Source: a virus
Length of the DNA: 64,000 nucleotides
Reading direction: 5' to 3' (one strand)
UHGV virus genome: UHGV-1351279
Part shown: piece by piece, positions 1-64,000 of the stretch
How the letters are laid out: each line of letters starts with the position of its first letter
How positions within the stretch are numbered: the stretch's first letter is position 1
Translations under genes and position numbers: made by a program
Notes under the pieces: generated by a model
Told to the model about the DNA's origin: nothing
Database searches by the model: none
Seen by the model: only the letters and a program-made list of their open reading frames with translations

Positions 1-254
1 TACCTCCTACTAAAAAAGGTGGTAAACCAGTACAAGATACTGTAGAAGTGAATAAACAACTTGTTGAAAAATATCAAGAAGATTTTGATGCTTTAAACCC
101 TGATAGTGATAAGAGTATCTTTGATGTAAGTGATAATAAAGTTATAGAGTTCTGGAATAAATTTATAACAGGAATTTATAAGGATAAAGATAAAGAAGCT
201 CTCAACAAAGTTAAAATATTTTTTGGAACAACTGGAACAAGTAGAAGAAAGTAA
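1..254 (+). CDS. hypothetical protein, 5'-truncated at the window edge; the frame is open from nt 3, so the ATG at 48 is probably internal
   Basis: No stop in frame from nt 3 to the stop codon at 252-254. Sits in the same operon as the large + strand genes. Confidence 0.45.
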   Translation, partial: PPTKKGGKPVQDTVEVNKQLVEKYQEDFDALNPDSDKSIFDVSDNKVIEFWNKFITGIYKDKDKEALNKVKIFFGTTGTSRRK

Positions 255-256
255 TT

Positions 257-2668
257 ATGGGAAGATTTTATCAAACAGCTCAAAGCCAATTTGTAGATGG
301 GGTTTTTAAACCTGACCTACAATTGGCTATGAAAGCTCTTTTAAATGAGCAACAACAATATGACAATCAGAAAGCTGTTCTTGAAGAGTTTATGAATTTA
401 AAATTTAACCATTTAAACTCTGAAGAAGAAAATGAAAATGCTCGTATAGCTAAGGAATATTATATGCAGAATGCAGATGATATTGCTAAAGCTATGATGG
501 CTGATAAACAAAATTACCATAAATATATGGACAGAATAAAAGGTCTCAGAAGAGACCTTATTTCTGATTTTGAAGATGGTCCTATAGGTAAGATGGTAAA
601 TAACTATAATCAAGAACAAGCTTGGAAGAAAGAGAATGCAGGAATACTTAAAGAAAACCCAGCTTTATATAATGCTTTATTCTCAGAAGCAAGAAAAAAT
701 TGGGGGGGTAATTCTGTAACAGGAGGTGTATGGCAGCAAGAAAATGGTCTTAAAGCTTTTGACCAACAAGCTATAGAGAATAATATTCAGAAAATGGAAG
801 CTGATATTAAAAAGAACTCTAGACAAACTTCTAATGGTACTTGGATTTATGATGATGGGTATGAAGTAAAAGAACTTACAGAACAAGATATTAGAAACTA
901 TGCTGTAAATAAAGTTCTCTCTGACCCCTCTGCTATGGCTTATTTTAAACAATCAGACAGGTTAGGTCTTAGTAATTATCTCAATCCTGATGGTTCATTA
1001 AATGAGAATGGAACACTTTCTAATTGGTTAGATGCAATTAGGTCTTATGCTTATAGAAAAGAAGATACTTGGCATAAGATGAAAGCTGACCCTTATGGAT
1101 TAAAGAGTTATGGCTATGAGCTTCAATGGCAGAACAAGAAAAAAGAGATGGATTATAAGAATCAGCTTGAAACACCTATTATAGCTGTTAAAAAATCCTC
1201 TGATGCTTTACATGGTACACCAGAACAGTATCAAGATAAGGTTAAAGGTACAATGACTAAAATAGCAGAGTATAATAAAATACTTGCTCAATATGGTGGT
1301 GATGAAAAGAAAATACCAAAAGAACTTTTAAGAAACTTAAAGCCAACAGAAGAAGATAGAGAAATAGAAAGAGTTTGGAATAAACAAGTTAATAAAAACA
1401 TCTATGATGCAGTTGAGTCTGGAGCTATTTCTAAAAACTTCTTTGAGAAATACGGAGTAAATGTTGATAGAATTAAAGACCTCATGAACAAGGATAATAT
1501 TTCAGATAAAGAAATAAAAGAGCTTGAAAATAGCTTGAGTCACATGAGAAAAGTTTTCGAGACAAGCTATAAAGATGAACTAAAAGAAAACAAGTATAAA
1601 AATCAACAAAGTGTATTTTTTGTAGATGGTAAATATAGAAAAGTATTCCAAGACCAAGTCTTAGAAAAAGATTATACAGGTATAGGTGGTGGATTTGTAT
1701 ATAAACCAGTAAAATATTATATAGATGAATCTGGTAAAAGAATTGATATAGATGATTCAAAATTGTATAGACCTGAAGATTTATCTAATAAAATTTATTC
1801 ATCTGCAAAGGAACAGATGGCTCAAAACTATAAAAACCAAAATAGAGCTATTACAACTTTTACAGTACCTATAGATTGGAAAGATAAAAAACTATCTGAA
1901 CTTAAAAATGTTTTAGGTAGTAATACTAATGCTCTACAAGATTTTGTAGAAGGTAAAGTAAGACAACAAAATGGTAGAGATATTCTAAGTAGTGGAAAAC
2001 AAGGTGAAATAGAAAGGTTTTGGTTTTGGGACACTAATTTTAATTCTTTTGTTGAAGCTGCTAAAGCTGTAATGAAAAATGGAGATGCTAAAGATATATT
2101 TGACCCTAACTTCTTTTCTTGGGAATATGTACCTGGTACAAATGGACAAGAATATCAAGTTACTATAGCAAGTAATGAAAGTGTAAAAGGCAATGTAGAT
2201 AATGGTAGAACTTCTTTTAGAATCAGAGCTAAAGGTATATCTTCAAATATAGACCAAGAATACTCAAAACAATACTATAGAACTGATTTACCTGAAGAGG
2301 ATAAGCAAGCTTTACTGAAACAAAACCCTTTTAGACAAAACTTCTTAGCTAAAAGTATTGAAAATTTTGGAGAAACATCTGATATAGGATATGGTAAATC
2401 TACTGTGGATTATTCAAATGTATTGCCAGGTTTTAAAGCTGATATAATTAAACAAAGAAGTAAAGATGAAGGTGGTGTATATCATGATTATTATGTGATA
2501 AAACCTAATTTTTCTAATGAAAACCTAAACAATCAAGCAAGACAAGTTTTTGGTGATGGCTATGCTGTAACTAATCAACAAGAAGCAGAAGAAATATTTG
2601 GTCTTTTTTATGATGGTATAGTAAATAGAGACCAATCAAGTTTAAATGTTTTAATGAATAAAAAATAA
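257..2668 (+). CDS. hypothetical large protein (803 aa), probably virion-associated
   Basis: Long uninterrupted ORF whose stop lies 1 nt before the next start (TAATATG junction). No catalytic motif recognised. Confidence 0.6.
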   Translation: MGRFYQTAQSQFVDGVFKPDLQLAMKALLNEQQQYDNQKAVLEEFMNLKFNHLNSEEENENARIAKEYYMQNADDIAKAMMADKQNYHKYMDRIKGLRRDLISDFEDGPIGKMVNNYNQEQAWKKENAGILKENPALYNALFSEARKNWGGNSVTGGVWQQENGLKAFDQQAIENNIQKMEADIKKNSRQTSNGTWIYDDGYEVKELTEQDIRNYAVNKVLSDPSAMAYFKQSDRLGLSNYLNPDGSLNENGTLSNWLDAIRSYAYRKEDTWHKMKADPYGLKSYGYELQWQNKKKEMDYKNQLETPIIAVKKSSDALHGTPEQYQDKVKGTMTKIAEYNKILAQYGGDEKKIPKELLRNLKPTEEDREIERVWNKQVNKNIYDAVESGAISKNFFEKYGVNVDRIKDLMNKDNISDKEIKELENSLSHMRKVFETSYKDELKENKYKNQQSVFFVDGKYRKVFQDQVLEKDYTGIGGGFVYKPVKYYIDESGKRIDIDDSKLYRPEDLSNKIYSSAKEQMAQNYKNQNRAITTFTVPIDWKDKKLSELKNVLGSNTNALQDFVEGKVRQQNGRDILSSGKQGEIERFWFWDTNFNSFVEAAKAVMKNGDAKDIFDPNFFSWEYVPGTNGQEYQVTIASNESVKGNVDNGRTSFRIRAKGISSNIDQEYSKQYYRTDLPEEDKQALLKQNPFRQNFLAKSIENFGETSDIGYGKSTVDYSNVLPGFKADIIKQRSKDEGGVYHDYYVIKPNFSNENLNNQARQVFGDGYAVTNQQEAEEIFGLFYDGIVNRDQSSLNVLMNKK

Positions 2669-2669
2669 T

Positions 2670-5600
2670 ATGGAAAAACCAAGTAACAATGATAAAAAAG
2701 TAGCTTTAAATTCTTTATTTAATGCTATTGATAGAACTGTACAAGAAGATAGTAGAAAAAGAGTTGGTGGTCATAAAACAGTTAGAGACCTTGAAAAAAC
2801 TTTAGGTATAAAAGCTAACTCTATATCTACTTATAATGACCAAATGTCAGAAGTAAAAAGACTTGTTGGTGCTGATGCTTTTGTAGATACAGGAATAGAC
2901 TATACACAAAATCTTGCAGCTAACCAATCAGACTCTGAAGCTTTTACAAGAGGTGCTGCAATGCTTGGTAAAGGATTTGTTTCTGGAGCTTTACAAAGCT
3001 TTGCTTCATGGGATTTTGGTTCTATAAGAGATATGGCTACAGGAGATACCTCAAAGGAATTTGGAAATGCTCTTACTGAATCTTCATTAGCTAAATGGGC
3101 TAAAGACATGACAGGTTTAGAAATATACCAAAATGGAGATGATTTTGGTTCTTCTAAATATTGGGCAAGATTTATAGGACAACAAGGATTTACTCTTGGT
3201 ATTATGGCTGAAATGGCTTTAGAACAAGGTTTATTAGCCTATGTTACAGGAGGTGCTGGTAATGTTGCTGGAGCTGCTTCTAAGTCAAGATTGATATATA
3301 ATTTACTTACAGGAGTTAATGGTCTTTATGGAGGTGTTAGGGAAGCTTGGATGAATGGTTTAGAAACACAAGAGAATACATATAATAAGTATATACAATT
3401 AGGATTTGACCAAGAAACAGCTAAAAAAAGAGCTTCTGAAGCTGCTGCCATAGGTTTTAGAATGGAAGTAGGTCCTATAATGCTTCTTAATGGTATACAA
3501 TCAATGGCTACTTTTGGTAGATTTGCTTCTAAAGGTTTAAATAAGGCTTTAGAAGAAAGTATGGATTTTGGTGTGTCTAGTGCTGTAGGTAAGTTAGGAA
3601 GTATATTTGAAAAATCAAGTAATAAATTTGTAAGAAATGCGGGAATGCTTTTTACAGATTCAGTTTCAGAAGGTGTAGAAGAAGGTTATCAAACTTGGGC
3701 TGGTAATTATGCTCAAGATGAATTACAAAAAAGGCATCTTGGTTTTGGTACAGATGAACCTTTTTGGAATGAAGAAATGAGAGACTCTATTCTAATGGGT
3801 GCTTTATCTGGAGGTATGATGGCTGGGTTTGGTAAAGCTGTACAAAAATTTGGTGATTGGTATAGTGGAAGAAGTAAAGCTATTAATGAAGCTACAGAAG
3901 CTTTCATGAAAGATGTTACAAGTAATTCTGTAACAGCTATAAAAGAACTTAATGATGCTTCTTTAGCTTATCAAAAAGCCTTTGAAACTTATAATAAAGA
4001 TAAAACTAAAGATAACAGAAAAGCTATGAATGAAGCTAAGAAAAACCTTATCATAGCTCAAGAAAAACAAGGTACAGCTCAAGTGTTAGAAGCTATGGAG
4101 TTGGACCATTTAAAAGGTAATGAGAATAATGAAGTATTTAATGCTCATATAGAACAGATAGATAATGCTATAAAAGCTCTACAATCCAATGACACTGATA
4201 AATTAAAAGGTCTTGGATTTATAGATGAAAATGGTCAATCTGTAACAGGTCTTACTAATGCTGAAATGATAAAAATGCTACAATCTGATAAGGATAAAGC
4301 ATTAAAAACTAAGAAAAGATTTGAAGACCATTACCAACATACTACTACAGACTTAGGTACTATTAAAAAATTAGTAACTATTGAAACTAAGATAGATACC
4401 TTTGAAGAAATGAAAAAAGAAGTTGAAGGTAAGATTGGTAACTACAGAAATGGTAATCAAGTTTACTCTCAACTCTCTGAAGATGGTAAAGAACTTTATG
4501 GCCTTTATTTGAGAAAGAATGCTCTTGAAGGTCTTAAAGAAAGGGGAGGTATATCTAAAAATCAAGAAGTAGAACTTGATACTATTAATCATAAATTACA
4601 ATCTATAGCAGATGCCAATGGTAAGAAAAATGTAAATGATTTATACTCTGTTCAAGATGCAAATATTTTGAGGAGAGACATGATAGGTATACAAGCTCAA
4701 CAAGAGAATTATATAGAACATTATGCTTATGAGACTGAAATAGATAAGTTATATGAAAGTCTTGAGCATAATAGCAAGCAAGATGTCATAAAACAAAATA
4801 TAAAAGAAAGAAGAAAAGCTCAAAGAGAAGCTGCTAAAGCTGTAAGAGATTTTAATAAACTTGAGAGAGAGCAAGAAAAAGAAAGAAAAAGATTAGAGAA
4901 AGAAAAAGCTAAAGCTAAGAATAAAGAAGAGAAAGAGAAAGCTCAGAAAGAAATAGATGAGTTAGCTAAGGAACAAAAAGAAACTCAAGAGAAAAAAGAT
5001 AAAGCTCAAAAAATAGAGTCTATAGAGAATGAGACAGGTAATAAAGCTTCTGATACGGAGAAAGAAGAACTTATAAATAATGGAAACTTTATATATGCAG
5101 AGGAAGATACTGCATATAAATTTGATTTTGAAGAAGGGATTGTACCAGAAGAACCTACTAAAGAACCTACTGAAACTACAGACAATGCAGTAGAAGAAGC
5201 TATGAGTTTAAAAGAACTTATAGCTAAAGGGTTAATAAAATTAGGAGTACCTACACCAGCTGATGTATCCCCTTTTGATGATGATGGTGTAGATATTGAT
5301 GCTAATAATGAAGACTTTGCTTTTACTCCTATAGATGATTCTGAACCTGTAATATATACAGAACCTTTTGAAATTATAGATTTTGATGCTAATGCTAATC
5401 TTGAAGGGGATTTTGAAAGTAGGAGAGAAACTGCTATAAAATTTGTTCAAGAGATATTAAAAGAATTAGGATTAGATGAACCAGATTTTGAAGACTATAT
5501 AAAATACTTTATAGATAGAAAAGGTAAAAAAATTACTGATGATGTGTTTCCTGGTCTTGTAAAAATGTGGGAATTAGCAGGCTATAGTCTTGATAATGTA

Positions 5601-8600
5601 AATTCAGTATATGATAAATTCTTCAATACTGCTACTGCTGCATCAGATTTTGCTTTAGAACTTATGAATAATGGAACTCTTGTCAACAAATTTAATGAGG
5701 GTTCAGAAGCTACTGCTATAGCAAGTCAAGCTCCTGTAATAGCTACTAAAGGTAATAAAGTAATTAGAGATGATAGAGGAACATTAGGAGCTGGATTAGA
5801 AGTTATAGAGGATACAGCTACAGAAAATCCTAATCCTAAAGCAGCTCACTTAGGAGTGAAGTATGAAACAGTAACTCTACCTAATGGTGTTAAAGCTAAA
5901 AGATATTCTGAAGTAGAGCTTAATAATGACCCTTTTATAGATAATCATCTTGTACTTGATAAAGACTTTTTAAGTCCAGGAAGAGTACTTGATGTTAGAG
6001 TAGCTGAAGATGCTTTAGTTACTGTATGGGATAAAGACTCAAATGGTAATAAGATAAAGAAAACTGTAAAATTTAAAGACTTAGGATTACAACCAGGTAC
6101 TCCAGAATATAATGCTAAAGTTCCTATAGTAGCTTACTATGGGGATAAACCTGTATTCTTTTTACATGACCATGAGTGGTATAATAGAACTAATATCTCT
6201 AATAGACATGGTATGCAGGACCAAATTATTAAAGATGGTTCAAGAATGATTAATGAGGTAAGAAGACAAATATTAGAAGGAGGTAAAACTCAAATCAAGA
6301 TTACTGACAACCTTTTTGGTAATATGCTAAATTTAAGTAATGCTGCAAGAGAAAAAGACCAGCAACCTATAACTTTAAATGAAGCATCTAAAGGTTCTCA
6401 AATAGTAATTGCTGAAAAAACTAATACTATAAAAGCTGGAGGTGAGTTAGTACCAACAACAGACTTAGTCAATGACTTTGAGAAAAACCCTTTAATTCCA
6501 GGTGCTGCCTATGAGATAAGAGAAATAGGTGATGGTAAAAAAATATTACTTTCTGTAGCTTCTAACAGAACAGGAGAACTTGACAGTATGCCTGATATAG
6601 GATATAATACAGTTAAGTTCGGGATTATTGCTGCCTTTTATTTACTAAATAAAAATGACAGTAGATTTGAAAGTACAACAGCAGGTATTACTAAAAAGAA
6701 TAATGTTGTACACCCTACTATTGAAATAAAAAATGCTGATGGTACAGTTGAAAAAAGGATAGTAACTGTAAAACAAAAGCTTGAAAGTATGGGTATGACT
6801 GAAGATAAGGCTAAAAAAATAGCTGATGCTATACATATTGCTTATGGTATAGATATCTTAGAAGATGCTCATCTTTTATTTGAACTTTTCACTACTACAG
6901 CAACAGGAAAAACAAGTAAACAACAGTTTTTCCAAAATGCTACTAATCCTAATAATAAACAAAAAGTAATATTACTACCTAAGAAAAGTTCAGAAGGTAA
7001 AATATCAGTTAATTATCATGTAAAAGGGTATAGTACTGCACCTGTAACTCTTAGTGGTAAAAACCTAAATGCTATTGAAATGAAACTTAATGTAAAGCCT
7101 GATGACCAGGAAGGTTTTATAAGTTTCTTTAATTTCATGAATGCTTTGTTTAGACCCTCTAAAGAAGACGCAGAAAAAGGTATTACTAAAGGTGCTTTTT
7201 CTTATAATAACTTTATGCCTAATGATAAACAATTAGGCTCAGAAAAAACTTTAGTAAATATAACCAACAATGGAGAAATTACATCATACCAATCTACTAA
7301 TGGAAACAGCACTTACTCAGATTTTGCTAAAGACACTTTAAAAACAAATATTAAATCTTTTGAAATAGAAGGAGCTGATGGTAATAAAAAAAGTATATTA
7401 GATATACAACCTATGATTTATTATGAAGTAGTAGATGGTGAAGTCACTGCACCTCAAGCTACTTCAGCACCTAATGTAACTCCTATTACTCCTACTATAA
7501 CTCCTCCAAAACAAGAAGTTAATGTAGGTCAAGTAGTAACTGCTGCTAAAGAAGAGGGTGAGCAATCTGATTTTACTAAGAGAAAAGCTGAAGCATTAAA
7601 ATCAGTTGAGGAAATGAAAAAACTTATAGGTACTGAAGTAGGAGGTAAAATTTTTACTGAAGAAATGTATAAAAATGCTTTAGATTTTGCACTTTCTGAG
7701 TTTAATGAAGACCATGATGCTTCTGTATCTATAACAATGAATCAGTATCATCTGATTCAATCCACTAAGAATAATAGAATTGATGGTATCTCTATATTAG
7801 AAGAAAATGAATTACTAAATACTTTGTTTTATAGTACTCTTGAAAGAGTTAATTTAAATAAACATGAGGTAACTCTTAGCAGTATTCAAAGGTCTTTATA
7901 CAATAGCTTAAAAATAATTGAAGAAAGTAAAGAGCAGTTTGAAATTATGGCTAAAATAAACCCTGTATTAGCTTCAAGAATGAGTGCAAGGGTTGAAAAA
8001 CTAAAAGCTATACTTAATCAAAAAGAGAAACTTATAGGTAAAGATGGTTCTCTAATGATTATGCTTAATAGGTTTTTTGGTGAAGAGATTGAATTTAATG
8101 AAGAAGCTCTTGAAGATAGTGATGAAAGTATTATATCTATACAAGATGGAGATGGTACTGAAAAGAACTATTCTGAATCCTCTTTAGAAAAAAATGTAAA
8201 GATAACTTTTAGTAGTAGTCTTAAAATCCTTTTAGCTCGTGTAAAAGCTAAGAACAATCAAGGAACTAATAAACTTAACTCACTACAATTACCTATGTTT
8301 GAAGACATAGACAATGTAGTTATGACTTTACAGGAAGTATTAGTTAAGGGTAATTCTGACTTTGATTTTGTATTACAAGAATTAAAAAATAGAGGTAAAT
8401 CTACAAGACCTAATGCTCAAGTATATGCTGAGCTACATAGGTTATTTGCTGATGCTCCAAAGCACATACAAAATGAAATTTTGTATAAAATGACAAGTGA
8501 TGTTCTTAGTATGTATATGATTCTTATGCAAGAAGGAGCCTATAATAATTACACTAAACTTGCTTTACAGAATGCTAATAGTTCAGCTTCTGATATTAGA

Positions 8601-11600
8601 CTTGTTAGAGAATGGAAAAACAACTTTTTAAACTCTGAGCTATTCTTTGAGAAAGATGGTGAAAAGTATTATAACATGGAAAGGGTTGATCTTTTGAATA
8701 AAGAGATTAATAGCCTAAGAAATGACTATAAAGAACTATTAGTTGATAACCCTGAACATGTACAGAAACTTAATAGTGTATTAAGGAAACTTGGAATAAA
8801 CCTTTCTGAGAATACACTAAAAGAACTTCTATCTACAGAAGGTAATAATTTATTGAGTAATGTTGGTTCTTTAAGCCACATACAAAGAGTGTTATATGAA
8901 GTAAACAGTTTTTATCAAACACCAAGAAAAGACCCTAATACAGGTAAAGAAATACATATTAACCCTAAATATACAGATGAAGGTTTATCACTTTATGATG
9001 TTGAAGCTACTAATATAAGAAATAATTATGCTAACTTAGAGATTGATTTAAATGGTTCTATAATAGAAAAATCTTATAGGGTAGCAGGAAAGACTATTCA
9101 AGGTACTATACAAAAAATGATGGCTTATGATGCAGTATTTGAACTTAAAGATAGTAGTAACCCTAAAGCAGAACAATTATTACAAGTACCATATTCTTCA
9201 AGAAACTATATGCTTAGAATGATGGTTCCTGAAGATAGTAAAAAAGAAGATAGTGTTAGAAAAGCTGAAGAAATTAGAAATAGATTTGATATAGGATTTG
9301 TATCTCTTGAAGCTATTAAAGAAAGACATAAGAAAACATTTGGAAGTAGGAAAATTACAGATATTCCAGATACTGATAATGTATTAGCTCAACTTGGTTT
9401 CTTTCAAAATACAGTAAAGAAATTAACTCATAAGATACCTGGTTACAAGAGTTTATCTTTTAGATTAGCTAAAGTAATGAACCCAACTCTTTCTGATAAA
9501 AACCAAATGTTACTCTATGACATGGCTGTTGTAGATGTAACTAACTCTGTATTGTCTAATACTTTTGCTGATAAAGGTAATAAATATAATATAGGAGAGG
9601 ATTTATTAAACTTTCTTACAGACCAAATATTTGAATCAGAACTTGATAGAATCATTAGTTCCTTTAAGGAAAAGACTAATATAAAGAAGTATGATAAAGC
9701 AGCTCAATTCTTTTTAGCTTTCCCTGGTTTCAATACATTAGAACTCACTATGGAAGATGGTACTAAAATGTCCCTTATAGAGTTCTTACATATAAATAAA
9801 GGATTAGCAAAAGGTGAAGAAAATATAGCCATAAAAAGACCAGCTATAAGAGAAGCAGCAAAACAGTACTTAGCAGACCTTGTAAAAGAGAAGGTTAAGG
9901 ATAAAGTAAATTTTGACAATAACACAGGAGAATGGTTTGATAATAACTTTATTAGTTTTGATGAGAAAGGAGTAAATTTTGAGAATAATTTCCTTGATGA
10001 TTCATACCTTGCATCTAAGGTAAAAGGTTCTCCTGAAAAAAGTGTTGAGGTAGCAGCTTATGATTTTGTCATAAACAACATGTTAGCTCAAAATAATGTC
10101 TATCAAATGATAGCTGGAGATACAGCTTTATATTCTGAAAACCCTTCAAAATTTGCAGATAAAAAAGAGCCTAAAAACATAAGTAAGATAGACTTTGTAG
10201 GACTTGCTAAAAAAACTGCTGAAAATATAGATAAGCGTATGGCAATGTTAATAGCTCCAGGAAATAAATTAGCTAATAGTTTGCATGAGAAATATCTTCA
10301 AATTATGGTTAATGACCCTGTAACTATTACAAGTACTTCAAGACAACTCATAAAACAATACTATGGTGAGGTTACAAAAGAAAATGAACAGGTTATAGCA
10401 GCTATTGAGGAGTTTGAAGAAAAAGCTGAAAAAGCAAGAGGAGTGTATCTTGATGAATTAAGAAATGAATATAATAACAAGTATGTAAAAATCAATGATA
10501 AATTTGTATCAGTTGATAGTGATGGTGAAATACACTATTCAGACTCAATAGAAGCAGCAGAATCTTTAGGAAAAGTACTTAAAGGTGTTGATGGCTATCA
10601 AACCTTTTTAAAGGAAAATAATAAGGAAATAGGAGACTATTTTGATATAGAGGGTACAGATGCACAGGAGCTTACTACATGGCAGGAACACTTAGATATA
10701 TTACTAAGACAAGGAAGACTTACTGAAGAAGAAAGAAATGATATAAAAGCAGTATATGATAAACTTTCTAAAGGTGAGACCTTAGATTCTAAGGAACTTA
10801 AAGTGGTAATGCAACCTATAAAACCTGTATATGCAGGAAGTACTATAGTTAGAAATGATAAGAATGAACCTATAGTAAACAGAGTTACCTATATTAAGTC
10901 ATCTTCTTTTCCATTATTACCACAGCTTACAGCAGGTCTAAAGATAGATGCTGTGAGAAAACACATGGAAAAATTACAAGAACACCATAAAGGTAATAGG
11001 AAAGTAAGGCTATCCTTCCAAACAGCAAATAAAGTAGGTTCTATTGATTCTACTCTATCTATACATGACCTTTATAATAAAACATTTGATGAGCTATTCA
11101 ATAAAAGTACTTTACTTAATGATAATACTTTAGAGCTTGAAAGGAAACATTTTAAGATACAGCAGGATACTCCTTACAAGACAGATAAAAATATGGCTAA
11201 AGGTAAAGATGATTCTATTATTATGGGTTCTCAGATGTGGAAGATAATCTTAGGAAATGGTATCAATAAAATAGAAGAAGCTATATTTCCTAATACTTTT
11301 GATGCTGCTATCATTAATGAATATAACTCTCAAGTATCTGAGAAAGATAGGGTAGTTATAAACAGTACTAAGAGTAATCTTACAGGTAAAGACCTTGATA
11401 AAATAAAGAGTTATGTAGAGAATAAGTACATAAGGAATGAGAAAGATAAACTTTATAGACAATTAGGTTTAGACCCTGAGACTAATAGACCAAAAGATGA
11501 AGCAAAGTTCATGAAAACTTTGCAAGAACTTCTTATATCTGAAGCTAAGAGTAGAAATTATACTGATGGTCTTTTAGATGGCTTAGAAGTATTTGAAGAC

Positions 11601-14600
11601 TTAGAAAAGATAGATTTTAATATTCCTTTATGGTTATCATCAGGAAGTAATAAATTTGAAGCTTTACTTCAAGCTATCATATCTAACAGATTGATTGTGT
11701 TGAAGTTACCTGGAAACTCTCACTATACTTCCTCTTCTGAAGGTTTTAGCTTTAGAAAAGAAGATATAGTATCTTTAGAATCTATCAATGAAAATAAGAA
11801 GTCTGGAATAGTATGGTTAGACCCTAATCATACAGGAGAGTTAAGAGCTACTACTAATGAGAATGGAACTCTAAAAGAAGCTGAAGTGCTAATTCAAAGT
11901 AAGTTTAGAATTACTAAGGAAGATGGTACTACAGAGCTTATAGATTTAACTAAAACTCCTTATAGTGAAGAAGATAAAGCAACAGGTAAAAAGGTATTAA
12001 ATAAAGAAATGATAGACCAGGCATTACTCTCTATGTTTTCTTTCCGTATACCTACTTCATCACATCAGTCAGGAGCTATACTTAAAGTAGTAGGTTTCTT
12101 ACCTGAAGCAAGTGGAGACTTAATTGTAGTACCTAAAGAACATACTAAACAAATTGGGGAAGACTATGATATTGATAAGAGAAATATTTATAAGTCTAAT
12201 TATGTAGTAAGAGAAAATGGTAAGATAGAGAAACTTACTTCAGCTAATATTGAAGAAATAGTAAAAAAGAAGACTAAGAACTTACAGACACAAATTGATG
12301 CTTTGTATGATGCTGTTGGTAAAGAGTTTGCTAATAATAATAAAGTAAATGAAGATTTATCTTATTTAAGTATAGATGAACTTAGAGATATGGTTTATGA
12401 CGTCTTTGGTATAGATTTAGATGAAGAAGGTATTATAGATGATAAAGAGGTAAGAAAAGTTGCTAAAGAAAACATACTTAAAAAGAATGCTGAAAAGATT
12501 AAGACATTACATGATAGCAAACATAAATTACAGTGGAATAAATACTTTGTAGAAAAAACAACAAGAGAGAGCTTAGAAAAGAAACTCCTTGAAAATGCTA
12601 TGATTGATGTTTATAAGTCTGTATATCTAACTACTAATGATAAAGTACAAAAGAAGATAAATAAAGTTTTGTCTTTTGAAGTAGCTGGAGAAACTGCTAA
12701 ACTTATAGATAAGAAACTAAACTCAATGGAAAGTACTAAGTACTTTACTATATATGATGATTCTTATCAAAGGAAACTTATGAGATTAGGTTCTACAGGT
12801 AAATTAGGTATCTCTGTACATAGTAACACTGTAACTTTCTTATCTCAAATACAGAGGTTAGATAAACCTATTATAGTTAAGAGAACTGTTTATGATGAAA
12901 AAGGTAAACCCAGACTTGTAAACAGTGAAATGGAACTTGATGGTTTACCTTCTGATGGTACTTTAGGAGGATTTAATAATGAGTTCAAAACCCTTGATGG
13001 TATGAGACTTATTTCAGATGTAGTTGGAGAGAACCAAAACTCTGCTACAGATAATGTGAAAGCTCAAATCATGGGTAAGAGAAATGAAAATGCTTATACT
13101 ATTAATGTACTTACAATGCTTAATCTTAGAGGTTATGACATGACTAAGAATCCTGTAACATTAGATAATGGTAAAAAGCAACATTTACAGCTTACTTCTT
13201 TATTCTTATCTCAACCTATTCTTAGAAGATATGTGGAGTTACAAGAGAAGTATAAGTCTCTTACTTCTGGATATGTAAAAGATAAAGAAAATGAAATTAT
13301 AAGACAACTTATAAGAGAGTTTGATATTATAATTCCTGATAGTACTTTAAATAAGTTCAATAATGAAGGTGTTATTTTTAATGAAGAAGAACTCAGAATA
13401 CATGAAAAACAGATAACAGGTCAAGGTTTATACAATGGTCTTATAGATAATAAGAACACTCAAAATACAACTATGCAACTTGCTGTATTACAAACATTCT
13501 TAAATCTTAAAAGAGAATCTGAAGAAATAGGTGAATATCAGAAACTGATAAGTATGAACTCTACTAAACTTGGTATATCTTATTTCAACACCTTAGATAG
13601 AATAGAGATTTTAAGAAAATTGAATAATGAACAAAAGTTTGAAAATATCCAAAGCCTTGTAGGTGATTTTGAAGTAGTAGATTTTGACCTTCCTAATGAA
13701 GTAATTAAAGAGAGAATAAGAGAACTTAAAGATGATGGTTATGTATTGTTTAATTACATTACTCCTATTGCTATAAAGCCAACAACACCAGAAGGAACTA
13801 TGCTTATACACAGTTTGAAAACTTCTGAAAGTGTTTTTGATAAGTTGTATCCATATAAAAGTGCTACTGTAAAAGATATAATTGAAAAAATAACTGAGAT
13901 TGCTGGTAAGACAGACCTTAGAGGAGAGGCTTTAAATGATTTGAGATATACTATAATGCAGGAGTTTAAAGAGTTTATATACTCTTCTAAGAACAGTGGA
14001 TTATTTGAAGATGCTACAGTAAGAGAAGAAAGGGAAAGATTATTCTTTGACAGAGCAGGTAATGAATCTTTGGCTTCTTTTATAAACAGACTTCAAAAAA
14101 TGGACAATAACTTCCTGAAGAATAATGAGTTTATAAGAAGTTTACAAGCTGATGTAAGTCTTACAGGAGGTGTATCTACTATAAAGAACCTTTTTGAAGA
14201 GATGGATAAGTTCTCTCAAAGTAATAGATATAATGATTACTTGAAGATGCTTCAAGACAATGACACTATCATAGGAGAATGGAATGGTTATAAAGTAACT
14301 CCTTTCCAATTAGCTCAAGAATTAGCTACTTATGCTTACTTTGCTGACCAAGAAGGGGGTGCTACAGGGTTTAGAAATAACATCAATGCTAATTATCTTA
14401 ATGTTATAGGATTTTCTAAATATCTCAGAGATGTAAATAATGAAATATTTGGTACTATAGTTACTGATGCATTTTCTGATAAATTTGTGGAACAATTCTT
14501 TCAACATAATCCTGACCAAGCTATAACCCTTAGTCAAGATAAGTTAAAGAAACTTATAGGTGCTAAGGACAAGTTTGAAAGCATACTTATAAATAAAGGT

Positions 14601-16196
14601 TCAGAAGAAGCTTATAATCTTTGGAGGAGTAAGCCTAATAAAAGCACTTATAATGATTTTATAAATAAACTTAAAAGGTTTGAATCCCCTATTGATACAG
14701 ATAATAATGAAAAGACAGCACTTAGTGATAAGTATATTTCTATAAGGTATAATAGAGCAAATGGTAAGGCTTATAAACTATTTAAATTAGTAGATACTGA
14801 AATTACAGGAAGTGGTAGAGTACTTGTATATGAAGAGATAGCTGTTTTAGGTGATAATGGTTATAATGAGTATGATATGGAAGCTATTTATAATGATGGT
14901 TCTTTAAATCCTGTTGGAGATATAGAACCTGCTGAACCTATTATAAGTGCTAAACCTTTAGATTTATCTGAAATACAGGAAACTACTGTAGGAGAATTGT
15001 TAGGAGCTGTATTCCAGAAAGAAAGTAAGCTTAAAGACTTAATGAATGATTTATTACCTTTTATAGATAAAGATGTAAAAGTAATATTCTCTGATAACTA
15101 TAATGGTAAGAATGTATCTATAGCTACTTACATGTCTCAAGAAAATGTAATAGTAATCAATCCTATGATGAAGAATGATAATTTTGTCAAGAGACAACAA
15201 CAATTAGCTAAGTCTGAAAATTATATACAAGAGGTAGTTCTTGAAGAGATAATACACAGCATTACTGTTAGTGAATTAAGTAAATGGGGAGTAAGACAAA
15301 CTACTGAAGGAGGAAATCCTAAAGAGTTTAATTATGTAGTAAGAGATGATGCTCCTTTATATATCAAAAAGCTCAATGATTTATATGAATTAGCTAAATC
15401 TAAGATACCTTATGACCCAACAAATCATGCTACTTATCCTATGATGAATATTGCAGAGTTTGTAGCTGGTGTATTTTCTAATGGTAACTTCAGAGAACTC
15501 CTTGATAGTACTAAAGATGGGGGAGAAACATTACTTGATAAGTTTAGAAAACTCTTTAAGAATTTGATTACTTACTTAACAGGTAAGAAATACTCTGATG
15601 AGGTGATGACTACTGTTATGGAATTACTCAAAGCTAAAGGTAGAAGTACAGAGTTTGTAACTACAGATAGAAGTACCAAGGAGTTTAAGAAAGCTGAAGC
15701 AGCTGATAAAGTGAAGACTATTCTAAGACAACTTAAAGCTGAAGATGTTAATTTCAAAGATGAGTTATCACCATACTCTCCTAAGCAACTTAGTCAATAT
15801 GCTTACAGAAAAGCTTTCTCTGATAATATAATTAATGATTTGAAAGCTGGTAAGACAATATTTGTAAATGAGAAAAACAGTAGAAATAATGTTGAGAAAA
15901 AGTATATTCAAGATATTATAGACCTTATTTTAACTGTACCTGGAATGAATGAGGATAACAAAGGAGAAGCTATGGAATACAAAAAAGTAAGAAATGATTT
16001 GTATATGTTGAAAATAAAAGATACTTTTGCAGAGAAACTTGCTAAATTGGATTCTGTATCTCCAGAGAATTTTGATTACACAGGATTTAATTTACAGCAA
16101 GCTATAAATCATATTATGAAAGAGAACCCTTCATTTACAACAAAGGATTTAAAGAATAAATTAAAAGAAATTGGTCTTATAAAAGAAGATTGCTAA
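2670..16196 (+). CDS. giant hypothetical protein (4508 aa); putative virion-packaged or ejected protein
   Basis: 13.5-kb uninterrupted ORF. Has a K/E-rich coiled-coil segment (about nt 4790-5040) and a Pro/Thr-rich linker (about nt 7460-7520). Its stop overlaps the ATG of the next gene (TAATG). No DxDGD or other catalytic signature was found by eye. Confidence 0.7.
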   Translation: MEKPSNNDKKVALNSLFNAIDRTVQEDSRKRVGGHKTVRDLEKTLGIKANSISTYNDQMSEVKRLVGADAFVDTGIDYTQNLAANQSDSEAFTRGAAMLGKGFVSGALQSFASWDFGSIRDMATGDTSKEFGNALTESSLAKWAKDMTGLEIYQNGDDFGSSKYWARFIGQQGFTLGIMAEMALEQGLLAYVTGGAGNVAGAASKSRLIYNLLTGVNGLYGGVREAWMNGLETQENTYNKYIQLGFDQETAKKRASEAAAIGFRMEVGPIMLLNGIQSMATFGRFASKGLNKALEESMDFGVSSAVGKLGSIFEKSSNKFVRNAGMLFTDSVSEGVEEGYQTWAGNYAQDELQKRHLGFGTDEPFWNEEMRDSILMGALSGGMMAGFGKAVQKFGDWYSGRSKAINEATEAFMKDVTSNSVTAIKELNDASLAYQKAFETYNKDKTKDNRKAMNEAKKNLIIAQEKQGTAQVLEAMELDHLKGNENNEVFNAHIEQIDNAIKALQSNDTDKLKGLGFIDENGQSVTGLTNAEMIKMLQSDKDKALKTKKRFEDHYQHTTTDLGTIKKLVTIETKIDTFEEMKKEVEGKIGNYRNGNQVYSQLSEDGKELYGLYLRKNALEGLKERGGISKNQEVELDTINHKLQSIADANGKKNVNDLYSVQDANILRRDMIGIQAQQENYIEHYAYETEIDKLYESLEHNSKQDVIKQNIKERRKAQREAAKAVRDFNKLEREQEKERKRLEKEKAKAKNKEEKEKAQKEIDELAKEQKETQEKKDKAQKIESIENETGNKASDTEKEELINNGNFIYAEEDTAYKFDFEEGIVPEEPTKEPTETTDNAVEEAMSLKELIAKGLIKLGVPTPADVSPFDDDGVDIDANNEDFAFTPIDDSEPVIYTEPFEIIDFDANANLEGDFESRRETAIKFVQEILKELGLDEPDFEDYIKYFIDRKGKKITDDVFPGLVKMWELAGYSLDNVNSVYDKFFNTATAASDFALELMNNGTLVNKFNEGSEATAIASQAPVIATKGNKVIRDDRGTLGAGLEVIEDTATENPNPKAAHLGVKYETVTLPNGVKAKRYSEVELNNDPFIDNHLVLDKDFLSPGRVLDVRVAEDALVTVWDKDSNGNKIKKTVKFKDLGLQPGTPEYNAKVPIVAYYGDKPVFFLHDHEWYNRTNISNRHGMQDQIIKDGSRMINEVRRQILEGGKTQIKITDNLFGNMLNLSNAAREKDQQPITLNEASKGSQIVIAEKTNTIKAGGELVPTTDLVNDFEKNPLIPGAAYEIREIGDGKKILLSVASNRTGELDSMPDIGYNTVKFGIIAAFYLLNKNDSRFESTTAGITKKNNVVHPTIEIKNADGTVEKRIVTVKQKLESMGMTEDKAKKIADAIHIAYGIDILEDAHLLFELFTTTATGKTSKQQFFQNATNPNNKQKVILLPKKSSEGKISVNYHVKGYSTAPVTLSGKNLNAIEMKLNVKPDDQEGFISFFNFMNALFRPSKEDAEKGITKGAFSYNNFMPNDKQLGSEKTLVNITNNGEITSYQSTNGNSTYSDFAKDTLKTNIKSFEIEGADGNKKSILDIQPMIYYEVVDGEVTAPQATSAPNVTPITPTITPPKQEVNVGQVVTAAKEEGEQSDFTKRKAEALKSVEEMKKLIGTEVGGKIFTEEMYKNALDFALSEFNEDHDASVSITMNQYHLIQSTKNNRIDGISILEENELLNTLFYSTLERVNLNKHEVTLSSIQRSLYNSLKIIEESKEQFEIMAKINPVLASRMSARVEKLKAILNQKEKLIGKDGSLMIMLNRFFGEEIEFNEEALEDSDESIISIQDGDGTEKNYSESSLEKNVKITFSSSLKILLARVKAKNNQGTNKLNSLQLPMFEDIDNVVMTLQEVLVKGNSDFDFVLQELKNRGKSTRPNAQVYAELHRLFADAPKHIQNEILYKMTSDVLSMYMILMQEGAYNNYTKLALQNANSSASDIRLVREWKNNFLNSELFFEKDGEKYYNMERVDLLNKEINSLRNDYKELLVDNPEHVQKLNSVLRKLGINLSENTLKELLSTEGNNLLSNVGSLSHIQRVLYEVNSFYQTPRKDPNTGKEIHINPKYTDEGLSLYDVEATNIRNNYANLEIDLNGSIIEKSYRVAGKTIQGTIQKMMAYDAVFELKDSSNPKAEQLLQVPYSSRNYMLRMMVPEDSKKEDSVRKAEEIRNRFDIGFVSLEAIKERHKKTFGSRKITDIPDTDNVLAQLGFFQNTVKKLTHKIPGYKSLSFRLAKVMNPTLSDKNQMLLYDMAVVDVTNSVLSNTFADKGNKYNIGEDLLNFLTDQIFESELDRIISSFKEKTNIKKYDKAAQFFLAFPGFNTLELTMEDGTKMSLIEFLHINKGLAKGEENIAIKRPAIREAAKQYLADLVKEKVKDKVNFDNNTGEWFDNNFISFDEKGVNFENNFLDDSYLASKVKGSPEKSVEVAAYDFVINNMLAQNNVYQMIAGDTALYSENPSKFADKKEPKNISKIDFVGLAKKTAENIDKRMAMLIAPGNKLANSLHEKYLQIMVNDPVTITSTSRQLIKQYYGEVTKENEQVIAAIEEFEEKAEKARGVYLDELRNEYNNKYVKINDKFVSVDSDGEIHYSDSIEAAESLGKVLKGVDGYQTFLKENNKEIGDYFDIEGTDAQELTTWQEHLDILLRQGRLTEEERNDIKAVYDKLSKGETLDSKELKVVMQPIKPVYAGSTIVRNDKNEPIVNRVTYIKSSSFPLLPQLTAGLKIDAVRKHMEKLQEHHKGNRKVRLSFQTANKVGSIDSTLSIHDLYNKTFDELFNKSTLLNDNTLELERKHFKIQQDTPYKTDKNMAKGKDDSIIMGSQMWKIILGNGINKIEEAIFPNTFDAAIINEYNSQVSEKDRVVINSTKSNLTGKDLDKIKSYVENKYIRNEKDKLYRQLGLDPETNRPKDEAKFMKTLQELLISEAKSRNYTDGLLDGLEVFEDLEKIDFNIPLWLSSGSNKFEALLQAIISNRLIVLKLPGNSHYTSSSEGFSFRKEDIVSLESINENKKSGIVWLDPNHTGELRATTNENGTLKEAEVLIQSKFRITKEDGTTELIDLTKTPYSEEDKATGKKVLNKEMIDQALLSMFSFRIPTSSHQSGAILKVVGFLPEASGDLIVVPKEHTKQIGEDYDIDKRNIYKSNYVVRENGKIEKLTSANIEEIVKKKTKNLQTQIDALYDAVGKEFANNNKVNEDLSYLSIDELRDMVYDVFGIDLDEEGIIDDKEVRKVAKENILKKNAEKIKTLHDSKHKLQWNKYFVEKTTRESLEKKLLENAMIDVYKSVYLTTNDKVQKKINKVLSFEVAGETAKLIDKKLNSMESTKYFTIYDDSYQRKLMRLGSTGKLGISVHSNTVTFLSQIQRLDKPIIVKRTVYDEKGKPRLVNSEMELDGLPSDGTLGGFNNEFKTLDGMRLISDVVGENQNSATDNVKAQIMGKRNENAYTINVLTMLNLRGYDMTKNPVTLDNGKKQHLQLTSLFLSQPILRRYVELQEKYKSLTSGYVKDKENEIIRQLIREFDIIIPDSTLNKFNNEGVIFNEEELRIHEKQITGQGLYNGLIDNKNTQNTTMQLAVLQTFLNLKRESEEIGEYQKLISMNSTKLGISYFNTLDRIEILRKLNNEQKFENIQSLVGDFEVVDFDLPNEVIKERIRELKDDGYVLFNYITPIAIKPTTPEGTMLIHSLKTSESVFDKLYPYKSATVKDIIEKITEIAGKTDLRGEALNDLRYTIMQEFKEFIYSSKNSGLFEDATVREERERLFFDRAGNESLASFINRLQKMDNNFLKNNEFIRSLQADVSLTGGVSTIKNLFEEMDKFSQSNRYNDYLKMLQDNDTIIGEWNGYKVTPFQLAQELATYAYFADQEGGATGFRNNINANYLNVIGFSKYLRDVNNEIFGTIVTDAFSDKFVEQFFQHNPDQAITLSQDKLKKLIGAKDKFESILINKGSEEAYNLWRSKPNKSTYNDFINKLKRFESPIDTDNNEKTALSDKYISIRYNRANGKAYKLFKLVDTEITGSGRVLVYEEIAVLGDNGYNEYDMEAIYNDGSLNPVGDIEPAEPIISAKPLDLSEIQETTVGELLGAVFQKESKLKDLMNDLLPFIDKDVKVIFSDNYNGKNVSIATYMSQENVIVINPMMKNDNFVKRQQQLAKSENYIQEVVLEEIIHSITVSELSKWGVRQTTEGGNPKEFNYVVRDDAPLYIKKLNDLYELAKSKIPYDPTNHATYPMMNIAEFVAGVFSNGNFRELLDSTKDGGETLLDKFRKLFKNLITYLTGKKYSDEVMTTVMELLKAKGRSTEFVTTDRSTKEFKKAEAADKVKTILRQLKAEDVNFKDELSPYSPKQLSQYAYRKAFSDNIINDLKAGKTIFVNEKNSRNNVEKKYIQDIIDLILTVPGMNEDNKGEAMEYKKVRNDLYMLKIKDTFAEKLAKLDSVSPENFDYTGFNLQQAINHIMKENPSFTTKDLKNKLKEIGLIKEDC

Positions 16197-19100
16197 TGAG
16201 TACTTGTAAAGTAGAATTTAAAGGTTTTAATATTGATTCAAGTAGTTTAGATAACTACTTGAATCAATTTACCATTGATGGTAAACAAAAGATAGATGGG
16301 GCTAAAAACACCATAAGCTATTTATTAAGTAATGCAAAAGACAATAAGTTAGGAGTACTTAAACTTGCTCTTAACTCTAATAAAGCATACATTAAAGATT
16401 TAGCTAATATGATGCTTAATACTAATAGAAAATTCTATGCTGAGGTAGAGATAAACAACAACCTTAAAGGGTTTTCTAAGTATAATGCTAATGACAATAA
16501 AATCTATATCAATGTAGATGCTATATCACAGAGGTTTTCTGAAAGTGCAGAGGAATATTTGTATGAAAGAATAGTTCATGACTTTATACAAGGATTTGCA
16601 AATAGAGAGCTAAAAAAAGCATATGAAGATGCTAATAGAGACTCTCCTTATATGAAGAATATAATCAACTTGTTTAAAGAATATTCAAAGAGTGTAGACC
16701 TTAAGGAATATAATGTATTCAAGGATAGTGTAAATAAAGAACCTTTGTTGGACCCAAGAAGTGAAAGAAGTCTTATAAGAGAGGGTTATGCTGAAGAGAC
16801 TTACAGAGCTATTACTAATCCTGCTGAGTTCTTATCTTATGGTTTGTCTAATAGTGAGTTTAGAAATACACTGAGAAAGCAAAACTTATGGCAAAAGTTT
16901 GTTTCTTTGTTAAAAGACCTTTTAGGTATATCTCAAGATAATAATGACTTAGAGTACCTTTATAAAAACTTAGATAGTTATTTAAAACAAGATGACCCTT
17001 ATACATTACATAGTGGAGGTGCAATTGGAGCTGATACTGTTTGGGGCCAGATAGGTAAACAATTTGGTATATCAGAAGAAAATCAAAGACATTATAAAAC
17101 TGCTGATATGCCTAATGGTAATACTCAAATAACTGAGCAAGATTATAGAGAAGGTAGAAAAGAAGCAGCTAAAGCAGCTAATAGAATGTTTGGTTATGAC
17201 AAAACTGAAGTAAACATGGGTTTGCTTATAAGAAATTGGTCTCAAGTAAAATATTCTGAAGCTGTATATGCTGTTGGAAGATTAGTTCCAGCTGGAGAGA
17301 ATGCTTTTCCTGATAATAAAAAAGAAGATACAAGAATTGCAAAAAACCCTACTGTAACAGGAGGTACAGGTTATGCTGTAAATATGGCTATTCTTAATAA
17401 TAAACCTGTGTATGTATATAATCAGTATGACAATCCAACTTACCCAAAAGGTTGGTATAAATATGATTCTAATATAAATGATTATGTACCTACAGAGACA
17501 CCTACACTTACAAGACACTTTGCTGGTATAGGTACAAGAAATATCAATGAAGATGGTGAAAAAGCTATTCAAGATACTTATGAAAAAACTTTCAATAAAA
17601 AACAACAAACAGGTTCTCAGAGTAGTACAGATAGTAATATAAAAGTAGAACAACAAAATAGATATTCTGTACAAGATGTGAGAAATAATCCTGACAAAAT
17701 ATTTGTATTTGGTGATAACTCCATAAGACAAGGTACAGGAGGTCAAGCTCAAATAAGAAATGAGCCTAATGCAGTTGGTATAATGACTAAAAAGTTTCCA
17801 AGAAATACACCTGATGCCTTTTTATATGATAGTGAATATGCAGAAAATATTAAGAGAATAAATGAAGATATAGAGAACTTAAAGCAAAAAGTAAAAGGTA
17901 AAACTGTAGTTTTTCCTACAGATGGTATTGGTACTAATTTAGCTGATATAGCTCATACAGCACCAAGAACTATGGAGTATCTTATAAATAGATTAAGAGA
18001 AGAGTTTGGACTAAAAGATTCAGACCCTTTTATAAAATCTATGCTTAATAAACTAAATGAAGCAAGAAATGGTTTTGGACAAAAAATGCTTATAGATGGA
18101 GAAATTTATTCATATAATGTAGATAAATTAAAAGCTTATAAACACACATTTGTTGGTTCAGGTATAAATGCTAAACAAAATGCTACTGAAGTTACTGACC
18201 CTAATTTAATAAAAAAAATATCTGATAAGTATTTTGAAACAGATAATAATAATAATAATGAAAGTAATACATCCGATAAAGTAGATGATATATTAAATGA
18301 GTTTGAGTTTTTAAAAACAAATGACCCAGAGCAAAGTAAAGAAGTTGAGATATTAGAACCTTTTGGAGTGTTTCCAAAAAATACAGGTTTCCTAATTGTA
18401 CATACTCCAAGCGCAAAAGGTAATACTGTTGTTAGAATAAAAACAAAAGATGGTAAATACTATCAGTATGAAATAGTTAAAGTTGGTGCTGGTGAATCAG
18501 TTTCTGTTTTTAAGTTTGACAAAGAGGGTGATAGATATGTAAAAAAATCTTTAGAATTAAATGAAAAAAACTCTTTCATTAAAAGCTTTGTAATAAAATT
18601 TGTTGGAATAAGTAATGAGCAAGCAAACAGAGAGGATATAAAAAGTATCTTTACAAAAGCTTTAGCATTTTTGACTAATAAATCTAAGAATAAAGAAGGG
18701 TATAGAGAGCTACTCAATAATGAGTTTGTAAAGAGTGACTTGCTACACATACATAATGTAAATTTACAAGACACAATAGCACAAATTAATTCATTAAAAG
18801 CTGATGATAAAGTTGAAGTTGATAGGATTAATTATCTTTTAGATTATCTTACAAATGATTTAAATAACAACGATAAAATATGGTATTTTGGTAGGTATGC
18901 TGAAAATGATTTATTTGGTCTTTTAGTTAATGAAGAAAAACTTACAAAACTTTCATCAGAAGATGCACTCTTAAAGTATGAAGAACTTAAACAGCTATTA
19001 TCAAGAAAATTTAAAGAGCTTGTATATGATTACAATGGTGATGTAAAAAAATGGCTATTTTCTTTATTAGATGAAAAAGAATTAGATGGTGATTTACTGA

Positions 19101-21592
19101 ACAAGTTAAGAGAGTTGAGAGGTGATGAAGAAACAATAACTCCTACACAACCTACACCTCCTCCAGCACCAAAAGAACGTTATGGAGAAGAATTTCAAGT
19201 AGACCAATTTGTATTTTCTTATAATCCTGAGACAGGTAAGTACTATCAGCATTTTAAATCTAAAAAAGGAGAAGTAAAAGAACTTACTAATGAAAAGCAA
19301 CAAAACAAAACTTTTTTAAAGTACATAGAAAAACACCCTGAGCATGCTGAAATAGTAACTTATGAAAATACAGGTAATAAATATGTTTATGATAAGAAAA
19401 GAGATAAAGTAATATCTTTATCTACAGCAGACACCATAGTTCAACCTGATATTGTTGATAAAGTAAAAAACCATGAAAAATACGCAAGGGAAGAAAAGAT
19501 AGAAGGTTTAAAGAAATACATAAAACAATATTTAAAAGATTTCAAGGATATGTCTTTTGCAAGACTTTATCAATTATTGATTAATCAAGGTACTATAACT
19601 CATGAAGATGCACATGATTTTTCTGAAGCTTTTAATCAAGCTCAACAAGAAATAAATGAAGAAAAAAATACAAGAGTCTATAAATTAAAAAGCCAACTCC
19701 CCAGTGATGTATTAGAGTATTTAAAAAATACAATAAGTGAGTACTATGATAAAAATGATAGCAAAGATGTAAACACTATCTACAGAGATTTTATGAAATC
19801 CCGTGAAGGTAAGAATGGAGGTTTTATATTTGATGTACATGGTTTGGGTAGTTTTAATATACATAATGATATATTTACAGAGCTTTTTAAAGAAATAAAA
19901 AAAGAAAAAGAGCTTGAAAAAGAAGCTAAAAAACCCCCTCAATATGAACACTCATTTTCTTACAAAGGTATAACAATACCTACTAAATTTCAATTATCAG
20001 AAGAGCAAGAACAGGCTCTTATAACTCTTATAGAAAATATTACAAGTGGAGATACAGAACCTATAACTTTAAGTGGCTATGCTGGTACTGGCAAAACTTC
20101 TGTGATAGGATATTTGGAAGATTATTTAAAAAGGAAAAGAGGTTATAAATTTCTTTATGGCGCACCTACACATGCTGCTACACTATATTTAGGTTATAAC
20201 ACTAAGAAAATGCCTTTTACAATTGCTTCTTCTGTTGTAAAAAGAATAGATGATTTTGGTAATGTAACTTACACAACATCTTCAAAAGTTGACCAAGCAT
20301 TATCAGACTACGACCAGAATATCTTTGTAGTAGATGAAGTTTCTCTAATGGATTCAACCACTATGGATAATTTCCTTTCTGTAATGGATAGAAAAGGTGT
20401 AAAAGTTATATTCATGGGGGATAAAATGCAATTACCTGAAGTAGCATCTAAAGGAAAAATAAACCCTGAAACAAAAAATTCTATAAAAGATGTTTCTAAG
20501 GCTTTTACTGATTTTAAATTAATACAATTATCTCAAGTACAAAGAACAAAAGATAACTCAATTTTGAGGGTTCTAACAGAGATTAGGAATAATCCTGATG
20601 GTGTATTACCTGTTGTAGATAATACAGAGACTCTACAGTTTTTTAATAAAGATGATAACACTAAAGGTTTTTACAAAGGGTTTAGAACAGCTTATGAAGC
20701 AGACCCTGAAGAAGCTATTTATATTACTTATACCAATGAAGATGTAAAGAACTTCAATAAATCTTTTAGAAAAGCTTTTTATGGTGAAGATGTAGATGGC
20801 TTAGTTGAAGGTGAATCTGTAATAGGATACTCTGGTTACAACAATAAAAAGATTAAGTCAAATGACTTAGCAAACAGTATAAAATACACTGTAGATGATA
20901 TTAGTTATGATGGTTCTGAAGTAAAAATAACATTAAAATCTAATGCTATACAAAAATTAGCTGATTTGCATTCACCAAATAGAGAGAATGATAAAACTGT
21001 ACAAACTACTTATTTACAGATGTCCAGAACAGACTCTTTAGATATGAAAAATCTTACAGATAAAGATTTTTTAAAGAATAATAGTAAACTATCTGAAATA
21101 TTTAGAGATGTCTATGATTTGAAGAAGATGGCTTTAGGAACAAACAGATGGAAAGATTTTAGTGAGACACTTGCTAAGATTACAGGGGGACTTGCTAAAT
21201 TAGAGATTGGAGATGATTATTTCTACAATCCATATACAAATATGATGGAAAAAGAAAGCTCTGTAAATTGGTCTAATCCTCAAATGGCTAATCTAAAAAA
21301 GAATTATAAAGAGCTTTTTATGAGTAAGAGTATTGACTATGGTTATGGTATAACTATACATAAAGCACAAGGAGCTACTTATAAGAATGTATTCTTTAAT
21401 TCTACATCAACGGAATTTGCTAAAACAGAAATCCATGAAAATGGAATGCAAATAAGTACAGAAGGTAACTCTCTTAACTATGTAGCTATGTCAAGAGCAA
21501 GTGAGAAACTTTTTGTTCTTCACTCTAATAATATAAAAAGATTAAACAATGATGACTCTATAGAGTTGTCAAAAAATTGCAGTGTATTCTAA
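16196..21592 (+). CDS. multidomain giant protein (about 1798 aa): N-terminal Rossmann-like (SLOG/LOG-DprA-like) glycine-loop modules plus a C-terminal Dda/RecD-like SF1B helicase
   Basis: The ATG at 16196 overlaps the upstream stop; the ORF track's start at 16190 is a TTG. N-terminal modules: HSGGAIGADTVWGQIG ... TGGTGYAVNMAILNNKPVYVYN (about nt 17000-17430) and KIFVFGDNSIRQGTGGQAQ (about nt 17690-17960). C-terminal helicase motifs: Walker A SGYAGTGKTS, Walker B VDEVSLMD, GDKMQLPE, and GYGITIHKAQGATY. Confidence 0.7.
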   Translation: MSTCKVEFKGFNIDSSSLDNYLNQFTIDGKQKIDGAKNTISYLLSNAKDNKLGVLKLALNSNKAYIKDLANMMLNTNRKFYAEVEINNNLKGFSKYNANDNKIYINVDAISQRFSESAEEYLYERIVHDFIQGFANRELKKAYEDANRDSPYMKNIINLFKEYSKSVDLKEYNVFKDSVNKEPLLDPRSERSLIREGYAEETYRAITNPAEFLSYGLSNSEFRNTLRKQNLWQKFVSLLKDLLGISQDNNDLEYLYKNLDSYLKQDDPYTLHSGGAIGADTVWGQIGKQFGISEENQRHYKTADMPNGNTQITEQDYREGRKEAAKAANRMFGYDKTEVNMGLLIRNWSQVKYSEAVYAVGRLVPAGENAFPDNKKEDTRIAKNPTVTGGTGYAVNMAILNNKPVYVYNQYDNPTYPKGWYKYDSNINDYVPTETPTLTRHFAGIGTRNINEDGEKAIQDTYEKTFNKKQQTGSQSSTDSNIKVEQQNRYSVQDVRNNPDKIFVFGDNSIRQGTGGQAQIRNEPNAVGIMTKKFPRNTPDAFLYDSEYAENIKRINEDIENLKQKVKGKTVVFPTDGIGTNLADIAHTAPRTMEYLINRLREEFGLKDSDPFIKSMLNKLNEARNGFGQKMLIDGEIYSYNVDKLKAYKHTFVGSGINAKQNATEVTDPNLIKKISDKYFETDNNNNNESNTSDKVDDILNEFEFLKTNDPEQSKEVEILEPFGVFPKNTGFLIVHTPSAKGNTVVRIKTKDGKYYQYEIVKVGAGESVSVFKFDKEGDRYVKKSLELNEKNSFIKSFVIKFVGISNEQANREDIKSIFTKALAFLTNKSKNKEGYRELLNNEFVKSDLLHIHNVNLQDTIAQINSLKADDKVEVDRINYLLDYLTNDLNNNDKIWYFGRYAENDLFGLLVNEEKLTKLSSEDALLKYEELKQLLSRKFKELVYDYNGDVKKWLFSLLDEKELDGDLLNKLRELRGDEETITPTQPTPPPAPKERYGEEFQVDQFVFSYNPETGKYYQHFKSKKGEVKELTNEKQQNKTFLKYIEKHPEHAEIVTYENTGNKYVYDKKRDKVISLSTADTIVQPDIVDKVKNHEKYAREEKIEGLKKYIKQYLKDFKDMSFARLYQLLINQGTITHEDAHDFSEAFNQAQQEINEEKNTRVYKLKSQLPSDVLEYLKNTISEYYDKNDSKDVNTIYRDFMKSREGKNGGFIFDVHGLGSFNIHNDIFTELFKEIKKEKELEKEAKKPPQYEHSFSYKGITIPTKFQLSEEQEQALITLIENITSGDTEPITLSGYAGTGKTSVIGYLEDYLKRKRGYKFLYGAPTHAATLYLGYNTKKMPFTIASSVVKRIDDFGNVTYTTSSKVDQALSDYDQNIFVVDEVSLMDSTTMDNFLSVMDRKGVKVIFMGDKMQLPEVASKGKINPETKNSIKDVSKAFTDFKLIQLSQVQRTKDNSILRVLTEIRNNPDGVLPVVDNTETLQFFNKDDNTKGFYKGFRTAYEADPEEAIYITYTNEDVKNFNKSFRKAFYGEDVDGLVEGESVIGYSGYNNKKIKSNDLANSIKYTVDDISYDGSEVKITLKSNAIQKLADLHSPNRENDKTVQTTYLQMSRTDSLDMKNLTDKDFLKNNSKLSEIFRDVYDLKKMALGTNRWKDFSETLAKITGGLAKLEIGDDYFYNPYTNMMEKESSVNWSNPQMANLKKNYKELFMSKSIDYGYGITIHKAQGATYKNVFFNSTSTEFAKTEIHENGMQISTEGNSLNYVAMSRASEKLFVLHSNNIKRLNNDDSIELSKNCSVF
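19960..21592 (+). other. SF1B (Dda/RecD/Pif1-like) helicase domain inside the 1798-aa protein
   Basis: About 45-50% identical by eye to the free-standing helicase at 29675-31246, from YKGITIPTKFQLSEEQ through LNYVAMSRASEKLFVL. Confidence 0.7.
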
Positions 21593-21603
21593 AATAAAAT
21601 AAT

Positions 21604-24600
21604 ATGTCTTGTAAAAATACAGTCTTAAACAGTAATAGTAGAAATGTAGTGATGAAAGGTCTTTATGAAAAAGACCTTATCACTGCCTATAAGAATGTTG
21701 GTAATACAACAATAATACAAGTATCTAACATTAAGGATTTCAATAAAAGGAATCAACTTTTAATAGATAAAATACAGGAATTACAACCTCAATTTTTATC
21801 TTCTTTTGGAAGTATGTATAACACCACTCCAACAGAATTATTCTTTGATAAAGTAAATGGTAGTCAAGAACAATTTGCTATAAAGAATTATATGTTTGAA
21901 AGGCTATCTAACTTTAAAATGGTAGATTTTAATAAGCTACAAGAAACTTTAGATAGCTTAGGTAAAATAGCTGTACAAGTATCAAATGGTAATATAGAAA
22001 TTAGAAACCATAAAATACACGGTTTTACTAAAGAAGAAGTAGATGCTATAGTAAAAAAGTATAATACACTTTCTTCTGAAAAACAACAATACATAAAAGA
22101 TGAAATTAGAAATAGTAGAAATATTGTAGATAAAGTAGCTTCAAAACTTTATGATGCTTATGAAGATAGACTTAACCTAATTACTGATATTGATTCAAAT
22201 TCAATGAGAATAGGTAATAAAAACTCTAATAATATTATTAAAGTAAAATCTAAGGAAGTTGAATCTAATAGAGAGCTTCAAGAAATAAAAGATGAAGTAG
22301 CTAATAATAAAGCTAAGGAACTTACAAGAAAAAACACTGAGGATAGCAATAAAAGGAGTAATGATTATAATACTGATGGTGATATATTGCCTTCAAATGA
22401 TAATTGGGACTCAAACTCTGACCCTAATATTACACCTCCTGTAACAGATAATTATACAGAATATACAAATTACTTAGATGCACTACTAAAAAGTGTACAG
22501 AAAAAGAAAGGTGAGTTAATAAAAGAACTCAAAAATCCAAAAAACAAGAATAAAACTAAGACTATTGATGACCTAAATAAGCTAATAACTGAAGAGGGTA
22601 AATTACAAGAGTACTATAATAATGCTATATCTGGTGAAAATGAGAAAAATGTAGAGACATTATTTAATGAATTAGATGATTTGTCTCATAAACTTGATGT
22701 AATAGATAGTGGTAGCATAAAGAATCTTGGAGATAGGGTTGATTTCCTTTTTGGATTTATTACAGGTACAAAATATGGAAGCAATGAAAATGTTGATTAT
22801 GCAATAAGTGAGAATCCTGAACTTAGGTCTAAGGTACTTTCTCTAATGCATAAATATAATAGTAAGCTCAATGAAATATCTAATAAAATCATTGAAGAAG
22901 ATGTTACTTATCAACATAATGTACTTAATAATATTGCATTTAAAAGAGCTGATGGTAAAATAGACAAAGATAAGGTAAATGATTTATTTAAAGTAAAAGA
23001 TGATATAAACTTTTTTGAGAAAGCCCTTTTAGGGGTATCTCAAGCAAGTACTAAAGAATCTATTACTCCTCAAATATTAAAGTCATACCTTGAAAAAAAT
23101 ATGTCTCATAGGACATCTGAAGCTATTGCTTATAAGGATAGATTATTAGCTGCTATTGAGAAATTAGAAGCAAAAGGTATTACTGATTTTAGCTTTATAT
23201 TTGAGAAATTTTTATCAGGAGCAAGAACAGGTAATATCATTAGTAAATATACTTCTGAGTATAGGAGAAAGCTTTATAAATACTTTAATATGGAAGTTGA
23301 GGGTAATGACTATGCTTCTTATTATAGTAAGAAAATACAATGGCTAAAGGCTAATGCTGATGTTATAGACTTTAGAAAAATAAAGGCTTTTAAAGACCTT
23401 TATGGTAAGAACTATCCTAATGAATTTATCTTCTCTGACCAGGAAATGGAAGAATATGAAAATAATCTTAGAAAACAACTTGGTAAAGTGTATGATAAAG
23501 AGATAGACAAAGTAAATAGTTGGATAGAAAATTATGAGCTTACTAAGCAAAATTATGAATCTAAATATGAAGCAGAGAGAAATAACCCTTTTGTATTTCT
23601 AAGGTCTTATTTTGGAGATTCTCCAACTACAGCAGCTGCATTTAATGGTACAGGAGGTATATCAAGTATATTTCCTAACCTTAATGATATTGTATTTGTA
23701 CCAAGAAAAACCTTTACTGAGGGCTATGACTTTAATGGAGAAGAAATAACCTCTGATACAGGCTATTATAATAAAGACTTTGATAGAATTGAACAGTCTG
23801 ATGAAATGTTTGAGTATTGGTCTGTATTAGAAGATATATATTCTCAATACATAAATCCTACCTATGACATATCAGGAATGAGCTTTGCTAAGATACAAAA
23901 GGAGTTTCTCGAAAAAGTAAGTGATGCAAAAGGTGCTTCTAAAGCAGGTACTCTAATATCTAAAGGTATACAAGCTTATAGAGAGTATTTCTATGAAGTA
24001 GGTGTAGGTAATAAGAAAGATAAAGGTATTGTAGAGAACTATTCTGATAAGACAAAACAAGAAATAAAGGCTCTATCATCAGCTCTAAAAGCTAAATCTG
24101 TTGATGAGCTTAAATCTATGGCAAAAGATTTAGGTCTTACTATACCTAATAACATAACACCAGAGCAATTAGTTCATGAGATTGCAAGTGAAATGACTTT
24201 AAGGAATTATTCTTCTGATATTAATAAGATAACAGGGGCTTTAATTGATATGGTAGCTTTACAAAAAGCCAGAGAAGATACTTTACCTATAGCTAATATC
24301 TTACTTGAGAAACATAAGAAAACTGTAGGAGAAAGTGAAAGGGAGAGAAAAAATAGTATTGAGAAATTAGAACACTATATCAATAAAGTAATTAAGAATG
24401 AGCATGAGCATGCAAGAGGTACAGAACAACTAATAGGTAAAGAGATTAAAACACCTGGTTGGATAGAGATGTTACTTGATAAATTAGGTGTTATAGGTTG
24501 GCTTAAAAATAAAGTAGAAAAGAATAGGTTCTTTTACCTTTATAGTGATTCAGAAAGACAATTATTAAAAGAACTCCAGAGTGCAAGAGAAAGAGGTCAT

Positions 24601-26616
24601 AACTCTAATATTAGTGATAGTTTCTATCAAGATGGTATGAGATATGAACTTATAGTGGATGAGCATGGGGGTACATATTTTGCAAGCTATAAAGATAAGC
24701 ACACAGGAGAAGATAAAATAATTGATATAACTCCTGAGCAATATGAAGAAGCTTATCAAAAGAATATAGAAAGTAAGATACAAAGTTTGGGTCTTGACTT
24801 AAATAGTGCTGGTATTATTCAAGGAATACTAAAAACTATCATTTTTAAAGGATTAGGACTTAACCCTATTGGAGGTATCAGAAACAGGATGGAAGGTAAA
24901 AATACCAACCTTATAATGGATATGACAGGGTATTACTGGACTAAAGGTAATATTAGACATGCTCATAATTTCTTAGCCTTTGCTAATATGTTGCATATTT
25001 TACCTGATAGGATTTCTCCTGAACACATGGGTAAATACAAACAACTAAAAATCTTTAGGTCTTTAGTAGAGAAGATGAGGATTGTTCAAGATAGAAAAAA
25101 CCCTTTAGAGAGAAATATTGAGCAGTCTAAGTTCTCTATGGAGAAATATACTAATGTTTTTTCTTGGGCTGTAGATAACCCTGAGTTTAAGAACCAGGGT
25201 TCTGTGGTTCTTGCTATACTAATGGATACTAAGATAGAGAACAATAAAGGGGAATTAGTACCTATATTTGATGGTTCTAAATTTACTGTATTTGAAGAAA
25301 CTAAAGATGGTTCCTTAAGATTAAAAGAAGAGTTTAGGTCCGAAGAGAATATAAGGAATTGGGAAAATATGGAGGTAGGATTTAATGAAGAGGATAATAA
25401 CCAATTCTTTCTAACAAGAAATAAAATGAAGACAGCCATATCAAGAACACAAGGTAACTATGATGATATGGATACTATTTGGGCTTCAAGAACTATATGG
25501 GGTCAAGTTCTAATGATGTTTAAAAAATGGATGCCAGAACACTTTATGCAGAGATTTGCATCAGGACAGAATTTTGACTTATTTACAGGAAAGAAACAAA
25601 TGATGGGTAGATACAGAGCTATGTGGAATAATAATCCTGCATTGGCTGTAACAGGACTTTCCTCTATATTAGTAGGATTAGGTTTAGGAGCTGGAGCTTT
25701 AACTGTAGGAGGTATTACAGGAGTTGTAGCTTTTAAGTTTATACATAATATGATGGGAGGAAATAAAGGTATCTTAGAAGAAGCTAATAATATAGGAGGA
25801 TTAGTAGCTTTTACTAAGTCAATACTTATTAGTACTCTTAATTACCCTTTAGAGCTTATCAATCTAAAGACAGGTATTCCAACAAAATATGATGGATATT
25901 CTAAATTAAATCTTACTGAAGAGGAAATAGGTACTTTAAGGTCTTTAGCTAAAGAAATAGCTGTAAAACTAACCTGGTTAAGTATAATGTTACTTGCTAA
26001 ATCTCTTACTTGGGATGATGATGATGATGATGACTCAGATAAAAGGAAGTTACATAATTTCTTAGATAATGAGCTTAATACAACTATTAATACATTACAA
26101 TCCTGGTCAGACCCAGGTGCTTTATATGATGATGCATCAAGAAGCTCTTTTCTTTTATATTGTGATAATGTAACAAAACTATTAAAGAGTATTATGTTAC
26201 TCAATGGAGGGGATGCTTCAAAATATGCTTTAAAGGTATCTCCTGTACCATCTTTCTTTACACACATGGTATCTAAAGATGGTGATTTACTAATGCCTTG
26301 GCAAAATGATTATGAATATGATAAAGGTAAAACTTATTGGGATGGATTTATAAAAGAAATAAAAGGTAGAGGACATGAAAAATGGTCTAAGAAAGAATAC
26401 AATAAAATAAGAAAAGAGAAAAAAGCTGAAATGTTAGAACAAGGTATGAGTGAAAAAGAGATTAAAGAAGCTCTTGGTACTAAACCAAAAGGAATGTCCT
26501 ATGTAGATGCTTTAGATTATATGGAAAATGGAGGATTACCTCCACAAGAACCTAAGAAAAAAGGTAGACCTAAAGGTAGTAAAAACAAGAAAAAAGAGGA
26601 TTCAGCTCAAAAGTAA
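21604..26616 (+). CDS. large hypothetical protein (1670 aa) with a glycine-zipper transmembrane segment; putative ejection or tape-measure-like internal protein
   Basis: Hydrophobic GxxxG-rich segment AVTGLSSILVGLGLGAGALTVGGITGVVAF at about nt 25636-25740. Also has a poly-Asp run, coiled-coil regions and a K-rich C-terminus. It is the last gene of the + operon and is followed by a terminator. Confidence 0.6.
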   Translation: MSCKNTVLNSNSRNVVMKGLYEKDLITAYKNVGNTTIIQVSNIKDFNKRNQLLIDKIQELQPQFLSSFGSMYNTTPTELFFDKVNGSQEQFAIKNYMFERLSNFKMVDFNKLQETLDSLGKIAVQVSNGNIEIRNHKIHGFTKEEVDAIVKKYNTLSSEKQQYIKDEIRNSRNIVDKVASKLYDAYEDRLNLITDIDSNSMRIGNKNSNNIIKVKSKEVESNRELQEIKDEVANNKAKELTRKNTEDSNKRSNDYNTDGDILPSNDNWDSNSDPNITPPVTDNYTEYTNYLDALLKSVQKKKGELIKELKNPKNKNKTKTIDDLNKLITEEGKLQEYYNNAISGENEKNVETLFNELDDLSHKLDVIDSGSIKNLGDRVDFLFGFITGTKYGSNENVDYAISENPELRSKVLSLMHKYNSKLNEISNKIIEEDVTYQHNVLNNIAFKRADGKIDKDKVNDLFKVKDDINFFEKALLGVSQASTKESITPQILKSYLEKNMSHRTSEAIAYKDRLLAAIEKLEAKGITDFSFIFEKFLSGARTGNIISKYTSEYRRKLYKYFNMEVEGNDYASYYSKKIQWLKANADVIDFRKIKAFKDLYGKNYPNEFIFSDQEMEEYENNLRKQLGKVYDKEIDKVNSWIENYELTKQNYESKYEAERNNPFVFLRSYFGDSPTTAAAFNGTGGISSIFPNLNDIVFVPRKTFTEGYDFNGEEITSDTGYYNKDFDRIEQSDEMFEYWSVLEDIYSQYINPTYDISGMSFAKIQKEFLEKVSDAKGASKAGTLISKGIQAYREYFYEVGVGNKKDKGIVENYSDKTKQEIKALSSALKAKSVDELKSMAKDLGLTIPNNITPEQLVHEIASEMTLRNYSSDINKITGALIDMVALQKAREDTLPIANILLEKHKKTVGESERERKNSIEKLEHYINKVIKNEHEHARGTEQLIGKEIKTPGWIEMLLDKLGVIGWLKNKVEKNRFFYLYSDSERQLLKELQSARERGHNSNISDSFYQDGMRYELIVDEHGGTYFASYKDKHTGEDKIIDITPEQYEEAYQKNIESKIQSLGLDLNSAGIIQGILKTIIFKGLGLNPIGGIRNRMEGKNTNLIMDMTGYYWTKGNIRHAHNFLAFANMLHILPDRISPEHMGKYKQLKIFRSLVEKMRIVQDRKNPLERNIEQSKFSMEKYTNVFSWAVDNPEFKNQGSVVLAILMDTKIENNKGELVPIFDGSKFTVFEETKDGSLRLKEEFRSEENIRNWENMEVGFNEEDNNQFFLTRNKMKTAISRTQGNYDDMDTIWASRTIWGQVLMMFKKWMPEHFMQRFASGQNFDLFTGKKQMMGRYRAMWNNNPALAVTGLSSILVGLGLGAGALTVGGITGVVAFKFIHNMMGGNKGILEEANNIGGLVAFTKSILISTLNYPLELINLKTGIPTKYDGYSKLNLTEEEIGTLRSLAKEIAVKLTWLSIMLLAKSLTWDDDDDDDSDKRKLHNFLDNELNTTINTLQSWSDPGALYDDASRSSFLLYCDNVTKLLKSIMLLNGGDASKYALKVSPVPSFFTHMVSKDGDLLMPWQNDYEYDKGKTYWDGFIKEIKGRGHEKWSKKEYNKIRKEKKAEMLEQGMSEKEIKEALGTKPKGMSYVDALDYMENGGLPPQEPKKKGRPKGSKNKKKEDSAQK
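26014..26034 (+). repeat. (GAT)6GAC trinucleotide microsatellite encoding poly-Asp (WDDDDDDDSD)
   Basis: Read directly from the sequence. Confidence 0.9.
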
Positions 26617-26633
26617 AAAAAATAAAGAAGATG

Positions 26634-26668
26634 GATAAAAAACCATCTTCTTTATTTGTGTATTAATT
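26634..26668 (+). terminator. intrinsic terminator of the + strand operon
   Basis: Stem aaagaagatgg / ccatcttcttt with loop ataaaaaa, followed by tatttgtgtatt. It lies 18 nt after the stop of the 1670-aa gene. Confidence 0.75.
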
Positions 26669-26726
26669 TTAATTTTCTTACTTTTGCACAAGGAATTTTT
26701 CTTATTTTTCGTTTTGCCACTTGTAA

Positions 26727-26762
26727 GAGTGTTAGAGGTATCTAACACTCTTTTTCTTTATA
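26727..26762 (+). terminator. second hairpin (perfect 11-bp stem, 4-nt loop) followed by a T-run on the + strand
   Basis: agagtgttaga-ggta-tctaacactct then ttttctttat. It overlaps the 3' end of the convergent - strand gene, so the two arms share a back-to-back terminator region. Confidence 0.6.
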
Positions 26763-27316
26763 TCTTTTACAATTCCTAATACTCTAAGAAACAAATCTCT
26801 TATAGTGCCACTGTTATCTATAACATAGTCAAAAGCATCATCTGAGAGATATAAAAGGTCAGTTTCTGAGTAATGAGTAGTATCTAATTTTACTCTATCA
26901 CTTTTTACTCTAATGAATATAGGTTTAAGCTCCTTTAATAGATTGTACTCATGTCTAAATCTCATGTCAGTAATGACATTAAACTCAAAACTTGACTCTT
27001 CTATTTGTTTTAGTATGATTTTAGCAAACACTTCTTTTCCAAAGTTCTTACAAAACATATCACCTATCATTGTATAATAGTTTCTTGGAGTCATTGCCTT
27101 AGATATATTAGTAAGTCCAATATCATGTACAGACCTATCCTTATAATCATCAAGTGTTTCAACAGGAACACCTAATACAATAGAAGTTATCTCCTTTATA
27201 GGTTTTGCAAAAGCAAAGGTTTTACAAGTAGTATAATGAAACATATCTTGCATGAAGTTTGCTACAGTGTCTTTCCCTACACCTTTATTTCCTGATATTA
27301 CTATTAATGTACTCAT
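26732..27316 (-). CDS. deoxynucleoside monophosphate kinase-like P-loop kinase (T4 gp1-like)
   Basis: N-terminal P-loop LIVISGNKGVGKDTVANF closely resembles T4 Dnk (LIFLSGVKRSGKDTTADF). Size is 194 aa. Confidence 0.55.
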   Translation of the reverse strand: MSTLIVISGNKGVGKDTVANFMQDMFHYTTCKTFAFAKPIKEITSIVLGVPVETLDDYKDRSVHDIGLTNISKAMTPRNYYTMIGDMFCKNFGKEVFAKIILKQIEESSFEFNVITDMRFRHEYNLLKELKPIFIRVKSDRVKLDTTHYSETDLLYLSDDAFDYVIDNSGTIRDLFLRVLGIVKDIKKKSVRYL

Positions 27317-27771
27317 TCTTTACCACTTTTATAAATGTTTTTATCTGTATTATACACAGTTTTTTCACCTCTCATTTCATTATTTATAGTACATAGATGT
27401 ACAAATATAATATCTTCAAAGTCTGTAACATATTGCTCAAAAGCTGTTACAAGGTCAGGTTTGTCAAGGTAAACTTTTTTAAATTCTTCTTTCAGTTCAT
27501 TAGCTAAGTTCTTAGCTTTGTTAAGTCTGTTTTTCATTAGAAACTTAACTAAATCACTGTCTTTGAGATATTCTACAAGTTTATCTATAGCTCCTATATA
27601 AGCCATTACAAGTACAAAATAATGAAAATGCTTTTCTTTTTTAAGCACAGGAGTAGCTCTTTCATAGCTTCTCTGTCTTACAGCAAGTTCCATGAGTTTA
27701 TTTACTTCACTTTTTGTAAGTTGAAGACCTCTTGCTTTTAACTCTAATTCAAATTCTTTTCTTGCATCCAT
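27313..27771 (-). CDS. hypothetical protein
   Basis: ORF in an operon with 4-nt overlaps to its neighbours. Confidence 0.5.
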   Translation of the reverse strand: MDARKEFELELKARGLQLTKSEVNKLMELAVRQRSYERATPVLKKEKHFHYFVLVMAYIGAIDKLVEYLKDSDLVKFLMKNRLNKAKNLANELKEEFKKVYLDKPDLVTAFEQYVTDFEDIIFVHLCTINNEMRGEKTVYNTDKNIYKSGKE

Positions 27772-27772
27772 A

Positions 27773-28540
27773 TTAATCTTCTTGTTCCATTAAAGGTAAT
27801 ATACCATTATCTTTTAGTTTATTGTACAGAAATAACCTACCCTTTTGAGTCCATTTTGTATTAAGTACATAGGTTGTAGAAGAATCATCAGAAAGTACTG
27901 TTTCACTTTTAGTATAACCACTCCTTGCATAAGGAGCATAAGGAAGCCAAGTATTGCCTTGTTTATACTGAATACCTATTTCATTGAGCTTTTTATTAAG
28001 CTCTTGAGCAGTCATTCCATAATCTTTAGCAATCTCTCTTACAGTGAGACAATTCTTTGTTCTAAGTATCTCATCACAGTAATCTGCTTTAGGCTGTAGC
28101 TCTTCAATGAGAAGTGTTTGTTGCCTTGTTTTCTCTTCAAGAAGATAGTTCTTTTCAACTTCAGCTGCATAAGCTCTAAGAGCTTCAGGGAGTGTTTTAG
28201 GTACTAAGTTATAATAGCCTTCTTTTCTAATGGTTGGCAATACTTCCTCAACAACCCAATCTTGAAACTTCAAAGCACTATCTAATTGTGACCTCATTAT
28301 AAGTCTATAAAGGTTGGCTTCATTGATAAAATTTAGTTCATTACTACCAATTCCATCAGAATTTGTGACTCTCTGTTTCACCGTACCGTCTGATTTACAA
28401 TGAGTTGTAACAGCTTCACCTGGTCTTTTATAGCCTAAAGCTCTGGCTACATCTACACCAGCAAAATAAGGATTATTATTGTCATCAACAATAACTCTTA
28501 CCTGACCAAAGTCAGGATTTTGGAAAATTTCAATTTTGTT
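27773..28540 (-). CDS. Bro-N / KilA-C domain protein (antirepressor-like)
   Basis: Bro-N signature FQNPDFGQVRVIVDDNNNPYFAGVDVARALGYKRPGEAV. KilA-C-like segment LTVREIAKDYGMTAQELNKKLNEIGI. Start is taken as MNKIEIF at 28540 because the ORF-track start at 28597 would run through the terminator hairpin at 28575-28603. Confidence 0.6.
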   Translation of the reverse strand, partial: NKIEIFQNPDFGQVRVIVDDNNNPYFAGVDVARALGYKRPGEAVTTHCKSDGTVKQRVTNSDGIGSNELNFINEANLYRLIMRSQLDSALKFQDWVVEEVLPTIRKEGYYNLVPKTLPEALRAYAAEVEKNYLLEEKTRQQTLLIEELQPKADYCDEILRTKNCLTVREIAKDYGMTAQELNKKLNEIGIQYKQGNTWLPYAPYARSGYTKSETVLSDDSSTTYVLNTKWTQKGRLFLYNKLKDNGILPLMEQED

Positions 28541-28568
28541 CATATAAATATTAATTAAGTTTATAAAT

Positions 28569-28603
28569 AAAAAACCTTGTGTGGTTAGGAAGTCCACACA
28601 AGG
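28569..28603 (-). terminator. intrinsic terminator on the - strand
   Basis: Perfect 10-bp stem ccttgtgtgg / ccacacaagg with a 9-nt loop. On the - strand it is followed by TTTTTTATTTAT. Confidence 0.7.
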
Positions 28604-28705
28604 TAATTCAAATTAAATAAATTATGATGATAAATAGGGCGCGTAAACACAAAGTTTTTTGAGTTACAAAAGTACAATAAAATATTGTAAGTATATAATT
28701 TTTAA

Positions 28706-28900
28706 CTAACTTTGATTTACCTCTTTCATCAGAAGACATTTATAGTTCTTGAAATAAGGGTCTGAGTTAAAGAAATTGTTATATTTTTCAATAATTTCTT
28801 GAGGATTTTGTTCTTCTGTAAATACAAGTTCTCCTCTATAAATACTCATAATTTGACCTTTATCATTGAGTTCCTCTTCTATAATTATAATCTTTATCAT
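28706..28900 (-). CDS. hypothetical small protein
   Basis: ORF coupled to neighbours by overlapping starts. Confidence 0.4.
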   Translation of the reverse strand: MIKIIIIEEELNDKGQIMSIYRGELVFTEEQNPQEIIEKYNNFFNSDPYFKNYKCLLMKEVNQS

Positions 28901-29442
28901 ATAAAATCTTCATTATCTTTGTAAGTACTTGTTTCAAGTGTTCTACCATTAGTATCTTTTGGTAACCTTTCTATGTAATCCAAAATTTTAGAAACATTGT
29001 TTTTTGAAATGAAATATTGACTCTCCATAATAAACTTAGGGTCTGTTTCATTAAGGTAAATTTTAGTTGCTTCTAAGATGTCTCTGGAACCTATAGAAGG
29101 ATTATTTAAGAGCAGCTTCTTTATCTTAGGAAGTACAGTGTTCAAACTGTTCCTTCTTAAAGAGTTTCTCTTAGCAAACATTTCTATGTATTCTTTAACC
29201 CATTCAAAACCTTCTACGGATTCACCAAAGAGGTCAATTTTCCATGTTATTTTGTTTTTGGTATAATCAATAGTGTAAAATCCTAAAGAGGAGATTTTGT
29301 TCTCTAAAGCCTCTGGAAAGTATGATGGTTTCAAGTTTAGGTATTTACAAAGTAAAAATACTTTACCATCATCTACAGGCACATTGTTTTTAGTTAGAAT
29401 CTCAGAAACCTCTGGATTAAAATCAAGCTTTATTTTTGTCAT
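28897..29442 (-). CDS. hypothetical protein
   Basis: 181-aa ORF in the operon. Confidence 0.5.
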   Translation of the reverse strand: MTKIKLDFNPEVSEILTKNNVPVDDGKVFLLCKYLNLKPSYFPEALENKISSLGFYTIDYTKNKITWKIDLFGESVEGFEWVKEYIEMFAKRNSLRRNSLNTVLPKIKKLLLNNPSIGSRDILEATKIYLNETDPKFIMESQYFISKNNVSKILDYIERLPKDTNGRTLETSTYKDNEDFI

Positions 29443-29669
29443 CTTTTTCTAAAAAACTGTGTTACTATTAGACAAGTTAGAAATACCAAAAATATGATAT
29501 TTACAATAGGTGCTACACTAAGTAAAGCAAATATGTAAATACTTGTTTTATAAGAACAAGTATCACAAAAAAGGTTACTTAATGTGTATGGAGTATACAT
29601 ACTTATTATATAATAAAATAAGTAGCATAAACCAATAGGTAATAAATAAAAAAATAAAAAGTCTATCAT
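29439..29669 (-). CDS. small membrane protein (2 predicted TM helices)
   Basis: Hydrophobic 76-aa ORF overlapping the next start. Confidence 0.4.
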   Translation of the reverse strand: MIDFLFFYLLPIGLCYLFYYIISMYTPYTLSNLFCDTCSYKTSIYIFALLSVAPIVNIIFLVFLTCLIVTQFFRKR

Positions 29670-29674
29670 AATAA

Positions 29675-31246
29675 TTAATTTAAGTGTTTTACTTTACTTC
29701 CATATAGTACAAAGAGTTTCTTAGAAGCTCTACTCATACCTACGTAATTTAAAGAGTTACCCTCTGTACCTACTTGTATATTTCTTTCCATTAAAGGGTT
29801 TGTATTAACTTCTGTAGAAAGAGAGTTGAAGAATATATTACTATAAGTGGCACCTTGAGATTTATGAATAGTAATACCATACCCATAATCTATACCTTTC
29901 TCAATAATAAGTTCTGGAAATTCTTTTCTAACCCTTTCATGTGTAGGATTGTGAGAAGAATATAATTCCATTCTATCATTGGCTGGTACATAAATATAAG
30001 TGTTACCTAAGTCTATACTTTTAAAAGCACTTGTTAGGTCATCTATACGAGAATAATAGTTCTTCCAATTATTAGTTGCTATAGCATTTACTTTAGCATT
30101 GTATATCTTCTTGAAAAGATTGCTAATAATTCTATTATTATTTTCATACATCTCCTTTGTAATCTCTTTAAATACAATACTATCTTTTTCAGATAAAGGG
30201 TAATAAGTAGTACTCATGTTAGAAAGTTCTTCATTAATCATACTTAGTACCTTTGAATACCCTGCTATAAATACAAAAGAGTCTTTAAATCTAACATCAG
30301 TTACTTGAAACTTTACAGAGTTAGCAAGGTTACCATTTACAATATTCTTATTATTATAACCTCCATAACCTATAATACTTTCTCCAACATGTAATCCATA
30401 AATATCTTCATAGAGTACTTCTTTTACCTTTTTATTGAATGCTTGTATGGATTGATTAGTGTAACTTACAAACACAGTATTTTCAGGTTCTTCTTTATAT
30501 AATTCTATGAATTTTTCAAAGAACTCTGCTTTTTGTCCTGCATTATAATAAGTAACAGTTTCTGTATTATCTATGATAGGGAGTACACCTGTTGGATTAC
30601 TCCTTATCTCTGTAAGTATTTTAAGTATACTTGCATCTTCTGTCCTCTTTACCTCTGTTAATTGTACAAGTTTGAACTTAGTAAATACATCAGATACATA
30701 CTTATTTTTATCCTTTGTAATCTCAGGTATCTGAGCTTTATCTCCCATGAAAACAATATTTACTTTCTTAGCAGTCATAAGCCTTACTAAATCTTCAACA
30801 TCTTTTCTTGATAACATAGAACTCTCATCTACAATAAGAACATTATTTTTATAAGGGTCTAAAGCACTTGTAAATTTAGAACTAAGCTTTTTTTCAAAAG
30901 TTCTTGTTTTTCCATTGTACATATTAACCATAATACTTTGTATAGTATAAGGAAGAAAACCTAAATTTAGCCCTAAATATACAGTTGCTGCATGTGTTGG
31001 AGCAGCATATATAAAGTTAAATCCAGAGAACATGTCTCTATTAAACTTCTTTTTCATGTATTTTTGTAAATACCTTATTACTGAAGTCTTACCAGTACCT
31101 GCATACCCTGATAAAGTGATAGGGGTAGTCTCATTTATTACATGGTCTATAATTTCTTTAAGGGCATTGTCTTGCTCCTGAGTTAATTTGAATTTTGTAG
31201 GTATAGAAATACCTTTATATTCAAAAAAGTTACCTTCTCTTGTCAT
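29675..31246 (-). CDS. Dda/RecD-like SF1B DNA helicase
   Basis: Walker A SGYAGTGKTS, Walker B VDESSM, GDKAQIPE, VKRTED, and GYGITIHKSQGATY (UvrD_C_2-type motif). Paralog of the C-terminus of the 1798-aa protein. Confidence 0.75.
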   Translation of the reverse strand: MTREGNFFEYKGISIPTKFKLTQEQDNALKEIIDHVINETTPITLSGYAGTGKTSVIRYLQKYMKKKFNRDMFSGFNFIYAAPTHAATVYLGLNLGFLPYTIQSIMVNMYNGKTRTFEKKLSSKFTSALDPYKNNVLIVDESSMLSRKDVEDLVRLMTAKKVNIVFMGDKAQIPEITKDKNKYVSDVFTKFKLVQLTEVKRTEDASILKILTEIRSNPTGVLPIIDNTETVTYYNAGQKAEFFEKFIELYKEEPENTVFVSYTNQSIQAFNKKVKEVLYEDIYGLHVGESIIGYGGYNNKNIVNGNLANSVKFQVTDVRFKDSFVFIAGYSKVLSMINEELSNMSTTYYPLSEKDSIVFKEITKEMYENNNRIISNLFKKIYNAKVNAIATNNWKNYYSRIDDLTSAFKSIDLGNTYIYVPANDRMELYSSHNPTHERVRKEFPELIIEKGIDYGYGITIHKSQGATYSNIFFNSLSTEVNTNPLMERNIQVGTEGNSLNYVGMSRASKKLFVLYGSKVKHLN

Positions 31247-31430
31247 CTAAATACTTTTTAATCTTTACAATATATTTATCTCTTGTTTCTGTGTCAAGAG
31301 ATTCAAATCTTAATAATAAATCACCTCCTGTCCAATGAGTAACATATCTTATTGCTTTCTTTATATCTACTTCATCAGCTTCAACAGTGATTTTATCTAT
31401 ACCATTTCCCCAATCTTGACTAATTTTCAT
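31230..31430 (-). CDS. hypothetical small protein
   Basis: ORF that overlaps the helicase start. Confidence 0.4.
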   Translation of the reverse strand: MKISQDWGNGIDKITVEADEVDIKKAIRYVTHWTGGDLLLRFESLDTETRDKYIVKIKKYLDDKRR

Positions 31431-31507
31431 GTTAAAATTTTTTAGTAAAATGGGGTGCTTTTACACACCCCATCTTGAATAAATAATAAAATTATATGAC
31501 ACCAAAA

Positions 31508-32290
31508 TTAATTTCCTAAAATAACAGGAGTTTTACCATCTGTAATTATTACTTTATTACTTGTTGTTCTAAGCATTTCAATATATTGTTGCATTAGAAT
31601 TTCCTTTGTAAGGCCTAAAGATTGAACTTTATTGGTTTCAGCATCAATCTTGGCTTTCTCAAGTAACATTTTAGAAGTTTCTAATTCATTCTTAACTCTA
31701 TTGGCTTCTTGAATTGCTTTATTTCTGTTTTCAATAGCTACAAGCATTGAGGAAGGAGGTCTTAGTCCTGAAGTAAGAGTAGTTAATTTAAAATATTTAT
31801 TCTCAAACTCTTCTTTAAGTCTTTTATTTACAGATTCTTCAAAAGAAGCCATATTATTCATAAGACTATCAGTTGTATATCTTCTGGCTTCCTCTCTATA
31901 AGCATCTGTAACCCTTTTATTGAGAATATTTTTCTCAACTAAGTCAAAGAATGAATCAGGATTAGAAATGTCATAATTCTTGTAAGAGAATACAATCTCA
32001 GGGCCTTTACCTCTAATAGGAACATAAGTATATACAGGGTCTACTGTAAATACACCTGCATCTTTTGCAGTGATTTCTACTTTATCAGGGTCTCCTGATT
32101 GTTCCCACATAGGAACTTGATACAATTCTGAGCCTGGTCCTAAGATACCTTGCGCACCTGTTACTACTTTGAAGGAATTAATCCCATTCCTTCCATACTC
32201 TGTCATTAGAACCCCTTCATAATTAGGTTCTGGTCTGTTACAAGAAACTAAAGCTGTAACGAGACTTACAATTAAAAACACTTTTCTCAT
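31508..32290 (-). CDS. SPFH/band-7-domain lipoprotein
   Basis: Lipoprotein signal MRKVFLIVSLVTALVSC (lipobox LVSC). C-terminal SPFH-like stretch AIENRNKAIQEANRVKNELETSKMLLEKAKIDAETNKV...KVIITDGKTPVILGN. Start is taken at 32290 rather than 32317. Confidence 0.5.
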   Translation of the reverse strand: MRKVFLIVSLVTALVSCNRPEPNYEGVLMTEYGRNGINSFKVVTGAQGILGPGSELYQVPMWEQSGDPDKVEITAKDAGVFTVDPVYTYVPIRGKGPEIVFSYKNYDISNPDSFFDLVEKNILNKRVTDAYREEARRYTTDSLMNNMASFEESVNKRLKEEFENKYFKLTTLTSGLRPPSSMLVAIENRNKAIQEANRVKNELETSKMLLEKAKIDAETNKVQSLGLTKEILMQQYIEMLRTTSNKVIITDGKTPVILGN

Positions 32291-32291
32291 A

Positions 32292-32465
32292 TTATTTTGA
32301 TTTGAAAAATTTCTCAAAAGGGAAAAATATTATAAATACTATACTTACGATAAGCCCTATAAACCACAAATAAGGAGTATCACTCCTAAACAAATACATT
32401 ATAGTTATTATTAGAAATACTATAATTAAAATGAATAAGATAATTTTTAGTATTAATTTTCTCAT
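32292..32465 (-). CDS. unannotated small membrane protein (57 aa, two TM helices): MRKLILKIILFILIIVFLIITIMYLFRSDTPYLWFIGLIVSIVFIIFFPFEKFFKSK
   Basis: Hand-translated from the sequence. It is coupled by TAATATG junctions to MazG upstream and to the lipoprotein downstream. It is below the ORF-track size cutoff. Confidence 0.4.
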   Translation of the reverse strand: MRKLILKIILFILIIVFLIITIMYLFRSDTPYLWFIGLIVSIVFIIFFPFEKFFKSK

Positions 32466-32466
32466 A

Positions 32467-32994
32467 TTACTTATCTTTTACAAATTGCCCATTGCTATCC
32501 ATGTGTCCTGTTCTTTTAGAAATTGTATTGTAAGCAATTTCTAAACATTCTAAAGAATCTATATTCTCCAAATAACAGTACATGTTTATATTGATAAGAA
32601 ATGCTGTTAGTGCTAAGCCATAGTATTTTCTTTCAAATAGCATGTCTATAAGTATGTTACTAAGAATTGCTAAGATTTCATTTGAGTCAGTCTCACTATT
32701 CTCTTCAACAAGTTTCTTAATATCATCTTTTTGATAAGCAAATTTAAATACAATACTAAAGTCAGCATTCTCTACTTCTTGTTTCTCAAACCAAGTAGCA
32801 TTAATTAATGTTACTAAAATATCACCTACTGAATCCTTTTTTAGTTCAGTATCTTTATTAATGTGAGCTGATATAAGCTCACCTAACTCCTCATGTGTTT
32901 TAAGAAGTTGTGCTTTTTTGTTACCTTTTTCATGGATACCTTTTTCTTTAGCCCAATCATTTACAAGGCTTACTAATTCATCTATTGTTTTCAT
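32467..32994 (-). CDS. MazG-like nucleoside triphosphate pyrophosphohydrolase
   Basis: KTHEELGELISAHINKD...SVGDILVTLINA (the EExxE/D metal-binding helix pair) and C-terminal ISKRTGHMDSNGQFVKD. Confidence 0.6.
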   Translation of the reverse strand: MKTIDELVSLVNDWAKEKGIHEKGNKKAQLLKTHEELGELISAHINKDTELKKDSVGDILVTLINATWFEKQEVENADFSIVFKFAYQKDDIKKLVEENSETDSNEILAILSNILIDMLFERKYYGLALTAFLININMYCYLENIDSLECLEIAYNTISKRTGHMDSNGQFVKDK

Positions 32995-33015
32995 GTTTGA
33001 AATAATTTATTTTTC

Positions 33016-33357
33016 TTATTTTAAATATTTTTCATTAAAGCCATCAAAAGTGACTTCTCCTTGAGTACCATATTTCATACCATTCATAAAGAAGTACCTA
33101 AAAAACAGTTTATCCCATGTATGAATAGTGATTTGAAATATAAAGTTAGTATGTATATTACTTATTCTTTCTAACTCATCAATAACATCTTCATAATATA
33201 CTTGTTTTATCTCATTTTCACCTCTTTCTAATAGTTCATAAAGAGGGAAAAGTTTTGTGAGTTTCCTATATGGTTTACAATCTATAGGTATATACTTTTT
33301 TGTAAAGCATTTTATCTCATAAAAATTTGTTTTCTGATAATCTTTTGCATTCATCAT
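33016..33357 (-). CDS. hypothetical protein
   Basis: ORF in the operon. Confidence 0.45.
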   Translation of the reverse strand: MMNAKDYQKTNFYEIKCFTKKYIPIDCKPYRKLTKLFPLYELLERGENEIKQVYYEDVIDELERISNIHTNFIFQITIHTWDKLFFRYFFMNGMKYGTQGEVTFDGFNEKYLK

Positions 33358-33728
33358 CTTAGCCAGTTTAAGTATTCAAATAGTGGTGTGAAATGTTCAT
33401 CTATTACATCATAACCTATACCTTGTATGATTAAAAAATAATATTCTCTATAGTATATTGGTACAAACCCTAATTCATATAATTTATCTACATTGCAATA
33501 TTCTGAATCAATATAGAAATCATCACACATATAGATTACATTTTGCCAAACTTCATTTGTAGGTTGTATCTCTAATTTCTTAAAAAGGTCTTCATCATTA
33601 GGTAATACAAGTTCTGCATTTTTCTTCCAATCTTTTTCATCTAATATTTGAAAAGGTATAGCTGCAAACTCTTTTTGCATGAGCTGTATAACTTTTCTTT
33701 TCCTGTCTGTGTATTCAATTGCATTCAT
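33354..33728 (-). CDS. hypothetical protein
   Basis: ORF with a 4-nt overlap. Confidence 0.45.
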   Translation of the reverse strand: MNAIEYTDRKRKVIQLMQKEFAAIPFQILDEKDWKKNAELVLPNDEDLFKKLEIQPTNEVWQNVIYMCDDFYIDSEYCNVDKLYELGFVPIYYREYYFLIIQGIGYDVIDEHFTPLFEYLNWLR

Positions 33729-33730
33729 TA

Positions 33731-34402
33731 TTAAAAACTAATTAGAGTTCTACCTATACTTATACCTATGTAAGGTTTTAATCCTTCTGGAGTTATACCA
33801 TATCCAGCACTAACATTTAAACCCCATTTTTTAGGTTTAGGAAGTTTATAAACACTTCTTACCTCTTGAGTAGTTGAAAAGGGATTATGATTAATCACAT
33901 CTATATAAGTACCATCTTTTTCCTTAGAGAGTCTAATATCATATTGGTCTCTTGTGAATATTCTCAATGCTGTTGTATCTTTATTTATTGCTACAGTACC
34001 CCAAATCCAACCTTGTATATCAAAATCAGTCTCATAAGTTACATTTACTGTATCTTTTATCTTTGTTGTTTTAAATACAGTGTCAACTTTAGTTTCTGTT
34101 TTGATTATAGAAGCAGCCAAAGTACCTTTTTTTACAAGTTTCTGAAGGTCTTGTATAGTTTTATCTTTCACTTGTAATTGTTTAAAAAAAGACATGTTAT
34201 CTACTTCTATGGAGCTAATTCTTGAAATCATTTTACCTTCTTTATCTCTATAAGAACGTAATGAATCATTGAGTTGAGCTATGAGCCTTTTAGAGCTTAT
34301 CTCTCTATCTCTATCAGAACATTCTCTAAACATTAGAGATATTAAAAGGAATAATCCAATAGTTAATAGCATTGGAGCTAAAAATCTAAACACTTTTACC
34401 AT
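33731..34402 (-). CDS. membrane-anchored hypothetical protein (N-terminal TM helix; beta-rich C-terminus ending in Phe)
   Basis: Hydrophobic N-terminus MVKVFRFLAPMLLTIGLFLLISLMF and C-terminus ...GYGITPEGLKPYIGISIGRTLISF. Confidence 0.45.
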   Translation of the reverse strand: MVKVFRFLAPMLLTIGLFLLISLMFRECSDRDREISSKRLIAQLNDSLRSYRDKEGKMISRISSIEVDNMSFFKQLQVKDKTIQDLQKLVKKGTLAASIIKTETKVDTVFKTTKIKDTVNVTYETDFDIQGWIWGTVAINKDTTALRIFTRDQYDIRLSKEKDGTYIDVINHNPFSTTQEVRSVYKLPKPKKWGLNVSAGYGITPEGLKPYIGISIGRTLISF

Positions 34403-34770
34403 AATTTATTTTCTTCAAATTTTACTTCTCCTGTGCAAACTTGTTCATTACCATTATAGTAATAATTCTTTTCTATGTCTAATCTATCCTCTCCACTTCT
34501 TTCTACTACTATTTTTAGATAGGGAAATTGTTTAGATAATCTAAGAAAATCATCTGAAAAATCATACCATTTTTTATAGTATATATCTACTTGTTCAGGA
34601 AGAAGTTTATCTGCATAATAGGCAGAATCTTTATTTCTATCTTCTCTAATAACATCTGTTATGACACCTAAAGAATTATCATTTTCTAAGAAATCAAGTA
34701 TTTCAACCTGCTGTTTTATTGTGAGGTCTTTCTTATTGAATGTAATCTTAAAATCACTGTTATATCCCAT
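34396..34770 (-). CDS. hypothetical protein
   Basis: ORF in the operon. Confidence 0.45.
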   Translation of the reverse strand: MGYNSDFKITFNKKDLTIKQQVEILDFLENDNSLGVITDVIREDRNKDSAYYADKLLPEQVDIYYKKWYDFSDDFLRLSKQFPYLKIVVERSGEDRLDIEKNYYYNGNEQVCTGEVKFEENKLW

Positions 34771-34821
34771 AATTTTAAATTTAGGGGAGAGTTGCCCCTC
34801 CCCAGATATTAATACTTAATC

Positions 34822-35565
34822 CTATACAAATATTTTGTCCCAATAAGTCTCTAATGTACCATCTTCAAGTTTCTTAGAGATTACAAACTCTTTATTGGAT
34901 AAATGAGGGATGCGAGTTCCTCCAATTAATCCAATAGAAGGATTAAAAGATATAGTATTCTCATTAGGAGAACTCCTATATAATAATCCCATAGCATCAG
35001 TCTTTAAAGCTAAAATATCTTTTAATTTACCCTCTAAAGCTAAGTCTTTTACATTACCTTCCATATCTTTATCCGTTTTTAAAGACTTGTCAGCTACATG
35101 CCCTAAAAGAATTAAACACTTACAGTAAGGTTTAAAGAAGTTAATAATTTGCTGAAAAGCATTTCTTTTGTAACCATAACCAGCACCATAAGCAAGATTT
35201 GTAATATCATATTTTAAATCTTTGATTTGGTTTTTAGCATTCATAGGGTCAGCATTATAATTTTTGATAGCTAATGTATTTGTTATAGTATCATATAACA
35301 TAGTAATAGTATCTAAAACTATAAAGTCAAATTGTGGTTTCTTTTCTCCAAATTCTTTACTGAGTTGAGAGAAAGTAGTATAGTCATTTACTTTAATGTA
35401 ATTACCACTATAGTAAGCCATACCATCATCAAAATCTAAAATAAGATAGTTACCTGGAAGGTGTGTCATAAGTTCAGTCTTTCCAATTTTTGGATAACTG
35501 AAAATAATCATTTCTCTTGCATTTTGAGAAACCTTTTCTTTCTTGATGTTTTCTAATAAACTCAT
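34822..35565 (-). CDS. AAA_24-family (Sak4-like) RecA-fold ATPase
   Basis: Walker A IIFSYPKIGKTELM and Walker B FDFIVLDTITML. Size about 247 aa. A PD-(D/E)XK nuclease and a resolvase lie nearby. Confidence 0.5.
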   Translation of the reverse strand: MSLLENIKKEKVSQNAREMIIFSYPKIGKTELMTHLPGNYLILDFDDGMAYYSGNYIKVNDYTTFSQLSKEFGEKKPQFDFIVLDTITMLYDTITNTLAIKNYNADPMNAKNQIKDLKYDITNLAYGAGYGYKRNAFQQIINFFKPYCKCLILLGHVADKSLKTDKDMEGNVKDLALEGKLKDILALKTDAMGLLYRSSPNENTISFNPSIGLIGGTRIPHLSNKEFVISKKLEDGTLETYWDKIFV

Positions 35566-35580
35566 ACTAAATTAAAAATT

Positions 35581-35612
35581 AAGCCTGTCAAACACTAAGA
35601 CTTAACAGGCTT
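35581..35612 (-). terminator. stem-loop (8-bp stem aagcctgt / acaggctt, 16-nt loop) between genes
   Basis: Lies 16 nt upstream of the AAA_24 start codon and downstream of the 35688 gene end. The 3' flank on the - strand is only moderately T-rich. Confidence 0.35.
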
Positions 35613-35687
35613 GATAAAAAATAAATAAAACTATAAAATAGGAATTGATAGGCACTGCAAAGATACAAATTATATTTGAACTAAAAA

Positions 35688-35954
35688 CTAAAATTCAATA
35701 TAATCTATATCAAGTTCTTTACATTTCTTCTTAAACTGAACAAAATCAGTTACTAAAGATGGGTCTAAGTCAGACTCCCTAATAATCTTTTCAGATACAT
35801 TCAAGTTATAGTGTCTAACCACATTCTCTGGTATAGAAATATCATCATCTTCAAAATAATGAGTTCTAATGTATTCTTTAATATGCTCATTTAATTTAGG
35901 TAAGAAAAGCACTTTGTAAACAATAGAACCTAACTCTCTAATTTGTTCTTCCAT
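35688..35954 (-). CDS. hypothetical small protein
   Basis: ORF in the operon. Confidence 0.4.
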   Translation of the reverse strand: MEEQIRELGSIVYKVLFLPKLNEHIKEYIRTHYFEDDDISIPENVVRHYNLNVSEKIIRESDLDPSLVTDFVQFKKKCKELDIDYIEF

Positions 35955-36282
35955 TTTTTATTTTTGATTTTAGTTCAACTATCTTTTTATTTAAACCCTT
36001 ACAATTTTCTTTGTAAGTTTCAAATTTCTTCTTATAGTGTTCAAGCTCTGCTGAAATAAGTATTTTTTCTTCTTCTAAGCTTCTTACTTTATCTTTCAAT
36101 AAAGCTATATCCATTACAAGATTTCTTATATCTGCTTGATAGGCAGATTTTTTGCTTACTCTATAACCTACATTATAAAATATAGATATTATTAGAGCAA
36201 TTGCTAAAAATGTTTCTACAATTGTCATATTTTTAATTCCATAAATCACCTTTTGGAGGTGAATATCCAAAAATCTCCTCAC
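35938..36282 (-). CDS. hypothetical protein with an N-terminal TM helix and a coiled coil
   Basis: Hydrophobic segment IVETFLAIALIISIFY and a heptad-like C-terminus. Confidence 0.4.
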   Translation of the reverse strand: MRRFLDIHLQKVIYGIKNMTIVETFLAIALIISIFYNVGYRVSKKSAYQADIRNLVMDIALLKDKVRSLEEEKILISAELEHYKKKFETYKENCKGLNKKIVELKSKIKNGRTN

Positions 36283-36895
36283 TAAATCTTGGAGGATAGT
36301 CTAATTCAAAATCATTATTAAACATCTCCTCCTTGATATTAGTGTCAAAATCTAAATTCACTCTTTTTATAAAAGCCTTTTTTCTTTTTTCATCTTTAAG
36401 AAATACATCTCTTGTATTTTTCAGTATCTTATTTACTTCTCTTTCTAATGTTTTGTTTTCAAATTTCCTAAAACCAAAGTATTTCTTTACTTGTTCTTCA
36501 CTATACATTAAGCTGTATTTACCTTTTATGAAATTGTACATAGCATTCTTAAATACATAAGGTATTTTCAGAACAACCATGTGTCCTGTATTGAACTTAC
36601 CATATTTGTATTCATAATCAGAAGTATAATAATGTTGTATCCTTACAAAATGTAGGAATTGTTGAAACTTTTCTCTGTACTTTTGAAGATTGATTTGCAT
36701 GTGGTTTCTTAGTTCAACATCAAAAAGAATAAATAAATTATCTTCTTCAAAAGCTACATTTGTATCTCCAATTCCAATATTAAGTTTTATAAAAGAGGTA
36801 ATATAATTGTCTAAATCTGGTCCATAATATTTTAATGTTGGGTATAGATACCTCCATGTTTTGTTCTTAAATAACTTTCCACTGTGTATTTCCAT
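36233..36895 (-). CDS. hypothetical protein
   Basis: 220-aa ORF. Confidence 0.45.
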   Translation of the reverse strand: MEIHSGKLFKNKTWRYLYPTLKYYGPDLDNYITSFIKLNIGIGDTNVAFEEDNLFILFDVELRNHMQINLQKYREKFQQFLHFVRIQHYYTSDYEYKYGKFNTGHMVVLKIPYVFKNAMYNFIKGKYSLMYSEEQVKKYFGFRKFENKTLEREVNKILKNTRDVFLKDEKRKKAFIKRVNLDFDTNIKEEMFNNDFELDYPPRFSEEIFGYSPPKGDLWN

Positions 36896-36907
36896 AACAA
36901 AATCAAA

Positions 36908-38002
36908 TTATTTAAGAGGTATAATACCTGCCCAATCTAACTTCAAATTATCTCCACTTTCTCTAAAAAGCCTATCTTCAGTAAAGTCATTCTCAACATA
37001 AAACAGGTAATCATCTATAAGGTCCATATAACCTTTTACATTATTTAATCTGTTATATACTGTATCTGTAGAATTACTTGCTTGTTCACCTCTTAGGTAT
37101 AGGTAATCTCTACCATATTTACCCATAAACTCAAGGCTTTTATCACAAGTAAATATTACAGGCTCTTCATCTTCTTCAGTAGTACTCACTACAATAAACT
37201 TAAAGTCTAATATTTTATAGTTTTTAAACTCATTATCTTCTTTCCACTGATAAAGTGCTTCTACATACCATGAAAGTTGAATGTCATACCTCCTTTTCCT
37301 TAAAGATTCAGGGAAATTCTTTACAGAATCACCAATAGTTTTAAGATCAATTGGAGTTATAGTTTTCTCTATATGGTTAATATAAACTATATCTAAAAGA
37401 GCTTTACACTCTACTTCACTTATCTCAAACTCTATTGGTAACTGTTTTAGAATGGTAATATTTTCATCACTATCTCTAAAATACCTTGAAGTATACTGAT
37501 TTGCATATACCTTTCTTACAATATTAGACACTATTTCTGCTTCTTCTTGAGTTAGAATAGTTTTATCTCCAGAACTTACAATCTCTTCCCAATACTCATG
37601 ATATTCTATGATTTTATTTATTCTTGTTTCAAGTTTCAAGTTCTTATAATAACCATGAGATTCACAGCTATCAATAATTTCTTGCTTTAGAAATTCCAAA
37701 TTCTTATAAGAATCATCTTCAGCAATCTTATCTTTAGCATTAGAATAAACCTCGTATAATATGCTTTTTACCACATCTGATGGTTTATCAGCTAAATGAG
37801 AAATATAGTACTTCTCATTAAAATCTACCACACTGGTAAGATAAGTATCTACAGCACTACCTATTACAAAATGTTTCTTCTCTTCAAAGAAAAGCTCTGG
37901 TTCTTCTGTTTCAAGAAAAGCTTTTGGACTATATAAAAGAGTCTTTAACTTACTCTGTGATAGTCTTGGACTATCATAATAATTTTCTTTTGTTAATCCC
38001 AT
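36908..38002 (-). CDS. PD-(D/E)XK-family nuclease (RecB/YqaJ/Cas4-like exonuclease)
   Basis: Motif II-like KALLDIVYI and motif III-like TPIDLKTIG (hhDhKT). Sits beside the Sak4-like ATPase and the resolvase. Confidence 0.45.
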   Translation of the reverse strand: MGLTKENYYDSPRLSQSKLKTLLYSPKAFLETEEPELFFEEKKHFVIGSAVDTYLTSVVDFNEKYYISHLADKPSDVVKSILYEVYSNAKDKIAEDDSYKNLEFLKQEIIDSCESHGYYKNLKLETRINKIIEYHEYWEEIVSSGDKTILTQEEAEIVSNIVRKVYANQYTSRYFRDSDENITILKQLPIEFEISEVECKALLDIVYINHIEKTITPIDLKTIGDSVKNFPESLRKRRYDIQLSWYVEALYQWKEDNEFKNYKILDFKFIVVSTTEEDEEPVIFTCDKSLEFMGKYGRDYLYLRGEQASNSTDTVYNRLNNVKGYMDLIDDYLFYVENDFTEDRLFRESGDNLKLDWAGIIPLK

Positions 38003-38388
38003 TTTTCTATTTTACTAATTAATAATTTAAAGTCTTCAAAGGTCATACTTACAATTGTATCAAATTGTGTTCTTCTTTTACCTTGTCCAACCTCCTTTTT
38101 GTGTATAAGGATATTAGGTAAAAAGTATTCTCTTGAGCCTTCAGGAAATATTTCCCTGACTCTATCATATACATATCTAATCTCCTTAGAAGCATTTAAG
38201 CCTTTCTGCTTACCTGCTTTTATCTGAATATTCATAGGTACAAAGAGAAGGTCAATACCTGCACCATCATGCATTTTTGAACCTTCTCTTGATGTTTTAC
38301 AATGTGTAAATCCTAATTCTCTGAATGCTGAAGCAAACTCTCTTTCAGCATTACTACCTTTTCTTTTATTTGTTGCTCCTTTTGTCAT
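37993..38388 (-). CDS. Hjc-like (archaeal-type PD-(D/E)XK) Holliday-junction resolvase
   Basis: KRKGSNAEREFASAFRELGF...EGSKMHDGAGIDLLFVP.NIQIKAGK aligns with Hjc RKGAQAERELIKLLEKHGF...DLVAG...IEVK. The ExK glutamate appears as Gln (QIK). Confidence 0.45.
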   Translation of the reverse strand: MTKGATNKRKGSNAEREFASAFRELGFTHCKTSREGSKMHDGAGIDLLFVPMNIQIKAGKQKGLNASKEIRYVYDRVREIFPEGSREYFLPNILIHKKEVGQGKRRTQFDTIVSMTFEDFKLLISKIEKWD

Positions 38389-39125
38389 AATGTACTAAAA
38401 ATATCTTCTACAAGTTTATCTTCAATATAGCTAAAATATTTTTCAACTTCTTCTAAGCTATTCATTTCAGGCAATAATTTTACAGTCTTAAATATTTTAG
38501 AGCCTAAATTAGTTGTTTCTATAATATCTATATTAAACACTCTAACAAAGTGTAAATAATAAGTGTCAAATTTCTTTCTCCATGTATTGTATTTATCATC
38601 TGTAAGAAACTTTCTATCTATATAAAGAGTTAGATTATTCTCTAAGTTCTTATCTACAAAATCTAATTTCTCCTCTGAAGATTTCAAACTACAAAAAGCT
38701 ATAAAGAAATGATTAGGAATACATAGAGATACTAAAAGTTCATTTGTATCTAAATCCCAAAGAGACCCTTGTGCATTGAATAAATTTACTACATTATCAC
38801 CAGATTTACTTCTCATAAATGAAAAGCTTAATCTTTGTTTTTTCATGTCTGTAAAAAAGTTATTATAAGACTTTTCAAATTGATGGTCATTTATATAGCT
38901 TTTATTCATCTTGTAAGAATAATAGATACTCTTTTCAGGACTTGACACACCTTCTATAAAGTTATCATATAGAAATAAACTGTTGGCAGGTACAATCTTA
39001 TTTTCTATAAATAAACAAATATCTTTCTCTATGTAAGAACTATTACTTATATCCTTTTTTAGATAAATTGAATTTGAAAGACCACTAAAATATTGGAACA
39101 ACAAATTGTTTAATTCTCTATTCAT
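38385..39125 (-). CDS. hypothetical protein (246 aa) immediately downstream of the E1-like gene
   Basis: ORF overlapping the E1-like gene by 8 nt. No motif recognised. Confidence 0.45.
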   Translation of the reverse strand: MNRELNNLLFQYFSGLSNSIYLKKDISNSSYIEKDICLFIENKIVPANSLFLYDNFIEGVSSPEKSIYYSYKMNKSYINDHQFEKSYNNFFTDMKKQRLSFSFMRSKSGDNVVNLFNAQGSLWDLDTNELLVSLCIPNHFFIAFCSLKSSEEKLDFVDKNLENNLTLYIDRKFLTDDKYNTWRKKFDTYYLHFVRVFNIDIIETTNLGSKIFKTVKLLPEMNSLEEVEKYFSYIEDKLVEDIFSTL

Positions 39126-39813
39126 TTATCACAGTATTCATTGGTAATATATAATCCCATCTAAAAGGAACTTCTCTATCATCTTCACCTGTTACACAAT
39201 TGGATAGGTGATTAGTAAAGAATCCTACAGCATGAGAAGAAGCCATACATGAAATATGTGTTGTTGATTTTAAAGTACATACTTCATCAGGTATCTTATC
39301 ATCACTAAAAAGACTCTTTTTATAATCTTCTATCTTATCTGGTGTAACACAAAAGATTTGCATGTTCTCAAAATTAAGCCTTGTATCTATAAAGATTGGT
39401 ACTTTATGTTTGTCTTTTTCATTGTAGTTATTTTCAACATATTTGCACCAATTATTAAAGAATATCTCTCTTGCTTTCATATTATCAAAGCAAGAAAACA
39501 TAAATTTATCAGCATAACTATTTTGGTCATAGGGGTCTTTAGATACATTTATACTTACTAATGCAAAATCTTGTATTCTTCTTCTTAAAGCATCCACTTT
39601 ATAGCTACCTACATCATTATAACCAAAAAATTGTCCAGCTAAATTATGTTCTTCAATTTTGTCAAAATCATAAACAAAAGGCTTAAAGTTCATTCTTGCT
39701 AATAGCAAAGAGGTGAAGGAACCTAAAGAACCTGCACCACCTACTATAACATTTCTAACTTCAGAGCTGAACCATACAGCCCCTTTAAATCTACTTGTTG
39801 TTATTTCGTTCAT
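39118..39813 (-). CDS. ThiF/MoeB/E1-like adenylyltransferase domain protein
   Basis: Rossmann loop VIVGGAGSLGS, DFDKIEEHNLAGQ (the D-x-D...N-L-x-R/G-Q box), YKVDALRRRI, and DNMKAR. The start is 1 nt after the JAB gene stop. Confidence 0.65.
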   Translation of the reverse strand: MNEITTSRFKGAVWFSSEVRNVIVGGAGSLGSFTSLLLARMNFKPFVYDFDKIEEHNLAGQFFGYNDVGSYKVDALRRRIQDFALVSINVSKDPYDQNSYADKFMFSCFDNMKAREIFFNNWCKYVENNYNEKDKHKVPIFIDTRLNFENMQIFCVTPDKIEDYKKSLFSDDKIPDEVCTLKSTTHISCMASSHAVGFFTNHLSNCVTGEDDREVPFRWDYILPMNTVINE

Positions 39814-39814
39814 A

Positions 39815-40954
39815 CTAAATTTTATTAATCATTTTCTGTATTGCTTCTACAAGTACTTCAATATACTTATTATACTTGCTTGGTTTTACAGTAAGGAAAT
39901 CTTCATACTCTTCAAGTAAAGCTTCAAGAACTGCTTTAAAGCCTTCATCACTTTTGATATTAGGAAAATATTCATCATAAGTAGCTTCAAAATTGTCATA
40001 GAATGTATCTTGTAATATCTTTGGAGCTATCTCATAATCAATATAATACTCTAATACATCCATAAAGTCTTTAAAAGTAGCTCTTTCAGAAAAACTTATA
40101 AGCACATTTACTGAAAACTCAGGAATAGTATTAGTAATAAAATAATCTTTCTCAACGCTTCTTTTTAGGTCTTTTTTTTTAGAGTAGATGGTACTTGGAA
40201 TTACAGGAACAAATTTTCCTGTGCTTGGAGTAACACCATAACTTTTAGAATAACTACTTACAGTACCATTACTATTATAACCAACACCATAAGTATTGTT
40301 ATTATAATTATTACCATAGGTAAAGTTACTCCCATAATTATACACAGGTACTTTCATAATGTCTTCTACAGCTTGAATGAAATCTTCTCTTAGATAAGGT
40401 CTTTCAATCTCAATATCACAGTCATAAATAACTAAGTACTGTTGGTTTTCATTATCTACACTGACACTATATTCTTGACCAAACTCATCAAGAGCTTTTG
40501 CTACTGTTTGAGAAGAGTTTGTATTGGCCACAAAACAAAGCTTAGCTACCATTTGTTCTCTGTTATTTACAATAAGAGATAAATAAATGTTATTCTTAGG
40601 AGCATTAATCTCCAAATCTCTTATATCTGTACCAGAAAAGAATGAGTCCATGTTGTTATGGCTGTGAGTTGCTCCATATAAACAATCTTCAAACTGTTCA
40701 TTTTTATTAATGAAATTCACATACCTTTCATCTACTTCATATTCTGTATAAGTAGCATTACCTTTATCTAAAGGAAGAATAGCTCTTGTAATAATTCTCA
40801 AGTTCTCAGGATTTTTTATAGAACCTTCTAAATCATAGAAAAGTAATCCCGACCATTCTACACTATTTATTCTTTTACAGAGATATGTTATCTCGCTGTA
40901 AACCTCTTTTGTAATTGTTAATTTTACTTTTGTAGATTGATTCAAATGCTTCAT
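39815..40954 (-). CDS. JAB/MPN (JAMM) metalloprotease-domain protein with an N/Y/G-rich C-terminal extension
   Basis: Complete JAMM motif: E in VEWSGLL, then HSHNNMDSFFSGTD (HxHx7Sx2D). The C-terminal 200 aa are low-complexity (YNYGSNFTYGNNYNNNTYGVGYNSNG). Confidence 0.65.
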   Translation of the reverse strand: MKHLNQSTKVKLTITKEVYSEITYLCKRINSVEWSGLLFYDLEGSIKNPENLRIITRAILPLDKGNATYTEYEVDERYVNFINKNEQFEDCLYGATHSHNNMDSFFSGTDIRDLEINAPKNNIYLSLIVNNREQMVAKLCFVANTNSSQTVAKALDEFGQEYSVSVDNENQQYLVIYDCDIEIERPYLREDFIQAVEDIMKVPVYNYGSNFTYGNNYNNNTYGVGYNSNGTVSSYSKSYGVTPSTGKFVPVIPSTIYSKKKDLKRSVEKDYFITNTIPEFSVNVLISFSERATFKDFMDVLEYYIDYEIAPKILQDTFYDNFEATYDEYFPNIKSDEGFKAVLEALLEEYEDFLTVKPSKYNKYIEVLVEAIQKMINKI

Positions 40955-42122
40955 TTTTTTGTATTTTTTCTAATCTTCTTGTTAAACATCTTTTTATATA
41001 TTCTCTTGTCTCTTTCATCAATACCAATTTTGGTGTTATAGTATCCTTTTCATCAGGAATCTCTGTAAGAACTAATGGATACTCTTTCTGTTTATAAACT
41101 AATGGTATAATATTAAGAGAACTATCAGGTAAATAGTTTTTAAATGATACATTAAAGGTATTGTTTAAATGTAATTCGTAAACATTACCTTCTAATCTAT
41201 AACATAAATAATACTTTTTGTAATTACCTAAATGCTTATTTAAAGTTTCAACTGCATATTTTTCAAATTCTTCATCAAAATCTATTTCTAATTTACTATT
41301 AGATAGAGATATATTCACATGTGCATTACTTTTCTTATAATCTTTAAATAAAGTTTTTAGGAAATCATTATCTGATACAGCATAGTTAAAACTTGCTCTA
41401 CTATAATTACTATTTGTAGCAGGTAATCTTATATTAGAGAACTTATGATAAGGCATACCAGATAAAGATTCATAATAAACAATAGTAAACATTTGGACAA
41501 AGAAGTTTGTCCAAAAATTCTCATTGTTATTTTCAGGTTCTACTGACTCTAATATAATTGTTGACAAATTACTTGTACCTAAACAGAATTTACTGAAGAA
41601 TATAGATGGTAAAGCCCTATTTTGTCTTTCACAGTAATTATGATAGGGTAAGTTTTCATAATGACTATGTCCATAAGAATAGTATTCTGCAAATGTCATT
41701 GTAGTTCTACCCCCTAAAATAGTAGTACAATAAGGTATCTCATTAGTATTTGACATTTCATATAAAACAAACAAGTCTTTTATACCATCATACTTCTCAC
41801 CATTACTATTCTCTATAGTTACTTGAGGAAATCTTGTAATAAATCCTCTAAAGTATACTCTTATCTTATTACCATTTACTAACTTATAGAAAAATAAAAA
41901 ATCCCAATTATCACCATAAATCTCATTTAGAGACTTTATTATTGGTTCTAATTTCTCTAAATAACCAATAGATATGTTTCTTTCAGGCCTATCACCATAA
42001 AACAGCTTATTTTTTTTAGATTTATCTTTTAAGTATTCATAAGGATTTTCTATTTTAAGCCTAAAATAATTAGTAAGAGATGTATCAAACAAGTCACTTT
42101 TATTTCTTTTTTCTCTGTACAT
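40875..42122 (-). CDS. hypothetical protein (415 aa) upstream of JAB, overlapping it by 80 nt
   Basis: ORF whose start abuts a terminator-like hairpin. Contains YHNYCERQNRALPSIFFSKFCLGTSNL, which is only weakly reminiscent of an E2 HPN...C motif. Confidence 0.45.
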   Translation of the reverse strand: MYREKRNKSDLFDTSLTNYFRLKIENPYEYLKDKSKKNKLFYGDRPERNISIGYLEKLEPIIKSLNEIYGDNWDFLFFYKLVNGNKIRVYFRGFITRFPQVTIENSNGEKYDGIKDLFVLYEMSNTNEIPYCTTILGGRTTMTFAEYYSYGHSHYENLPYHNYCERQNRALPSIFFSKFCLGTSNLSTIILESVEPENNNENFWTNFFVQMFTIVYYESLSGMPYHKFSNIRLPATNSNYSRASFNYAVSDNDFLKTLFKDYKKSNAHVNISLSNSKLEIDFDEEFEKYAVETLNKHLGNYKKYYLCYRLEGNVYELHLNNTFNVSFKNYLPDSSLNIIPLVYKQKEYPLVLTEIPDEKDTITPKLVLMKETREYIKRCLTRRLEKIQKNEAFESIYKSKINNYKRGLQRDNISL

Positions 42123-42132
42123 AACTTAAAAT

Positions 42133-42167
42133 AAAAAAGAAAGAAAGTGAGGTTTCCCCCACTTTCT
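42133..42167 (-). terminator. intrinsic terminator (hairpin agaaagtgagg / ccccactttct) followed on the - strand by TTCTTTTTTATTTT
   Basis: Lies between the end of the 178-aa gene (42197) and the start of the 415-aa gene (42122). Confidence 0.55.
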
Positions 42168-42196
42168 AAGCTTAATATAAAACAACTTTTATGAGT

Positions 42197-42733
42197 TTAC
42201 AATTTCTTCAAAAGCTCCAAATCATCTAAATCTTCTTTAGAAAGTCCATTAGAAACATTTACAGGCTGAGCCACTTTTATTTCTAATGATGCAGCATCTT
42301 TTGAAGGAATACCTCTTAGAAGAGTAATGATAGTGTTTAGTTTACCATTAAGGGTACTAAGAGTTTCTTCTACATCTGAAAATCTGTTGTGAAGAGATTC
42401 AAATTCTTCATCAAAGTCAATACCTTGCTTACCATCTTTCTGGGTAATGAAAAGCTTGAAATCTCCAGAAGGAATTTCAGCATTTGGAGAAGTTACTACT
42501 ACACCTTCTCCCAAAAGAACACGCATTTCATCAAATACTTGCTCCATGCTTGAACCTACATTGGCATCTCTTACAAGTGCAGATAACTCAGAGAACTTGT
42601 TATCTTTTAATTGATAAATAACTTCATCACCTTCTATACGAGTTGATGATGTTGCATTAGGGTTTACTTCAATTTTGTACTTCCCTCTGATACCTCTACC
42701 TGCGAGGATTTTTACTGTTTGTACTGTTGTCAT
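42197..42733 (-). CDS. hypothetical protein
   Basis: 178-aa ORF. Confidence 0.45.
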   Translation of the reverse strand: MTTVQTVKILAGRGIRGKYKIEVNPNATSSTRIEGDEVIYQLKDNKFSELSALVRDANVGSSMEQVFDEMRVLLGEGVVVTSPNAEIPSGDFKLFITQKDGKQGIDFDEEFESLHNRFSDVEETLSTLNGKLNTIITLLRGIPSKDAASLEIKVAQPVNVSNGLSKEDLDDLELLKKL

Positions 42734-42761
42734 GTTTTTCTTGTTTTTAAAATGTTATTAA

Positions 42762-43061
42762 TTAAATTGTTGCATCGGAAAATCTTTCCTTAATTACTTT
42801 TTCAATGAAATTCAATTTCTTGTTTAGAACTTCAAGCTCTGTTGCAGCTATGAGTTCTTTTAGGTAATCATAGGGAATTTGCTTTTGGAAGTGTTTAATA
42901 TCAGCTTCCTTTTCTGCAATTTGACCTTTTATAGAAAGCTTTTCTTCATTTAGTCTCAAATGTGCTCTCTGTGCAATTAGCTTCAAGTTTTCTACTTTAG
43001 CTTCTTTTTCATCTTTAGAAATCAATTCTAAATAGGTTTCTTGTTTGTTTACTTGTTCCAT
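42762..43061 (-). CDS. hypothetical coiled-coil protein
   Basis: 99-aa K/E-rich ORF. Confidence 0.4.
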   Translation of the reverse strand: MEQVNKQETYLELISKDEKEAKVENLKLIAQRAHLRLNEEKLSIKGQIAEKEADIKHFQKQIPYDYLKELIAATELEVLNKKLNFIEKVIKERFSDATI

Positions 43062-44053
43062 TTTGAAATGTTTTTTTTAATAAATGTTTCTAATTCTTGT
43101 TTACCTTTTTTCTTTAATAAATCAGAAGGGTCTTTGATACCTTCATTCAAAAGATTTGGGTCCAGTACAACACTACAAGCAAGGTTAGGCTTTATGTCAT
43201 TTATAATATCTTTTACTAAGTTGCTTGCTCCAATACCTGTAGCATCATTATCAAACCAGACTATTACTTTGTATTTTTGTTCTATGAGTTTTTCTAATAT
43301 GAGTCTGTTTGGTACTTGACCCTCATTTTGAAACCAACATACATTCAATCCTTGATTTTTAAGCACTCTATAATCTTTATATGACTTGGTGATAATTAAC
43401 ATACCTTTATTTTTAAATCTTCCGCCAATATCATTTTGATTACAGTTAGTAAACCATTTGTGTTCCTTGTCATAAGGTGAATAGATTTTCTTTTTGTTGT
43501 CTTTAAAATCTGTATATGCGTAGGATTGTTTAGTATTTACTGTAAATGGCTCTAAAGTATCTCTCTTAAAGCTCGAATAAGCATAGATAGGATAAACTTT
43601 GTCTTCTTTTAGTTGTTCTCTATTTATTTGGTAAGAAGACCAAAATTTAGCATCTAACTTATTCCAATCTCTTATACTTATGAAAATGTCTCTACTTGCT
43701 TTTTGAGTATTTGGGTTTTTGTATTTAACGATTGGATTATTACTAATTAATTTATTATCTAATATAAAATACTCAATGTAGCTTAAAGCTTCTTCAAAAG
43801 ATAAATTGAGACATACTTTTATAAACTCTATACAGTTTATACCTGATTTGAATGTAGCCCAATCATGAAAATATAAAATACCATTGTTATCATATAAGAA
43901 ATAGCAACCAGGTGTCTTATCTTCTCTATAAGGAGCTATATACTTATCATGTATATTGATGTCCTCTTTTATAAAGATACCAAAGATATCCTTCTGATAA
44001 TTAAAGATATAGTCAAAATCTAAGGTACTATAACCATGTTTATAACCAAACAT
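43049..44053 (-). CDS. DnaG-like protein: degenerate zinc-finger region plus TOPRIM domain
   Basis: APYREDKTPGCYFLY...YFHDWATFKSG aligns with the CPFHxEKTPSF...CFGCG zinc ribbon, but with the Cys/His ligands replaced. The TOPRIM region has VIVWFDNDATGIGAS (DxD), but the usual Glu sits as Lys in LIITKSYKDY. Confidence 0.45.
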   Translation of the reverse strand: MFGYKHGYSTLDFDYIFNYQKDIFGIFIKEDINIHDKYIAPYREDKTPGCYFLYDNNGILYFHDWATFKSGINCIEFIKVCLNLSFEEALSYIEYFILDNKLISNNPIVKYKNPNTQKASRDIFISIRDWNKLDAKFWSSYQINREQLKEDKVYPIYAYSSFKRDTLEPFTVNTKQSYAYTDFKDNKKKIYSPYDKEHKWFTNCNQNDIGGRFKNKGMLIITKSYKDYRVLKNQGLNVCWFQNEGQVPNRLILEKLIEQKYKVIVWFDNDATGIGASNLVKDIINDIKPNLACSVVLDPNLLNEGIKDPSDLLKKKGKQELETFIKKNISKWNK

Positions 44054-44084
44054 AATTTTTTGGCTACAAAGTTAGTAATTTATT

Positions 44085-44819
44085 TTAGAATGGAAAATCT
44101 CCATCTAAATTTTCTCCTGTACTTTCTTCAATTGCTTCAGGAGCAGCACTTTGCTCTACTTCATCATCAGAGAGAACTAATTGATTAAATAAAGAAGTAT
44201 TGAATAGATACTTACCATTGCTTTCAGACCTTCTGATAGGGTGCTTTTTGCCATCTTCAGTAACATACTCAAGTACATACTTTTCCTTGTCAAAGTGTTC
44301 TTTAAAATCACCCTCTACGTGAGGTACAAAAGTTTTACCCCAATAAGCTGTACCAAATATTGGAACTTCAAGGAAAGCTTGTTTATATCCTTGAGGTACT
44401 TTCTTTTGATATTGCATAAAAAGGTCTACCTTTACATTACCTACTTTACCTGTTTTATTGATAGCATTAGCTATAACAGTAATATAGCTTTTCCAGGAGT
44501 TAATAGGTTGTTTAAGAAGTTCTTTTAGGGTTTCTCTATCCATAAAACATTCTGCAAGTTCACAAATTTGCATTTGAGTTACTTCAGCTTGTTTCTGGTA
44601 CATTTCTTTACTGTTCTCAAAACTTGTGTTTTCTTTAGGTTCAAAGAAAGTAAAGAAACCATCTTTTTCTGCACCATCTAATCTATAGTTTACAGATAGT
44701 ACATCAAGACCATTTTTTGTTTGTGTTACTTCTACTTTAGTAAAAGTAGCATTTTGGTTGAGACCAAATTTACCAAAGCTTCCTGAGAACTCTTTGGCTT
44801 CTTGAAATCCAAAATTCAT
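44085..44819 (-). CDS. ssb: single-stranded DNA-binding protein with an acidic C-terminal tail
   Basis: C-terminus DDEVEQSAAPEAIEESTGENLDGDFPF matches the SSB-type acidic tail that ends in DFPF/DIPF. It lies in the replication module. Confidence 0.5.
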   Translation of the reverse strand: MNFGFQEAKEFSGSFGKFGLNQNATFTKVEVTQTKNGLDVLSVNYRLDGAEKDGFFTFFEPKENTSFENSKEMYQKQAEVTQMQICELAECFMDRETLKELLKQPINSWKSYITVIANAINKTGKVGNVKVDLFMQYQKKVPQGYKQAFLEVPIFGTAYWGKTFVPHVEGDFKEHFDKEKYVLEYVTEDGKKHPIRRSESNGKYLFNTSLFNQLVLSDDEVEQSAAPEAIEESTGENLDGDFPF

Positions 44820-44841
44820 ATATGAATAATTTATAAATTAA

Positions 44842-45153
44842 TTACGCAAATCTTGTAGGACCTCCATATACAAAAGTATTAGAAGGTACTTCTTCTACAC
44901 TTTGTTGAGCTAAAGCTTCTACTTCAGCTTGAGGTTCTGGAATGTCTTGTTCTCCTTCAGGATTAATAACTTCAGGTTCTTCTTCAATAACCCAAAGAGG
45001 TTTCCTGAATTTCCTAATCTCAAGACCTAAAGTCTTTAGGACATTTTTCATCTGAGCTACAGGCAATCCATAATGCTCTGCAAGCTCTTTCATTTTCATG
45101 CCATTGTCAATTTGTTCTTTAAGAACACTTGGCTTGATTTTAACTTGTTCCAT
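44842..45153 (-). CDS. small HTH-like protein with an acidic C-terminus
   Basis: MKELAEHYGLPVAQMKNVLKTLGL helix-turn-helix-like segment. The stop overlaps the DnaB-like gene's position. Confidence 0.35.
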   Translation of the reverse strand: MEQVKIKPSVLKEQIDNGMKMKELAEHYGLPVAQMKNVLKTLGLEIRKFRKPLWVIEEEPEVINPEGEQDIPEPQAEVEALAQQSVEEVPSNTFVYGGPTRFA

Positions 45154-46286
45154 TACTTTAAAGTATTAATATAATTATATATTCTGTTTAATTCATTTAC
45201 TTCAGTAGGTTTAGGTAATTCTGAGAAGTAGTCTACAGCTCCTAAGAAGAATAAAGGTACTTGTACTCCAGCTTCACCATCTCTTGATTTAAGTATCTGC
45301 ATAGCTCTGTAATGATTCTTTAGTTTTGTAATGTCATATCCTCCATGATTTGTTATTTTATATCTATAAGGAGCAAATAATGTCAATACATAAGAAGCAT
45401 CTCTTGTACAGGTTTTAGAGTCACCAAAGCTTGAAATTGAGGGAGTTAGCTTTTCTTCAATAGATTTTCCAGCTACATTATATTGTACTGTCTCAGCATC
45501 TAAAGCAAGCTGTTGTACTCCAACTACAGTAAATCCAAACTTATCTCTAAGCCTTAGAGCATACTTAGAAGAGAATAAATCAATAGCACTCTTTAAACTT
45601 TCTCCTTTTTCACCACTTAAAAGATTATAATTATCTACAATAACTATAACATAATGATTTGGGTGATAAGTTTTATAGTACTTTACTTTAGAGAAAGCTG
45701 TTCCAACACCTTTTCTTATGTTCTCAACCTCTTCTTTTGTAAGAGGTTTATCATTTTTATCATAATAAGTACCTATGCTTAGAGCAAAGTCCCTACATTT
45801 CTTGAATATACCTGTAGGATTAGTAATATGAGTTATGATATGTACTTTTTCTAAGAATTTATTTATATGTTCCTTAGCTTCTTCTACATACTTTATAATC
45901 TCATTAGATACAGTATTCAATCTTCCAATAGATTGTAAGTCTTTTACACTTACTATTTTCTTGTACTTATGAAATATGTATCTTGAAATCTCACTCATAA
46001 TTACTTTTTCTTCACTCTCCTCTAAAGAGAAATCAAGAATATCAACTTTTATGTCCTCTTGAGTACTCTCTATATAAGATAGGACGTTATGAATAAAGAA
46101 GTACCTTACAAACTTAGATTTACCTATAGAAGTTCCTGCACCTACTAAATAATAAGAAGCTTTCTCAACACCTGGAAGATAACTTTCTAATCTCTCAAAT
46201 CCTGCAAAAGGAATACAGTTATAATTTCCTTTATCATGGTTTTGTTTGTTAGTTTTTATCTTCTCTAATACTGTTTCAAAATTCAT
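45153..46286 (-). CDS. DnaB-family replicative helicase (RecA-like domain)
   Basis: NCIPFAGFERLESYLPGVEKASYYLVGAGTSIGKSKF (Walker A), IVIVDNYNLL (Walker B, DYLQLM-like), ALRLRDKFGFTVVGVQQL, and SISSFGDSKTCTRDAS (SDLRESGSIEQDAD-like). Confidence 0.6.
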   Translation of the reverse strand: MNFETVLEKIKTNKQNHDKGNYNCIPFAGFERLESYLPGVEKASYYLVGAGTSIGKSKFVRYFFIHNVLSYIESTQEDIKVDILDFSLEESEEKVIMSEISRYIFHKYKKIVSVKDLQSIGRLNTVSNEIIKYVEEAKEHINKFLEKVHIITHITNPTGIFKKCRDFALSIGTYYDKNDKPLTKEEVENIRKGVGTAFSKVKYYKTYHPNHYVIVIVDNYNLLSGEKGESLKSAIDLFSSKYALRLRDKFGFTVVGVQQLALDAETVQYNVAGKSIEEKLTPSISSFGDSKTCTRDASYVLTLFAPYRYKITNHGGYDITKLKNHYRAMQILKSRDGEAGVQVPLFFLGAVDYFSELPKPTEVNELNRIYNYINTLK

Positions 46287-47383
46287 TATTCTACAATTTT
46301 ATTTACATCTACATCTTCTAAAAACTTCTTTGTCCATAACTCATCTACAGTATCTTTGAGATAAAGGATATAAACATTAAGTATTTTACCTTGCCTTTTA
46401 AGTAATCCTCTACTAAGTTTTTGATAAGAATACCCTTGATTGTTACTATCACATTGAATAATTACTACATTGTCAATATCCTTATAAGTAACACCAACAG
46501 TACCTGTCTTAACCAAAGAAAGTTGGTTTATTTTACCTTCTTGAAAGGCTTTTAAATCTTTGTCAGAAGTCTTACTATTATAAGAAGGATAACCTAATAG
46601 TTTAGCTTGTTCTGTATTGGAACAAAATATTAGAGTTCTTTCTTCCTTTTTTAGAGATTGTAGTAAAGATAAAGCAGCAAAAAGCTTAGTAGGAGCATTG
46701 TAAATCAAATGCATTCTTGAGGTGTATAAGAACTTATTTATAGGCAAATGAACCTTTTTTTTGTACTCAATTACACTGGTAAGGTAACAATACTTCTCAA
46801 ACTCTGTTTGCATAAATTTCCTACCTTTTAAGCCTGATTCAATGAGTTTATCTTTACTGTTGAGTTCTAAAGGAATAAGTTTTATCTGATAATCACTAAT
46901 AATGTCTGTATTAATAGCGTCATTAATAGACATTTCTACTAAAGTTGAGAATTTGAGTTTCTCTAAAAGCTCTCTTTTATCTTTATGTTTGCTTGGGGTT
47001 CCTGTAAGTCCTAATATTGTTTCTACTTTTAAATCCCCTGTGAATAAACCTACAGAATTATTAGGTGAGAATGATTGTATCTCATCTAAAACCATAAAGT
47101 CATAAGCTCCTCTTTCTTTGTGTAGTGAGTTATAGCAAATAAATTTAGTTACCTTTAAAAGCTCTTCTGCACTCCATTTTTTAAACTCTTCAGGTGTTCC
47201 TTTATCTCTAAGCTCTTTATTAGGAGTAACCCATAAAATAGACTTGAAATTATGTTTTTTCATTATCTCTATGGCAAGTTTAGTTTTACCTACCCTCATA
47301 CCAACAAGAATGAGTTGATTTTTTCCAATCTCAAATTTATTTAGGGCTTCTTCTAATATTAATTGTCTTGGGTCTCTATCCAT
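46286..47383 (-). CDS. SF2 DNA/RNA helicase (DExx-box / ResIII-like)
   Basis: Walker A VGMRVGKT, motif II MVLDEIQ, and motif III LTGTP. Confidence 0.55.
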   Translation of the reverse strand: MDRDPRQLILEEALNKFEIGKNQLILVGMRVGKTKLAIEIMKKHNFKSILWVTPNKELRDKGTPEEFKKWSAEELLKVTKFICYNSLHKERGAYDFMVLDEIQSFSPNNSVGLFTGDLKVETILGLTGTPSKHKDKRELLEKLKFSTLVEMSINDAINTDIISDYQIKLIPLELNSKDKLIESGLKGRKFMQTEFEKYCYLTSVIEYKKKVHLPINKFLYTSRMHLIYNAPTKLFAALSLLQSLKKEERTLIFCSNTEQAKLLGYPSYNSKTSDKDLKAFQEGKINQLSLVKTGTVGVTYKDIDNVVIIQCDSNNQGYSYQKLSRGLLKRQGKILNVYILYLKDTVDELWTKKFLEDVDVNKIVE

Positions 47384-47841
47384 TCGTAATAATCATCTAA
47401 AGGTTTCTTAGTCTCATCTTTAATCAAAGATACAATATCAAAATTATCTGTGAAAAATTCATCACCAGAATATTTACCATAAGCAGTAAACCTTATGAAA
47501 TTATAACTATAAAGCTCATACTTATATAGTTCTAATCTTGCCTCTGGTATTGACAGTTTCTCTAATTGTTCTTCAGATAAATCTATAATGTAAGGTTTTT
47601 CAAGATTGGTTTCATCTTCTGTAATTACTTCTTCATCAAAGCAATAAAAGTCTACAATAGAAGTATAAAAGCACATTTTACAAAAGCTATTCATAATACC
47701 TCTTGAATCTTTCATCATATTACCAATAGCTTTTTGTTGTTCTTGTATTCTACCTATTGTGTTACCATCTATTTTGATGAGAGCATAATCACAGGTGTCC
47801 CAATCACTATCTGTAAAAGCTTTTACTATTATGTATTTCAT
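47359..47841 (-). CDS. hypothetical protein
   Basis: 160-aa ORF. Confidence 0.45.
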   Translation of the reverse strand: MKYIIVKAFTDSDWDTCDYALIKIDGNTIGRIQEQQKAIGNMMKDSRGIMNSFCKMCFYTSIVDFYCFDEEVITEDETNLEKPYIIDLSEEQLEKLSIPEARLELYKYELYSYNFIRFTAYGKYSGDEFFTDNFDIVSLIKDETKKPLDDYYEWIETQDN

Positions 47842-48470
47842 GGTATGTACAGATTAGTTAAACAATCCTTTTTTACTTCAACATCTTTTAATGATTCACC
47901 TTTTATCTTTTCGTATGTTTGTATGTTGAATGGGGTTGCAAATATATGAAAACCATTTTTACTTTTCAAGAGACCTTTTATTTTATTTTTACACATCTCA
48001 AGAGGTTCACAACGGTTTATAACATATTGTACTTTACCTAAAATATCAGTGTCTTTTGTATCAATATCTATAATCCAGTATTTTTCAATACCTAAAGATT
48101 TATCTATTGATGTAGCAGCAGTACAGCTGGTAAAAAGTTTAGATATTACTCCTTCATAAAAGTCCTCTTCTATATATCCTGATAATTTTCTAAGCATAGC
48201 ATGAGTTACTCTCTTTAAACTTTTCGGGTTTAAGTCAATCATAGCTCTTGCATTTAGAGTATTACATATAGGTATAATTTCATTTTCTAACTTATATTCT
48301 AAGTAATCTAAACTTTTTACCACATAGGATTTTACAACATTAGAGTTTTTATTAATATTACTAACCTCTTTTTTTCTTTGCATTATCTCTACATGAAAGA
48401 ATAAATCAGGATTATCAATATTAAAAACCTCTATTAATCTAAACTTTAGATTTTCAAGATTGTTTATCAT
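47838..48470 (-). CDS. candidate archaeo-eukaryotic primase (AEP)-superfamily small domain protein
   Basis: Motif I-like YWIIDIDTKD (hhhDhD) and motif II-like KSKNGFHIFATPF (sGxGxHhh), with an acidic residue downstream. Confidence 0.35.
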   Translation of the reverse strand: MINNLENLKFRLIEVFNIDNPDLFFHVEIMQRKKEVSNINKNSNVVKSYVVKSLDYLEYKLENEIIPICNTLNARAMIDLNPKSLKRVTHAMLRKLSGYIEEDFYEGVISKLFTSCTAATSIDKSLGIEKYWIIDIDTKDTDILGKVQYVINRCEPLEMCKNKIKGLLKSKNGFHIFATPFNIQTYEKIKGESLKDVEVKKDCLTNLYIP

Positions 48471-48684
48471 CTTCTTTATCTAATGCTATAAGTCTCATAA
48501 TATTAAACAACAAGGCTTGTGTTGTTGATGAATGTGCATTAATTGTTATGAAAATCTTCTCAAAAAAAGCTTTTTCTGAGAAATCTTCATAATCTGTATG
48601 AATAGCTTTTGCAAGCATTTCTGCTGATTCTTTCAATAATTGAGCAGAGCTGTTCAAGATTTGTAATTTTTCTTCTTTTTTCAT
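48454..48684 (-). CDS. hypothetical small protein
   Basis: 76-aa ORF. Confidence 0.4.
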   Translation of the reverse strand: MKKEEKLQILNSSAQLLKESAEMLAKAIHTDYEDFSEKAFFEKIFITINAHSSTTQALLFNIMRLIALDKEDDKQS

Positions 48685-48709
48685 ATTTTTTAATATTTAA
48701 AATTTATTT

Positions 48710-48838
48710 CTAATGTTTTATTATTTTAGTCATTCTTTCTAATACATCTTTTGAAGTATGACCATCAAATTCAAATAATGCTTTTTCTGTTTCTTCTAAT
48801 AGGAATTTTCCTAATTCTTGTAAATTTAATTTTTTCAT
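48710..48838 (-). CDS. unannotated small ORF (42 aa) MKKLNLQELGKFLLEETEKALFEFDGHTSKDVLERMTKIIKH
   Basis: Hand-translated. Its ATG overlaps the TGA of the upstream gene (ATGA junction). Confidence 0.3.
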   Translation of the reverse strand: MKKLNLQELGKFLLEETEKALFEFDGHTSKDVLERMTKIIKH

Positions 48839-49185
48839 TGTAAATTATTCATTAAATCACTTTTGATCATGTAAATTTCTTCTTCGTCGGTAAAGTAGTA
48901 TGATACTCCTTTATTTTCACCTTCTATACAAGTAGCATTTATATCTTCTATAATGTATTTTCCATTTTCTCCTTTTCTTTTTAAACGAATAGAGTCTGCT
49001 TGAAACCTCATTATTTTATTCCATGCTATAGCATAAAAACTGTTTATTATATCTGCTTTACAAGACATGTTATCTAAAGTAAATTCTTTATAATTGTTTA
49101 TAATTACAGGTTTTTTCTTGTATTTCCATAAACCTACTATTACACAAATTAAAAGAATTATTATTAGGATAAATATATAATTCAT
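48835..49185 (-). CDS. membrane-anchored hypothetical protein
   Basis: N-terminal TM helix MNYIFILIIILLICVIVGLW. Confidence 0.45.
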   Translation of the reverse strand: MNYIFILIIILLICVIVGLWKYKKKPVIINNYKEFTLDNMSCKADIINSFYAIAWNKIMRFQADSIRLKRKGENGKYIIEDINATCIEGENKGVSYYFTDEEEIYMIKSDLMNNLQ

Positions 49186-49186
49186 A

Positions 49187-50281
49187 TTAAATATCTTTTA
49201 ATTCAACATTATCCTCTACATATTGTCTTAGACTTATAAAACCCCTTAATTGTTTATTGTATCCGTGTGTTTCTTTAGGAATTGCAACTATATAGTCTTC
49301 TCTTTCTATTTTACCTTTAATCCAGCTTCTATATTCATCATCAGTCATACACTTAGCTATATGTCCAAAGCAACTCCAATGTCCTGAGTTTTTAAGTTTC
49401 TCATACATTTCTTGAGCTTTTTCTGATGTAATAGAGTTTTCATCACCAATCTTAGTATAAGATATTTTTGCGGTAAGACAAACTGATTTCTTAATCATAT
49501 CAGCAAAAAAACCAAATTCTTTTCCATTAAGAATTTCTTTAGCAAATGGTATATGCCAACAATCCTCTTTTAAAATATTAGGAGTAGACTCATTAAGAGC
49601 ATCATACATTTTCTCAGCTAAGTCCATAAAGTGGATTTCTGCTTGTCCTGAATTACACTGTAACCACTCCAAATCTGTCATATCTTTTAAGTGTGGAAAT
49701 AATCCTATGGCATCTTTCTTTGAGGTGAATTTTAGGTTTTCTACATTGTAAATAGGACATCTTTGTTCAAACAAATGCTCAAAAGATTCTCTTGTACCTG
49801 TACAAAGTTGTGTGACCCACATCCAAGGTTCCAATAACCTATTACCATAGTTTTTAGATAATGAAGTATTAGGTACAAAACCTGTTGCATGTTTAATTTC
49901 AATATCAAGAATTTTTTCATCTATTGTATCTAAAACTTCACCTACAATTATTTTTGCAGATGTAACAGCTTTGTCCCTTGCTCTTAACCATGTTTTATTT
50001 TTTATTTCTATGTGTTTAGGGTCTGTAAGATATTTATCACCTTGCATACCTTTGTGTTCCAACATCCAGGCAATAGGCACAAAAGGCTCTTTCTCTACTA
50101 CTTCAACCATTTTCTCAAATGGTATAGCACGAGATGAGCTTGTATTCTTCTCTAACATCTTATAGGTATTAACTTCACTAAGAATAATACGAGGAAAAGT
50201 TAGTTTGTAGGTGATTATCTCATCACCTGTTCCAGCTCTTTTACTATGAGCTATAATTTCTGCTTTGATGTTATTCTTCAT
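49187..50281 (-). CDS. hypothetical protein (364 aa) in the nucleotide-metabolism neighbourhood
   Basis: Contains two H/T-x-S-x-F-(E/G)-H motifs (TRESFEH and GHWSCFGH) weakly reminiscent of the ThyX N-motif, but no RHR...S motif. Confidence 0.4.
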   Translation of the reverse strand: MKNNIKAEIIAHSKRAGTGDEIITYKLTFPRIILSEVNTYKMLEKNTSSSRAIPFEKMVEVVEKEPFVPIAWMLEHKGMQGDKYLTDPKHIEIKNKTWLRARDKAVTSAKIIVGEVLDTIDEKILDIEIKHATGFVPNTSLSKNYGNRLLEPWMWVTQLCTGTRESFEHLFEQRCPIYNVENLKFTSKKDAIGLFPHLKDMTDLEWLQCNSGQAEIHFMDLAEKMYDALNESTPNILKEDCWHIPFAKEILNGKEFGFFADMIKKSVCLTAKISYTKIGDENSITSEKAQEMYEKLKNSGHWSCFGHIAKCMTDDEYRSWIKGKIEREDYIVAIPKETHGYNKQLRGFISLRQYVEDNVELKDI

Positions 50282-50462
50282 TGTAATATCCTTTAAGTTC
50301 TTCTAATTCTTTAATAAATTGGATGTAAACATTTTTACGAGTTATCCAATTAGTTTTTTCCTCAACACTTGTATTAGTATATTCAGCCAATAACTCTTTG
50401 TATTCTTCTACGTATTCCTTATATCTTTCTATAAGTTCTGATATTTTATCTATTTTTGTCAT
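50271..50462 (-). CDS. hypothetical small protein
   Basis: ORF. Confidence 0.4.
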   Translation of the reverse strand: MTKIDKISELIERYKEYVEEYKELLAEYTNTSVEEKTNWITRKNVYIQFIKELEELKGYYNEE

Positions 50463-50469
50463 AACTTAA

Positions 50470-50688
50470 TTATCTAAATAGTTTTAAAATCCAATAAATA
50501 ACATATATTAATATTCTTGCACACAGAGGTACAACAATTAAGATTGAGAATATCTCAAAAGTTAAATGTAAGGTTGTCTTTGTATCATTGATTATAGACT
50601 TTACTACATTTATAATTAGATAAATATCAAAAATAACTGCAACTATTACCATTATAATAGTTAATAATATAAATGTGAGTTGTTTCAT
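50470..50688 (-). CDS. small membrane protein (2 TM)
   Basis: Hydrophobic 72-aa ORF. Confidence 0.4.
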   Translation of the reverse strand: MKQLTFILLTIIMVIVAVIFDIYLIINVVKSIINDTKTTLHLTFEIFSILIVVPLCARILIYVIYWILKLFR

Positions 50689-50699
50689 TTTATTTTATT

Positions 50700-50894
50700 T
50701 TATTCTGATTCATTTTCTATATCTTTATATAATTTTATAAAGAAATCTAAATTAAAAAAGGCTAAACATAATATGAATGCATTAATCAATATAAATGCAT
50801 CTTTGTTATGTATAATCTCTTTTAATACACATAAAACTGCTGCAAAACAAGAAAACAAGTTTGCATACATTAGTAATCTTGGAATAATTTTCAT
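50700..50894 (-). CDS. small membrane protein
   Basis: Hydrophobic 64-aa ORF. Preferred over the antisense 50680-50901 ORF because the operon is on the - strand. Confidence 0.35.
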   Translation of the reverse strand: MKIIPRLLMYANLFSCFAAVLCVLKEIIHNKDAFILINAFILCLAFFNLDFFIKLYKDIENESE

Positions 50895-51160
50895 GATTTG
50901 ATTTTTTTAATTCTTTTTAATCTCTTTTTAGCTTTCAATCTATTTAATCCATTACCTATTGCTTCTATAGCAAAGAAAACAGAGATAAAAGCGGATAATA
51001 CATTTACCATAGGTGTAAAGCTTGCTAATACTATAATACCTAAAACCCACGGTTGGTCTAACTCTCTTATTTTCCTAAACCTTAAAATAAAGAATATTAG
51101 TCCACAAATTAAAGATATACAAAAAGCTGGTACATAAGTCATACTGAAAAATTCTTTCAT
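50891..51160 (-). CDS. small membrane protein (2-3 TM)
   Basis: Hydrophobic 89-aa ORF with a 4-nt overlap. Confidence 0.4.
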   Translation of the reverse strand: MKEFFSMTYVPAFCISLICGLIFFILRFRKIRELDQPWVLGIIVLASFTPMVNVLSAFISVFFAIEAIGNGLNRLKAKKRLKRIKKIKS

Positions 51161-52023
51161 TCTTTATTGTATTTTAATAGTTCTTTACTTGATTCTAAAC
51201 TATCATAAGTTTCAAAAAGACAAGGGTCTGAAAGGCCATAAGGATTTGTTTCTATTATGGAAATATCTAAGAATCTCTTATTAATTCCAACTTTATAGTG
51301 AGTTCCTCCTGAAACATATAAATCAGCTACAAAATTGTCTACTTTAATATTTGGTATACAAATATTGTCCATAAAGTACGTAACACCCCTCTTAATTTCA
51401 TTTAAATATTTTTTATTATAAGAGAAGGTTTCCTTATAAAATTGCTGGCTTATACCAATAACTTTTCTATCTTTTACAAACACCCTCCATTCACAATGCC
51501 TATCCAAATTAGCAAATGGTCTAATGTATAGAATAATTTCATCTTTTAATTTAGTTAGAAACACTAAGTCCTCAAAAGTTCTCATTGAACCTAATAGAGC
51601 ATCTATAATTTCTCCTGCATTATGAAGAGATTTATAATCCTCTTTAGGCCAATTCTGAATATAATCCTTTGGGCTTCTGCTTTCTAACTTAACAAATAGT
51701 TCTCTTATCCTATTAGCTCCAAAAAAGAATTGATTTTCTTTTTTATTGAGTTGTCTCTGTAAGTAATTTACAAGAATGTGTTCTGCTTTCTTATCATTGT
51801 CAAGGCATGGTCTAATCATTTCAGTAGGTATTTTTATCTCTTTTATTGGAGGAGAATATGAGAATAAGTCTTTACCCCAATCAGAGAATTTTACCCCATT
51901 TAAATTATTATACCAATCTTGCGCAACTTCTACAGGATTTCTTCTTGGTGAATCTTCTAATGCATTTTTTATTACTTCTATATTTGCATCTATAAGTAAT
52001 TCTGTTAATTCTGCTTTTGTCAT
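51157..52023 (-). CDS. ATP-grasp fold enzyme (candidate)
   Basis: EWRVFVKDRKVIGISQQ and FVADLYVSGGTHYKVGINKRFLDISIIETNP resemble the ATP-grasp strands (E.RvfV ... hhEhN). Confidence 0.4.
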   Translation of the reverse strand: MTKAELTELLIDANIEVIKNALEDSPRRNPVEVAQDWYNNLNGVKFSDWGKDLFSYSPPIKEIKIPTEMIRPCLDNDKKAEHILVNYLQRQLNKKENQFFFGANRIRELFVKLESRSPKDYIQNWPKEDYKSLHNAGEIIDALLGSMRTFEDLVFLTKLKDEIILYIRPFANLDRHCEWRVFVKDRKVIGISQQFYKETFSYNKKYLNEIKRGVTYFMDNICIPNIKVDNFVADLYVSGGTHYKVGINKRFLDISIIETNPYGLSDPCLFETYDSLESSKELLKYNKE

Positions 52024-52025
52024 AA

Positions 52026-52358
52026 TTATTTTTTATTATCAAAATAATTTAATACTTCAATATCTGTTATCATAAGAGTAGTATATTTACAATCAGGTTT
52101 ATTATAATACAAAATTATTTGCCAATCTCCAAAACCATTTTCTCTGGATAGATAAATAATTTCTGGAGATACATTAATCTTTTTACTTATATACTCTTTT
52201 ACTTGTTCTTTTGTAGCAAATCTTGGTAGAGTTATTGGATAATCACCAAATGGATTCATATATTTTACAACTATATAACAAAATATACCCCATGGAATTA
52301 CTATAAAGACAGTATTAAATAAAAGAGTAAGTAAATCTTGTTTTATACTTTCACTCAT
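52026..52358 (-). CDS. membrane-anchored hypothetical protein
   Basis: N-terminal TM helix. Confidence 0.4.
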   Translation of the reverse strand: MSESIKQDLLTLLFNTVFIVIPWGIFCYIVVKYMNPFGDYPITLPRFATKEQVKEYISKKINVSPEIIYLSRENGFGDWQIILYYNKPDCKYTTLMITDIEVLNYFDNKK

Positions 52359-52927
52359 AGTAAAGGTTTTGCTTGTTCTAACAGCTCTCCATGTTCCTCA
52401 AAAAACTTGTTTCTTACTTCTTCTGTTTTAAAAGATAATATTCTATTTGCAGAAAAAGAGTTTCCTTTCTCTATTTTATCTAACTCTGTGAATATATTGT
52501 ATTTCCTTATGGTATCATCTTTCCAATTAGGTTTCCAACCCTCATTGTAATAGTCTCTTAACCAAATAAGTTTAGCAAGAGCTTTAAAAGCTTCTGCTAT
52601 TCTCTCATCAGGAAGCTCTATTTCATGTAATATAGAAATGTATCCGCCATTAATTAATGAATCCATTCTAACATTATCGTATGTTGGTGTGAATTTCTCT
52701 TGTTCAAACCCTTTTAACTCTACTTCATAGGGCTTTATTGATAAGGTTGGTATAGAGCATAATCCAAAAGAGCCGTCTATGTGATAAAAATAATCATCTC
52801 CATTAAAAACAACTTTTATATACCAATAACCATCAACATCTCTTTCTATTTCAACTATTTTCCCTTTGGAATCTGGGAAATTTACTTGGTCATATACTTC
52901 TTGACCTACTTTAAATATTGTTTTCAT
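52355..52927 (-). CDS. hypothetical protein, paralog family A (MKTIFKVGQEVYD...)
   Basis: Shares its N-terminus and the E(Y/V)xLKGF(E/N)Q motif with the genes at 56126-56536 and 56536-56952. Confidence 0.5.
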   Translation of the reverse strand: MKTIFKVGQEVYDQVNFPDSKGKIVEIERDVDGYWYIKVVFNGDDYFYHIDGSFGLCSIPTLSIKPYEVELKGFEQEKFTPTYDNVRMDSLINGGYISILHEIELPDERIAEAFKALAKLIWLRDYYNEGWKPNWKDDTIRKYNIFTELDKIEKGNSFSANRILSFKTEEVRNKFFEEHGELLEQAKPLL

Positions 52928-53340
52928 AAGTTACCTATTTTACAAAGTGTTATTACAAGTATGTTTTTATAGATAAAAGCTTTTATAATTGGACTTTTAC
53001 ATATATCTAACTGTTTTATACAAAAAACCAACATATCTAATACTTTATTCTTAGATATTTCCTCATTGGAATAACTTTCTATTTTTGATTTCAAATTATA
53101 TCTATTTTTAGTTTTGTAGATATAATCATATAAAAGGTTTCCACTTTTAATATGAAGCCCATTAGTTGTCAAAATAATAAGCTGTGTAAAAAGAAAATTG
53201 TTTAAATTACAATCATCTTTTTCTTTCAATCTTTCTAATATCTCTATTAACTCTTTATTAGACTTTAGTTTATGCCAACTAAACAAACAATTATTAATAA
53301 CAGGTATGAAAGAATCTTTAGTTATTTTCATATAATTCAA
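52924..53340 (-). CDS. hypothetical protein
   Basis: 138-aa ORF. Confidence 0.4.
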   Translation of the reverse strand: MNYMKITKDSFIPVINNCLFSWHKLKSNKELIEILERLKEKDDCNLNNFLFTQLIILTTNGLHIKSGNLLYDYIYKTKNRYNLKSKIESYSNEEISKNKVLDMLVFCIKQLDICKSPIIKAFIYKNILVITLCKIGNL

Positions 53341-53776
53341 TTAGTTTATTGACTAATGCTTCTCTTGCTTCCTCATATTTTTCAAAATTCTTATAGTTAG
53401 CAGAGTAAAATAGTACATCACCAGATATGTTTCTTATCATATATCCATAGTTGTAATGTGTCTCATCATGAAGACCAAAATCATCATACTCTATTGTTCC
53501 TATAAGTCCTCTATCTCTAAACCATTTAAAAGCTGTTTCATAATCAAAAATAGAAACTTTTTCTAAAGAATCATTGTAGTTTACAGACTCCATATTTTTA
53601 TGTGTTCCTTTATAATTATTTTCCATTTCATCTAATTCAAAATGAAAAATATCTGGATTTCTTTTATAAAAATATAGAAAACATCTTTCTTTGAAACCTA
53701 TATTTTTCATCTTCTCAGCTAATTCAGTAATTATAAGGTTTTTTAGAAACATTTTATTATCTTCTTTTATATACAT
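53318..53776 (-). CDS. hypothetical protein, paralog family B (WFR.kG....EY ... YEEAREALVNKLIELY)
   Basis: Conserved C-terminus shared with the genes at 53779-54084 and 55183-55626. Confidence 0.5.
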   Translation of the reverse strand: MYIKEDNKMFLKNLIITELAEKMKNIGFKERCFLYFYKRNPDIFHFELDEMENNYKGTHKNMESVNYNDSLEKVSIFDYETAFKWFRDRGLIGTIEYDDFGLHDETHYNYGYMIRNISGDVLFYSANYKNFEKYEEAREALVNKLIELYENN

Positions 53777-53778
53777 CT

Positions 53779-54084
53779 CTACTCTTTTTTATAAACTTCA
53801 ATTAATTTATTAACCAATGCTTCACGAGCTTCTTCATAGGTTTTAAAATAGCTTATTCTTGTTTGTAGTAATATACCAAATATACTTATTTTAAACATAT
53901 CATTATCAGAAGTATATTCTATGTGGGAGTGGAAGCCTTTACTTCTGAACCATTCTAAGACTTGTTCCCAAGTTGGAATTGCAGTTCTCAAAACAAAATT
54001 CTTGTATATATCTAATTTATCTTCTAAATCTTTATTGCTTACAAGTTCTACATCTTCTAATAAAACAATAGCTTCAGAATACAT
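53779..54084 (-). CDS. hypothetical protein, paralog family B
   Basis: LEWFRSKGFHSHIEY...YEEAREALVNKLIEVYKKE. Confidence 0.5.
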   Translation of the reverse strand: MYSEAIVLLEDVELVSNKDLEDKLDIYKNFVLRTAIPTWEQVLEWFRSKGFHSHIEYTSDNDMFKISIFGILLQTRISYFKTYEEAREALVNKLIEVYKKE

Positions 54085-54161
54085 TTCTTCTTTAAAATTT
54101 ATAAAATTATAGTCTTCTGAATGTGTTTCAACATTTTCTACTAAACAAGGTTCATTAAATC

Positions 54162-54527
54162 CTATTTCTTTAAGTTTTTTTTGCTATTTCTATTGGCACA
54201 AGCCATGTTGGATAATTGTTCTTTTGCATGCTCTATTTGTTTTTTGTGAAGTTCATAATCTGTAATGATATTTTTGAAATTTGAGTTCTCATCTATAATC
54301 ATTTCACTATAAGAGGTTTTAAAAGTAGTTAAAAAGTGTTGTATTACATTGTTATATAATTCAACTTTGTATATTTCACCTACTTTATTTTTCATCTCTA
54401 CTATATATAATTCGTTGTTATAGTTTACAACAGAGGTGATTTCCACACCTCTGTTTTTTAAATCTTTATAACCTCTTATATATTTATAAAGTATTGTTTC
54501 CCAAAGTTCTTTACTTTCTTCATTCAT
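54162..54527 (-). CDS. hypothetical protein
   Basis: 121-aa ORF. Confidence 0.4.
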   Translation of the reverse strand: MNEESKELWETILYKYIRGYKDLKNRGVEITSVVNYNNELYIVEMKNKVGEIYKVELYNNVIQHFLTTFKTSYSEMIIDENSNFKNIITDYELHKKQIEHAKEQLSNMACANRNSKKNLKK

Positions 54528-54873
54528 GAATATTTCCTATTATTTGTACTTTAAAGTATTCTACATTTTCTTTAGTTACAGAATATGTATTATAATCTAC
54601 ACTACCCTTATCATACCTAAAGCAAAAACAGCAATAATCTTCTTCAAAAGTTACAGAAGCTTGTTTATCTACAGTTTCAAGATATACTATGTCTCCTTCA
54701 TAGATTTCTTTACCATTTATATCATATAGACCAGTGAATTGACCTACTGATTCTGGTATGACATGTTTCCCATTTATGAATAGTCCCTTCTCAGGAGATT
54801 CATACCATGAAAGATAGCCATATAACCACTTATTAGTGTTTGAGTCTAAACCTCTAAAATTTATTATTCTCAT
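54520..54873 (-). CDS. YopX-family protein
   Basis: INFRGLD...WLYGY ... QFTGLYDINGKEIYEGDIVY ... QIIGNIHE. Start is taken at MRIINFRG (54873), which gives a TAAnATG junction with the upstream gene. Confidence 0.55.
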   Translation of the reverse strand: MRIINFRGLDSNTNKWLYGYLSWYESPEKGLFINGKHVIPESVGQFTGLYDINGKEIYEGDIVYLETVDKQASVTFEEDYCCFCFRYDKGSVDYNTYSVTKENVEYFKVQIIGNIHE

Positions 54874-54874
54874 G

Positions 54875-55123
54875 TTAATCAATAATTTCAAAATGTGAAT
54901 CATCATCTATAATAGAAATTTCAAGTATCTTTCCTTCATTTACATTCTCAAAATCATCTTCTAAGATATAATTCTCTTTTAATTTAAGAATCTGCTCATC
55001 TCTATTTCCTACTATTTCATAAGTAAGTTCTTTTACTACTTTGCAGGTAGAAACAGCTCTAATTTTTACTTTTTTCATTATTACTTTTATTATTATCTTC
55101 AAAGAATGCTTTATGAAATACAC
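54875..55123 (-). CDS. hypothetical small protein
   Basis: 82-aa ORF. Confidence 0.4.
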   Translation of the reverse strand: MYFIKHSLKIIIKVIMKKVKIRAVSTCKVVKELTYEIVGNRDEQILKLKENYILEDDFENVNEGKILEISIIDDDSHFEIID

Positions 55124-55182
55124 CTCCTATACCAAAAATCACTATATATAAACCAACAAGAAATATAATTGCAGCTACTATA

Positions 55183-55626
55183 TTAAGAATTAATTCTTTC
55201 ATTCTGTTTTTCTTTATAAATTTTAATTAATTCTTTTAAACACTCTCCTCTTGCTATTTCATAAGAAATATAATAATTAATATATTTTTCCCAAGCAAAA
55301 TCATGAATTATTTCATATAGATAACCTATTTTACACTTTAAATCAGGGTGAAATATATAGTCTATATTTGCTTTATAACCTTTATTTCTAAACCAGGAAA
55401 AAGCTTGTTCAAAAGTAGGTAAATCAGTAAAAGGACTGTTTGGCATGTTTCCTCCAATTACAAAATCTGAAATTAAAGGTTCATTAGAGGAACCATTCTT
55501 TAAACAAGCTGTAATTCCAATACCTTCTGAAAAAGAAAATATACAAGATTCATCAAAACCTAAGTCTTTCAATTCTTTGGCTAATTCTAAAGGAACTAAC
55601 CAATCAGGGTATTCATTCTTTTTCAT
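55183..55626 (-). CDS. hypothetical protein, paralog family B
   Basis: FSWFRNKGYKANIDY...YEIARGECLKELIKIYKEK. Confidence 0.45.
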   Translation of the reverse strand: MKKNEYPDWLVPLELAKELKDLGFDESCIFSFSEGIGITACLKNGSSNEPLISDFVIGGNMPNSPFTDLPTFEQAFSWFRNKGYKANIDYIFHPDLKCKIGYLYEIIHDFAWEKYINYYISYEIARGECLKELIKIYKEKQNERINS

Positions 55627-55906
55627 CTTTTATAGCTTTAGATGCTTTTTCAAAAGTTTTATAGATTTCATTAGTGTTTCTATACCAATGACTTTTAGAG
55701 GTGTTTGGTTCTTTTGTTAAATCAAGCCAAACAGTTGTGTAAGACTTTTCTTTAATAGTTTCACCATCTAATTCATACCTCTTTTCCTCGTTAATTACAA
55801 ATAATTTACCTTTTATTACTTTTTTATATGAAGCTTTACTATCTTTTTCAAAAAACTCTTCTATAGTGTAAAAATATTTACCTAAATCTCTCTTTGTTAT
55901 TCTCAT
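55613..55906 (-). CDS. hypothetical protein
   Basis: 97-aa ORF. Confidence 0.4.
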   Translation of the reverse strand: MRITKRDLGKYFYTIEEFFEKDSKASYKKVIKGKLFVINEEKRYELDGETIKEKSYTTVWLDLTKEPNTSKSHWYRNTNEIYKTFEKASKAIKDEKE

Positions 55907-55907
55907 T

Positions 55908-56129
55908 TTACTCTATTGTTTTACAATTATTTTCAATACTTTCTTTTATAACTTTGGTTATTTCTTTTAAATCTATTACATTACTAATGTAACATTTCTC
56001 TAATTTGAAGAGTTTTCCAAAAAATGGGTCATAAAGATAATTACAACCATTTATATTTATTGAAAAAGGCTCTTTAGAATGTTTTATCTTACTAAATAAA
56101 TCTTTTAAATCATCTTCAGTTGGTTTCAT
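55908..56129 (-). CDS. hypothetical small protein
   Basis: 73-aa ORF. Confidence 0.4.
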   Translation of the reverse strand: MKPTEDDLKDLFSKIKHSKEPFSININGCNYLYDPFFGKLFKLEKCYISNVIDLKEITKVIKESIENNCKTIE

Positions 56130-56536
56130 TCTAATCCAAGTATTTTAATCTGTTCGTCTGTTAGTGGTTCACAATAATCCCAATCATCACCTTCAGAATC
56201 ATAAAAATTTCCTTTTTCATCTACACTACTAAGTATACACAAATAAAAATAATCTTTATCGTATTTATGTTTAAATCTACACCATTTACCTATGTATTTA
56301 GTGTAATCTCTTGCATATATTTGATTAAAACCTTTCAATGTATACTCTGTAAAAGATAAGAGTTTTGAAGCTACTCCTTTTGAATAATGTACTTCATCTC
56401 CATTTTTAAATTTGACATCACAAACTAATTTTGAATCTTCTTCTTTTTCCCAATCAAAAGAGTACATAAAAATTACTACTCCCCAACCAAATCTTATGTC
56501 AAAGACTTTGTCACCTTTTTCAAATATTGTTTTCAT
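56126..56536 (-). CDS. hypothetical protein, paralog family A
   Basis: MKTIFEKGDKVFD...EYTLKGFNQ...PLTDEQIKILGLE. Confidence 0.5.
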   Translation of the reverse strand: MKTIFEKGDKVFDIRFGWGVVIFMYSFDWEKEEDSKLVCDVKFKNGDEVHYSKGVASKLLSFTEYTLKGFNQIYARDYTKYIGKWCRFKHKYDKDYFYLCILSSVDEKGNFYDSEGDDWDYCEPLTDEQIKILGLE

Positions 56537-56952
56537 TATAAATTAAGTATTTTAATTTGTTCTTCAGTTAATGGTTTAAAATTCTTGTATGATTCATCTT
56601 CACAACTTTTAAAAGGATATATACTATTATTTTCATAGTTATAGAGTTTGCCAATTCTATTTGTATTTTCAAAGTCTTCTATATCATCATAAAATACACC
56701 CCAAGTACCAAAGTATTCACTATAATCAATAATAGGTTCTTGAGTAAAACCTTCTAATGTATATTCTTTAGTTGCTAAAGTTGGTTTATCAGTAACTTGT
56801 TCACATATAGTTCCATTTAAATGATACCAAATTTCTTCTTTTGGTTTTTTATCAAATAGTACAGAAATATATTTTGTCTCTATCTTTTTTATTGTTCCCC
56901 AACCAAAGAAGAAGTCAAATACTCTTTGGTTTACTTTAAATTTTGTTCTCAT
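56536..56952 (-). CDS. hypothetical protein, paralog family A (in tandem with 56126-56536)
   Basis: MRTKFKVNQRVFD...EYTLEGFTQE...PLTEEQIKILNL. Confidence 0.5.
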   Translation of the reverse strand: MRTKFKVNQRVFDFFFGWGTIKKIETKYISVLFDKKPKEEIWYHLNGTICEQVTDKPTLATKEYTLEGFTQEPIIDYSEYFGTWGVFYDDIEDFENTNRIGKLYNYENNSIYPFKSCEDESYKNFKPLTEEQIKILNL

Positions 56953-56955
56953 TTT

Positions 56956-57180
56956 TTACCCTTTTAGACTATCATAAATATTGTTTATTTCTTCACATAT
57001 CTCAGAAATATCATACATTAGTTCTTGTGTAGATTTATCTGATGTAAGTTCTTTAAAATCTTTTCTTTTAAAGTGTTCTTTTCCCTTATCATTAATAGTT
57101 TTAAACTCTTGTAAAGCTTCTTTTACTTTTATAGAAGCTTGTTTTAAGTCTTCTAAGTTTTTTATTATTTCTTCTTTCAT
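56956..57180 (-). CDS. hypothetical small protein
   Basis: 74-aa ORF. Confidence 0.4.
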   Translation of the reverse strand: MKEEIIKNLEDLKQASIKVKEALQEFKTINDKGKEHFKRKDFKELTSDKSTQELMYDISEICEEINNIYDSLKG

Positions 57181-57431
57181 ATACTATCAATTATATTTTT
57201 TACTAATTTATCTGTGTTCTCTGAGAGTTTCTTGGATATTATCTTTAGTATATCTAATGACAAATCTTCATCTACACAAAGTGTAAAAGACTCTCCTATT
57301 TCATTGAAGAAAGATACTTTACCTTCATACCTATCTTTTTGTTTTTCTTCTTCTTTTTCAAAAGAGTAACCTTTTTTAAATTCTAATGAAAACTCTTTTA
57401 TTCTAAAATTCTTATTCATAATTAATGACAT
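57177..57431 (-). CDS. hypothetical small protein
   Basis: 84-aa ORF overlapping the polymerase's 3' end. Confidence 0.4.
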   Translation of the reverse strand: MSLIMNKNFRIKEFSLEFKKGYSFEKEEEKQKDRYEGKVSFFNEIGESFTLCVDEDLSLDILKIISKKLSENTDKLVKNIIDSI

Positions 57432-60400
57432 TCTGCATAATTAACTCCAAAGTCTGCACTTATATCCATTGGTATTGAAAACTTTATTTTATCATTTACT
57501 TTTGAAATACACTCTTTTAGATATTTTAATATACTATCTTTAGAGATATTATTATTAAAATAACATAAGTACTCATCATGTATCTGAAGCATTACTGTAT
57601 TTACTCTTTTTCTTACTTCTTGTAAGTAACAATCAAAAACAAATACAGCAGTACTTTGATTTAGTGATGAAAATATATCTTTAAAATACCTAAGTGAAAT
57701 CCAAAAGTTACTTACAGGATTAAGTATATACATAGTATTTACAGTTTGTAAAAAACTGTTTTGTAATTTTTGACACCTTTTCTTTTCTTTCTTACTATTG
57801 TCTTTAGGTAAAAAATCTACTGTCTTATATACTTTTACTTCCCCTGTTTTGTGTATTACTTTCAATAAGAGGTCTTTCTCTACATCTAACACAGATTTAT
57901 TCATAGTCCAATAACCATCTAATATAGTCTCTGCTTCTTCTTTTGTACAATCTAAGTTTTTAGCTAATGTTGGAGCTCCAACTTTATATACAGAAGAATT
58001 TCCTGTTATAACTACTAAATCATTTTGTTTTGCAATAAAAGTTTTATTTTTATTGTTTACACAAAACACATCTGTATACCTACTAAAATCTTTTTTTAGT
58101 TTTTGACCTGTTATGTTTCTCCTATTTCTTATAAAGACATCAACACAAACATTATTTTTATAAACTTTTCCTTTTGATAATTTGTAAAAGTACCCATTTA
58201 AAGTTAAAGCTAAACAAAAAGCATCTAATATTTTACCCTTATTTTGAGTAAATATCTTTTGACCCTCTTTTTTATGACCATCTCCTTTTAACATGTGTAT
58301 TATGAACTCTTCTCTTATGTCATGTGGTATGTTTATTATAAGGTTAGTGTAATCTATGTCTTTTTTATTTCTTTCAGGTAAATTAAGTCTGTAAAACAAA
58401 CTTCTTATTTCTGATGGTGATAGGTCATAGTAAGTAAGTCCATCTTTTCTTGTATAAGTTCTGTATTTATAATTATTCAATACTTTTTCTAAATCTTCTT
58501 TGTTACTTTTTTGACCTATTTTACATATAACATGTCTTTTTTTACCATTAGAATTAGATGTACCATTTAATTTATCAGACCATTCTACATAACCTTCTGT
58601 TAGAATCCAAGCTAAAAGCCTTATATCTTCAACATTGTAATCTCTGTTTGTGTTTTTATAAGGTGCTGAAACAATTATTTTATCATTTTTGTTTATATCT
58701 TTTGTTTCAACAAAAACGTTTTTATAATATGTTTCCTTGTTTTTTGATGTTATTTTTTTAGAAGAAAACCATTTATGGTTTGGTGTACATTCAAAAGAAA
58801 AATGACTATTATGTAAGCTTATAACTTCTTGTTTTTCAAAATAGGGTATAGAGTCTATTTTTACAACTTCTAATTCATTTAATTCTGTATTATAAGAAAA
58901 AATGCAATCATCTAATTTTAGTTGCTCATATTTTTTCCAACCCTCTGTTGTTAAAATTTCTGTTATATCAGTTGGCAAACAAAAATTTACTATTTTAGCC
59001 TTATTTCTCATAGTTTTTAATTCTAAAAATTCTTTTTTTTCATCTTCATTTTTTTCTTCTTTTTTATCTAATTCTTTATATCTATTAGCTTGTTTTTCAC
59101 TCATTAAACCTGAAAATTTTGCAATTTCAATATGTGCATCATATCCTGGAACTCTTTTTTTATTTACATAATCAGGGTCAAATTTGTACATATAATTATC
59201 TTGAGTTGTTGCTTCAGCTGCTGATAAGTCAGAACCACACAGTATAGTATTTTCTTTAGGAGAAAGAATTAAACCTCTAATCTCTTTACCATAAAAGGTA
59301 TTTGGTTTAGGTAAATTACTAATAGGTTTTCTGTGTAGAAATCTAAAGGTATTTGATAAACCTCCAGCAGTAGCATAAACACAATTATTCTTGTCCATAC
59401 TTTCCATAAAAGACTTAAACACTCCTATCCTATGAGTTATTAAAGAAAGGTCATTAAACAGCTCTATTTCTGGTACTATTTCTATTAATTTTTTTACAGA
59501 ATTACATATTTTACCATTATCATCATAAATCTGTTCTACCTCTTTTTTAGTACCTTTTTTCTTATCTTTTACTGTTTTATAAGTACAAGGTATCCAACCT
59601 AATGAGTAAAACCATTTTTTTACCTGGTCTACACTTCCTGGATTAGGTTCTTCCTCTTCACATATTAAAGTAACTATTCCTTCATAATCTTCAGGTAATT
59701 CTTGTTCTTGTAAAATAGCTAACCACTTTTTACCTGCTTCACTCAAAGAACCATCTTTCTTAGTCATTTTATTGGGTTTAGTTACCTCTTTGTATTTATA
59801 TACTTTAGGCATTATTCCTTTTAAAATTTCTACTTTTTCATTATAGATTGTTTCAAGCTCATCTAAAGATTTGTAAAGTAATTTCGTATCTACTTTTATC
59901 TTTACTTCTTCTTGCTCTCTTAGACAATCCATTTTGAAGTTTAAATAGTTAATGATTCTTTCTTTATCCTCCTGTTTAGAATATAGTTTATGAAGAAAAA
60001 TTATTTGATTGTGAAATAATCTCTGATTAATCTCAACATCTTCACTGCACCTGTGAATATATTCCTCAATAGTTAGATTACTCCAATCAGATATTTTAGG
60101 TTTAGGTACTCCAAATTCTTCTCCAAAGGATTCTAATCCATGAGATTTTCTCCCTATATATAAATACCATGATAATCCCATAGTATCTATAATTTTAAGC
60201 TCCTTTGGCTTTTTCCAACCTAATAATTTTTTTAATACAGGTAAATCAAATCTTAGAATGTTATGCCCAATTAATGTTTCTTGTTTATCTAAAAAGGTGA
60301 TAATATCATTAGGATTCACTAAAGCTCCCTTTTCTAATAAAATACCTTTTTCATAAATTTGATAACAAAAACAATGTAGTTTTGTTACCTCATCTAATAA

Positions 60401-60436
60401 GCCATCACACTCCAAATCAAATATTGTGTAACTCAT
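57422..60436 (-). CDS. family-A DNA polymerase (3'-5' exonuclease plus polymerase domains), interrupted by an intein
   Basis: Exo I IFDLECDG, motif A LCGSDLSAAE, motif B split as RNKAKIVNF / SSVYKVG, and motif C MLQIHDEYL. Length is 1004 aa including the 328-aa insert. Confidence 0.75.
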   Translation of the reverse strand: MSYTIFDLECDGLLDEVTKLHCFCYQIYEKGILLEKGALVNPNDIITFLDKQETLIGHNILRFDLPVLKKLLGWKKPKELKIIDTMGLSWYLYIGRKSHGLESFGEEFGVPKPKISDWSNLTIEEYIHRCSEDVEINQRLFHNQIIFLHKLYSKQEDKERIINYLNFKMDCLREQEEVKIKVDTKLLYKSLDELETIYNEKVEILKGIMPKVYKYKEVTKPNKMTKKDGSLSEAGKKWLAILQEQELPEDYEGIVTLICEEEEPNPGSVDQVKKWFYSLGWIPCTYKTVKDKKKGTKKEVEQIYDDNGKICNSVKKLIEIVPEIELFNDLSLITHRIGVFKSFMESMDKNNCVYATAGGLSNTFRFLHRKPISNLPKPNTFYGKEIRGLILSPKENTILCGSDLSAAEATTQDNYMYKFDPDYVNKKRVPGYDAHIEIAKFSGLMSEKQANRYKELDKKEEKNEDEKKEFLELKTMRNKAKIVNFCLPTDITEILTTEGWKKYEQLKLDDCIFSYNTELNELEVVKIDSIPYFEKQEVISLHNSHFSFECTPNHKWFSSKKITSKNKETYYKNVFVETKDINKNDKIIVSAPYKNTNRDYNVEDIRLLAWILTEGYVEWSDKLNGTSNSNGKKRHVICKIGQKSNKEDLEKVLNNYKYRTYTRKDGLTYYDLSPSEIRSLFYRLNLPERNKKDIDYTNLIINIPHDIREEFIIHMLKGDGHKKEGQKIFTQNKGKILDAFCLALTLNGYFYKLSKGKVYKNNVCVDVFIRNRRNITGQKLKKDFSRYTDVFCVNNKNKTFIAKQNDLVVITGNSSVYKVGAPTLAKNLDCTKEEAETILDGYWTMNKSVLDVEKDLLLKVIHKTGEVKVYKTVDFLPKDNSKKEKKRCQKLQNSFLQTVNTMYILNPVSNFWISLRYFKDIFSSLNQSTAVFVFDCYLQEVRKRVNTVMLQIHDEYLCYFNNNISKDSILKYLKECISKVNDKIKFSIPMDISADFGVNYAECH
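57998..58981 (-). mobile_element. intein (Hint domain) carrying a LAGLIDADG homing-endonuclease domain, inserted in polymerase motif B
   Basis: Begins with Cys486 (CLPTDITEIL). Has TPNHKW (block B), LLAWILTEGYV and FIIHMLKGDGHK (LAGLIDADG pair). Ends ...VVITGN813 with Ser814 at +1. The flanks reconstitute RNKAKIVNF-SSVYKVG, matching RRxAKxxNFGxxYG. Confidence 0.7.
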
Positions 60437-60438
60437 TG

Positions 60439-61020
60439 CTATTCTTTTAAACCTTGTTCAATAATATTCTCCATCATATTTGAGTTTATAGTTCTTGTAC
60501 CATCAGGGTTATATTTAATACACAATCTCAAATCTTTTAGTTTACTCCATTTACCTCTTGCAAATAAGTTTGGGTCTACTAAATAAACAGATTTTGATAT
60601 TGGTATTAATATATTCTCTTTCTTTAGCTTAGATATAGCAACATCAATTGTTTCTATTTTTAATCCTGTGTCCTTAGACATAAGAATTTTTGTGTCTTTT
60701 ACTGCTATAAACTTATTATCATACCCCATTCTAAGAACTATTGAATATAGTACCAAAGAAACATTTTTCTCTAATGAGAATATTCTTTTTATATCACTTA
60801 AATATAATTTTAGAAAGTCAGGCTCTGTTGATACAATTGCTGTTTTAAAGTTTTTTACTTTTAAAACTTCTCCTGTATCATTATTGATTTCAATGGTTTC
60901 TTCTTCATAAGTTACCTTTTTCACTTTTTCTTGCTTAGGTTTATTCAACCTATTTACTTTTGTTACTTTCATTTCTAATAGCTTTTCTAATTCCCTGCAA
61001 AGGTATGTAATATTTTCCAC
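60439..61020 (-). CDS. hypothetical protein, candidate DNA-binding regulator or initiator next to the half-site array
   Basis: 193-aa ORF immediately downstream of the operator-like array. No firm motif. Confidence 0.35.
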   Translation of the reverse strand: MENITYLCRELEKLLEMKVTKVNRLNKPKQEKVKKVTYEEETIEINNDTGEVLKVKNFKTAIVSTEPDFLKLYLSDIKRIFSLEKNVSLVLYSIVLRMGYDNKFIAVKDTKILMSKDTGLKIETIDVAISKLKKENILIPISKSVYLVDPNLFARGKWSKLKDLRLCIKYNPDGTRTINSNMMENIIEQGLKE

Positions 61021-61061
61021 TTATGATATTTCTTTAGTACAGTTTAACAAATCTCTTCAAG

Positions 61062-61131
61062 CTTATGGTAGCCATAAGTGAGACTTATGGTAATCATAAG
61101 TTCAACTTATCATAACCATAAGTTAGACTTA
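61062..61131. promoter_or_regulatory. array of about 7 alternating inverted 7-mer half-sites (CTTATGG / CCATAAG) at roughly 10-11-bp spacing; candidate operator or origin
   Basis: CTTATGGtagCCATAAGtgagaCTTATGGtaatCATAAGTtcaACTTATcataaCCATAAGTtagACTTAg, read directly from the sequence. Confidence 0.55.
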
Positions 61132-61268
61132 GCTTCAAATGGAATACAAAAGCCTGATTATCATTGGGTTATAAGAGAGGTAAAGTGTAAATTCCTTCTT
61201 TTATTATTTTATTGTATAGTGTAAAGTCCATATATTTTATACAAAAAATAAAAAGGAAAGTGAGGTAA

Positions 61269-61310
61269 TTAAAGGGCAGAATTAACTACCCTTTAATATA
61301 CCAATGTTAT
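61269..61310 (-). terminator. hairpin (ttaaaggg / ccctttaa, 12-nt loop) followed on the - strand by T-rich tract ttacctcactttcctttttatttttt
   Basis: Lies downstream of the gene ending at 61384. It contains the 11-mer GAAAGTGAGGT that is also found at the 42.14-kb terminator. Confidence 0.4.
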
Positions 61311-61383
61311 GGCAACTTAGAAACTCTACTCCAAAGATACATTCACACATATCAGTTTCTTTAAGTCATAACACAGTGGAATC

Positions 61384-61632
61384 TTATACTTGCTCATCAT
61401 TAAGTGTCAAGTTATTGACTAAAGAGATAATCCTGAAATCCTTCTCTGAACTATTACAAATAAAGTAACTTTCAGAAAGTAATACATTATTCTCTCCTAA
61501 ATCATAAATGACATATAACTTATGATAATCAAGTGAATCCTTACCCTTTCTTTTGATGAACTCTAATATTGCATCTCTCGTGGGTAACCCCTTAAATTCT
61601 AAGCCTTGCTTTATCTCTAAAATTGTCTTCAT
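61384..61632 (-). CDS. hypothetical small protein
   Basis: 82-aa ORF. Confidence 0.4.
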   Translation of the reverse strand: MKTILEIKQGLEFKGLPTRDAILEFIKRKGKDSLDYHKLYVIYDLGENNVLLSESYFICNSSEKDFRIISLVNNLTLNDEQV

Positions 61633-61638
61633 AATATT

Positions 61639-61800
61639 CTATTTTGAATGTGATGAAAATGATATATAAGCAAAAAATACAAAAAGTACTGTACTTATAA
61701 CACCTGCTACTTCATTAGAAAATATACAAACAGAAGTAAAAGTTATTATTATCCAAATGATAAATAATATAAATTCTAAGTTTTTGTCACTATCACTCAT
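61639..61800 (-). CDS. unannotated small membrane protein (53 aa) MSDSDKNLEFILFIIWIIITFTSVCIFSNEVAGVISTVLFVFFAYISFSSHSK
   Basis: Hand-translated. It has a TAATATG junction with the upstream gene. Confidence 0.3.
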   Translation of the reverse strand: MSDSDKNLEFILFIIWIIITFTSVCIFSNEVAGVISTVLFVFFAYISFSSHSK

Positions 61801-61801
61801 A

Positions 61802-61999
61802 TTAAAACCATTTAAATAAAATAATTGAACCTGTTTGCTCTTCTATCTTTCTATTAATAGAAATAAAAGACTCTTCAGAGATGTTTTTTCTCTGCTCTTT
61901 TGCTTTGTTAGTGTAATATTCACTTCTTTCTTTATTACCTAACTTTCCCATTACTACTGCATTATTTAAATACATGTAGTATTTTGTTTCTTCTTTCAT
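61802..61999 (-). CDS. hypothetical small protein
   Basis: 65-aa ORF. Confidence 0.4.
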   Translation of the reverse strand: MKEETKYYMYLNNAVVMGKLGNKERSEYYTNKAKEQRKNISEESFISINRKIEEQTGSIILFKWF

Positions 62000-62329
62000 G
62001 GTATTTAGTATTTAAAAAATTGTTATTAAATAAAAAAGGCTTTTAGTACTGATATTTGCCTGTTGCAGTGTTTGTTCCACGATAGTATATAATAAGTATT
62101 ATCTTTATTAGAAACTCAATGTAACCATCCTGTGGATTTTATAACATGCTATTGTTAAAACTAAAGTTGTTTTATAATATTAAACTATTTTATTACTACT
62201 ATCTTCCCGTAACTTACGAGTACAAATTCTTGACTAAAAGCCTTATCCTTTAAGTAGTGTTGTATAAAAAAGTTTCAGGTACTCAGATATAGAGGCCTTT
62301 CCCCGAAACTAAAACATAAATACTACAAA

Positions 62330-62674
62330 CTACCAATATTCCTTAAACCTCTTTAATGTATTTATGAAATCTTCTTTTATATCCTCTAAAAGAAGTATTA
62401 CATCTTCATTCTTTAGGTATTCATCTTTATCTAATGTCATTGGATTATTTATACTGTCAATATAAATAACCTCATGTAAATCACTTAAAAAAGAATATTT
62501 ATTACTTCTATGCTTTTTTAAGTAATTCAACAAAATGTTGAAATAGCCATTCTCTCCTTTATATTTAGAATAGCTTAATAATTGTTGTAATCTTATATAC
62601 AACCTTTCTGCATGGTCTAAAAGACCTTTTCTGTAGAGTTCAAAATTTATCTCTACTAAATTATTTCCTTTCAT
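62330..62674 (-). CDS. hypothetical protein
   Basis: 114-aa ORF. Confidence 0.4.
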   Translation of the reverse strand: MKGNNLVEINFELYRKGLLDHAERLYIRLQQLLSYSKYKGENGYFNILLNYLKKHRSNKYSFLSDLHEVIYIDSINNPMTLDKDEYLKNEDVILLLEDIKEDFINTLKRFKEYW

Positions 62675-62737
62675 AGTACTTATGTTTAAAATTAAATAAC
62701 TAAGTCTGGTTTTTGAATAGAACCAGACAAAACTATT

Positions 62738-63034
62738 TTATTGATTTACTACTTGCCACTTAACATATTTTCTACTTAACGGTACTATTGCTATACCATA
62801 ATCAGTCCATGCTAAATGAAACAAGTTATCATACCTGTCTATAAATATGTCACTACCTTCATCAGTTAATGAGTCATTTTCTATTAGTTGGCACCTAATA
62901 TCAAAATCACCATTGATGGTTAATATGCCATCTTCATAAGGTAATTCATATACACAACCCCCTATCCAAAACTTCTCTGTCTTTGGAGGTAATAAACTGA
63001 AAAGGCTTGCTAAAGCTAATATTATTGTATTCAT
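62738..63034 (-). CDS. small secreted protein (signal peptide)
   Basis: N-terminus MNTIILALASLFSLLPP. Confidence 0.4.
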   Translation of the reverse strand: MNTIILALASLFSLLPPKTEKFWIGGCVYELPYEDGILTINGDFDIRCQLIENDSLTDEGSDIFIDRYDNLFHLAWTDYGIAIVPLSRKYVKWQVVNQ

Positions 63035-63087
63035 GTTATTTATATTTTAAATTTAAAAAGGAGTTTTTGTAGGAACTCCTCAAAACC

Positions 63088-63750
63088 TTAGTAAAACCCA
63101 CAATGAGACTTAGTGAAGGCTATTTTGTACTCATAAAGAGCTTCTCTTTCACCATATAAATGAAAGTATTCTATGTTACCCTTATCTAAGGTTTTAAGCT
63201 TAGTATTTAGCTCTTTTATTGCTAAATCTATCTCTTCCTCTGTAGAGAAATCATAGAAGCTATTCCTTACATAGTCCTCACAAAAAGATAAGTACTTAGG
63301 AAAATCAATAAGTAATTTTATTAACTTATCAATTGTATGTTCCATAGTCCTATATTTCTCTATTAAATTATAGCATTCTTCTTTGAACTCTTTAATTATA
63401 AAAGATTCACTATCTATGCTATTATAAGTTTCAAGAAATACATTTTTATTATACTTATATTCATCTTTAAGAGAAGTGAGTTTTTTAATTAATACCTCTG
63501 TATCAAAAGTATTAACTAATTCTTCTAAGCTGTATTCAGAGAAATTCTCTAATGTAGCCTTGAAGTTTTTGAGACTCTCTCGAATATTATTCTCAGTCTC
63601 CTTTGATATGGTGCCAGTGTTTAGATAAATGTAAACAAAAGAAGGACTCACATTTAAAATGTCTTTATAATCCTCCTCATAGTCATTTTTATCAAAATCA
63701 CACCAGTTGCCCCAATCATCTACAAATGTTTGTAATTCTATAAAATTCAT
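63088..63750 (-). CDS. hypothetical protein
   Basis: 220-aa ORF. Confidence 0.45.
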   Translation of the reverse strand: MNFIELQTFVDDWGNWCDFDKNDYEEDYKDILNVSPSFVYIYLNTGTISKETENNIRESLKNFKATLENFSEYSLEELVNTFDTEVLIKKLTSLKDEYKYNKNVFLETYNSIDSESFIIKEFKEECYNLIEKYRTMEHTIDKLIKLLIDFPKYLSFCEDYVRNSFYDFSTEEEIDLAIKELNTKLKTLDKGNIEYFHLYGEREALYEYKIAFTKSHCGFY

Positions 63751-63804
63751 TGTATTTATGTTTTAAAATTAATAAGGCAGTTTTTATCAGAACTGCCAAA
63801 ACTG

Positions 63805-63993
63805 TTACATGTAATTATAGTAGTTACTCTTTAAAGCATCTTGAAGACTTATTAAAGAATCCTTGATGTTGTAAGTGTAATTCTCCATATCTTCTTTTTG
63901 TATTGTAAACATTATTATACTCCCAATGTAATTATACAAAAAGTGAAAAATACTAATTGACATGTGATTACTATAATGCAAAGACTTAATCAT
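63805..63993 (-). CDS. hypothetical small protein
   Basis: 62-aa ORF near the window edge. Confidence 0.3.
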   Translation of the reverse strand: MIKSLHYSNHMSISIFHFLYNYIGSIIMFTIQKEDMENYTYNIKDSLISLQDALKSNYYNYM

Positions 63994-64000
63994 ATCTAAG

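Follow-up and report, generated by a model that had tools for sequence, protein, structure and literature searches.

In the crAss-like phage phi14:2, the RNAP gp66 is both packaged into the virion and translocated, and the particles also contain gp65 and gp67; single-stranded or denatured DNA is a good template for gp66 and double-stranded DNA a poor one, and its structural relative QDE-1 depends on a helicase, QDE-3 (bioRxiv 10.1101/2020.03.07.982082). In crAss001, gp45-gp50 were identified in virions by mass spectrometry, and a helicase is never mentioned among these cargo proteins (PMC10172136). The vRNAP of phage N4 (gp50) contains a C1 subdomain with an HExxH motif (PMC13434306), a region that is needed for encapsidation (PMC5512222). 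The polyvalent proteins of phages and conjugative elements (Iyer, Burroughs, Anand, de Souza, Aravind, 2017; PMC5512222) are large and multidomain, combine independent enzymatic modules, are encoded among virion genes and vary in domain content between close relatives; SLOG, SF1 helicases and NADAR are not mentioned in that work. Sporadic phage fusions of SLOG to superfamily-1 helicases have also been reported, and SLOG was proposed to regulate its partner by sensing a ligand (Iyer et al., 2022, Viruses; PMC9503650).

Both kinds of proteins have thus been described already. The gene g1798 joins features of both in the vRNAP block of an FpV4-related crAss-like phage, UHGV-1351279, of which a stretch of 64,000 nucleotides (the window) was analysed. 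The reading that we prefer, with a confidence slightly better than even, is that g1798 is an accessory, modular cargo protein of the “polyvalent” kind from the vRNAP block, which would be packaged and ejected, and whose helicase and nucleotide modules would act on entry. The following features define the block and its surroundings:

257..2668, + strand: 803-aa gene, homologue of FpV4 gp31 (N-terminal part), the window's first giant-block gene
2670..16196, + strand: upstream g4508, 4508 aa, crAss-type vRNAP homologue with DYDID at aa 3167
16196..21592, + strand: g1798, whole ORF, 1798 aa, TAATG overlap with the upstream giant ORF
21604..26616, + strand: downstream g1670, 1670 aa, FpV4 gp33 homologue that closes the block
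26620..26752, no strand assigned: terminator-like hairpins at the convergent junction closing the giant-gene transcription unit
29675..31246, - strand: stand-alone Dda-like helicase, 523 aa, a paralogue in the replication module

g1798 is a genuine ORF encoding about 207 kDa, and a database protein from a 97,240-bp contig (P0001) is identical to it. The ORF listing begins at a TTG (16190..21592, +); the ATG at 16196, which yields 1798 aa, overlaps the TAA stop of g4508. As the sequence-only reading had it, the gene lies within a block of huge genes: it is the third of the co-directional giant ORFs (803, 4508, 1798 and 1670 aa), an 11-nt gap separates it from the next gene, and the + strand of the block has no terminator-like site until the hairpins. 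The upstream neighbour, g4508, matches phrog_16227 (E = 2.6e-176), FpV4 gp32 (28% identity), phi14:2 g066 (E = 1e-16) and the crAssphage RNAP, and itself bears a degenerate zincin-like motif near its C-terminus. The order vRNAP homologue, g1798, gp33 homologue, strand switch is identical around a 1026-aa orthologue (P0020) and a distant homologue (P0028). No g1798 counterpart was found in FpV4, and phi14:2 and crAss001, the source of the cargo proteomics, have no homologue; since FpV4, phi14:2 and most crAss-like phages do without such a gene, it is not required for vRNAP function generally, a point against the preferred reading. By its location in the giant-gene block and beside the vRNAP, g1798 belongs to the cargo block, and it resembles phi14:2 gp65-gp67 and crAss001 gp45-gp50 in block, strand and giant size; those proteins were found in particles, where g1798 is predicted to be. 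Within the protein, the modules are arranged as follows:

16196..16996, + strand: N-terminal zincin-like (HExxH-family) domain, aa 1-267, from alignment A1 and profile matches
16577..16591, + strand: H128-D-F-I-Q132, a degenerate metal-binding motif that aligns to HExxH in paralogous copies
16997..17635, + strand: SLOG-superfamily domain, aa 268-480, motifs HSGGAxGAD, RNWSQVK, GGTGYAV and FAGIGTR
17651..17989, + strand: DUF7831 (PF25176), aa 486-598, a small alpha/beta domain with FGDN...GxGG and P-x-DGIGT
18248..19180, + strand: orphan segment, aa 685-995, without detected homologue
19163..19591, + strand: conserved linker, aa about 990-1132, ahead of the helicase in nearly all orthologues
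19937..21592, + strand: SF1B helicase of the Dda/RecD/Pif1 type, aa 1248-1798, in which both Walker motifs (A and B) and motifs III and VI are intact
20084..20101, + strand: Walker A GTGKTS, aa 1297-1302, an intein site in orthologues

The N-terminal domain is kept in every g1798 orthologue, and domains of this type also occur inside FpV4-like and N4-like vRNAPs. That it is homologous to the HExxH domain of vRNAPs was established with a custom profile (A1), which matches FpV4 gp32 at aa 3951-4193 (E = 6e-8) and, at their HExxH region, the N4-like vRNAPs of Pylas (1.2e-4) and PT15-A5 (5.6e-3). Two phrog_16227 proteins, P0070 and P0071, match the domain with E = 1e-23 and 1e-21. Among solved structures, the best match of the domain profile was 9sfn_G, an “internal virion protein” (E = 0.008), while the N4 vRNAP 11fw_A gave E = 1.9. 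The family comprises 173 representatives, mostly within proteins of 1000-6000 aa. Unlike the N4-like vRNAPs, g1798 has no RNAP domain, and its HExxH motif is degenerate: HDFIQ (aa 128-132) stands in place of an intact motif. Other N-terminal copies have HDFIR or KEIVV, internal paralogous copies retain HETIH or HEYIH, and the vRNAP copies read HEVIH, HELIH or HEVVH. Judging by this motif, the zincin-like domain of g1798 is predicted to be catalytically dead. Pfam MPTase-PolyVal did not match the N-terminal domain even at E = 10, and the HExxH-bearing copies gave merely sub-threshold SprT-like matches (7e-4 to 3e-3). The AF2 model of the domain (pLDDT 75, moderate) has three strands and then a long helix, and a fold search with it returned nothing significant, the sole local matches being minigluzincins. 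The lack of an MPTase-PolyVal match, the moderate-confidence model and the non-significant fold matches were counted against the preferred reading.

The sequence-only reading had quoted HSGGAIGADTVWG, TGGTGYAVNMAILNNKPVYV and KIFVFGDNSIRQGTGGQAQ, which like all its other motifs are found in the g1798 translation, and had regarded two glycine-loop modules as Rossmann/SLOG-like. For the first of these (module 1, aa 268-480) this holds: a Rossmannoid three-layer fold, a glycine-rich loop that follows strand 1 and a second loop of the GGxGT type place it in the SLOG superfamily, the definition of which also includes structural similarity to LOG, DprA, YpsA and MoCo-carrier proteins. Residues 266-413 match PHROG “DprA-like” (2e-7). 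Module 1 was also considered as a DprA/Smf recombination mediator and rejected on the DprA family test (Pfam DNA_processg_A, extra domains, RecA loading). The second module could not be assigned to SLOG; it is DUF7831, which along with the helicase was called by Pfam (E = 4.5e-38; 130.2 bits, above the gathering cut-off of 27) and the region of which also matches phrog_2072. Between DUF7831 and SLOG, hhalign detected no relation (probability 0.3%), and a fold search with DUF7831 gave no match and no assignable fold. For the orphan segment, homologue searches, close orthologues included, and Pfam were empty.

The same SLOG as in g1798 is embedded in two N4-like vRNAPs and in one crAss-like vRNAP (within the Pylas vRNAP, aa 984-1205; within the PT15-A5 vRNAP; at the C-terminus of cr113_1 gp38), which departs from the helicase-fusion picture of PMC9503650. 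The co-occurrence of SLOG and NADAR in relatives of g1798, in contrast, agrees with that study. The context of two SLOG-bearing large proteins, P0037 and P0053, was examined, and both genes come after giant genes.

The complete SF1B/Dda-like helicase that had been read from the C-terminal motifs is upheld by matches far above chance level to Pfam (AAA_30, 1.3e-20; PIF1, 9e-13; UvrD_C_2), to the PHROG Dda-like helicase (phrog_325, 4.5e-56) and to the T4 Dda structure 3upu (E = 4.5e-8). Membership in SF1B was judged by a family-model match and by the ordered series of Walker A and B, motif III (GDxxQLP) and motif VI (HKxQG), which are found at aa 1297, 1380, 1408 and 1722 (DEVS, aa 1380-1383; GDKMQL, aa 1408-1413; IHKAQGATY, aa 1721-1729). 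The core motifs are like those of T4 Dda, an SF1B 5'-3' helicase. T4 Dda itself, about 440 aa long, stands alone and is produced inside the infected cell. In g1798, by contrast, the core forms the C-terminus of a 1798-aa virion-block protein, and the phage encodes a second, stand-alone copy. To this Dda-like helicase of the replication module, the g1798 helicase is 44% identical, and it is an extra, paralogous copy.

Orthologues of g1798 are about 90% identical, yet range from 1025 to 1798 aa. Constant in all of them is a chassis of the putatively dead zincin-like domain, the conserved linker and the C-terminal SF1B helicase, whereas SLOG, DUF7831, an intact HExxH peptidase copy, orphan segments and inteins are optional cassettes, gained or lost between near-identical phages. 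SLOG, DUF7831 and the Walker A inteins are variably present among the orthologues; for SLOG and DUF7831, which are swappable cassettes in g1798, all four combinations of presence and absence occur on chassis that are 86-98% identical. This variability, the large multidomain build and the location among virion genes are shared with the polyvalent proteins of PMC5512222, as is a zincin-like domain resembling the one described there for the N4 vRNAP. With at least four modules, g1798 exceeds the at least two independent effector-type domains, encoded with virion genes, by which polyvalent proteins are recognized. It differs from them in the degenerate, presumably dead peptidase motif, the unmatched MPTase-PolyVal and the crAss-type vRNAP block. 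With the SLOG-SF1 fusions of PMC9503650, g1798 shares the presence of both domains in one polypeptide, but SLOG, there a sensor that regulates its partner, is here an optional cassette without which the chassis remains.

The case for packaging is circumstantial and made from context: g1798 probably travels in the particle and is injected, because its gene directly follows the vRNAP gene. The idea is strengthened because the upstream gene is homologous to that of the RNAP packaged by phi14:2 and crAssphage, because the N-terminal family is otherwise found in vRNAPs and a solved “internal virion protein”, and because N4-like vRNAPs and one crAss-like vRNAP contain the same SLOG. Two observations on helicases add to it: in the crAss-like cr50_1, the vRNAP homologue has a fused SF1B helicase as its C-terminus, and the present phage has a separate replication-module Dda-like helicase. 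g1798 would be co-produced with the vRNAP, loaded into the cargo zone of the capsid and ejected alongside the DNA, and the zincin-like domain may serve as its assembly or packaging handle. Upon entry, the 5'-3' helicase would act on the incoming genome, where it might open the duplex and let the single-strand-preferring crAss-type vRNAP begin early transcription, or alternatively remove host proteins from the DNA. SLOG and DUF7831 could independently target nucleotide-derived molecules, e.g., NAD+/ADP-ribose-derived immune signals, before phage genes are expressed.

Some of this context can be read differently. The late/middle position in the operon is equally compatible with a non-packaged g1798, and the cr50_1 fusion, the sole Dda-like helicase of its genome, might merely carry the replication helicase; both points count against the preferred reading. 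The lack of another Dda-like helicase in cr50_1 and the close paralogy of the g1798 helicase to that of the replication module would suit a protein of replication, recombination or repair that stays inside the cell and combines a duplicated Dda-type helicase with a DprA-like (SLOG) module. We consider this unlikely, and equally so the corresponding role of SLOG as a single-strand-DNA-binding or recombination-mediator module on replicating or recombining phage DNA: g1798 lies in the vRNAP/cargo block on the strand opposite to the replication genes, the phage retains its separate Dda-like helicase, many orthologues dispense with SLOG, and the N-terminal domain is of a type that belongs to vRNAPs.

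The sequence-only reading had pointed to DarB of phage P1, a packaged anti-restriction protein that is likewise giant and helicase-bearing and is presumed to work on incoming DNA. DarB consists of an N6-adenine methyltransferase and an SF2 (DExH) helicase. In g1798, domain searches gave no methyltransferase, the helicase is SF1B and homology to DarB was undetected, so that the parallel is one of analogy only. A DarB-like injected protein, whose helicase would coat or translocate on the entering DNA and shield it in cis from restriction endonucleases, would agree with a giant helicase protein from a block in which the adjoining genes encode virion cargo in model phages, and the polyvalent-protein concept takes in DarB (PMC5512222). 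However, the sequence of g1798 holds no specific pointer to restriction enzymes, and SLOG, with NADAR in relatives, indicates nucleotide/ADP-ribose chemistry (PMC9503650), which makes this role very improbable. Equally improbable is a sensor-regulated helicase, in which SLOG would sense NAD+/ADPR-derived host signals and toggle the helicase as proposed for the reported fusions (PMC9503650), for although independent SLOG + SF1B proteins recur (P0027-P0036, P0040, P0052, P0053), the helicase is intact in near-identical orthologues without SLOG, about 770 residues with two other modules separate the domains in g1798, and SLOG has unrelated partners in other large proteins (NADAR, DUF1848, an AlkB-like domain, Toprim) as well as in vRNAPs.

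The inteins, which were counted in favour of the preferred reading, an ejected accessory cargo protein, concern the helicase part of the chassis. At least five orthologues carry an intein in Walker A, between G1297 and T1298, the removal of which by splicing would regenerate GYAGTGKTS; this suggests that the ATPase site is maintained in the g1798 family.

The window is AT-rich (~29% GC), and its plus strand carries a run of giant ORFs of 803, 4508, 1798 and 1670 aa, after which the coding strand switches and the replication module follows. The 1798-aa ORF (g1798) and its surroundings are arranged as follows:

2670-16196, plus strand: g4508, homologue of virion RNA polymerases (vRNAPs)
16196 (ATG) to 21592, plus strand: g1798, whose first codon overlaps the g4508 stop codon TAA within TAATG
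21604-26616, plus strand: 1670-aa ORF
26620-26657 and 26725-26752: a pair of long terminator-like hairpins where the giant block and the minus-strand genes converge, 115 nt apart
29675-31246, minus strand: 523-aa stand-alone Dda-like helicase, located in the replication module

Only 11 nt separate the stop of g1798 from the next gene start. A scan of the plus strand detected no terminator-like hairpin within the giant block, and a sigma-70 promoter scan gave a result no better than shuffles. The g1798 protein is identical to a database protein from a 97-kb contig, and a nucleotide search with its gene against 50,697 phage records returned no match. The 803-aa and 1670-aa ORFs match gp31 and gp33 of Flavobacterium phage FpV4, respectively, and no FpV4 counterpart of the 1798-aa ORF was found; g1798 is therefore best described as an accessory gene inserted after the vRNAP gene and ahead of the block's last gene. 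Exactly the same slot is held by a 1026-aa orthologue (P0020; P numbers denote database relatives of g1798) and by the distant homologue P0028.

The identity of g4508 as an RNAP is based on tblastn and PHROG matches, a phmmer search against PDB sequences having given no match. The protein matches PHROG 16227, labelled ‘virion structural protein’ (E = 2.6e-176), is 28% identical to FpV4 gp32 across ~2700 aa, and matches g066, the catalytic RNAP subunit of Cellulophaga phage phi14:2 (E = 1e-16), as well as RNAP proteins of crAssphage and crAss002; a DYDID motif is located at aa 3167, within the part that aligns to these three polymerases. Near its C-terminus, g4508 carries a degenerate zincin-like LEEIIH, aligned with HEVIH of FpV4 gp32. 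The equivalent giant proteins of crAss001 were seen in virions by mass spectrometry (PMC10172136), and phi14:2 gp66 is packaged in the virion and translocated, its neighbours gp65 and gp67 likewise being present in particles (bioRxiv 10.1101/2020.03.07.982082). A literature search on FpV4 listed no paper offering proteomic evidence for that phage.

Residues 1248-1798 of g1798 constitute a complete SF1B helicase, and the motifs quoted in the sequence-only reading are all found in the protein. The helicase shares 44% identity (E = 1e-142) with the window's stand-alone Dda-like helicase, so that the two copies in this phage are paralogues. In g1798, PADLOC matched the helicase alone, to the candidate system PDC-M16A, and NCBIfam gave sub-threshold matches only, to relaxase and RecD helicase. 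The previously suggested likeness to DarB is one of analogy; g1798 is neither a DarB homologue nor a DprA. An SF1B helicase is also found fused to a vRNAP homologue in another crAss-like phage:

L008 2833-17157 (NC_055868.1): gp059 of phage cr50_1, a 4774-aa vRNAP homologue with a C-terminal SF1B helicase (AAA_30, aa 4249-4448)

Since this helicase is only 27% identical to that of g1798, the two associations with a vRNAP look independent. A search of the 98.8-kb cr50_1 genome for a second Dda-like helicase found none; the fused copy is the only one detectable, which weakens the notion that a fused helicase is always an extra copy, and it could also serve replication.

The N-terminal domain of g1798 (aa 1-267) is matched by no Pfam or PHROG family. 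A word-indexed search with its alignment yielded one fragment only, and an index-free search of representatives was needed: among 1.84 billion representatives, the profile found 173 proteins, mostly of 1000-6000 aa, in which the domain is internal. The strongest non-orthologue matches (E = 1e-23 and 1e-21) are vRNAP homologues of the FpV4-gp32 type, and one further match carries the N4-type virion RNAP PHROG. In a local search, whose E-values refer to a small database and are not comparable with the library-wide ones, the profile matched FpV4 gp32 at aa 3951-4193 (E = 6e-8, HEVIH) and the HExxH regions of the vRNAPs of Klebsiella phage Pylas and Alteromonas phage PT15-A5. The best solved structure is 9sfn_G, an ‘internal virion protein’ (E = 0.008), the match covering its HEAVH motif and a common ...LW..F......LLG motif. 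A weak match to the N4 vRNAP 11fw_A (E = 1.9) would correspond to C1, the subdomain of the N4 vRNAP C-terminal domain that bears HExxH (PMC13434306), if the deposited chain begins near N4 residue 1000.

In the AF2 model of this domain, which is of moderate confidence (pLDDT 75), a long motif-bearing helix comes after three short strands; Foldseek returned no significant PDB match for the model, the sole local ones being minigluzincins (probability 0.6-0.8). Copies with an intact HExxH match SprT-like weakly and Pfam MPTase-PolyVal not at all. The motif reads HETIH or HEYIH in second copies of the domain inside P0004, P0028 and P0029, and HDFIQ at the same place in g1798. Judged from its sequence, the g1798 N-terminus belongs to the zincin-like domains that typify virion RNAPs and is predicted to be catalytically dead. 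Its origin by gene fission, with the C-terminal zincin domain having split off from the vRNAP, is rejected because g4508 retains its own degenerate copy.

The N-terminal domain and the helicase are shared by 25 close relatives, mostly 78-98% and in a few cases 32-69% identical, with lengths of 1025-1798 aa. Common to most of them is also a linker (aa ~990-1132), which is conserved in nearly all orthologues. Upon this fixed chassis, two domains vary:

SLOG and DUF7831: window protein, P0002, P0018
SLOG without DUF7831: P0004-P0008
DUF7831 without SLOG: P0003, P0009-P0016
Neither: P0017, P0019-P0026

In P0004, the intact HExxH copy forms an extra cassette. Moreover, six orthologues (P0003, P0007, P0014, P0015, P0019, P0025) have inserts at one common Walker A site. 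The five junctions read are those of canonical inteins between G1297 and T1298 (GYAG/C...HN/TGKTS; Cys1 ... HN/T; slashes mark the junctions); four of these inteins measure 331 aa and one is a 142-aa mini-intein, and the proteins with the 331-aa form have Pfam homing-endonuclease and LAGLIDADG matches. Walker A of the window copy (20084-20101) is intein-free. The g1798 family appears to be a natural site of cassette exchange.

The sequence-only reading had proposed two SLOG-like modules. The first (aa 268-480) was called correctly, since AF2 gives a Rossmannoid domain with high confidence. As to clade, 3imk belongs to the circularly permuted YpsA-like group. That assignment agrees with the published finding that viral SLOGs are mostly YpsA-like (PMC9503650). 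The second module (aa 486-598) is a strong Pfam match to DUF7831, and hhalign finds no relation to SLOG. A fold search with DUF7831 gave no assignment, a profile of SLOG plus DUF7831 produced only noise against PDB sequences, and a literature search found no papers on DUF7831, for which the present work provides the first context. For the orphan segment at aa 685-995 (window 18248-19180, plus strand), no homologue was found, including in orthologues ~90% identical; oddly, the search did not return even g1798 itself.

SLOG recurs on unrelated giant proteins, among them vRNAPs:

L001 9049-20508: Klebsiella phage Pylas, SLOG in N4-like vRNAP at ~aa 985-1205
L005 5713-16200: Alteromonas phage PT15-A5, SLOG in N4-like vRNAP at ~aa 1096-1251
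L004 1-9789 (NC_055896.1): crAss-like phage cr113_1, SLOG as C-terminus of gp38, a 4328-aa vRNAP homologue

The g1798 SLOG shares 36% identity with the segment aa 984-1205 in the Pylas vRNAP; going by N4 boundaries, the domain would lie near the junction of N-terminal and polymerase domains in both the Pylas and PT15-A5 proteins. The cr113_1 gp38 frame contains 49 in-frame stop codons in the standard bacterial code, in keeping with the reassignment of stop codons described for that phage group. In huge phages SLOG is a stand-alone gene, and in other large proteins it occurs together with NADAR, DUF1848, an AlkB-like domain, HD or Toprim. Both SLOG-carrying proteins whose context was checked, P0037 and P0053, follow giant genes. 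On a 144-kb metagenomic contig, another giant block holds a protein that combines helicase and SLOG, and its last giant gene (L010 15500-19981, 1493 aa) has a PD-(D/E)XK nuclease domain.

What has been observed directly is the domain architecture, the dead peptidase motif, synteny, cassette variation, paralogy, and fusions found in other phages. We infer that g1798 would be expressed along with the vRNAP, packaged in the capsid and then ejected. For a capsid-loading handle, the N-terminal domain is the best candidate, because its family is otherwise known from packaged RNAPs and because encapsidation of the N4 vRNAP reportedly requires the corresponding region (PMC5512222). The vRNAP-associated zincin-like domain identified here may be a packaging signal. 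For the helicase, we favor a role in which it would act on the entering genome to support the vRNAP. This is suggested by phi14:2 gp66, for which single-stranded or denatured DNA is an efficient template and double-stranded DNA a poor one, by QDE-1, a structural relative of gp66 that requires a helicase (bioRxiv 10.1101/2020.03.07.982082), and by two lineages in which an SF1B helicase has become linked with the vRNAP, at the level of gene or polypeptide, in what look like independent events. Possibly, the helicase clears proteins from DNA or protects it instead. SLOG and DUF7831 would preferably be seen as autonomous counter-defence enzymes or binders directed at nucleotides, a role proposed for viral sets of SLOG, NADAR and Macro (PMC9503650); that they are optional on the chassis and recur on unrelated carriers argues against obligatory regulation of the helicase by them.

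Taken jointly, these elements would describe a virion-delivered ‘helicase chassis’ co-ejected with a crAss-type RNAP, a combined reading that we consider rather unlikely. The Dda-type motor would open the entering duplex and supply the single-stranded template that the polymerase prefers, so that the two would parallel, in a phage, the QDE-1/QDE-3 pair. Plug-in modules (SLOG and DUF7831 here; NADAR, AlkB-like domain, DUF1848 and intact peptidase in relatives) would neutralise nucleotide-based host immunity ahead of any phage gene expression, and the dead zincin would be a capsid-loading signal shared with virion RNAPs. If true, genome entry would be coupled to early transcription.

The concept of polyvalent proteins (PMC5512222), phage SLOG-SF1 helicase fusions (PMC9503650) and crAss-like cargo proteins (PMC10172136; bioRxiv 10.1101/2020.03.07.982082) have already been published; it would take a demonstration of packaging and function to make the advance more than incremental. 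To our knowledge, new aspects are this chassis in FpV4-related crAss-like phages; its location immediately behind the vRNAP gene; the identification of its N-terminal part as a dead zincin domain of the vRNAP type; the fast turnover of cassettes, DUF7831 included; and, as linking evidence, the fusions of vRNAPs to a helicase or to SLOG. A helicase is genetically tied to the virion RNAP, by adjacency in the window and by fusion of a same-class helicase to the cr50_1 vRNAP homologue. Good candidate counter-defence enzymes are SLOG and DUF7831 in g1798, and NADAR, AlkB-like and DUF1848 domains in other SLOG-carrying giants. Few known viruses are as abundant as crAss-like phages, and the g1798 family offers a testable handle on template supply to an injected RNAP and on the pre-emption of host immunity.

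Elsewhere on the minus strand of the window, ORFs of 379 aa (39815-40954) and 415 aa (40875-42122) share an overlap of 80 nt, which could reflect a miscalled start or a frameshift; the former has matches to two PHROGs of unknown function, the latter to none. A 364-aa ORF (49187-50281, minus strand) matches thymidylate synthase in two stretches, best over its C-terminal 150 residues.

What the first reader, a model, noticed from the sequence alone, without database searches (positions are those of the whole stretch)
38385..42122. Translationally coupled E1-like (ThiF) and JAB/MPN genes inside a phage recombination operon: candidate ubiquitin-like conjugation/deconjugation module
The 231-aa protein at 39118-39813 carries the full adenylating E1/ThiF signature (GGAGSLGS; DFDKIEEHNLAGQ; YKVDALRRR; DNMKAR). 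The gene immediately upstream, starting 1 nt after it, is a 379-aa protein with a complete JAMM motif (E...HSHNNMDSFFSGTD) and an unusual N/Y/G-rich 200-aa tail. They lie between an unknown 415-aa protein, which overlaps the JAB gene by 80 nt, and an unknown 246-aa protein. The run continues without a break into an Hjc-like resolvase and a PD-(D/E)XK nuclease. E1+JAB pairs are the minimal core of prokaryotic Ub-like systems such as CBASS Cap2/Cap3 and Bil. In a lytic-phage replication and recombination module this would be a phage-side system of unknown target: counter-defence, deconjugation of host Ubl marks, or modification of a replication protein. No Ubl ending in Gly-Gly and no clear E2 was found, so the partner genes are the open question.
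Basis: partly seen in the sequence, partly recalled or inferred. Interest (0 to 1): 0.8.

Follow-up and report, generated by a model that had tools for sequence, protein, structure and literature searches.

The report
Phage-encoded ubiquitin-like conjugation gene cassette
A crAss-like bacteriophage carries its own ubiquitin-like protein, activating enzyme (E1) and trimming protease (JAB/JAMM), plus a probable transfer enzyme (E2), inside its DNA-replication genes; such kits were known so far from bacterial anti-phage defence, not from phages.

Summary
All four ORFs, the E1/ThiF motifs, the complete JAMM motif and the tight gene packing are at the stated coordinates.

- **Possible E2.** The 415-aa protein sits in the E2 slot of the Ubl-E2-JAB-E1 gene order. 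It has an invariant Cys180. A low-confidence model retrieves UBC/UEV/RWD folds weakly. This assignment is unproven.
- **Regulation.** A terminator hairpin separates the Ubl gene from the enzyme genes in 19 of 21 related loci.
- **Distribution.** The p415-JAB-E1 core is syntenic in crAss001, FpV4 and 35 metagenomic phage loci. The E1 clade gave one small hit in 185,579 cellular genomes. No paper in the library searched describes it; databases call the E1 a "thiamine biosynthesis protein".

Best reading: a phage-side Ubl conjugation pathway whose target is unknown. This is a new variant of a known kind.

The parts
42197..42733 (-). Ubl precursor gene (178 aa). The beta-grasp ubiquitin-like domain is residues 1-104 (nt 42422-42733) and ends at invariant Gly104. 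A helical, acidic tail follows at residues 105-178 (nt 42200-42421).
42132..42167 (-). Intrinsic-terminator-like hairpin (11-bp stem, 5 G-C pairs, then TTCTTTTTT) lying between the Ubl gene and the enzyme genes.
   Evidence: Found by the terminator scan and read directly in the sequence. An equivalent G+C-rich hairpin plus T-run sits at the same position in 19 of 21 divergent related loci, although the sequences differ.
40875..42122 (-). 415-aa protein of an unannotated phage family in the 'E2 slot'. The conserved core is about residues 55-230, with Y150-x-H152-S153-H154, C180-x-G182 and E218-S219-x-x-G222-x-P224. It is a candidate divergent E2-like enzyme.
39815..40954 (-). JAB/JAMM metallopeptidase (379 aa). 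The catalytic domain is about residues 1-200, the low-complexity N/Y/G linker about 205-265, and the conserved helical C-terminal domain about 270-379.
   Evidence: The JAMM residues E33, H97, H99, S107 and D110 are invariant in 28 homologues. PADLOC JAB gives 5.5e-6. The family profile hits Rpn11, JAMM1, AMSH and CSN5 weakly. The domain layout is conserved across the family.
39118..39813 (-). Minimal single-domain E1-like adenylating enzyme (231 aa) with an invariant Cys179.
   Evidence: Pfam ThiF 6.5e-12. Profile against PDB: UBA5 at 9e-12 is the best hit. hhalign to UBA5 gives 97.5% probability. Invariant residues in 31 homologues are R8, G26, G28, D49, D51, N57, Q61, K72, D110, R115, D143, R145, C179 and T184.
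38385..39125 (-). 246-aa protein in a positionally conserved but fast-evolving slot directly after the E1 gene. Its role is unknown; it could be a substrate, an adaptor or a specificity factor.
   Evidence: An ORF of 190-360 aa abuts the E1 gene in each of the 32 loci where the slot could be read in full (one further locus, L032, ends 107 aa into it), but these fall into several sequence families that are barely or not detectably related. Only 7 close homologues were found, none with a Pfam domain. There were no family hits.

Best explanation
The cassette is a phage-encoded ubiquitin-like protein conjugation pathway with five genes in the order Ubl precursor, E2-like protein, JAB peptidase, E1, variable partner.

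**Proposed mechanism.**
1. The 178-aa protein is made in excess, because a terminator follows its gene. This step is inferred.
2. The JAB peptidase cuts it directly after Gly104. This frees a beta-grasp Ubl of about 104 residues and a helical, acidic tail peptide. The step is inferred from the invariant Gly, the fused-versus-split tails, and the proven precedents BilC-BilA and BubCD-BubAB.
3. The 231-aa E1 is probably a homodimer like UBA5, ThiF and BubD. It adenylates Gly104 and takes the Ubl onto Cys179. The adenylation motifs are shown in the sequence; the chemistry is inferred.
4. The Ubl passes to Cys180 of the 415-aa protein, which acts as a divergent E2 and selects the target through its C-terminal half. 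This is the weakest step.
5. The Ubl ends up on lysines of an unknown target. The JAB peptidase could also reverse the modification.

**Likely targets.** The cassette sits between the primase and the resolvase/exonuclease genes and is absent from cellular genomes. The targets are therefore most likely replication or recombination proteins, or host factors met early in infection, possibly host defence components.
For: - **E1.** Membership of the E1-like superfamily is established, and Cys179 is invariant.
- **JAB.** The complete JAMM catalytic set is invariant.
- **Ubl.** The fold of the 178-aa protein is ubiquitin-like. The domain-ending Gly is the only invariant residue. Some homologues stop 1-5 residues after it. 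In those phages the tail appears as a separate small ORF.
- **Gene order.** Ubl, p415, JAB, E1 matches BilA-B-C-D and BubA-B-C-D as described in PMC11601596.
- **Synteny.** The order holds in 36 loci, including the isolated phages crAss001 and FpV4.
- **Terminator.** A hairpin follows the Ubl gene in 19 of 21 loci.
- **C-terminus.** A single Gly preceded by Ser, Ala or Gln resembles UFM1 and ATG8-type modifiers, whose E1 (UBA5) is the best match here.
- **No sulfur enzymes.** No sulfurtransferase was found among the window ORFs scanned.
Against: - No biochemical data exist for any member of the cassette.
- Pfam Prok-E2 and UQ_con gave nothing. PDB sequence profiles gave nothing. hhalign against canonical UBC and against a Cap2 E2 domain found nothing.
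- The E1 lacks the Arg of the NxxRQ ATP-binding motif; the family has NLAGQ or NxxGQ.
- The C-terminal half of the E1 aligns to no solved E1. The equivalence of Cys179 to a catalytic Cys is therefore inferred from spacing alone.
- No target is known.
- Cleavage at Gly104 has not been shown.
Confidence: 0.6

Rival explanations
1. The cassette is a sulfur-carrier system. The E1 adenylates the Ubl C-terminal Gly, which is then converted to a thiocarboxylate. It donates sulfur for a thio-modification of phage DNA, nucleotides, tRNA or a cofactor. The JAB peptidase only unmasks the Gly, as Mec+ does for CysO and QbsD for QbsE. The 415-aa protein is the sulfur-inserting enzyme.
For: The E1 is a minimal single-domain ThiF/MoeB-sized enzyme, and the best NCBIfam hits, though far below their cut-offs, are ThiF models. 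The trio of Ubl, E1 and JAB is exactly the set used in the CysO and QbsE pathways (established knowledge). The cassette lies among nucleotide- and DNA-metabolism genes. The invariant His, Cys and Glu of the 415-aa protein would also suit a metal- or persulfide-using enzyme.
Against: - The C-terminus is a single Gly preceded by Ser, Ala or Gln, not the Gly-Gly typical of ThiS, MoaD, CysO and TtuB.
- The E1 has no CxxC zinc motifs and no rhodanese domain.
- No rhodanese, cysteine desulfurase or PP-loop enzyme was found among the window ORFs scanned.
- Tails of up to about 200 residues are unlike the 1-2-residue extensions of known carrier precursors.
- All ThiF and MoeB equivalog cut-offs are missed by a wide margin.
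Confidence: 0.15
2. Conjugation happens without an E2, as in archaeal SAMPylation (SAMP, UbaA, JAMM1) or Thermus TtuB. The E1 alone drives Ubl attachment. The 415-aa protein is not an enzyme of the cascade but the main substrate, a scaffold, or a second (cysteine) peptidase.
For: The Ubl, E1 and JAB are solidly identified, while every sequence-level test of the 415-aa protein against E2 families failed. A His...Cys pair 26 residues apart would also fit a His-Cys peptidase dyad. Bub operons also carry an extra protease, BubE.
Confidence: 0.15
3. There is no covalent modifier pathway. The beta-grasp domain is just an N-terminal domain of a replication accessory protein. The E1-like enzyme adenylates some other carboxylate, in the way MccB or PaaA act on peptides or TcdA acts on tRNA. 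The JAB peptidase has an unrelated substrate, for example removing host Ubl marks such as Bil or Cap2 conjugates as a counter-defence.
For: MccB, PaaA and TcdA score nearly as well as UBA5 against the E1 profile. The fused tail has its own conserved C-terminal acidic/hydrophobic motif. Bacterial Ubl defence systems that a phage JAB could oppose do exist.
Against: The five genes keep the same order in all loci, and the Ubl gene lies next to the enzyme genes. The only invariant Ubl residue is the domain-terminal Gly, which is hard to explain without C-terminal chemistry. Short forms end 1-5 residues after that Gly. No RiPP-type precursor or tRNA-modification partner was seen.
Confidence: 0.1

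Closest known systems
Bil system (BilA Ubl, BilB E2, BilC JAB, BilD E1), a bacterial anti-phage defence
   Different: - It is encoded by phages and is essentially absent from cellular genomes.
- The E1 is a single 231-aa adenylation domain, not the tandem IAD-AAD-CYS architecture of BilD.
- The E2-slot protein is 415 aa and has no detectable sequence similarity to any E2.
- The tail after the Gly is long.
- An extra variable gene follows the E1.
Type I Bub (6E/DUF6527) operons: BubAB (Ubl-E2 fusion), BubCD (JAB-E1 fusion), BubE
   Different: Bub works through Ser and Tyr oxyesters and lacks catalytic cysteines, whereas here Cys179 and Cys180 are invariant. The Ubl is fused to a helical tail, not to the E2, and a terminator separates it from the E2-slot gene. 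There is no DUF6527 protein. The context is a phage replication module, not a bacterial defence island.
Type II CBASS Cap2 (E2-E1 fusion) and Cap3 (JAB)
   Same: PADLOC E1-E2 (Cap2) models hit the E1 at 2.6e-9, and the PADLOC JAB (Cap3-type) model hits the JAB at 5.5e-6.
   Different: There is no CD-NTase and no effector. The E2 and E1 are not fused. A dedicated beta-grasp Ubl is present, instead of the CD-NTase C-terminus serving that role. hhalign of the 415-aa family against a Klebsiella Cap2 E2 domain found nothing.
UFM1-UBA5-UFC1 and archaeal SAMP-UbaA-JAMM1
   Same: UBA5 is the best solved relative of the E1. The modifier ends in a single Gly exposed by proteolysis, as in UFM1. The trio of minimal E1, Ubl and JAMM equals the SAMPylation set.
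   Different: These are cellular systems. UFM1 is processed by cysteine proteases, not by a JAMM peptidase. SAMPs end in Gly-Gly and double as sulfur carriers. Nothing comparable to the 415-aa family is known in them.
Lambda/T1 tail-assembly Ubl (TAPI) with JAB-NlpC/P60 (TAPK)
   Same: It is a phage-encoded beta-grasp protein with a conserved terminal Gly followed by a C-terminal extension, next to a JAB peptidase (PMC1779556).
   Different: That system has no E1, lies in the tail-assembly module, and is not thought to conjugate. The cassette here has an E1 and lies in the replication module.

Membership tests
E1-like / ThiF superfamily (PF00899) | Score above the Pfam gathering threshold, with a Rossmann GxGxxG nucleotide loop | tested here: met
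   45.6 bits against a cut-off of 28.1, E = 6.5e-12. G26 and G28 are invariant and G31 is conserved in 30 of 31 homologues.
E1-like / ThiF superfamily (PF00899) | ATP/Mg2+ ligands: the Asp of the DN motif, a conserved Lys, and the Arg of NxxRQ | tested here: inconclusive
   D110 and K72 are invariant, but the NxxRQ Arg is replaced (NLAGQ; a Gly aligns to the UBA5 Arg) in the whole family. Invariant R8, R40 or R145 might compensate; this was not tested.
Thioester-forming E1 (as opposed to an adenylase only) | A conserved Cys in or at the end of the crossover loop | tested here: inconclusive
   Cys179 is invariant in 31 homologues. It lies 69 residues after the Mg-Asp, against 67 in UBA5. The C-terminal half aligns to no solved E1, so the equivalence is inferred.
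ThiF/MoeB sulfur-carrier adenylyltransferases | NCBIfam equivalog cut-offs, two CxxC zinc motifs, and a Gly-Gly carrier protein | tested here: not met
   Best ThiF model scores 51.5 bits against a cut-off of 159, and MoeB 17 against 266. There are no conserved CxxC motifs. The modifier ends in a single Gly.
PRTRC system | The PRTRC_ThiF equivalog | tested here: not met
   TIGR03736 scores 29 bits against a cut-off of 144.75. The ParB-related and other PRTRC partners were not searched for.
JAB/JAMM (MPN+) metallopeptidase | The motif E ... HxH-x7-S-xx-D | tested here: met
   E33, H97, H99, S107 and D110 are invariant in 28 homologues. PADLOC JAB gives 5.5e-6.
JAB/JAMM (MPN+) metallopeptidase | The Pfam Prok-JAB gathering threshold | tested here: not met
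   15.7 bits against a cut-off of 25. The family profile hits Rpn11, JAMM1, AMSH and CSN5 only at E 0.017-0.4.
Ubiquitin-like modifier | A beta-grasp fold | tested here: met
Ubiquitin-like modifier | A conserved C-terminal Gly that is exposed for adenylation | tested here: inconclusive
   Gly104 is the only invariant column, and some homologues end 1-5 residues after it. Cleavage itself cannot be tested with these tools.
UBC / E2 (for the 415-aa protein) | The UBC fold | tested here: inconclusive
UBC / E2 (for the 415-aa protein) | Sequence or profile similarity to UQ_con, Prok-E2, the Cap2 E2 domain; the HPN motif | tested here: not met
   No Pfam hit for any of 20 members at E up to 10. hhalign against canonical UBC gave 0.4% probability and against a Cap2 E2 domain 0.1%. 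The motif is HSH, 26 residues before the Cys, not HPN.
UBC / E2 (for the 415-aa protein) | A conserved catalytic Cys after the beta-meander | tested here: met
   Cys180 is invariant in 20 and in 151 sequences. In the model it lies after the four-strand unit and before the long helix.
Bil system | [quoted passage not shown] | tested here: not met
   The E1 is a single domain of 231 aa. The cassette is phage-borne, and the E1 clade gave one 2.4-kb hit in 185,579 cellular genomes.
Type I Bub | Ubl-E2 and JAB-E1 fusions, no catalytic cysteines, DUF6527 BubE | tested here: not met
   The genes are separate. Cys179 and Cys180 are invariant. No DUF6527 hit was found. The features are taken from PMC11601596.

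The most novel reading that the evidence does not exclude
crAss-like and FpV4-like phages encode a complete Ubl conjugation cascade of their own that is specific to these viruses. It would comprise a precursor Ubl, a JAB maturase/deconjugase, a minimal E1, and a previously unrecognised E2 family of about 400 aa with thousands of members. During infection it would covalently tag replisome or host proteins, possibly host defence proteins. That would make it the first conjugating Ubl system of prokaryotic viruses and a mirror image of the bacterial Bil, Bub and CBASS systems.
Probability: 0.4. Interest if true: 0.9.

Novelty: new variant of a known kind. Interest (0 to 1): 0.8.

Why it matters
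Ubiquitin-like conjugation in prokaryotes has so far been shown as a bacterial weapon against phages (Bil, type II CBASS, probably Bub). Here the same machinery is a conserved part of the replication module of a large group of phages. That group includes cultured members of Crassvirales, the dominant phage order of the human gut (crAss001, DAC17), and phages of a fish pathogen (FpV4).

In databases the genes are labelled 'thiamine biosynthesis protein', 'metalloprotease' or 'hypothetical'.

If the pathway is active, it opens several questions:
- what a phage tags during infection;
- whether phage and host Ubl systems interfere with each other;
- whether the 415-aa family, with 2606 clusters and no annotation, is a new E2 class.

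Two cultured phage-host pairs exist, so the predictions can be tested directly.

Tried and rejected
- **p415 against known families.** Sequence and profile searches of the 415-aa family against Pfam, NCBIfam, PADLOC, PHROGs and PDB sequences gave nothing. hhalign against a Klebsiella plasmid Cap2 E2 domain also gave nothing. Membership of the E2 family by sequence is therefore rejected, and only fold-level hints remain.
- **p415 structure.** The AF2 model was poor, because the alignment I was allowed to use held only two subfamilies. Foldseek against BFVD returned only uncharacterised homologues. The afdb50 library was unavailable.
- **p415 alternatives considered.** A JAMM-like reading of its HSH motif was rejected because no S-xx-D follows at the right spacing. 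A caspase-like His-Cys dyad was judged less likely than UBC because the predicted strands are long antiparallel hairpins.
- **E1 C-terminal half.** Its profile found nothing in the PDB.
- **Ubl profile against PDB sequences.** Only chance hits, to haemagglutinin.
- **The 246-aa protein.** No family and only 7 close homologues. The same slot in other phages holds unrelated or barely related proteins.
- **Genome scan.** A scan with the p415 alignment was impossible because it has no conserved stretch. The E1 alignment was used instead.
- **Exact-sequence look-up of the window E1.** Not on record.
- **Literature searches.** Queries combining crAss, Crassvirales or crAss001 with ThiF, ubiquitin, JAB or gp76-79 found no relevant paper.

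Full report
**1. The observation**

The genes are tightly packed (coordinates):
- the 415-aa gene overlaps the JAB gene by 80 nt;
- one nucleotide separates the JAB stop from the E1 start;
- E1 and the 246-aa gene overlap by 8 nt;
- the 246-aa gene and the resolvase overlap by 4 nt;
- the resolvase and the exonuclease overlap by 10 nt.

The 231-aa protein passes the Pfam ThiF gathering threshold (45.6 against 28.1 bits, E = 6.5e-12). It also matches PADLOC E1-E2 (Cap2-type) models at 2.6e-9.

The 379-aa protein carries the canonical JAMM pattern E33 ... H97-x-H99-x7-S107-xx-D110. PADLOC JAB gives 5.5e-6. Pfam Prok-JAB stays below its threshold.

The long overlap is real. A gene caller's shorter 328-aa JAB in a near-identical contig would delete Glu33, which is invariant in the family.

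**2. What kind of genome this is**

The window has about 29% G+C. It carries giant plus-strand ORFs of 4508, 1800 and 1670 aa. The minus strand holds a replication module:
- family A DNA polymerase;
- DnaB-like, SNF2-type and SF1 helicases;
- primase;
- Sak4-like AAA_24 ATPase;
- exonuclease VIII-like PD-(D/E)XK nuclease;
- resolvase;
- dNMP kinase.

This is the architecture of crAss-like phages. IMG/VR contigs of 91-97 kb encode an E1 81-91% identical to the window's.

The E1 has 47% identical homologues in Flavobacterium psychrophilum phages of the FpV4 group. It has 32-37% identical homologues in cultured and uncultured Crassvirales such as crAss001, DAC17, the PhiCrAssBcn series and Kolpuevirus. 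There the gene is annotated 'thiamine biosynthesis protein'.

**3. Conserved synteny**

In FpV4 (gp53 to gp49) and crAss001 (gp79 to gp75) the same five genes lie in the same order between the primase and the resolvase/exonuclease genes.

In 35 further IMG/VR loci, JAB and E1 are always adjacent. An iterated HMM finds the 415-aa family immediately upstream of JAB in 36 of 36 loci.

**4. The missing Ubl**

The ORF immediately upstream of the 415-aa gene begins in nearly all loci with a domain of 75-105 residues. Its consensus ends in ...LP.G.F...L.P.K(V/I)K(S/A)G.

In alignments of 17 and of 40 homologues, the only invariant column is that terminal Gly, which is Gly104 of the window's 178-aa ORF at 42197-42733.

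After the Gly, some genes stop within 1-5 codons:
- ...KVKSGK*
- ...KVKSGTSI*
- ...KVKSGNKN*

Others continue into variable helical, acidic tails, giving ORFs of up to 289 aa. In phages with the short form, a separate ORF of 39-46 aa with the same helical, acidic character follows. The tail is therefore an independent module that is sometimes fused to the Ubl.

An AF2 model of the window protein is confident for residues 1-100 (pLDDT 80-92). Confidence collapses at residues 102-107, around Gly104. After that the model shows a long helix, a disordered stretch and a terminal helix.

This is the hallmark of a Ubl made as a precursor and matured by a peptidase. The same has been shown experimentally for BilA with BilC (PMC10557695) and for BubAB with BubCD (PMC11601596).

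**5. The E1**

Thirty-one family members share R8, W14, G26, G28, S32, R40, D49, D51, N57, Q61, K72, D110, N111, R115, D143, R145, E149, C179 and T184.

The family profile finds the following in the PDB:

| Hit | E-value |
|---|---|
| UBA5 (best) | 9e-12 |
| MccB | 5e-10 |
| ThiF | 2e-9 |
| PaaA, TcdA, MoeB, Uba1, NAE, SAE, Cap2 | weaker |

All NCBIfam ThiF, MoeB, MoeZ and PRTRC cut-offs are missed by a wide margin. The protein is therefore an E1-superfamily member of its own clade.

Two deviations stand out:
- The Arg of the NxxRQ phosphate-binding motif is a Gly, or another small residue, throughout the family.
- There are no CxxC zinc motifs.

Invariant Cys179 lies 69 residues after the Mg-binding Asp110. 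In UBA5 the catalytic Cys250 lies 67 residues after Asp183, and both cysteines are followed by a Thr-Thr a few residues later. This is an inference, because the C-terminal half aligns to no solved structure.

**6. The JAB peptidase**

E33, H97, H99, S107 and D110 are invariant in 28 homologues. The family profile hits Rpn11, JAMM1, AMSH-LP and CSN5 almost exclusively, although weakly at E 0.017-0.4.

The domain is present in all family members, which are 358-428 aa long.

It might dock the peptidase on the E1. The two are fused in BubCD. This was not tested.

**7. The 415-aa protein**

The family is large. It has 2606 representatives at 50% identity with E no greater than 1e-3, of which 1744 have E no greater than 1e-10. 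It has no annotation. Its members in the 90%-identity collection carry no Pfam domain and sit on contigs of up to about 95-120 kb.

H154, C180, G182, E218 and G222 are invariant in 20 diverse sequences. In 151 sequences, S153, S219, P224 and F254 are invariant as well.

Negative results:
- No Pfam, NCBIfam, PADLOC, PHROG or PDB sequence match exists.
- hhalign against canonical UBC and against a Cap2 E2 domain is negative.

The AF2 model is poor, with mean pLDDT 52.9, and the motif region is below 50. Its order of elements is:
- helix 59-69;
- four long antiparallel strands across 73-140;
- a short helix;
- the HSH loop;
- strand 175-178;
- Cys180;
- helices.

This is the order found in the UBC fold, although with a longer loop before the Cys.

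The gene also sits in the position of BilB and BubB in the A-B-C-D operon order.

I therefore rate 'divergent E2-like enzyme' as the best single guess, at about one in two. It is not established.

**8. The 246-aa slot**

An ORF of 190-360 aa abuts the E1 gene in every locus where the slot could be read in full. These ORFs fall into at least seven clusters. hhalign links the window's cluster only to two others, at 61-75% probability.

The window protein has only seven close homologues and no family hit. A slot that is conserved in position but evolves fast suggests a specificity factor, a substrate, or a protein that contacts the host.

**9. Regulation**

On the minus strand, between the Ubl gene and the 415-aa gene, lies an 11-bp, G+C-rich hairpin followed by a T-run, at 42167-42142 plus the tail.

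An equivalent hairpin plus T-run is present at the same place in 19 of 21 divergent loci, with different sequences. Where a small tail ORF exists, the hairpin follows that ORF.

I infer that the modifier is transcribed in excess over the enzymes.

**10. Distribution**

A scan of one genome for each of 185,579 bacterial and archaeal species used the family's most conserved E1 motif. It found a single 2.4-kb MAG contig. That scan rests on one motif pattern.

Plasmid hits to the E1 are distant and are mostly ThiF-family adenylyltransferases; the one Klebsiella hit opened was a type II CBASS Cap2, and two hits are PRTRC ThiF proteins.

The cassette therefore appears to be restricted to phages.

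**11. Mechanism and rivals**

The best-supported reading is a phage Ubl conjugation pathway:
1. JAB matures the precursor after Gly104.
2. The minimal E1 adenylates the Gly and carries the Ubl on Cys179.
3. The 415-aa protein receives it on Cys180 and passes it to targets.
4. JAB may also deconjugate.

What is shown is the domain identities, the invariant residues, the synteny and the terminator. What is inferred is cleavage, the thioesters, the E2 role and the targets.

The main rivals are these:
- **A sulfur-carrier pathway.** It is disfavoured by the single Gly, the absence of CxxC and rhodanese, and the absence of any sulfurtransferase among the scanned ORFs.
- **E2-independent conjugation of the SAMP type.** Here the 415-aa protein would be a substrate or a second peptidase.
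- **No modifier pathway at all.**

**12. Novelty**

Ubl-E1-E2-JAB operons are known in bacteria (PMC1779556, PMC10557695, PMC11601596). A Ubl-JAB pair without an E1 is known in lambda-like tail modules.

No paper in the searchable library links crAss-like phages or FpV4 to ThiF, E1, JAB or ubiquitin-like systems. Subscription-only literature could not be searched.

I class the cassette as a new variant of a known kind. It is phage-encoded, lies in the replication module, and has a single-domain Cys-bearing E1, a new E2-slot family, a Ubl-tail precursor and a variable fifth gene.

Noticed in passing
window 51157-52023 (-): A 288-aa protein matches Pfam D123 (the Cdc123-type ATP-grasp family) at 1.7e-15. 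This is a second candidate protein-modifying enzyme in the same replication module.
   Followed up: no
window 2670-16196, 16190-21592, 21604-26616 (+): Three giant ORFs of 4508, 1800 and 1670 aa lie on the plus strand. The coding strand and the GC skew both switch near 26 kb. This is the typical crAss-like genome layout.
   Followed up: partly
L042 (Xanthomonas jumbo phage PhiXhv-12, PV764601.1) 760-4636: A distant member of the same E1 family (profile E = 1.7e-32) lies next to topoisomerase genes. It is preceded by an 892-aa Cys-rich protein and by a 140-aa ORF that ends exactly in ...KASGG. This may be a related phage Ubl-E1 pair without a JAB. The Ubl fold of the 140-aa ORF was not tested.
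   Followed up: partly
L009 about 4290-4425, L024 about 4735-4875, L033 about 5310-5430: In phages whose Ubl gene stops 1-5 codons after the conserved Gly, a separate ORF of 39-46 aa follows before the terminator. It encodes a helical, acidic peptide resembling the fused tail.
   Followed up: partly
window 44085-44819 (-); L001 7666-8754: The 244-aa ORF ends in ...DGDFPF, an SSB-like acidic tip. The FpV4 protein in the 246-aa slot (gp49) ends in ...EEPQVEDLPF, a similar tip. This may hint that the slot protein docks on SSB-binding partners.
   Followed up: no
L002 6545-7000 (crAss001 gp76): The crAss001 E1 carries an extra acidic N-terminal extension of about 150 aa that is absent from the window and FpV4 proteins.
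   Followed up: no
L039 6325-7311: In a near-identical public contig the JAB gene was called as 328 aa, starting after the upstream stop. That call removes the catalytic Glu33. It is an example of mis-annotation caused by the 80-nt gene overlap.
   Followed up: yes
window 27773-28597, 31508-32317, 60439-61020 (-): The replication-side gene block also holds a Bro-N/KilAC antirepressor-like protein, an SPFH/Band 7 protein and a RepL-like protein.
   Followed up: no
window 42197-42421 (-), tail of the Ubl precursor: The tails of otherwise divergent Ubl precursors end in a shared acidic/hydrophobic motif, for example EDLDDLELLKKL or EEELEDLENLRSEGLA. This may be a docking peptide. Its function is unknown.
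   Followed up: no

Follow-up and report, generated by a model that had tools for sequence, protein, structure and literature searches.

Inteins related to the insert

The classical inteins with a homing endonuclease (PI-SceI (VMA1), PI-PfuI, TliVMA/PhoVMA and PI-TkoII) combine a Hint domain, a LAGLIDADG domain and an extra DNA-recognition region in 360 to 540 aa, end in His-Asn, have an Asp-type block F and reside in archaeal or yeast hosts. The canonical class 3 inteins (mycobacteriophage Bethlehem DnaB, Msm/Mch DnaB-1, Dra Snf2) have no N-terminal nucleophile, bear a Trp-Cys-Thr (WCT) triplet, keep the penultimate His and are located in the P-loops of helicases and ATPases; a phage origin has been proposed for them (PMC2807308, PMC5222942, PMC4031507). 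AceL NrdHF (PDB 6zgq), a proven class 3 intein found in a ribonucleotide reductase-related gene, is naturally split and endonuclease-less, starts with Ala1, uses Cys124 as its sole first nucleophile and has Met at B:12. The inteins of actinobacteriophages have been surveyed, and a penultimate Gly has been described in phage class 1 inteins (PMC5050341, bioRxiv 10.1101/2025.01.02.630785). For PolA, the literature that we searched contained no prior description of an intein in motif B; Novikova et al. mention the occurrence of inteins in DNA polymerase I of bacteria and nothing more specific.

We analyzed a stretch of 64,000 nucleotides (the window) from the genome of a phage with 25% GC. Its minus strand encodes a family A DNA polymerase whose O-helix probably harbors a genuine intein that is functional at present and encloses a double-motif LAGLIDADG homing endonuclease. 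The gene is organized as follows:

57422..60436, minus strand: complete, stop-free precursor ORF of 1004 aa, family A DNA polymerase with embedded intein
58982..60436, minus strand: N-extein, residues 1-485, ending in the first half of motif B (O-helix)
57998..58981, minus strand: intein of 328 aa, protein residues 486-813, from Cys1 to Thr326-Gly327-Asn328
57422..57997, minus strand: C-extein, residues 814-1004 and the stop codon

Full-length homologues of this intein (28 to 33% identity, E = 2e-44 to 3e-33) are present in the PolA of Escherichia phages nepoznato, nieznany and ukendt (Phapecoctavirus) and of Pseudomonas phages vB_PsyM_KIL1-5 (Flaumdravirus). They share with it C1, TxxH-x-W, two LAGLIDADG motifs, Cys at block F position 4 (F:4), the T-G-N end and the location in motif B, but their host polymerases are only distantly related and their insertion registers differ. 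With a slash marking each junction, the nepoznato intein lies one residue downstream (K+5/K+6 from the motif B Lys, ...KYG/C...N/CTYG) and the KIL1 intein three residues upstream (K+1/K+2, ...GKT/C...N/CNYASVY), and both are followed by Cys+1 instead of Ser+1. In GenBank, the gene is labeled only "DNA polymerase" in these cultured phages and the inteins are unannotated. Class 1 LAGLIDADG inteins of actinobacteriophages, namely those of the Gordonia phage Woes portal ("contains intein"), of mycobacteriophage DNA methylases and of GordTnk2 TerL, belong to the same family (22 to 25% identity over the full length) and show C1, T..H, Cys F:4, (T)-G-N and S or T at +1. However, they occupy other host proteins and sites, the methylase inteins have Val and not Trp at B:12, and the hosts are high-GC actinophages.

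Motif B of the polymerase is interrupted in frame

The precursor comprises an N-terminal 3'-5' exonuclease and a polymerase domain within which the intein is nested, and it matches PHROG 17 "DNA polymerase" with E = 1.1e-79. An identical protein (P0001) is encoded on a 97,240-bp ENA metagenome scaffold. An earlier note, made from the sequence alone, had described a continuous 1004-aa ORF with a 328-aa insert from Cys486 to Asn813 and Ser814 at +1; its coordinates and all its quoted residues are correct, including TPNHKW, LLAWILTEGY, FIIHMLKGDGHK and the penultimate Gly. The intein reads CLPTDITEILTTEGW...NDLVVITGN, with ...RNKAKIVNF on its N-terminal and SSVYKVG on its C-terminal side.

The polymerase motifs DLSAAE, R-x3-K-x3-F-x3-Y (motif B) and QIHDE (motif C) are all present. 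The N-extein ends with R477-N-K-A-K481-I-V-N-F485, and the C-extein starts with the second half of motif B, Ser+1-S-V-Y489-K (Tyr numbered after splicing), with motif C further on. Thus, motif B is split directly after NF, as the earlier note had it, but its C-terminal half reads S-S-V-Y-K and not ...YG. The spliced sequence aligns with Klenow motif B across the junction, and motif C is aligned too. The insertion directly follows the Phe aligned with Klenow F762, and we take R477, K481, F485 and Y489 to correspond to Klenow R754, K758, F762 and Y766, a numbering based on the chain index and established knowledge.

Removal of the insert in silico yields the 676-aa polymerase that had been predicted, and raises the score against Pfam DNA_pol_A (PF00476) from 29.9 to 52.1 bits, the cut-off being 34.3 bits; the best DNA_pol_A stretch of the spliced polymerase crosses the junction. 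A blastn comparison of the polymerase gene with deposited phages gave nothing informative. We also considered a crAss-like affiliation, raised by the giant ORFs and by the literature on intein-rich crAss phages, and dropped it when PHROG and Pfam scans gave no support.

Introns are frequent in phage polymerase genes, and relatives of this polymerase appear to have a further insertion after motif C, so we considered that the insert is removed from the RNA, as an intron of group I or II or as a free-standing homing-endonuclease gene, and that the open frame is coincidental. The chance of this is negligible, given that all 984 nt of the insert are in frame and free of stops and that its N- and C-terminal parts together form a Hint domain that runs on into the exteins. 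Group I and II introns were excluded by an Rfam scan of 56500..61500 (E <= 1), which returned no intron-like family and only two chance microRNA matches.

The insert has the fold of an endonuclease-bearing intein

We located the following parts within the intein, using the block position definitions of PMC2807308:

58664..58981, minus strand: N-terminal splicing (Hint) half, intein residues 1-106, with block A (CLPTDITEILT) and block B
58769..58786, minus strand: block B, T66-P-N-H69-K70-W71, that is Thr B:7, His B:10, Lys B:11 and Trp B:12
58157..58663, minus strand: LAGLIDADG homing-endonuclease domain, intein residues ~107-275
58589..58618, minus strand: LAGLIDADG motif 1, LLAWILTEGY, with putative catalytic Glu129
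58271..58306, minus strand: LAGLIDADG motif 2, FIIHMLKGDGHK, with putative catalytic Asp234
57998..58156, minus strand: C-terminal splicing half, intein residues 276-328, with blocks F and G
58061..58063, minus strand: Cys307, block F position 4, in the C-terminal splicing half
57995..58006, minus strand: end of block G and C-terminal splice junction, Thr326-Gly327-Asn328 / Ser+1 (N328 / S814)

The AF2 model of the intein (pLDDT 91.4) has an all-beta N-terminal half and a helix-strand pattern in the endonuclease domain, where the two LAGLIDADG motifs form the C termini of helices 117-129 and 220-234. Each of these helices ends with an acidic residue followed by Gly (LLAWILTE129-G and FIIHMLKGD234-G). 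In a Foldseek search, the best match of the model was the TliVMA intein (E = 5.5e-14), followed by PI-SceI and PI-PfuI. The classical endonuclease-bearing inteins together matched with E = 5.5e-14 to 1.7e-7 and query-relative TM scores of 0.56 to 0.64, sharing the two-domain layout at only 9 to 16% sequence identity. The model also matched I-DmoI (E about 5.6e-6 to 1e-5, target-relative TM 0.63 to 0.65), and its matches in BFVD were intein-containing phage proteins (TM 0.8).

The HMM searches proposed in the earlier note succeeded through homologues, a family profile or structure rather than with the window copy itself. The insert alone gave no Hint or intein match in Pfam and NCBIfam at E <= 1, nothing useful in a PHROG scan, and E = 0.2 against Pfam LAGLIDADG_3 (12.4 bits, under the 22.5-bit cut-off). 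Among 8 homologues, three match LAGLIDADG_3 (best E = 1.3e-6), one matches Hint (E = 0.0036) and one Hint_2 (E = 0.072); the relative P0121 bears a precomputed PF14890. Against PDB sequences, a single-sequence phmmer search of the insert returned only a chance capsid match. Since the Hint matches of an 8-sequence profile were marginal only, a broader, Hint-only family profile (A2) was needed for significant matches. This profile matched 27 PDB chains, all of them Hint-fold, the best being AceL NrdHF (E = 1.2e-8) and the next class 1 inteins and BIL domains; Msm and Mch DnaB-1 were absent from its PDB matches (E <= 1). The N-terminal half is aligned by the family profile to the AceL NrdHF, Spl DnaX, BIL, RecA, gp41-1 and DnaB inteins. 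The missing Hint HMM match is a failure of model sensitivity for a divergent clade and not counter-evidence to the fold.

The polymerase of a near-identical phage lacks the intein

Comparison with homologues established that the polymerase exists naturally without the insert. The closest relative (P0002, 92% aa identity) is exactly 676 aa long and gap-free at the insertion point, where its contiguous motif B reads NF/ASVYKVG, in agreement with the alignment expected from the earlier note. A near-isogenic phage contig (~96% identical) carries the same polymerase, at exactly 676 aa and precisely without the insert. The empty site is ...AAAACAGTAAATTTT/GCTTCTGTATATAAGG... in alleles of the L001 type and ...GGTAAAGCTAAAACAGTAAATTTT/GCTTCTGTATATAAGGTTGGAGCT... 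on contig SRR13363917_1718. The insert is absent from 110 of the 120 best homologues, and the other 10 contain a homologous insert in the same motif. The proposal of an intein with a LAGLIDADG endonuclease is therefore supported by the fold, the family-profile sequence matches, the presence/absence polymorphism and the restored DNA_pol_A match.

Directly 5' of the intein, the N-extein contains a divergent segment:

58982..59221, minus strand: divergent extein tract of ~240 nt, putative homing co-conversion tract

This tract shows 68 to 82% identity to the intein-free allele L001 and ends exactly at the junction, directly 3' of which identity is 97 to 100%; the median over the ~9.9 kb compared is 96.7%. 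Only one other patch in this comparison is as divergent, and because that patch lies elsewhere, an origin of the tract by co-conversion is suggestive only. We sought a donor of the tract among the 120 homologues and found none close (best, 58 of 78 residues).

We estimated dN/dS at 0.25 to 0.28 for the intein and at 0.18 to 0.26 for the endonuclease domain, the lowest or near-lowest in the gene, values that are rough, since dS approaches saturation in DNA so rich in AT. The intein shares 70 to 74% identity with those of P0003, P0004 and P0006, which exceeds the extein identity (38 to 59%). The dN/dS values indicate that the intein is under purifying selection.

Once freed, the 328-aa intein is predicted to be a site-specific endonuclease (Glu129, Asp234) that, upon co-infection, would cut the motif B codons of polymerase alleles that lack the intein. 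Through repair templated by the intein-bearing allele, the intein would then be copied in along with flanking extein sequence. It is conceivable, though unlikely, that the intein splices and is immobile, with an endonuclease that is inactive or has no target, and persists because precise deletion is rare. Such decay is seen in relatives, since the motifs are degenerate in P0033/P0122, the endonuclease is deleted in P0121 and phi92, and Asn replaces Asp234 in P0004; the marginal LAGLIDADG_3 match of the window copy would fit as well. The degenerate motifs and the endonuclease deletions also represent successive states of decay in a homing cycle, which agrees with our preferred reading. Yet this copy has both predicted catalytic acidic residues intact and a low endonuclease-domain dN/dS, the divergent tract adjoins its junction, and an allele with no intein and almost the same target sequence co-exists in the ~96%-identical phage.

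The intein belongs to a large family with a hotspot in motif B

Only 3 proteins were retrieved when the intein profile was used in a word-indexed homologue search; the size of the family, 372 clusters (50% identity) at E <= 1e-30, became apparent in an exhaustive search of representatives. Most of the top matches are located in PolA motif B, which appears as a hotspot where one intein family is found in at least five insertion registers. Members are present in cultured phages of E. coli, Pseudomonas, Gordonia and Mycobacterium. By homology, the intein is thus one of a large family whose members occur in many phages sequenced to date.

The 21 inteins compared, which come from six or more types of host protein, all have C1, Thr B:7, His B:10, Cys F:4, Gly G:6 and Asn G:7, and 17 of them have Trp B:12. 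Cys1 is found in all 119 top representatives, a TGN end in 111 of the 119, and the +1 residue is always C, S or T; of 136 representatives, 132 have a Cys within the window of block F. In LAGLIDADG motif 1, the acidic residue and the Gly after it are conserved, barring copies with a decayed or deleted endonuclease, and D234 is invariant in alignment A1.

We also considered that the insert, as a domesticated or dead intein, does not splice and stays permanently in the fingers subdomain, the 1004-aa protein being the working polymerase. Nothing specific speaks for this beyond the failure of the window copy in Hint HMMs and its lack of a penultimate His, and we regard it as very improbable. The insertion splits the R-x3-K-x3-F/x3-Y O-helix, the polymerase of the nearest relative works without it, and the splice-junction residues (C1, TxxH, Asn and Ser+1) were each scored as invariant in the family. 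In contrast, the decayed Vibrio VnaP copy, with neither C1 nor a terminal Asn, shows what lost constraint looks like.

Proposed splicing mechanism

Translation of the gene would yield a 1004-aa precursor, and because its nucleotide-binding helix is broken, the polymerase is predicted to work only after protein splicing. Cys1 (C486) would first perform an N-S acyl shift, probably aided by Thr66 and His69 of block B, and the N-extein would then be transferred to Ser+1 (S814), with Cys307 presumably located between the two junctions. Most inteins have Asp at this position of block F. The histidines usual for Asn cyclization are both absent (block G position 6 is Gly327, and block F has no His); Asn328 would thus cyclize without them, probably assisted by Lys70 (B:11) like Arg69 in AceL NrdHF. 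A final O-N shift would give the 676-aa polymerase, ...AKIVNF-SSVYK....

A penultimate His (block G position 6) is usual in inteins but not obligatory. The earlier note had called the Gly at this position atypical and possibly of consequence for splicing, a concern dispelled by the prevalence of TGN in the family and by the harm that a Gly-to-His change does to two penultimate-Gly inteins that splice, AceL NrdHF (G145H, PMC7891396) and the Bethlehem RDF intein (G316H, PMC5050341). More generally, inteins without a penultimate His are known to splice (PMC7891396, PMC5050341, PMC4031507). The Gly-Asn end is, as far as sequence comparison tells, the family norm and no defect or sign of impaired splicing.

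The splicing blocks that the earlier note had reported are indeed present, but it overlooked a WCT triplet at the class 3 positions, W71 (B:12), C307 (F:4) and T326 (G:5). Because Cys F:4, Trp B:12 and Thr G:5 form the class 3 signature, the role of Cys1 as initiating nucleophile is one that we infer. The class 1 features are a Cys1 nucleophile, T66-P-N-H69 in block B and a terminal Asn followed by Ser+1; class 3 inteins are defined by the lack of Cys, Ser or Thr at position 1, where Cys is invariant in this family, and their obligate first nucleophile is Cys F:4, which forms a branched intermediate at block F.

A class 3-type or hybrid mechanism, in which Cys1 is dispensable or only auxiliary, seems to us improbable, although several observations favor it. 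The full triplet occupies the defining positions (PMC2807308), the spacing of 21 between C307 and N328 equals that of MP-Be DnaB (320 to 341, PMC2807308) and Msm DnaB-1 (118 to 139, PMC5222942), and Ser+1 is typical of class 3. The solved structure best matched by the family profile is AceL NrdHF, which has in common with the intein His B:10 followed by a basic B:11, Cys F:4, the T-G-N/S end and the absence of both catalytic histidines, F:13 and G:6 (PMC7891396). Moreover, of the 37 WCT inteins of Tori et al., 3 begin with Ser or Cys and were listed as unresolved (PMC2807308). Against this reading, Cys1 is kept in 21 of 21 and 119 of 119 members across many host proteins, and we therefore argue that it is under selection; no relative with Ala1 occurs among the top 119 representatives. 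Thr B:7 is invariant in the family though dispensable in MP-Be DnaB (PMC2807308), the profile does not match the structures of the canonical class 3 inteins, those of Msm and Mch DnaB-1 (PDB, E <= 1), and grafting WCT onto a class 1 intein did not by itself confer class 3 splicing (PMC7664689).

We tentatively raise, as a less probable idea, that the phage clade combining Cys1, WCT and a His-less T-G-N end is a class 1 lineage ancestral to class 3-type inteins such as AceL NrdHF. If so, Cys F:4 would already be a second, relay or back-up nucleophile, with a Cys1 thioester passing to a Cys307 thioester and then to a Ser+1 ester, and the clade would be a natural intermediate between two splicing mechanisms.

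Implications for phage polymerases and inteins

The element that we describe, in our preferred reading a functional intein with a homing endonuclease, is not unexpected in kind. It bears on annotation, as the polymerase is best annotated as an enzyme of 676 aa with an intein of 328 aa that Pfam and NCBIfam miss and that drags the DNA_pol_A score under the threshold, and as the same unannotated element is present in polymerases of cultured E. coli and Pseudomonas phages. The phage is predicted to replicate only once protein splicing has restored the O-helix, exactly at the Phe controlling nucleotide selection. Near-identical phages with and without the intein would offer a live example of homing, and the family, with its Cys1, WCT and Gly-Asn residues, a large natural sample for the evolution of class 3 splicing.

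Insert in the O-helix of a family-A DNA polymerase

The earlier note had placed a 328-aa insert within motif B of the polymerase, and translation bore this out: the reading frame is unbroken over 1004 codons, the insert runs from Cys486 (CLPTDITEILTTEGW) to Asn813 (...NDLVVITGN) between RNKAKIVNF on the N-terminal side and SSVYKVG on the C-terminal side, and its deletion leaves the claimed 676 aa. All the motifs quoted from it were found where they had been located.

57422..60436 (-), family-A DNA polymerase ORF
57998..58981 (-), insert, residues 486-813

With a GC content of ∼25% throughout, the insert was not distinguishable from its surroundings by base composition. The ORF scored 29.9 bits against Pfam DNA_pol_A, under the 34.3-bit cut-off, and 52.1 bits once the insert was removed, with a best-matching stretch (474-561) that crosses the junction. 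Across this junction, the spliced sequence MRNKAKIVNFSSVYKVGAPTLAKNL aligned with the Klenow fragment, and we take R477, K481, F485, and Y489 to be R754, K758, F762, and Y766 of the O-helix in the known Klenow numbering. The intein therefore comes right after the Phe equivalent to Klenow F762, a residue in contact with the incoming nucleotide.

The insert is probably a homing intein

The reading of the insert as an intein with a LAGLIDADG endonuclease was only partly recovered by HMM searches. The window copy had no Hint or intein match in Pfam and NCBIfam and reached E = 0.2 against LAGLIDADG_3, whereas LAGLIDADG_3 was matched by three of eight homologues (best E = 1.3e-6) and Hint by one of the eight. 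A PDB search with the single insert sequence found nothing. We then considered an AlphaFold model built from eight homologous inserts (mean pLDDT, 91.4; pTM, 0.88), in which all-beta N- and C-terminal parts accompany a central alpha/beta domain. The top Foldseek matches in the PDB were endonuclease-bearing inteins (TliVMA, 5.5e-14; PI-SceI, 3.5e-12; PI-PfuI, 2e-11; then PhoVMA and PI-TkoII), followed by the free-standing LAGLIDADG enzyme I-DmoI (∼1e-5; TM, 0.63-0.65 relative to the target). Its closest counterparts among predicted viral structures (TM, 0.73-0.80) were portal, terminase, methylase, ribonucleotide reductase, and DNA polymerase proteins that contain inteins. A Hint-only profile from 18 family members matched 27 PDB chains, all 27 of Hint fold (best E = 1.2e-8). 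An intron was rejected, as no RNA family was detectable in the region. The intein reading was right except for a concern over the penultimate Gly; the insert is an ordinary, probably active homing intein from a family that is widespread among phages.

Empty site and signs of mobility

The best homologue, P0001, is an identical protein on a 97,240-bp ENA metagenome scaffold. The next, P0002, has 92% identity and a length of exactly 676 aa; its motif B is contiguous (KTVNF-ASVYKVG) at the window's insertion point, as anticipated for an intein-free homologue. Around the gene, the 91.9-kb contig that encodes P0002 (L001) and the window are collinear over ∼10 kb, with ∼96% nucleotide identity. The two phages display a presence/absence polymorphism of the intein. 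The empty site reads AAT TTT / GCT TCT GTA TAT and the occupied one AAT TTT [984 nt] TCT TCT GTA TAT. The +1 codon is TCT in the window, for Ser, and GCT in L001, for Ala; of 110 homologues free of the intein, 49 naturally have Ser at this position. A homologous insert in this motif was present in ten of the 120 best homologues.

Over most of the gene, the exteins were 97-100% identical to the empty allele. This value dropped to 68-82% in a 240-nt tract that adjoins the intein on its 5' side (58982..59221) and was back at 97-99% immediately 3' of the intein. Such divergence was seen in only two patches (287 sliding windows, 9.9 kb), the sole other being 61656..61805 (69-79% in 90-nt windows). 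The 240-nt tract fits, though not uniquely, a one-sided co-conversion from an unsampled donor.

Other features of the window were recorded:

60439..61020 (-), ORF of 193 aa immediately upstream of the polymerase gene, within the gap 60431..61243, with a Pfam match to RepL, a Firmicute plasmid replication protein (E = 2e-11, 44.1 bits, cut-off 20.3 bits)
55664..56530 (-), ∼870 bp with small ORFs, no counterpart in L001
56126..56536 and 56536..56952, adjacent 136- and 138-aa ORFs, both with FGWG near the N-terminus and a ...TEEQIKILxL end; they look like tandem paralogues
2670..16196 (+), 4508-aa ORF
16190..21592 (+), 1800-aa ORF with Dda-like helicase and DprA-like regions
21604..26616 (+), 1670-aa ORF

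The ∼800-bp block with the RepL-like ORF is missing from L001, where the flanking homologous blocks lie ∼40 nt apart, so a second presence/absence difference adjoins the intein-bearing gene. The last three ORFs are successive; the 4508- and 1670-aa products had no Pfam match at E <= 0.001, and the latter had no PHROG match at E <= 1e-5.

Identity to P0003, P0004, and P0006, three intein-bearing homologues, was 70-74% for the intein versus 38-59% for the exteins. Against two of these copies, dN/dS was 0.25-0.28 for the intein (endonuclease domain, 0.18-0.26; blocks F-G, 0.13-0.19) and 0.36-0.68 for the exteins, all rough values since dS is near saturation. Other copies show the homing cycle at later stages: LAGLIDADG motifs are degenerate in P0033 and P0122, the endonuclease is partly or wholly deleted in P0121 and phi92, and the copy of Vibrio phage VnaP has decayed, with Cys1 and the terminal Asn gone. 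The VnaP copy (2474..3544) stands as an ORF of its own where the polymerase region is fragmented, aligns over residues 7-326, and is annotated "DNA polymerase/3'-5' exonuclease domain V protein"; it also lacks the block B His, and Asp replaces the block F Cys.

A widespread family with several insertion registers

A profile search run exhaustively on 1.84 billion cluster representatives returned 10,583 proteins at E <= 1e-3, 3,739 at <= 1e-10, and 372 at <= 1e-30. By a rough pattern-based count, PolA motif B is the location of ∼103 of the 136 top representatives, which occupy at least five registers numbered from the motif B Lys: K+5/K+6 (66), K+2/K+3 (18), K+4/K+5, the window's own (13), K+1/K+2 (3), and K+6/K+7 (3). 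Neighboring codons hold homologous inteins: NF/S in the window, NFA/S, NYA/C, and NFS/S in relatives (P0017, P0042, P0121), and KS/CNY in P0100. From different registers, P0121 (NFS/.../SVY) and the window (NF/.../SSVY) would yield an identical spliced NFSSVY.

In deposited phage genomes, tblastn matched 117 records. Full-length homologues lie in DNA polymerase I genes of Escherichia phages nepoznato, nieznany, and ukendt (33% identity, 2e-44), in Pseudomonas phages KIL1-5, in phi92-like phages (at another site, which directly follows motif A), in Gordonia phage portal proteins annotated "contains intein," and in mycobacteriophage DNA methylases, terminases, Staphylococcus Twort-like phages, and Lak megaphages. 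The phi92 intein (∼1501..2235) has 245 aa, with the endonuclease mostly deleted (...DFDSLEAKIESHY/C...ITGN/CWRY...); in the related nepoznato, the motif A site is empty and a motif B intein is present instead. In several intein-bearing relatives (P0004, P0006, P0007; L012, 3841..4229; KIL1, 737..3844), the polymerase ORF as called ends right after motif C ("...QYHDK," "...QYHDR," "...SFHDES*"), and the KIL1 record joins the polymerase from two pieces, which suggests a second mobile insertion, perhaps an intron, at motif C in these phages. The window gene reads through QIHDEY uninterrupted.

Surveys of such actinophage inteins exist (PMC5050341; bioRxiv 10.1101/2025.01.02.630785), and Novikova et al. 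mention inteins in bacterial DNA polymerase I (PMC4760082). The polymerase copies were labeled only DNA polymerase in the GenBank records examined, and we found no prior description of the PolA motif B intein itself in the literature searched.

Active-site residues and splicing pathway

The hosts of the 21 inteins compared were polymerases, portal proteins, terminases, methylases, and the products of unannotated genes; blocks are named as in Tori et al. (PMC2807308). The endonuclease motifs of the window intein end in Glu129-Gly and Asp234-Gly.

Conservation of active-site residues (position, window residue, conservation)
1, Cys1, 21/21; 119/119 in a larger set
B:7, Thr66, 21/21
B:10, His69, 21/21
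B:11, Lys70, a basic residue, R or K, in 95/136 by a rough regex count
B:12, Trp71, 17/21
F:4, Cys307, 21/21; Cys within the block F window in 132/136
G:5, Thr326, 19/21
G:6, Gly327, 21/21
G:7, Asn328, 21/21
+1, Ser, C, S, or T without exception

The earlier note had suspected that the penultimate Gly might affect splicing, a suspicion that did not hold. Because Gly occupies G:6 in all 21 inteins and a TGN end is found in 111 of 119 full-length matches within the best 150 cluster representatives, this Gly is fixed in the clade and is no lesion. The literature concurs: the AceL NrdHF intein, ending in T144-G145-N146/S, splices in minutes and loses its activity upon a G145H change (PMC7891396), and in the Bethlehem RDF intein, whose penultimate residue is also Gly, G316H increases unspliced precursor (PMC5050341).

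Class 3 inteins are defined by a WCT triplet, and W71, C307, and T326 match it exactly. From this Cys to the terminal Asn the spacing is 21, as in MP-Be DnaB (320 to 341) and Msm DnaB-1 (118 to 139) (PMC2807308, PMC5222942), and the best PDB match of the family profile was a class 3 intein, AceL NrdHF. Splicing by a class 3 or hybrid pathway nevertheless seems unlikely to us: class 3 inteins are defined by the lack of an N-terminal nucleophile, whereas this family keeps Cys1, and the canonical class 3 structures were not matched by the family profile in the PDB search. Tori et al. left three WCT inteins with Ser1 or Cys1 unresolved (PMC2807308). Since Cys1 was never lost in >119 diverged representatives and those canonical structures went unmatched, we favor a pathway in which Cys1 would start splicing, Cys307 would take the role usually held by Asp, and Lys70 may stand in for the missing histidines. 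In AceL NrdHF, the B:11 residue, Arg69, touches the C-terminal scissile carbonyl (PMC7891396).

The interest of this intein lies in a clean empty-site comparison with a co-conversion-like tract, in the joint occurrence, throughout the family, of Cys1, the class 3 triplet WCT, and a Gly-Asn end devoid of His, and in its exact position in the O-helix, which would be broken in the unspliced precursor.
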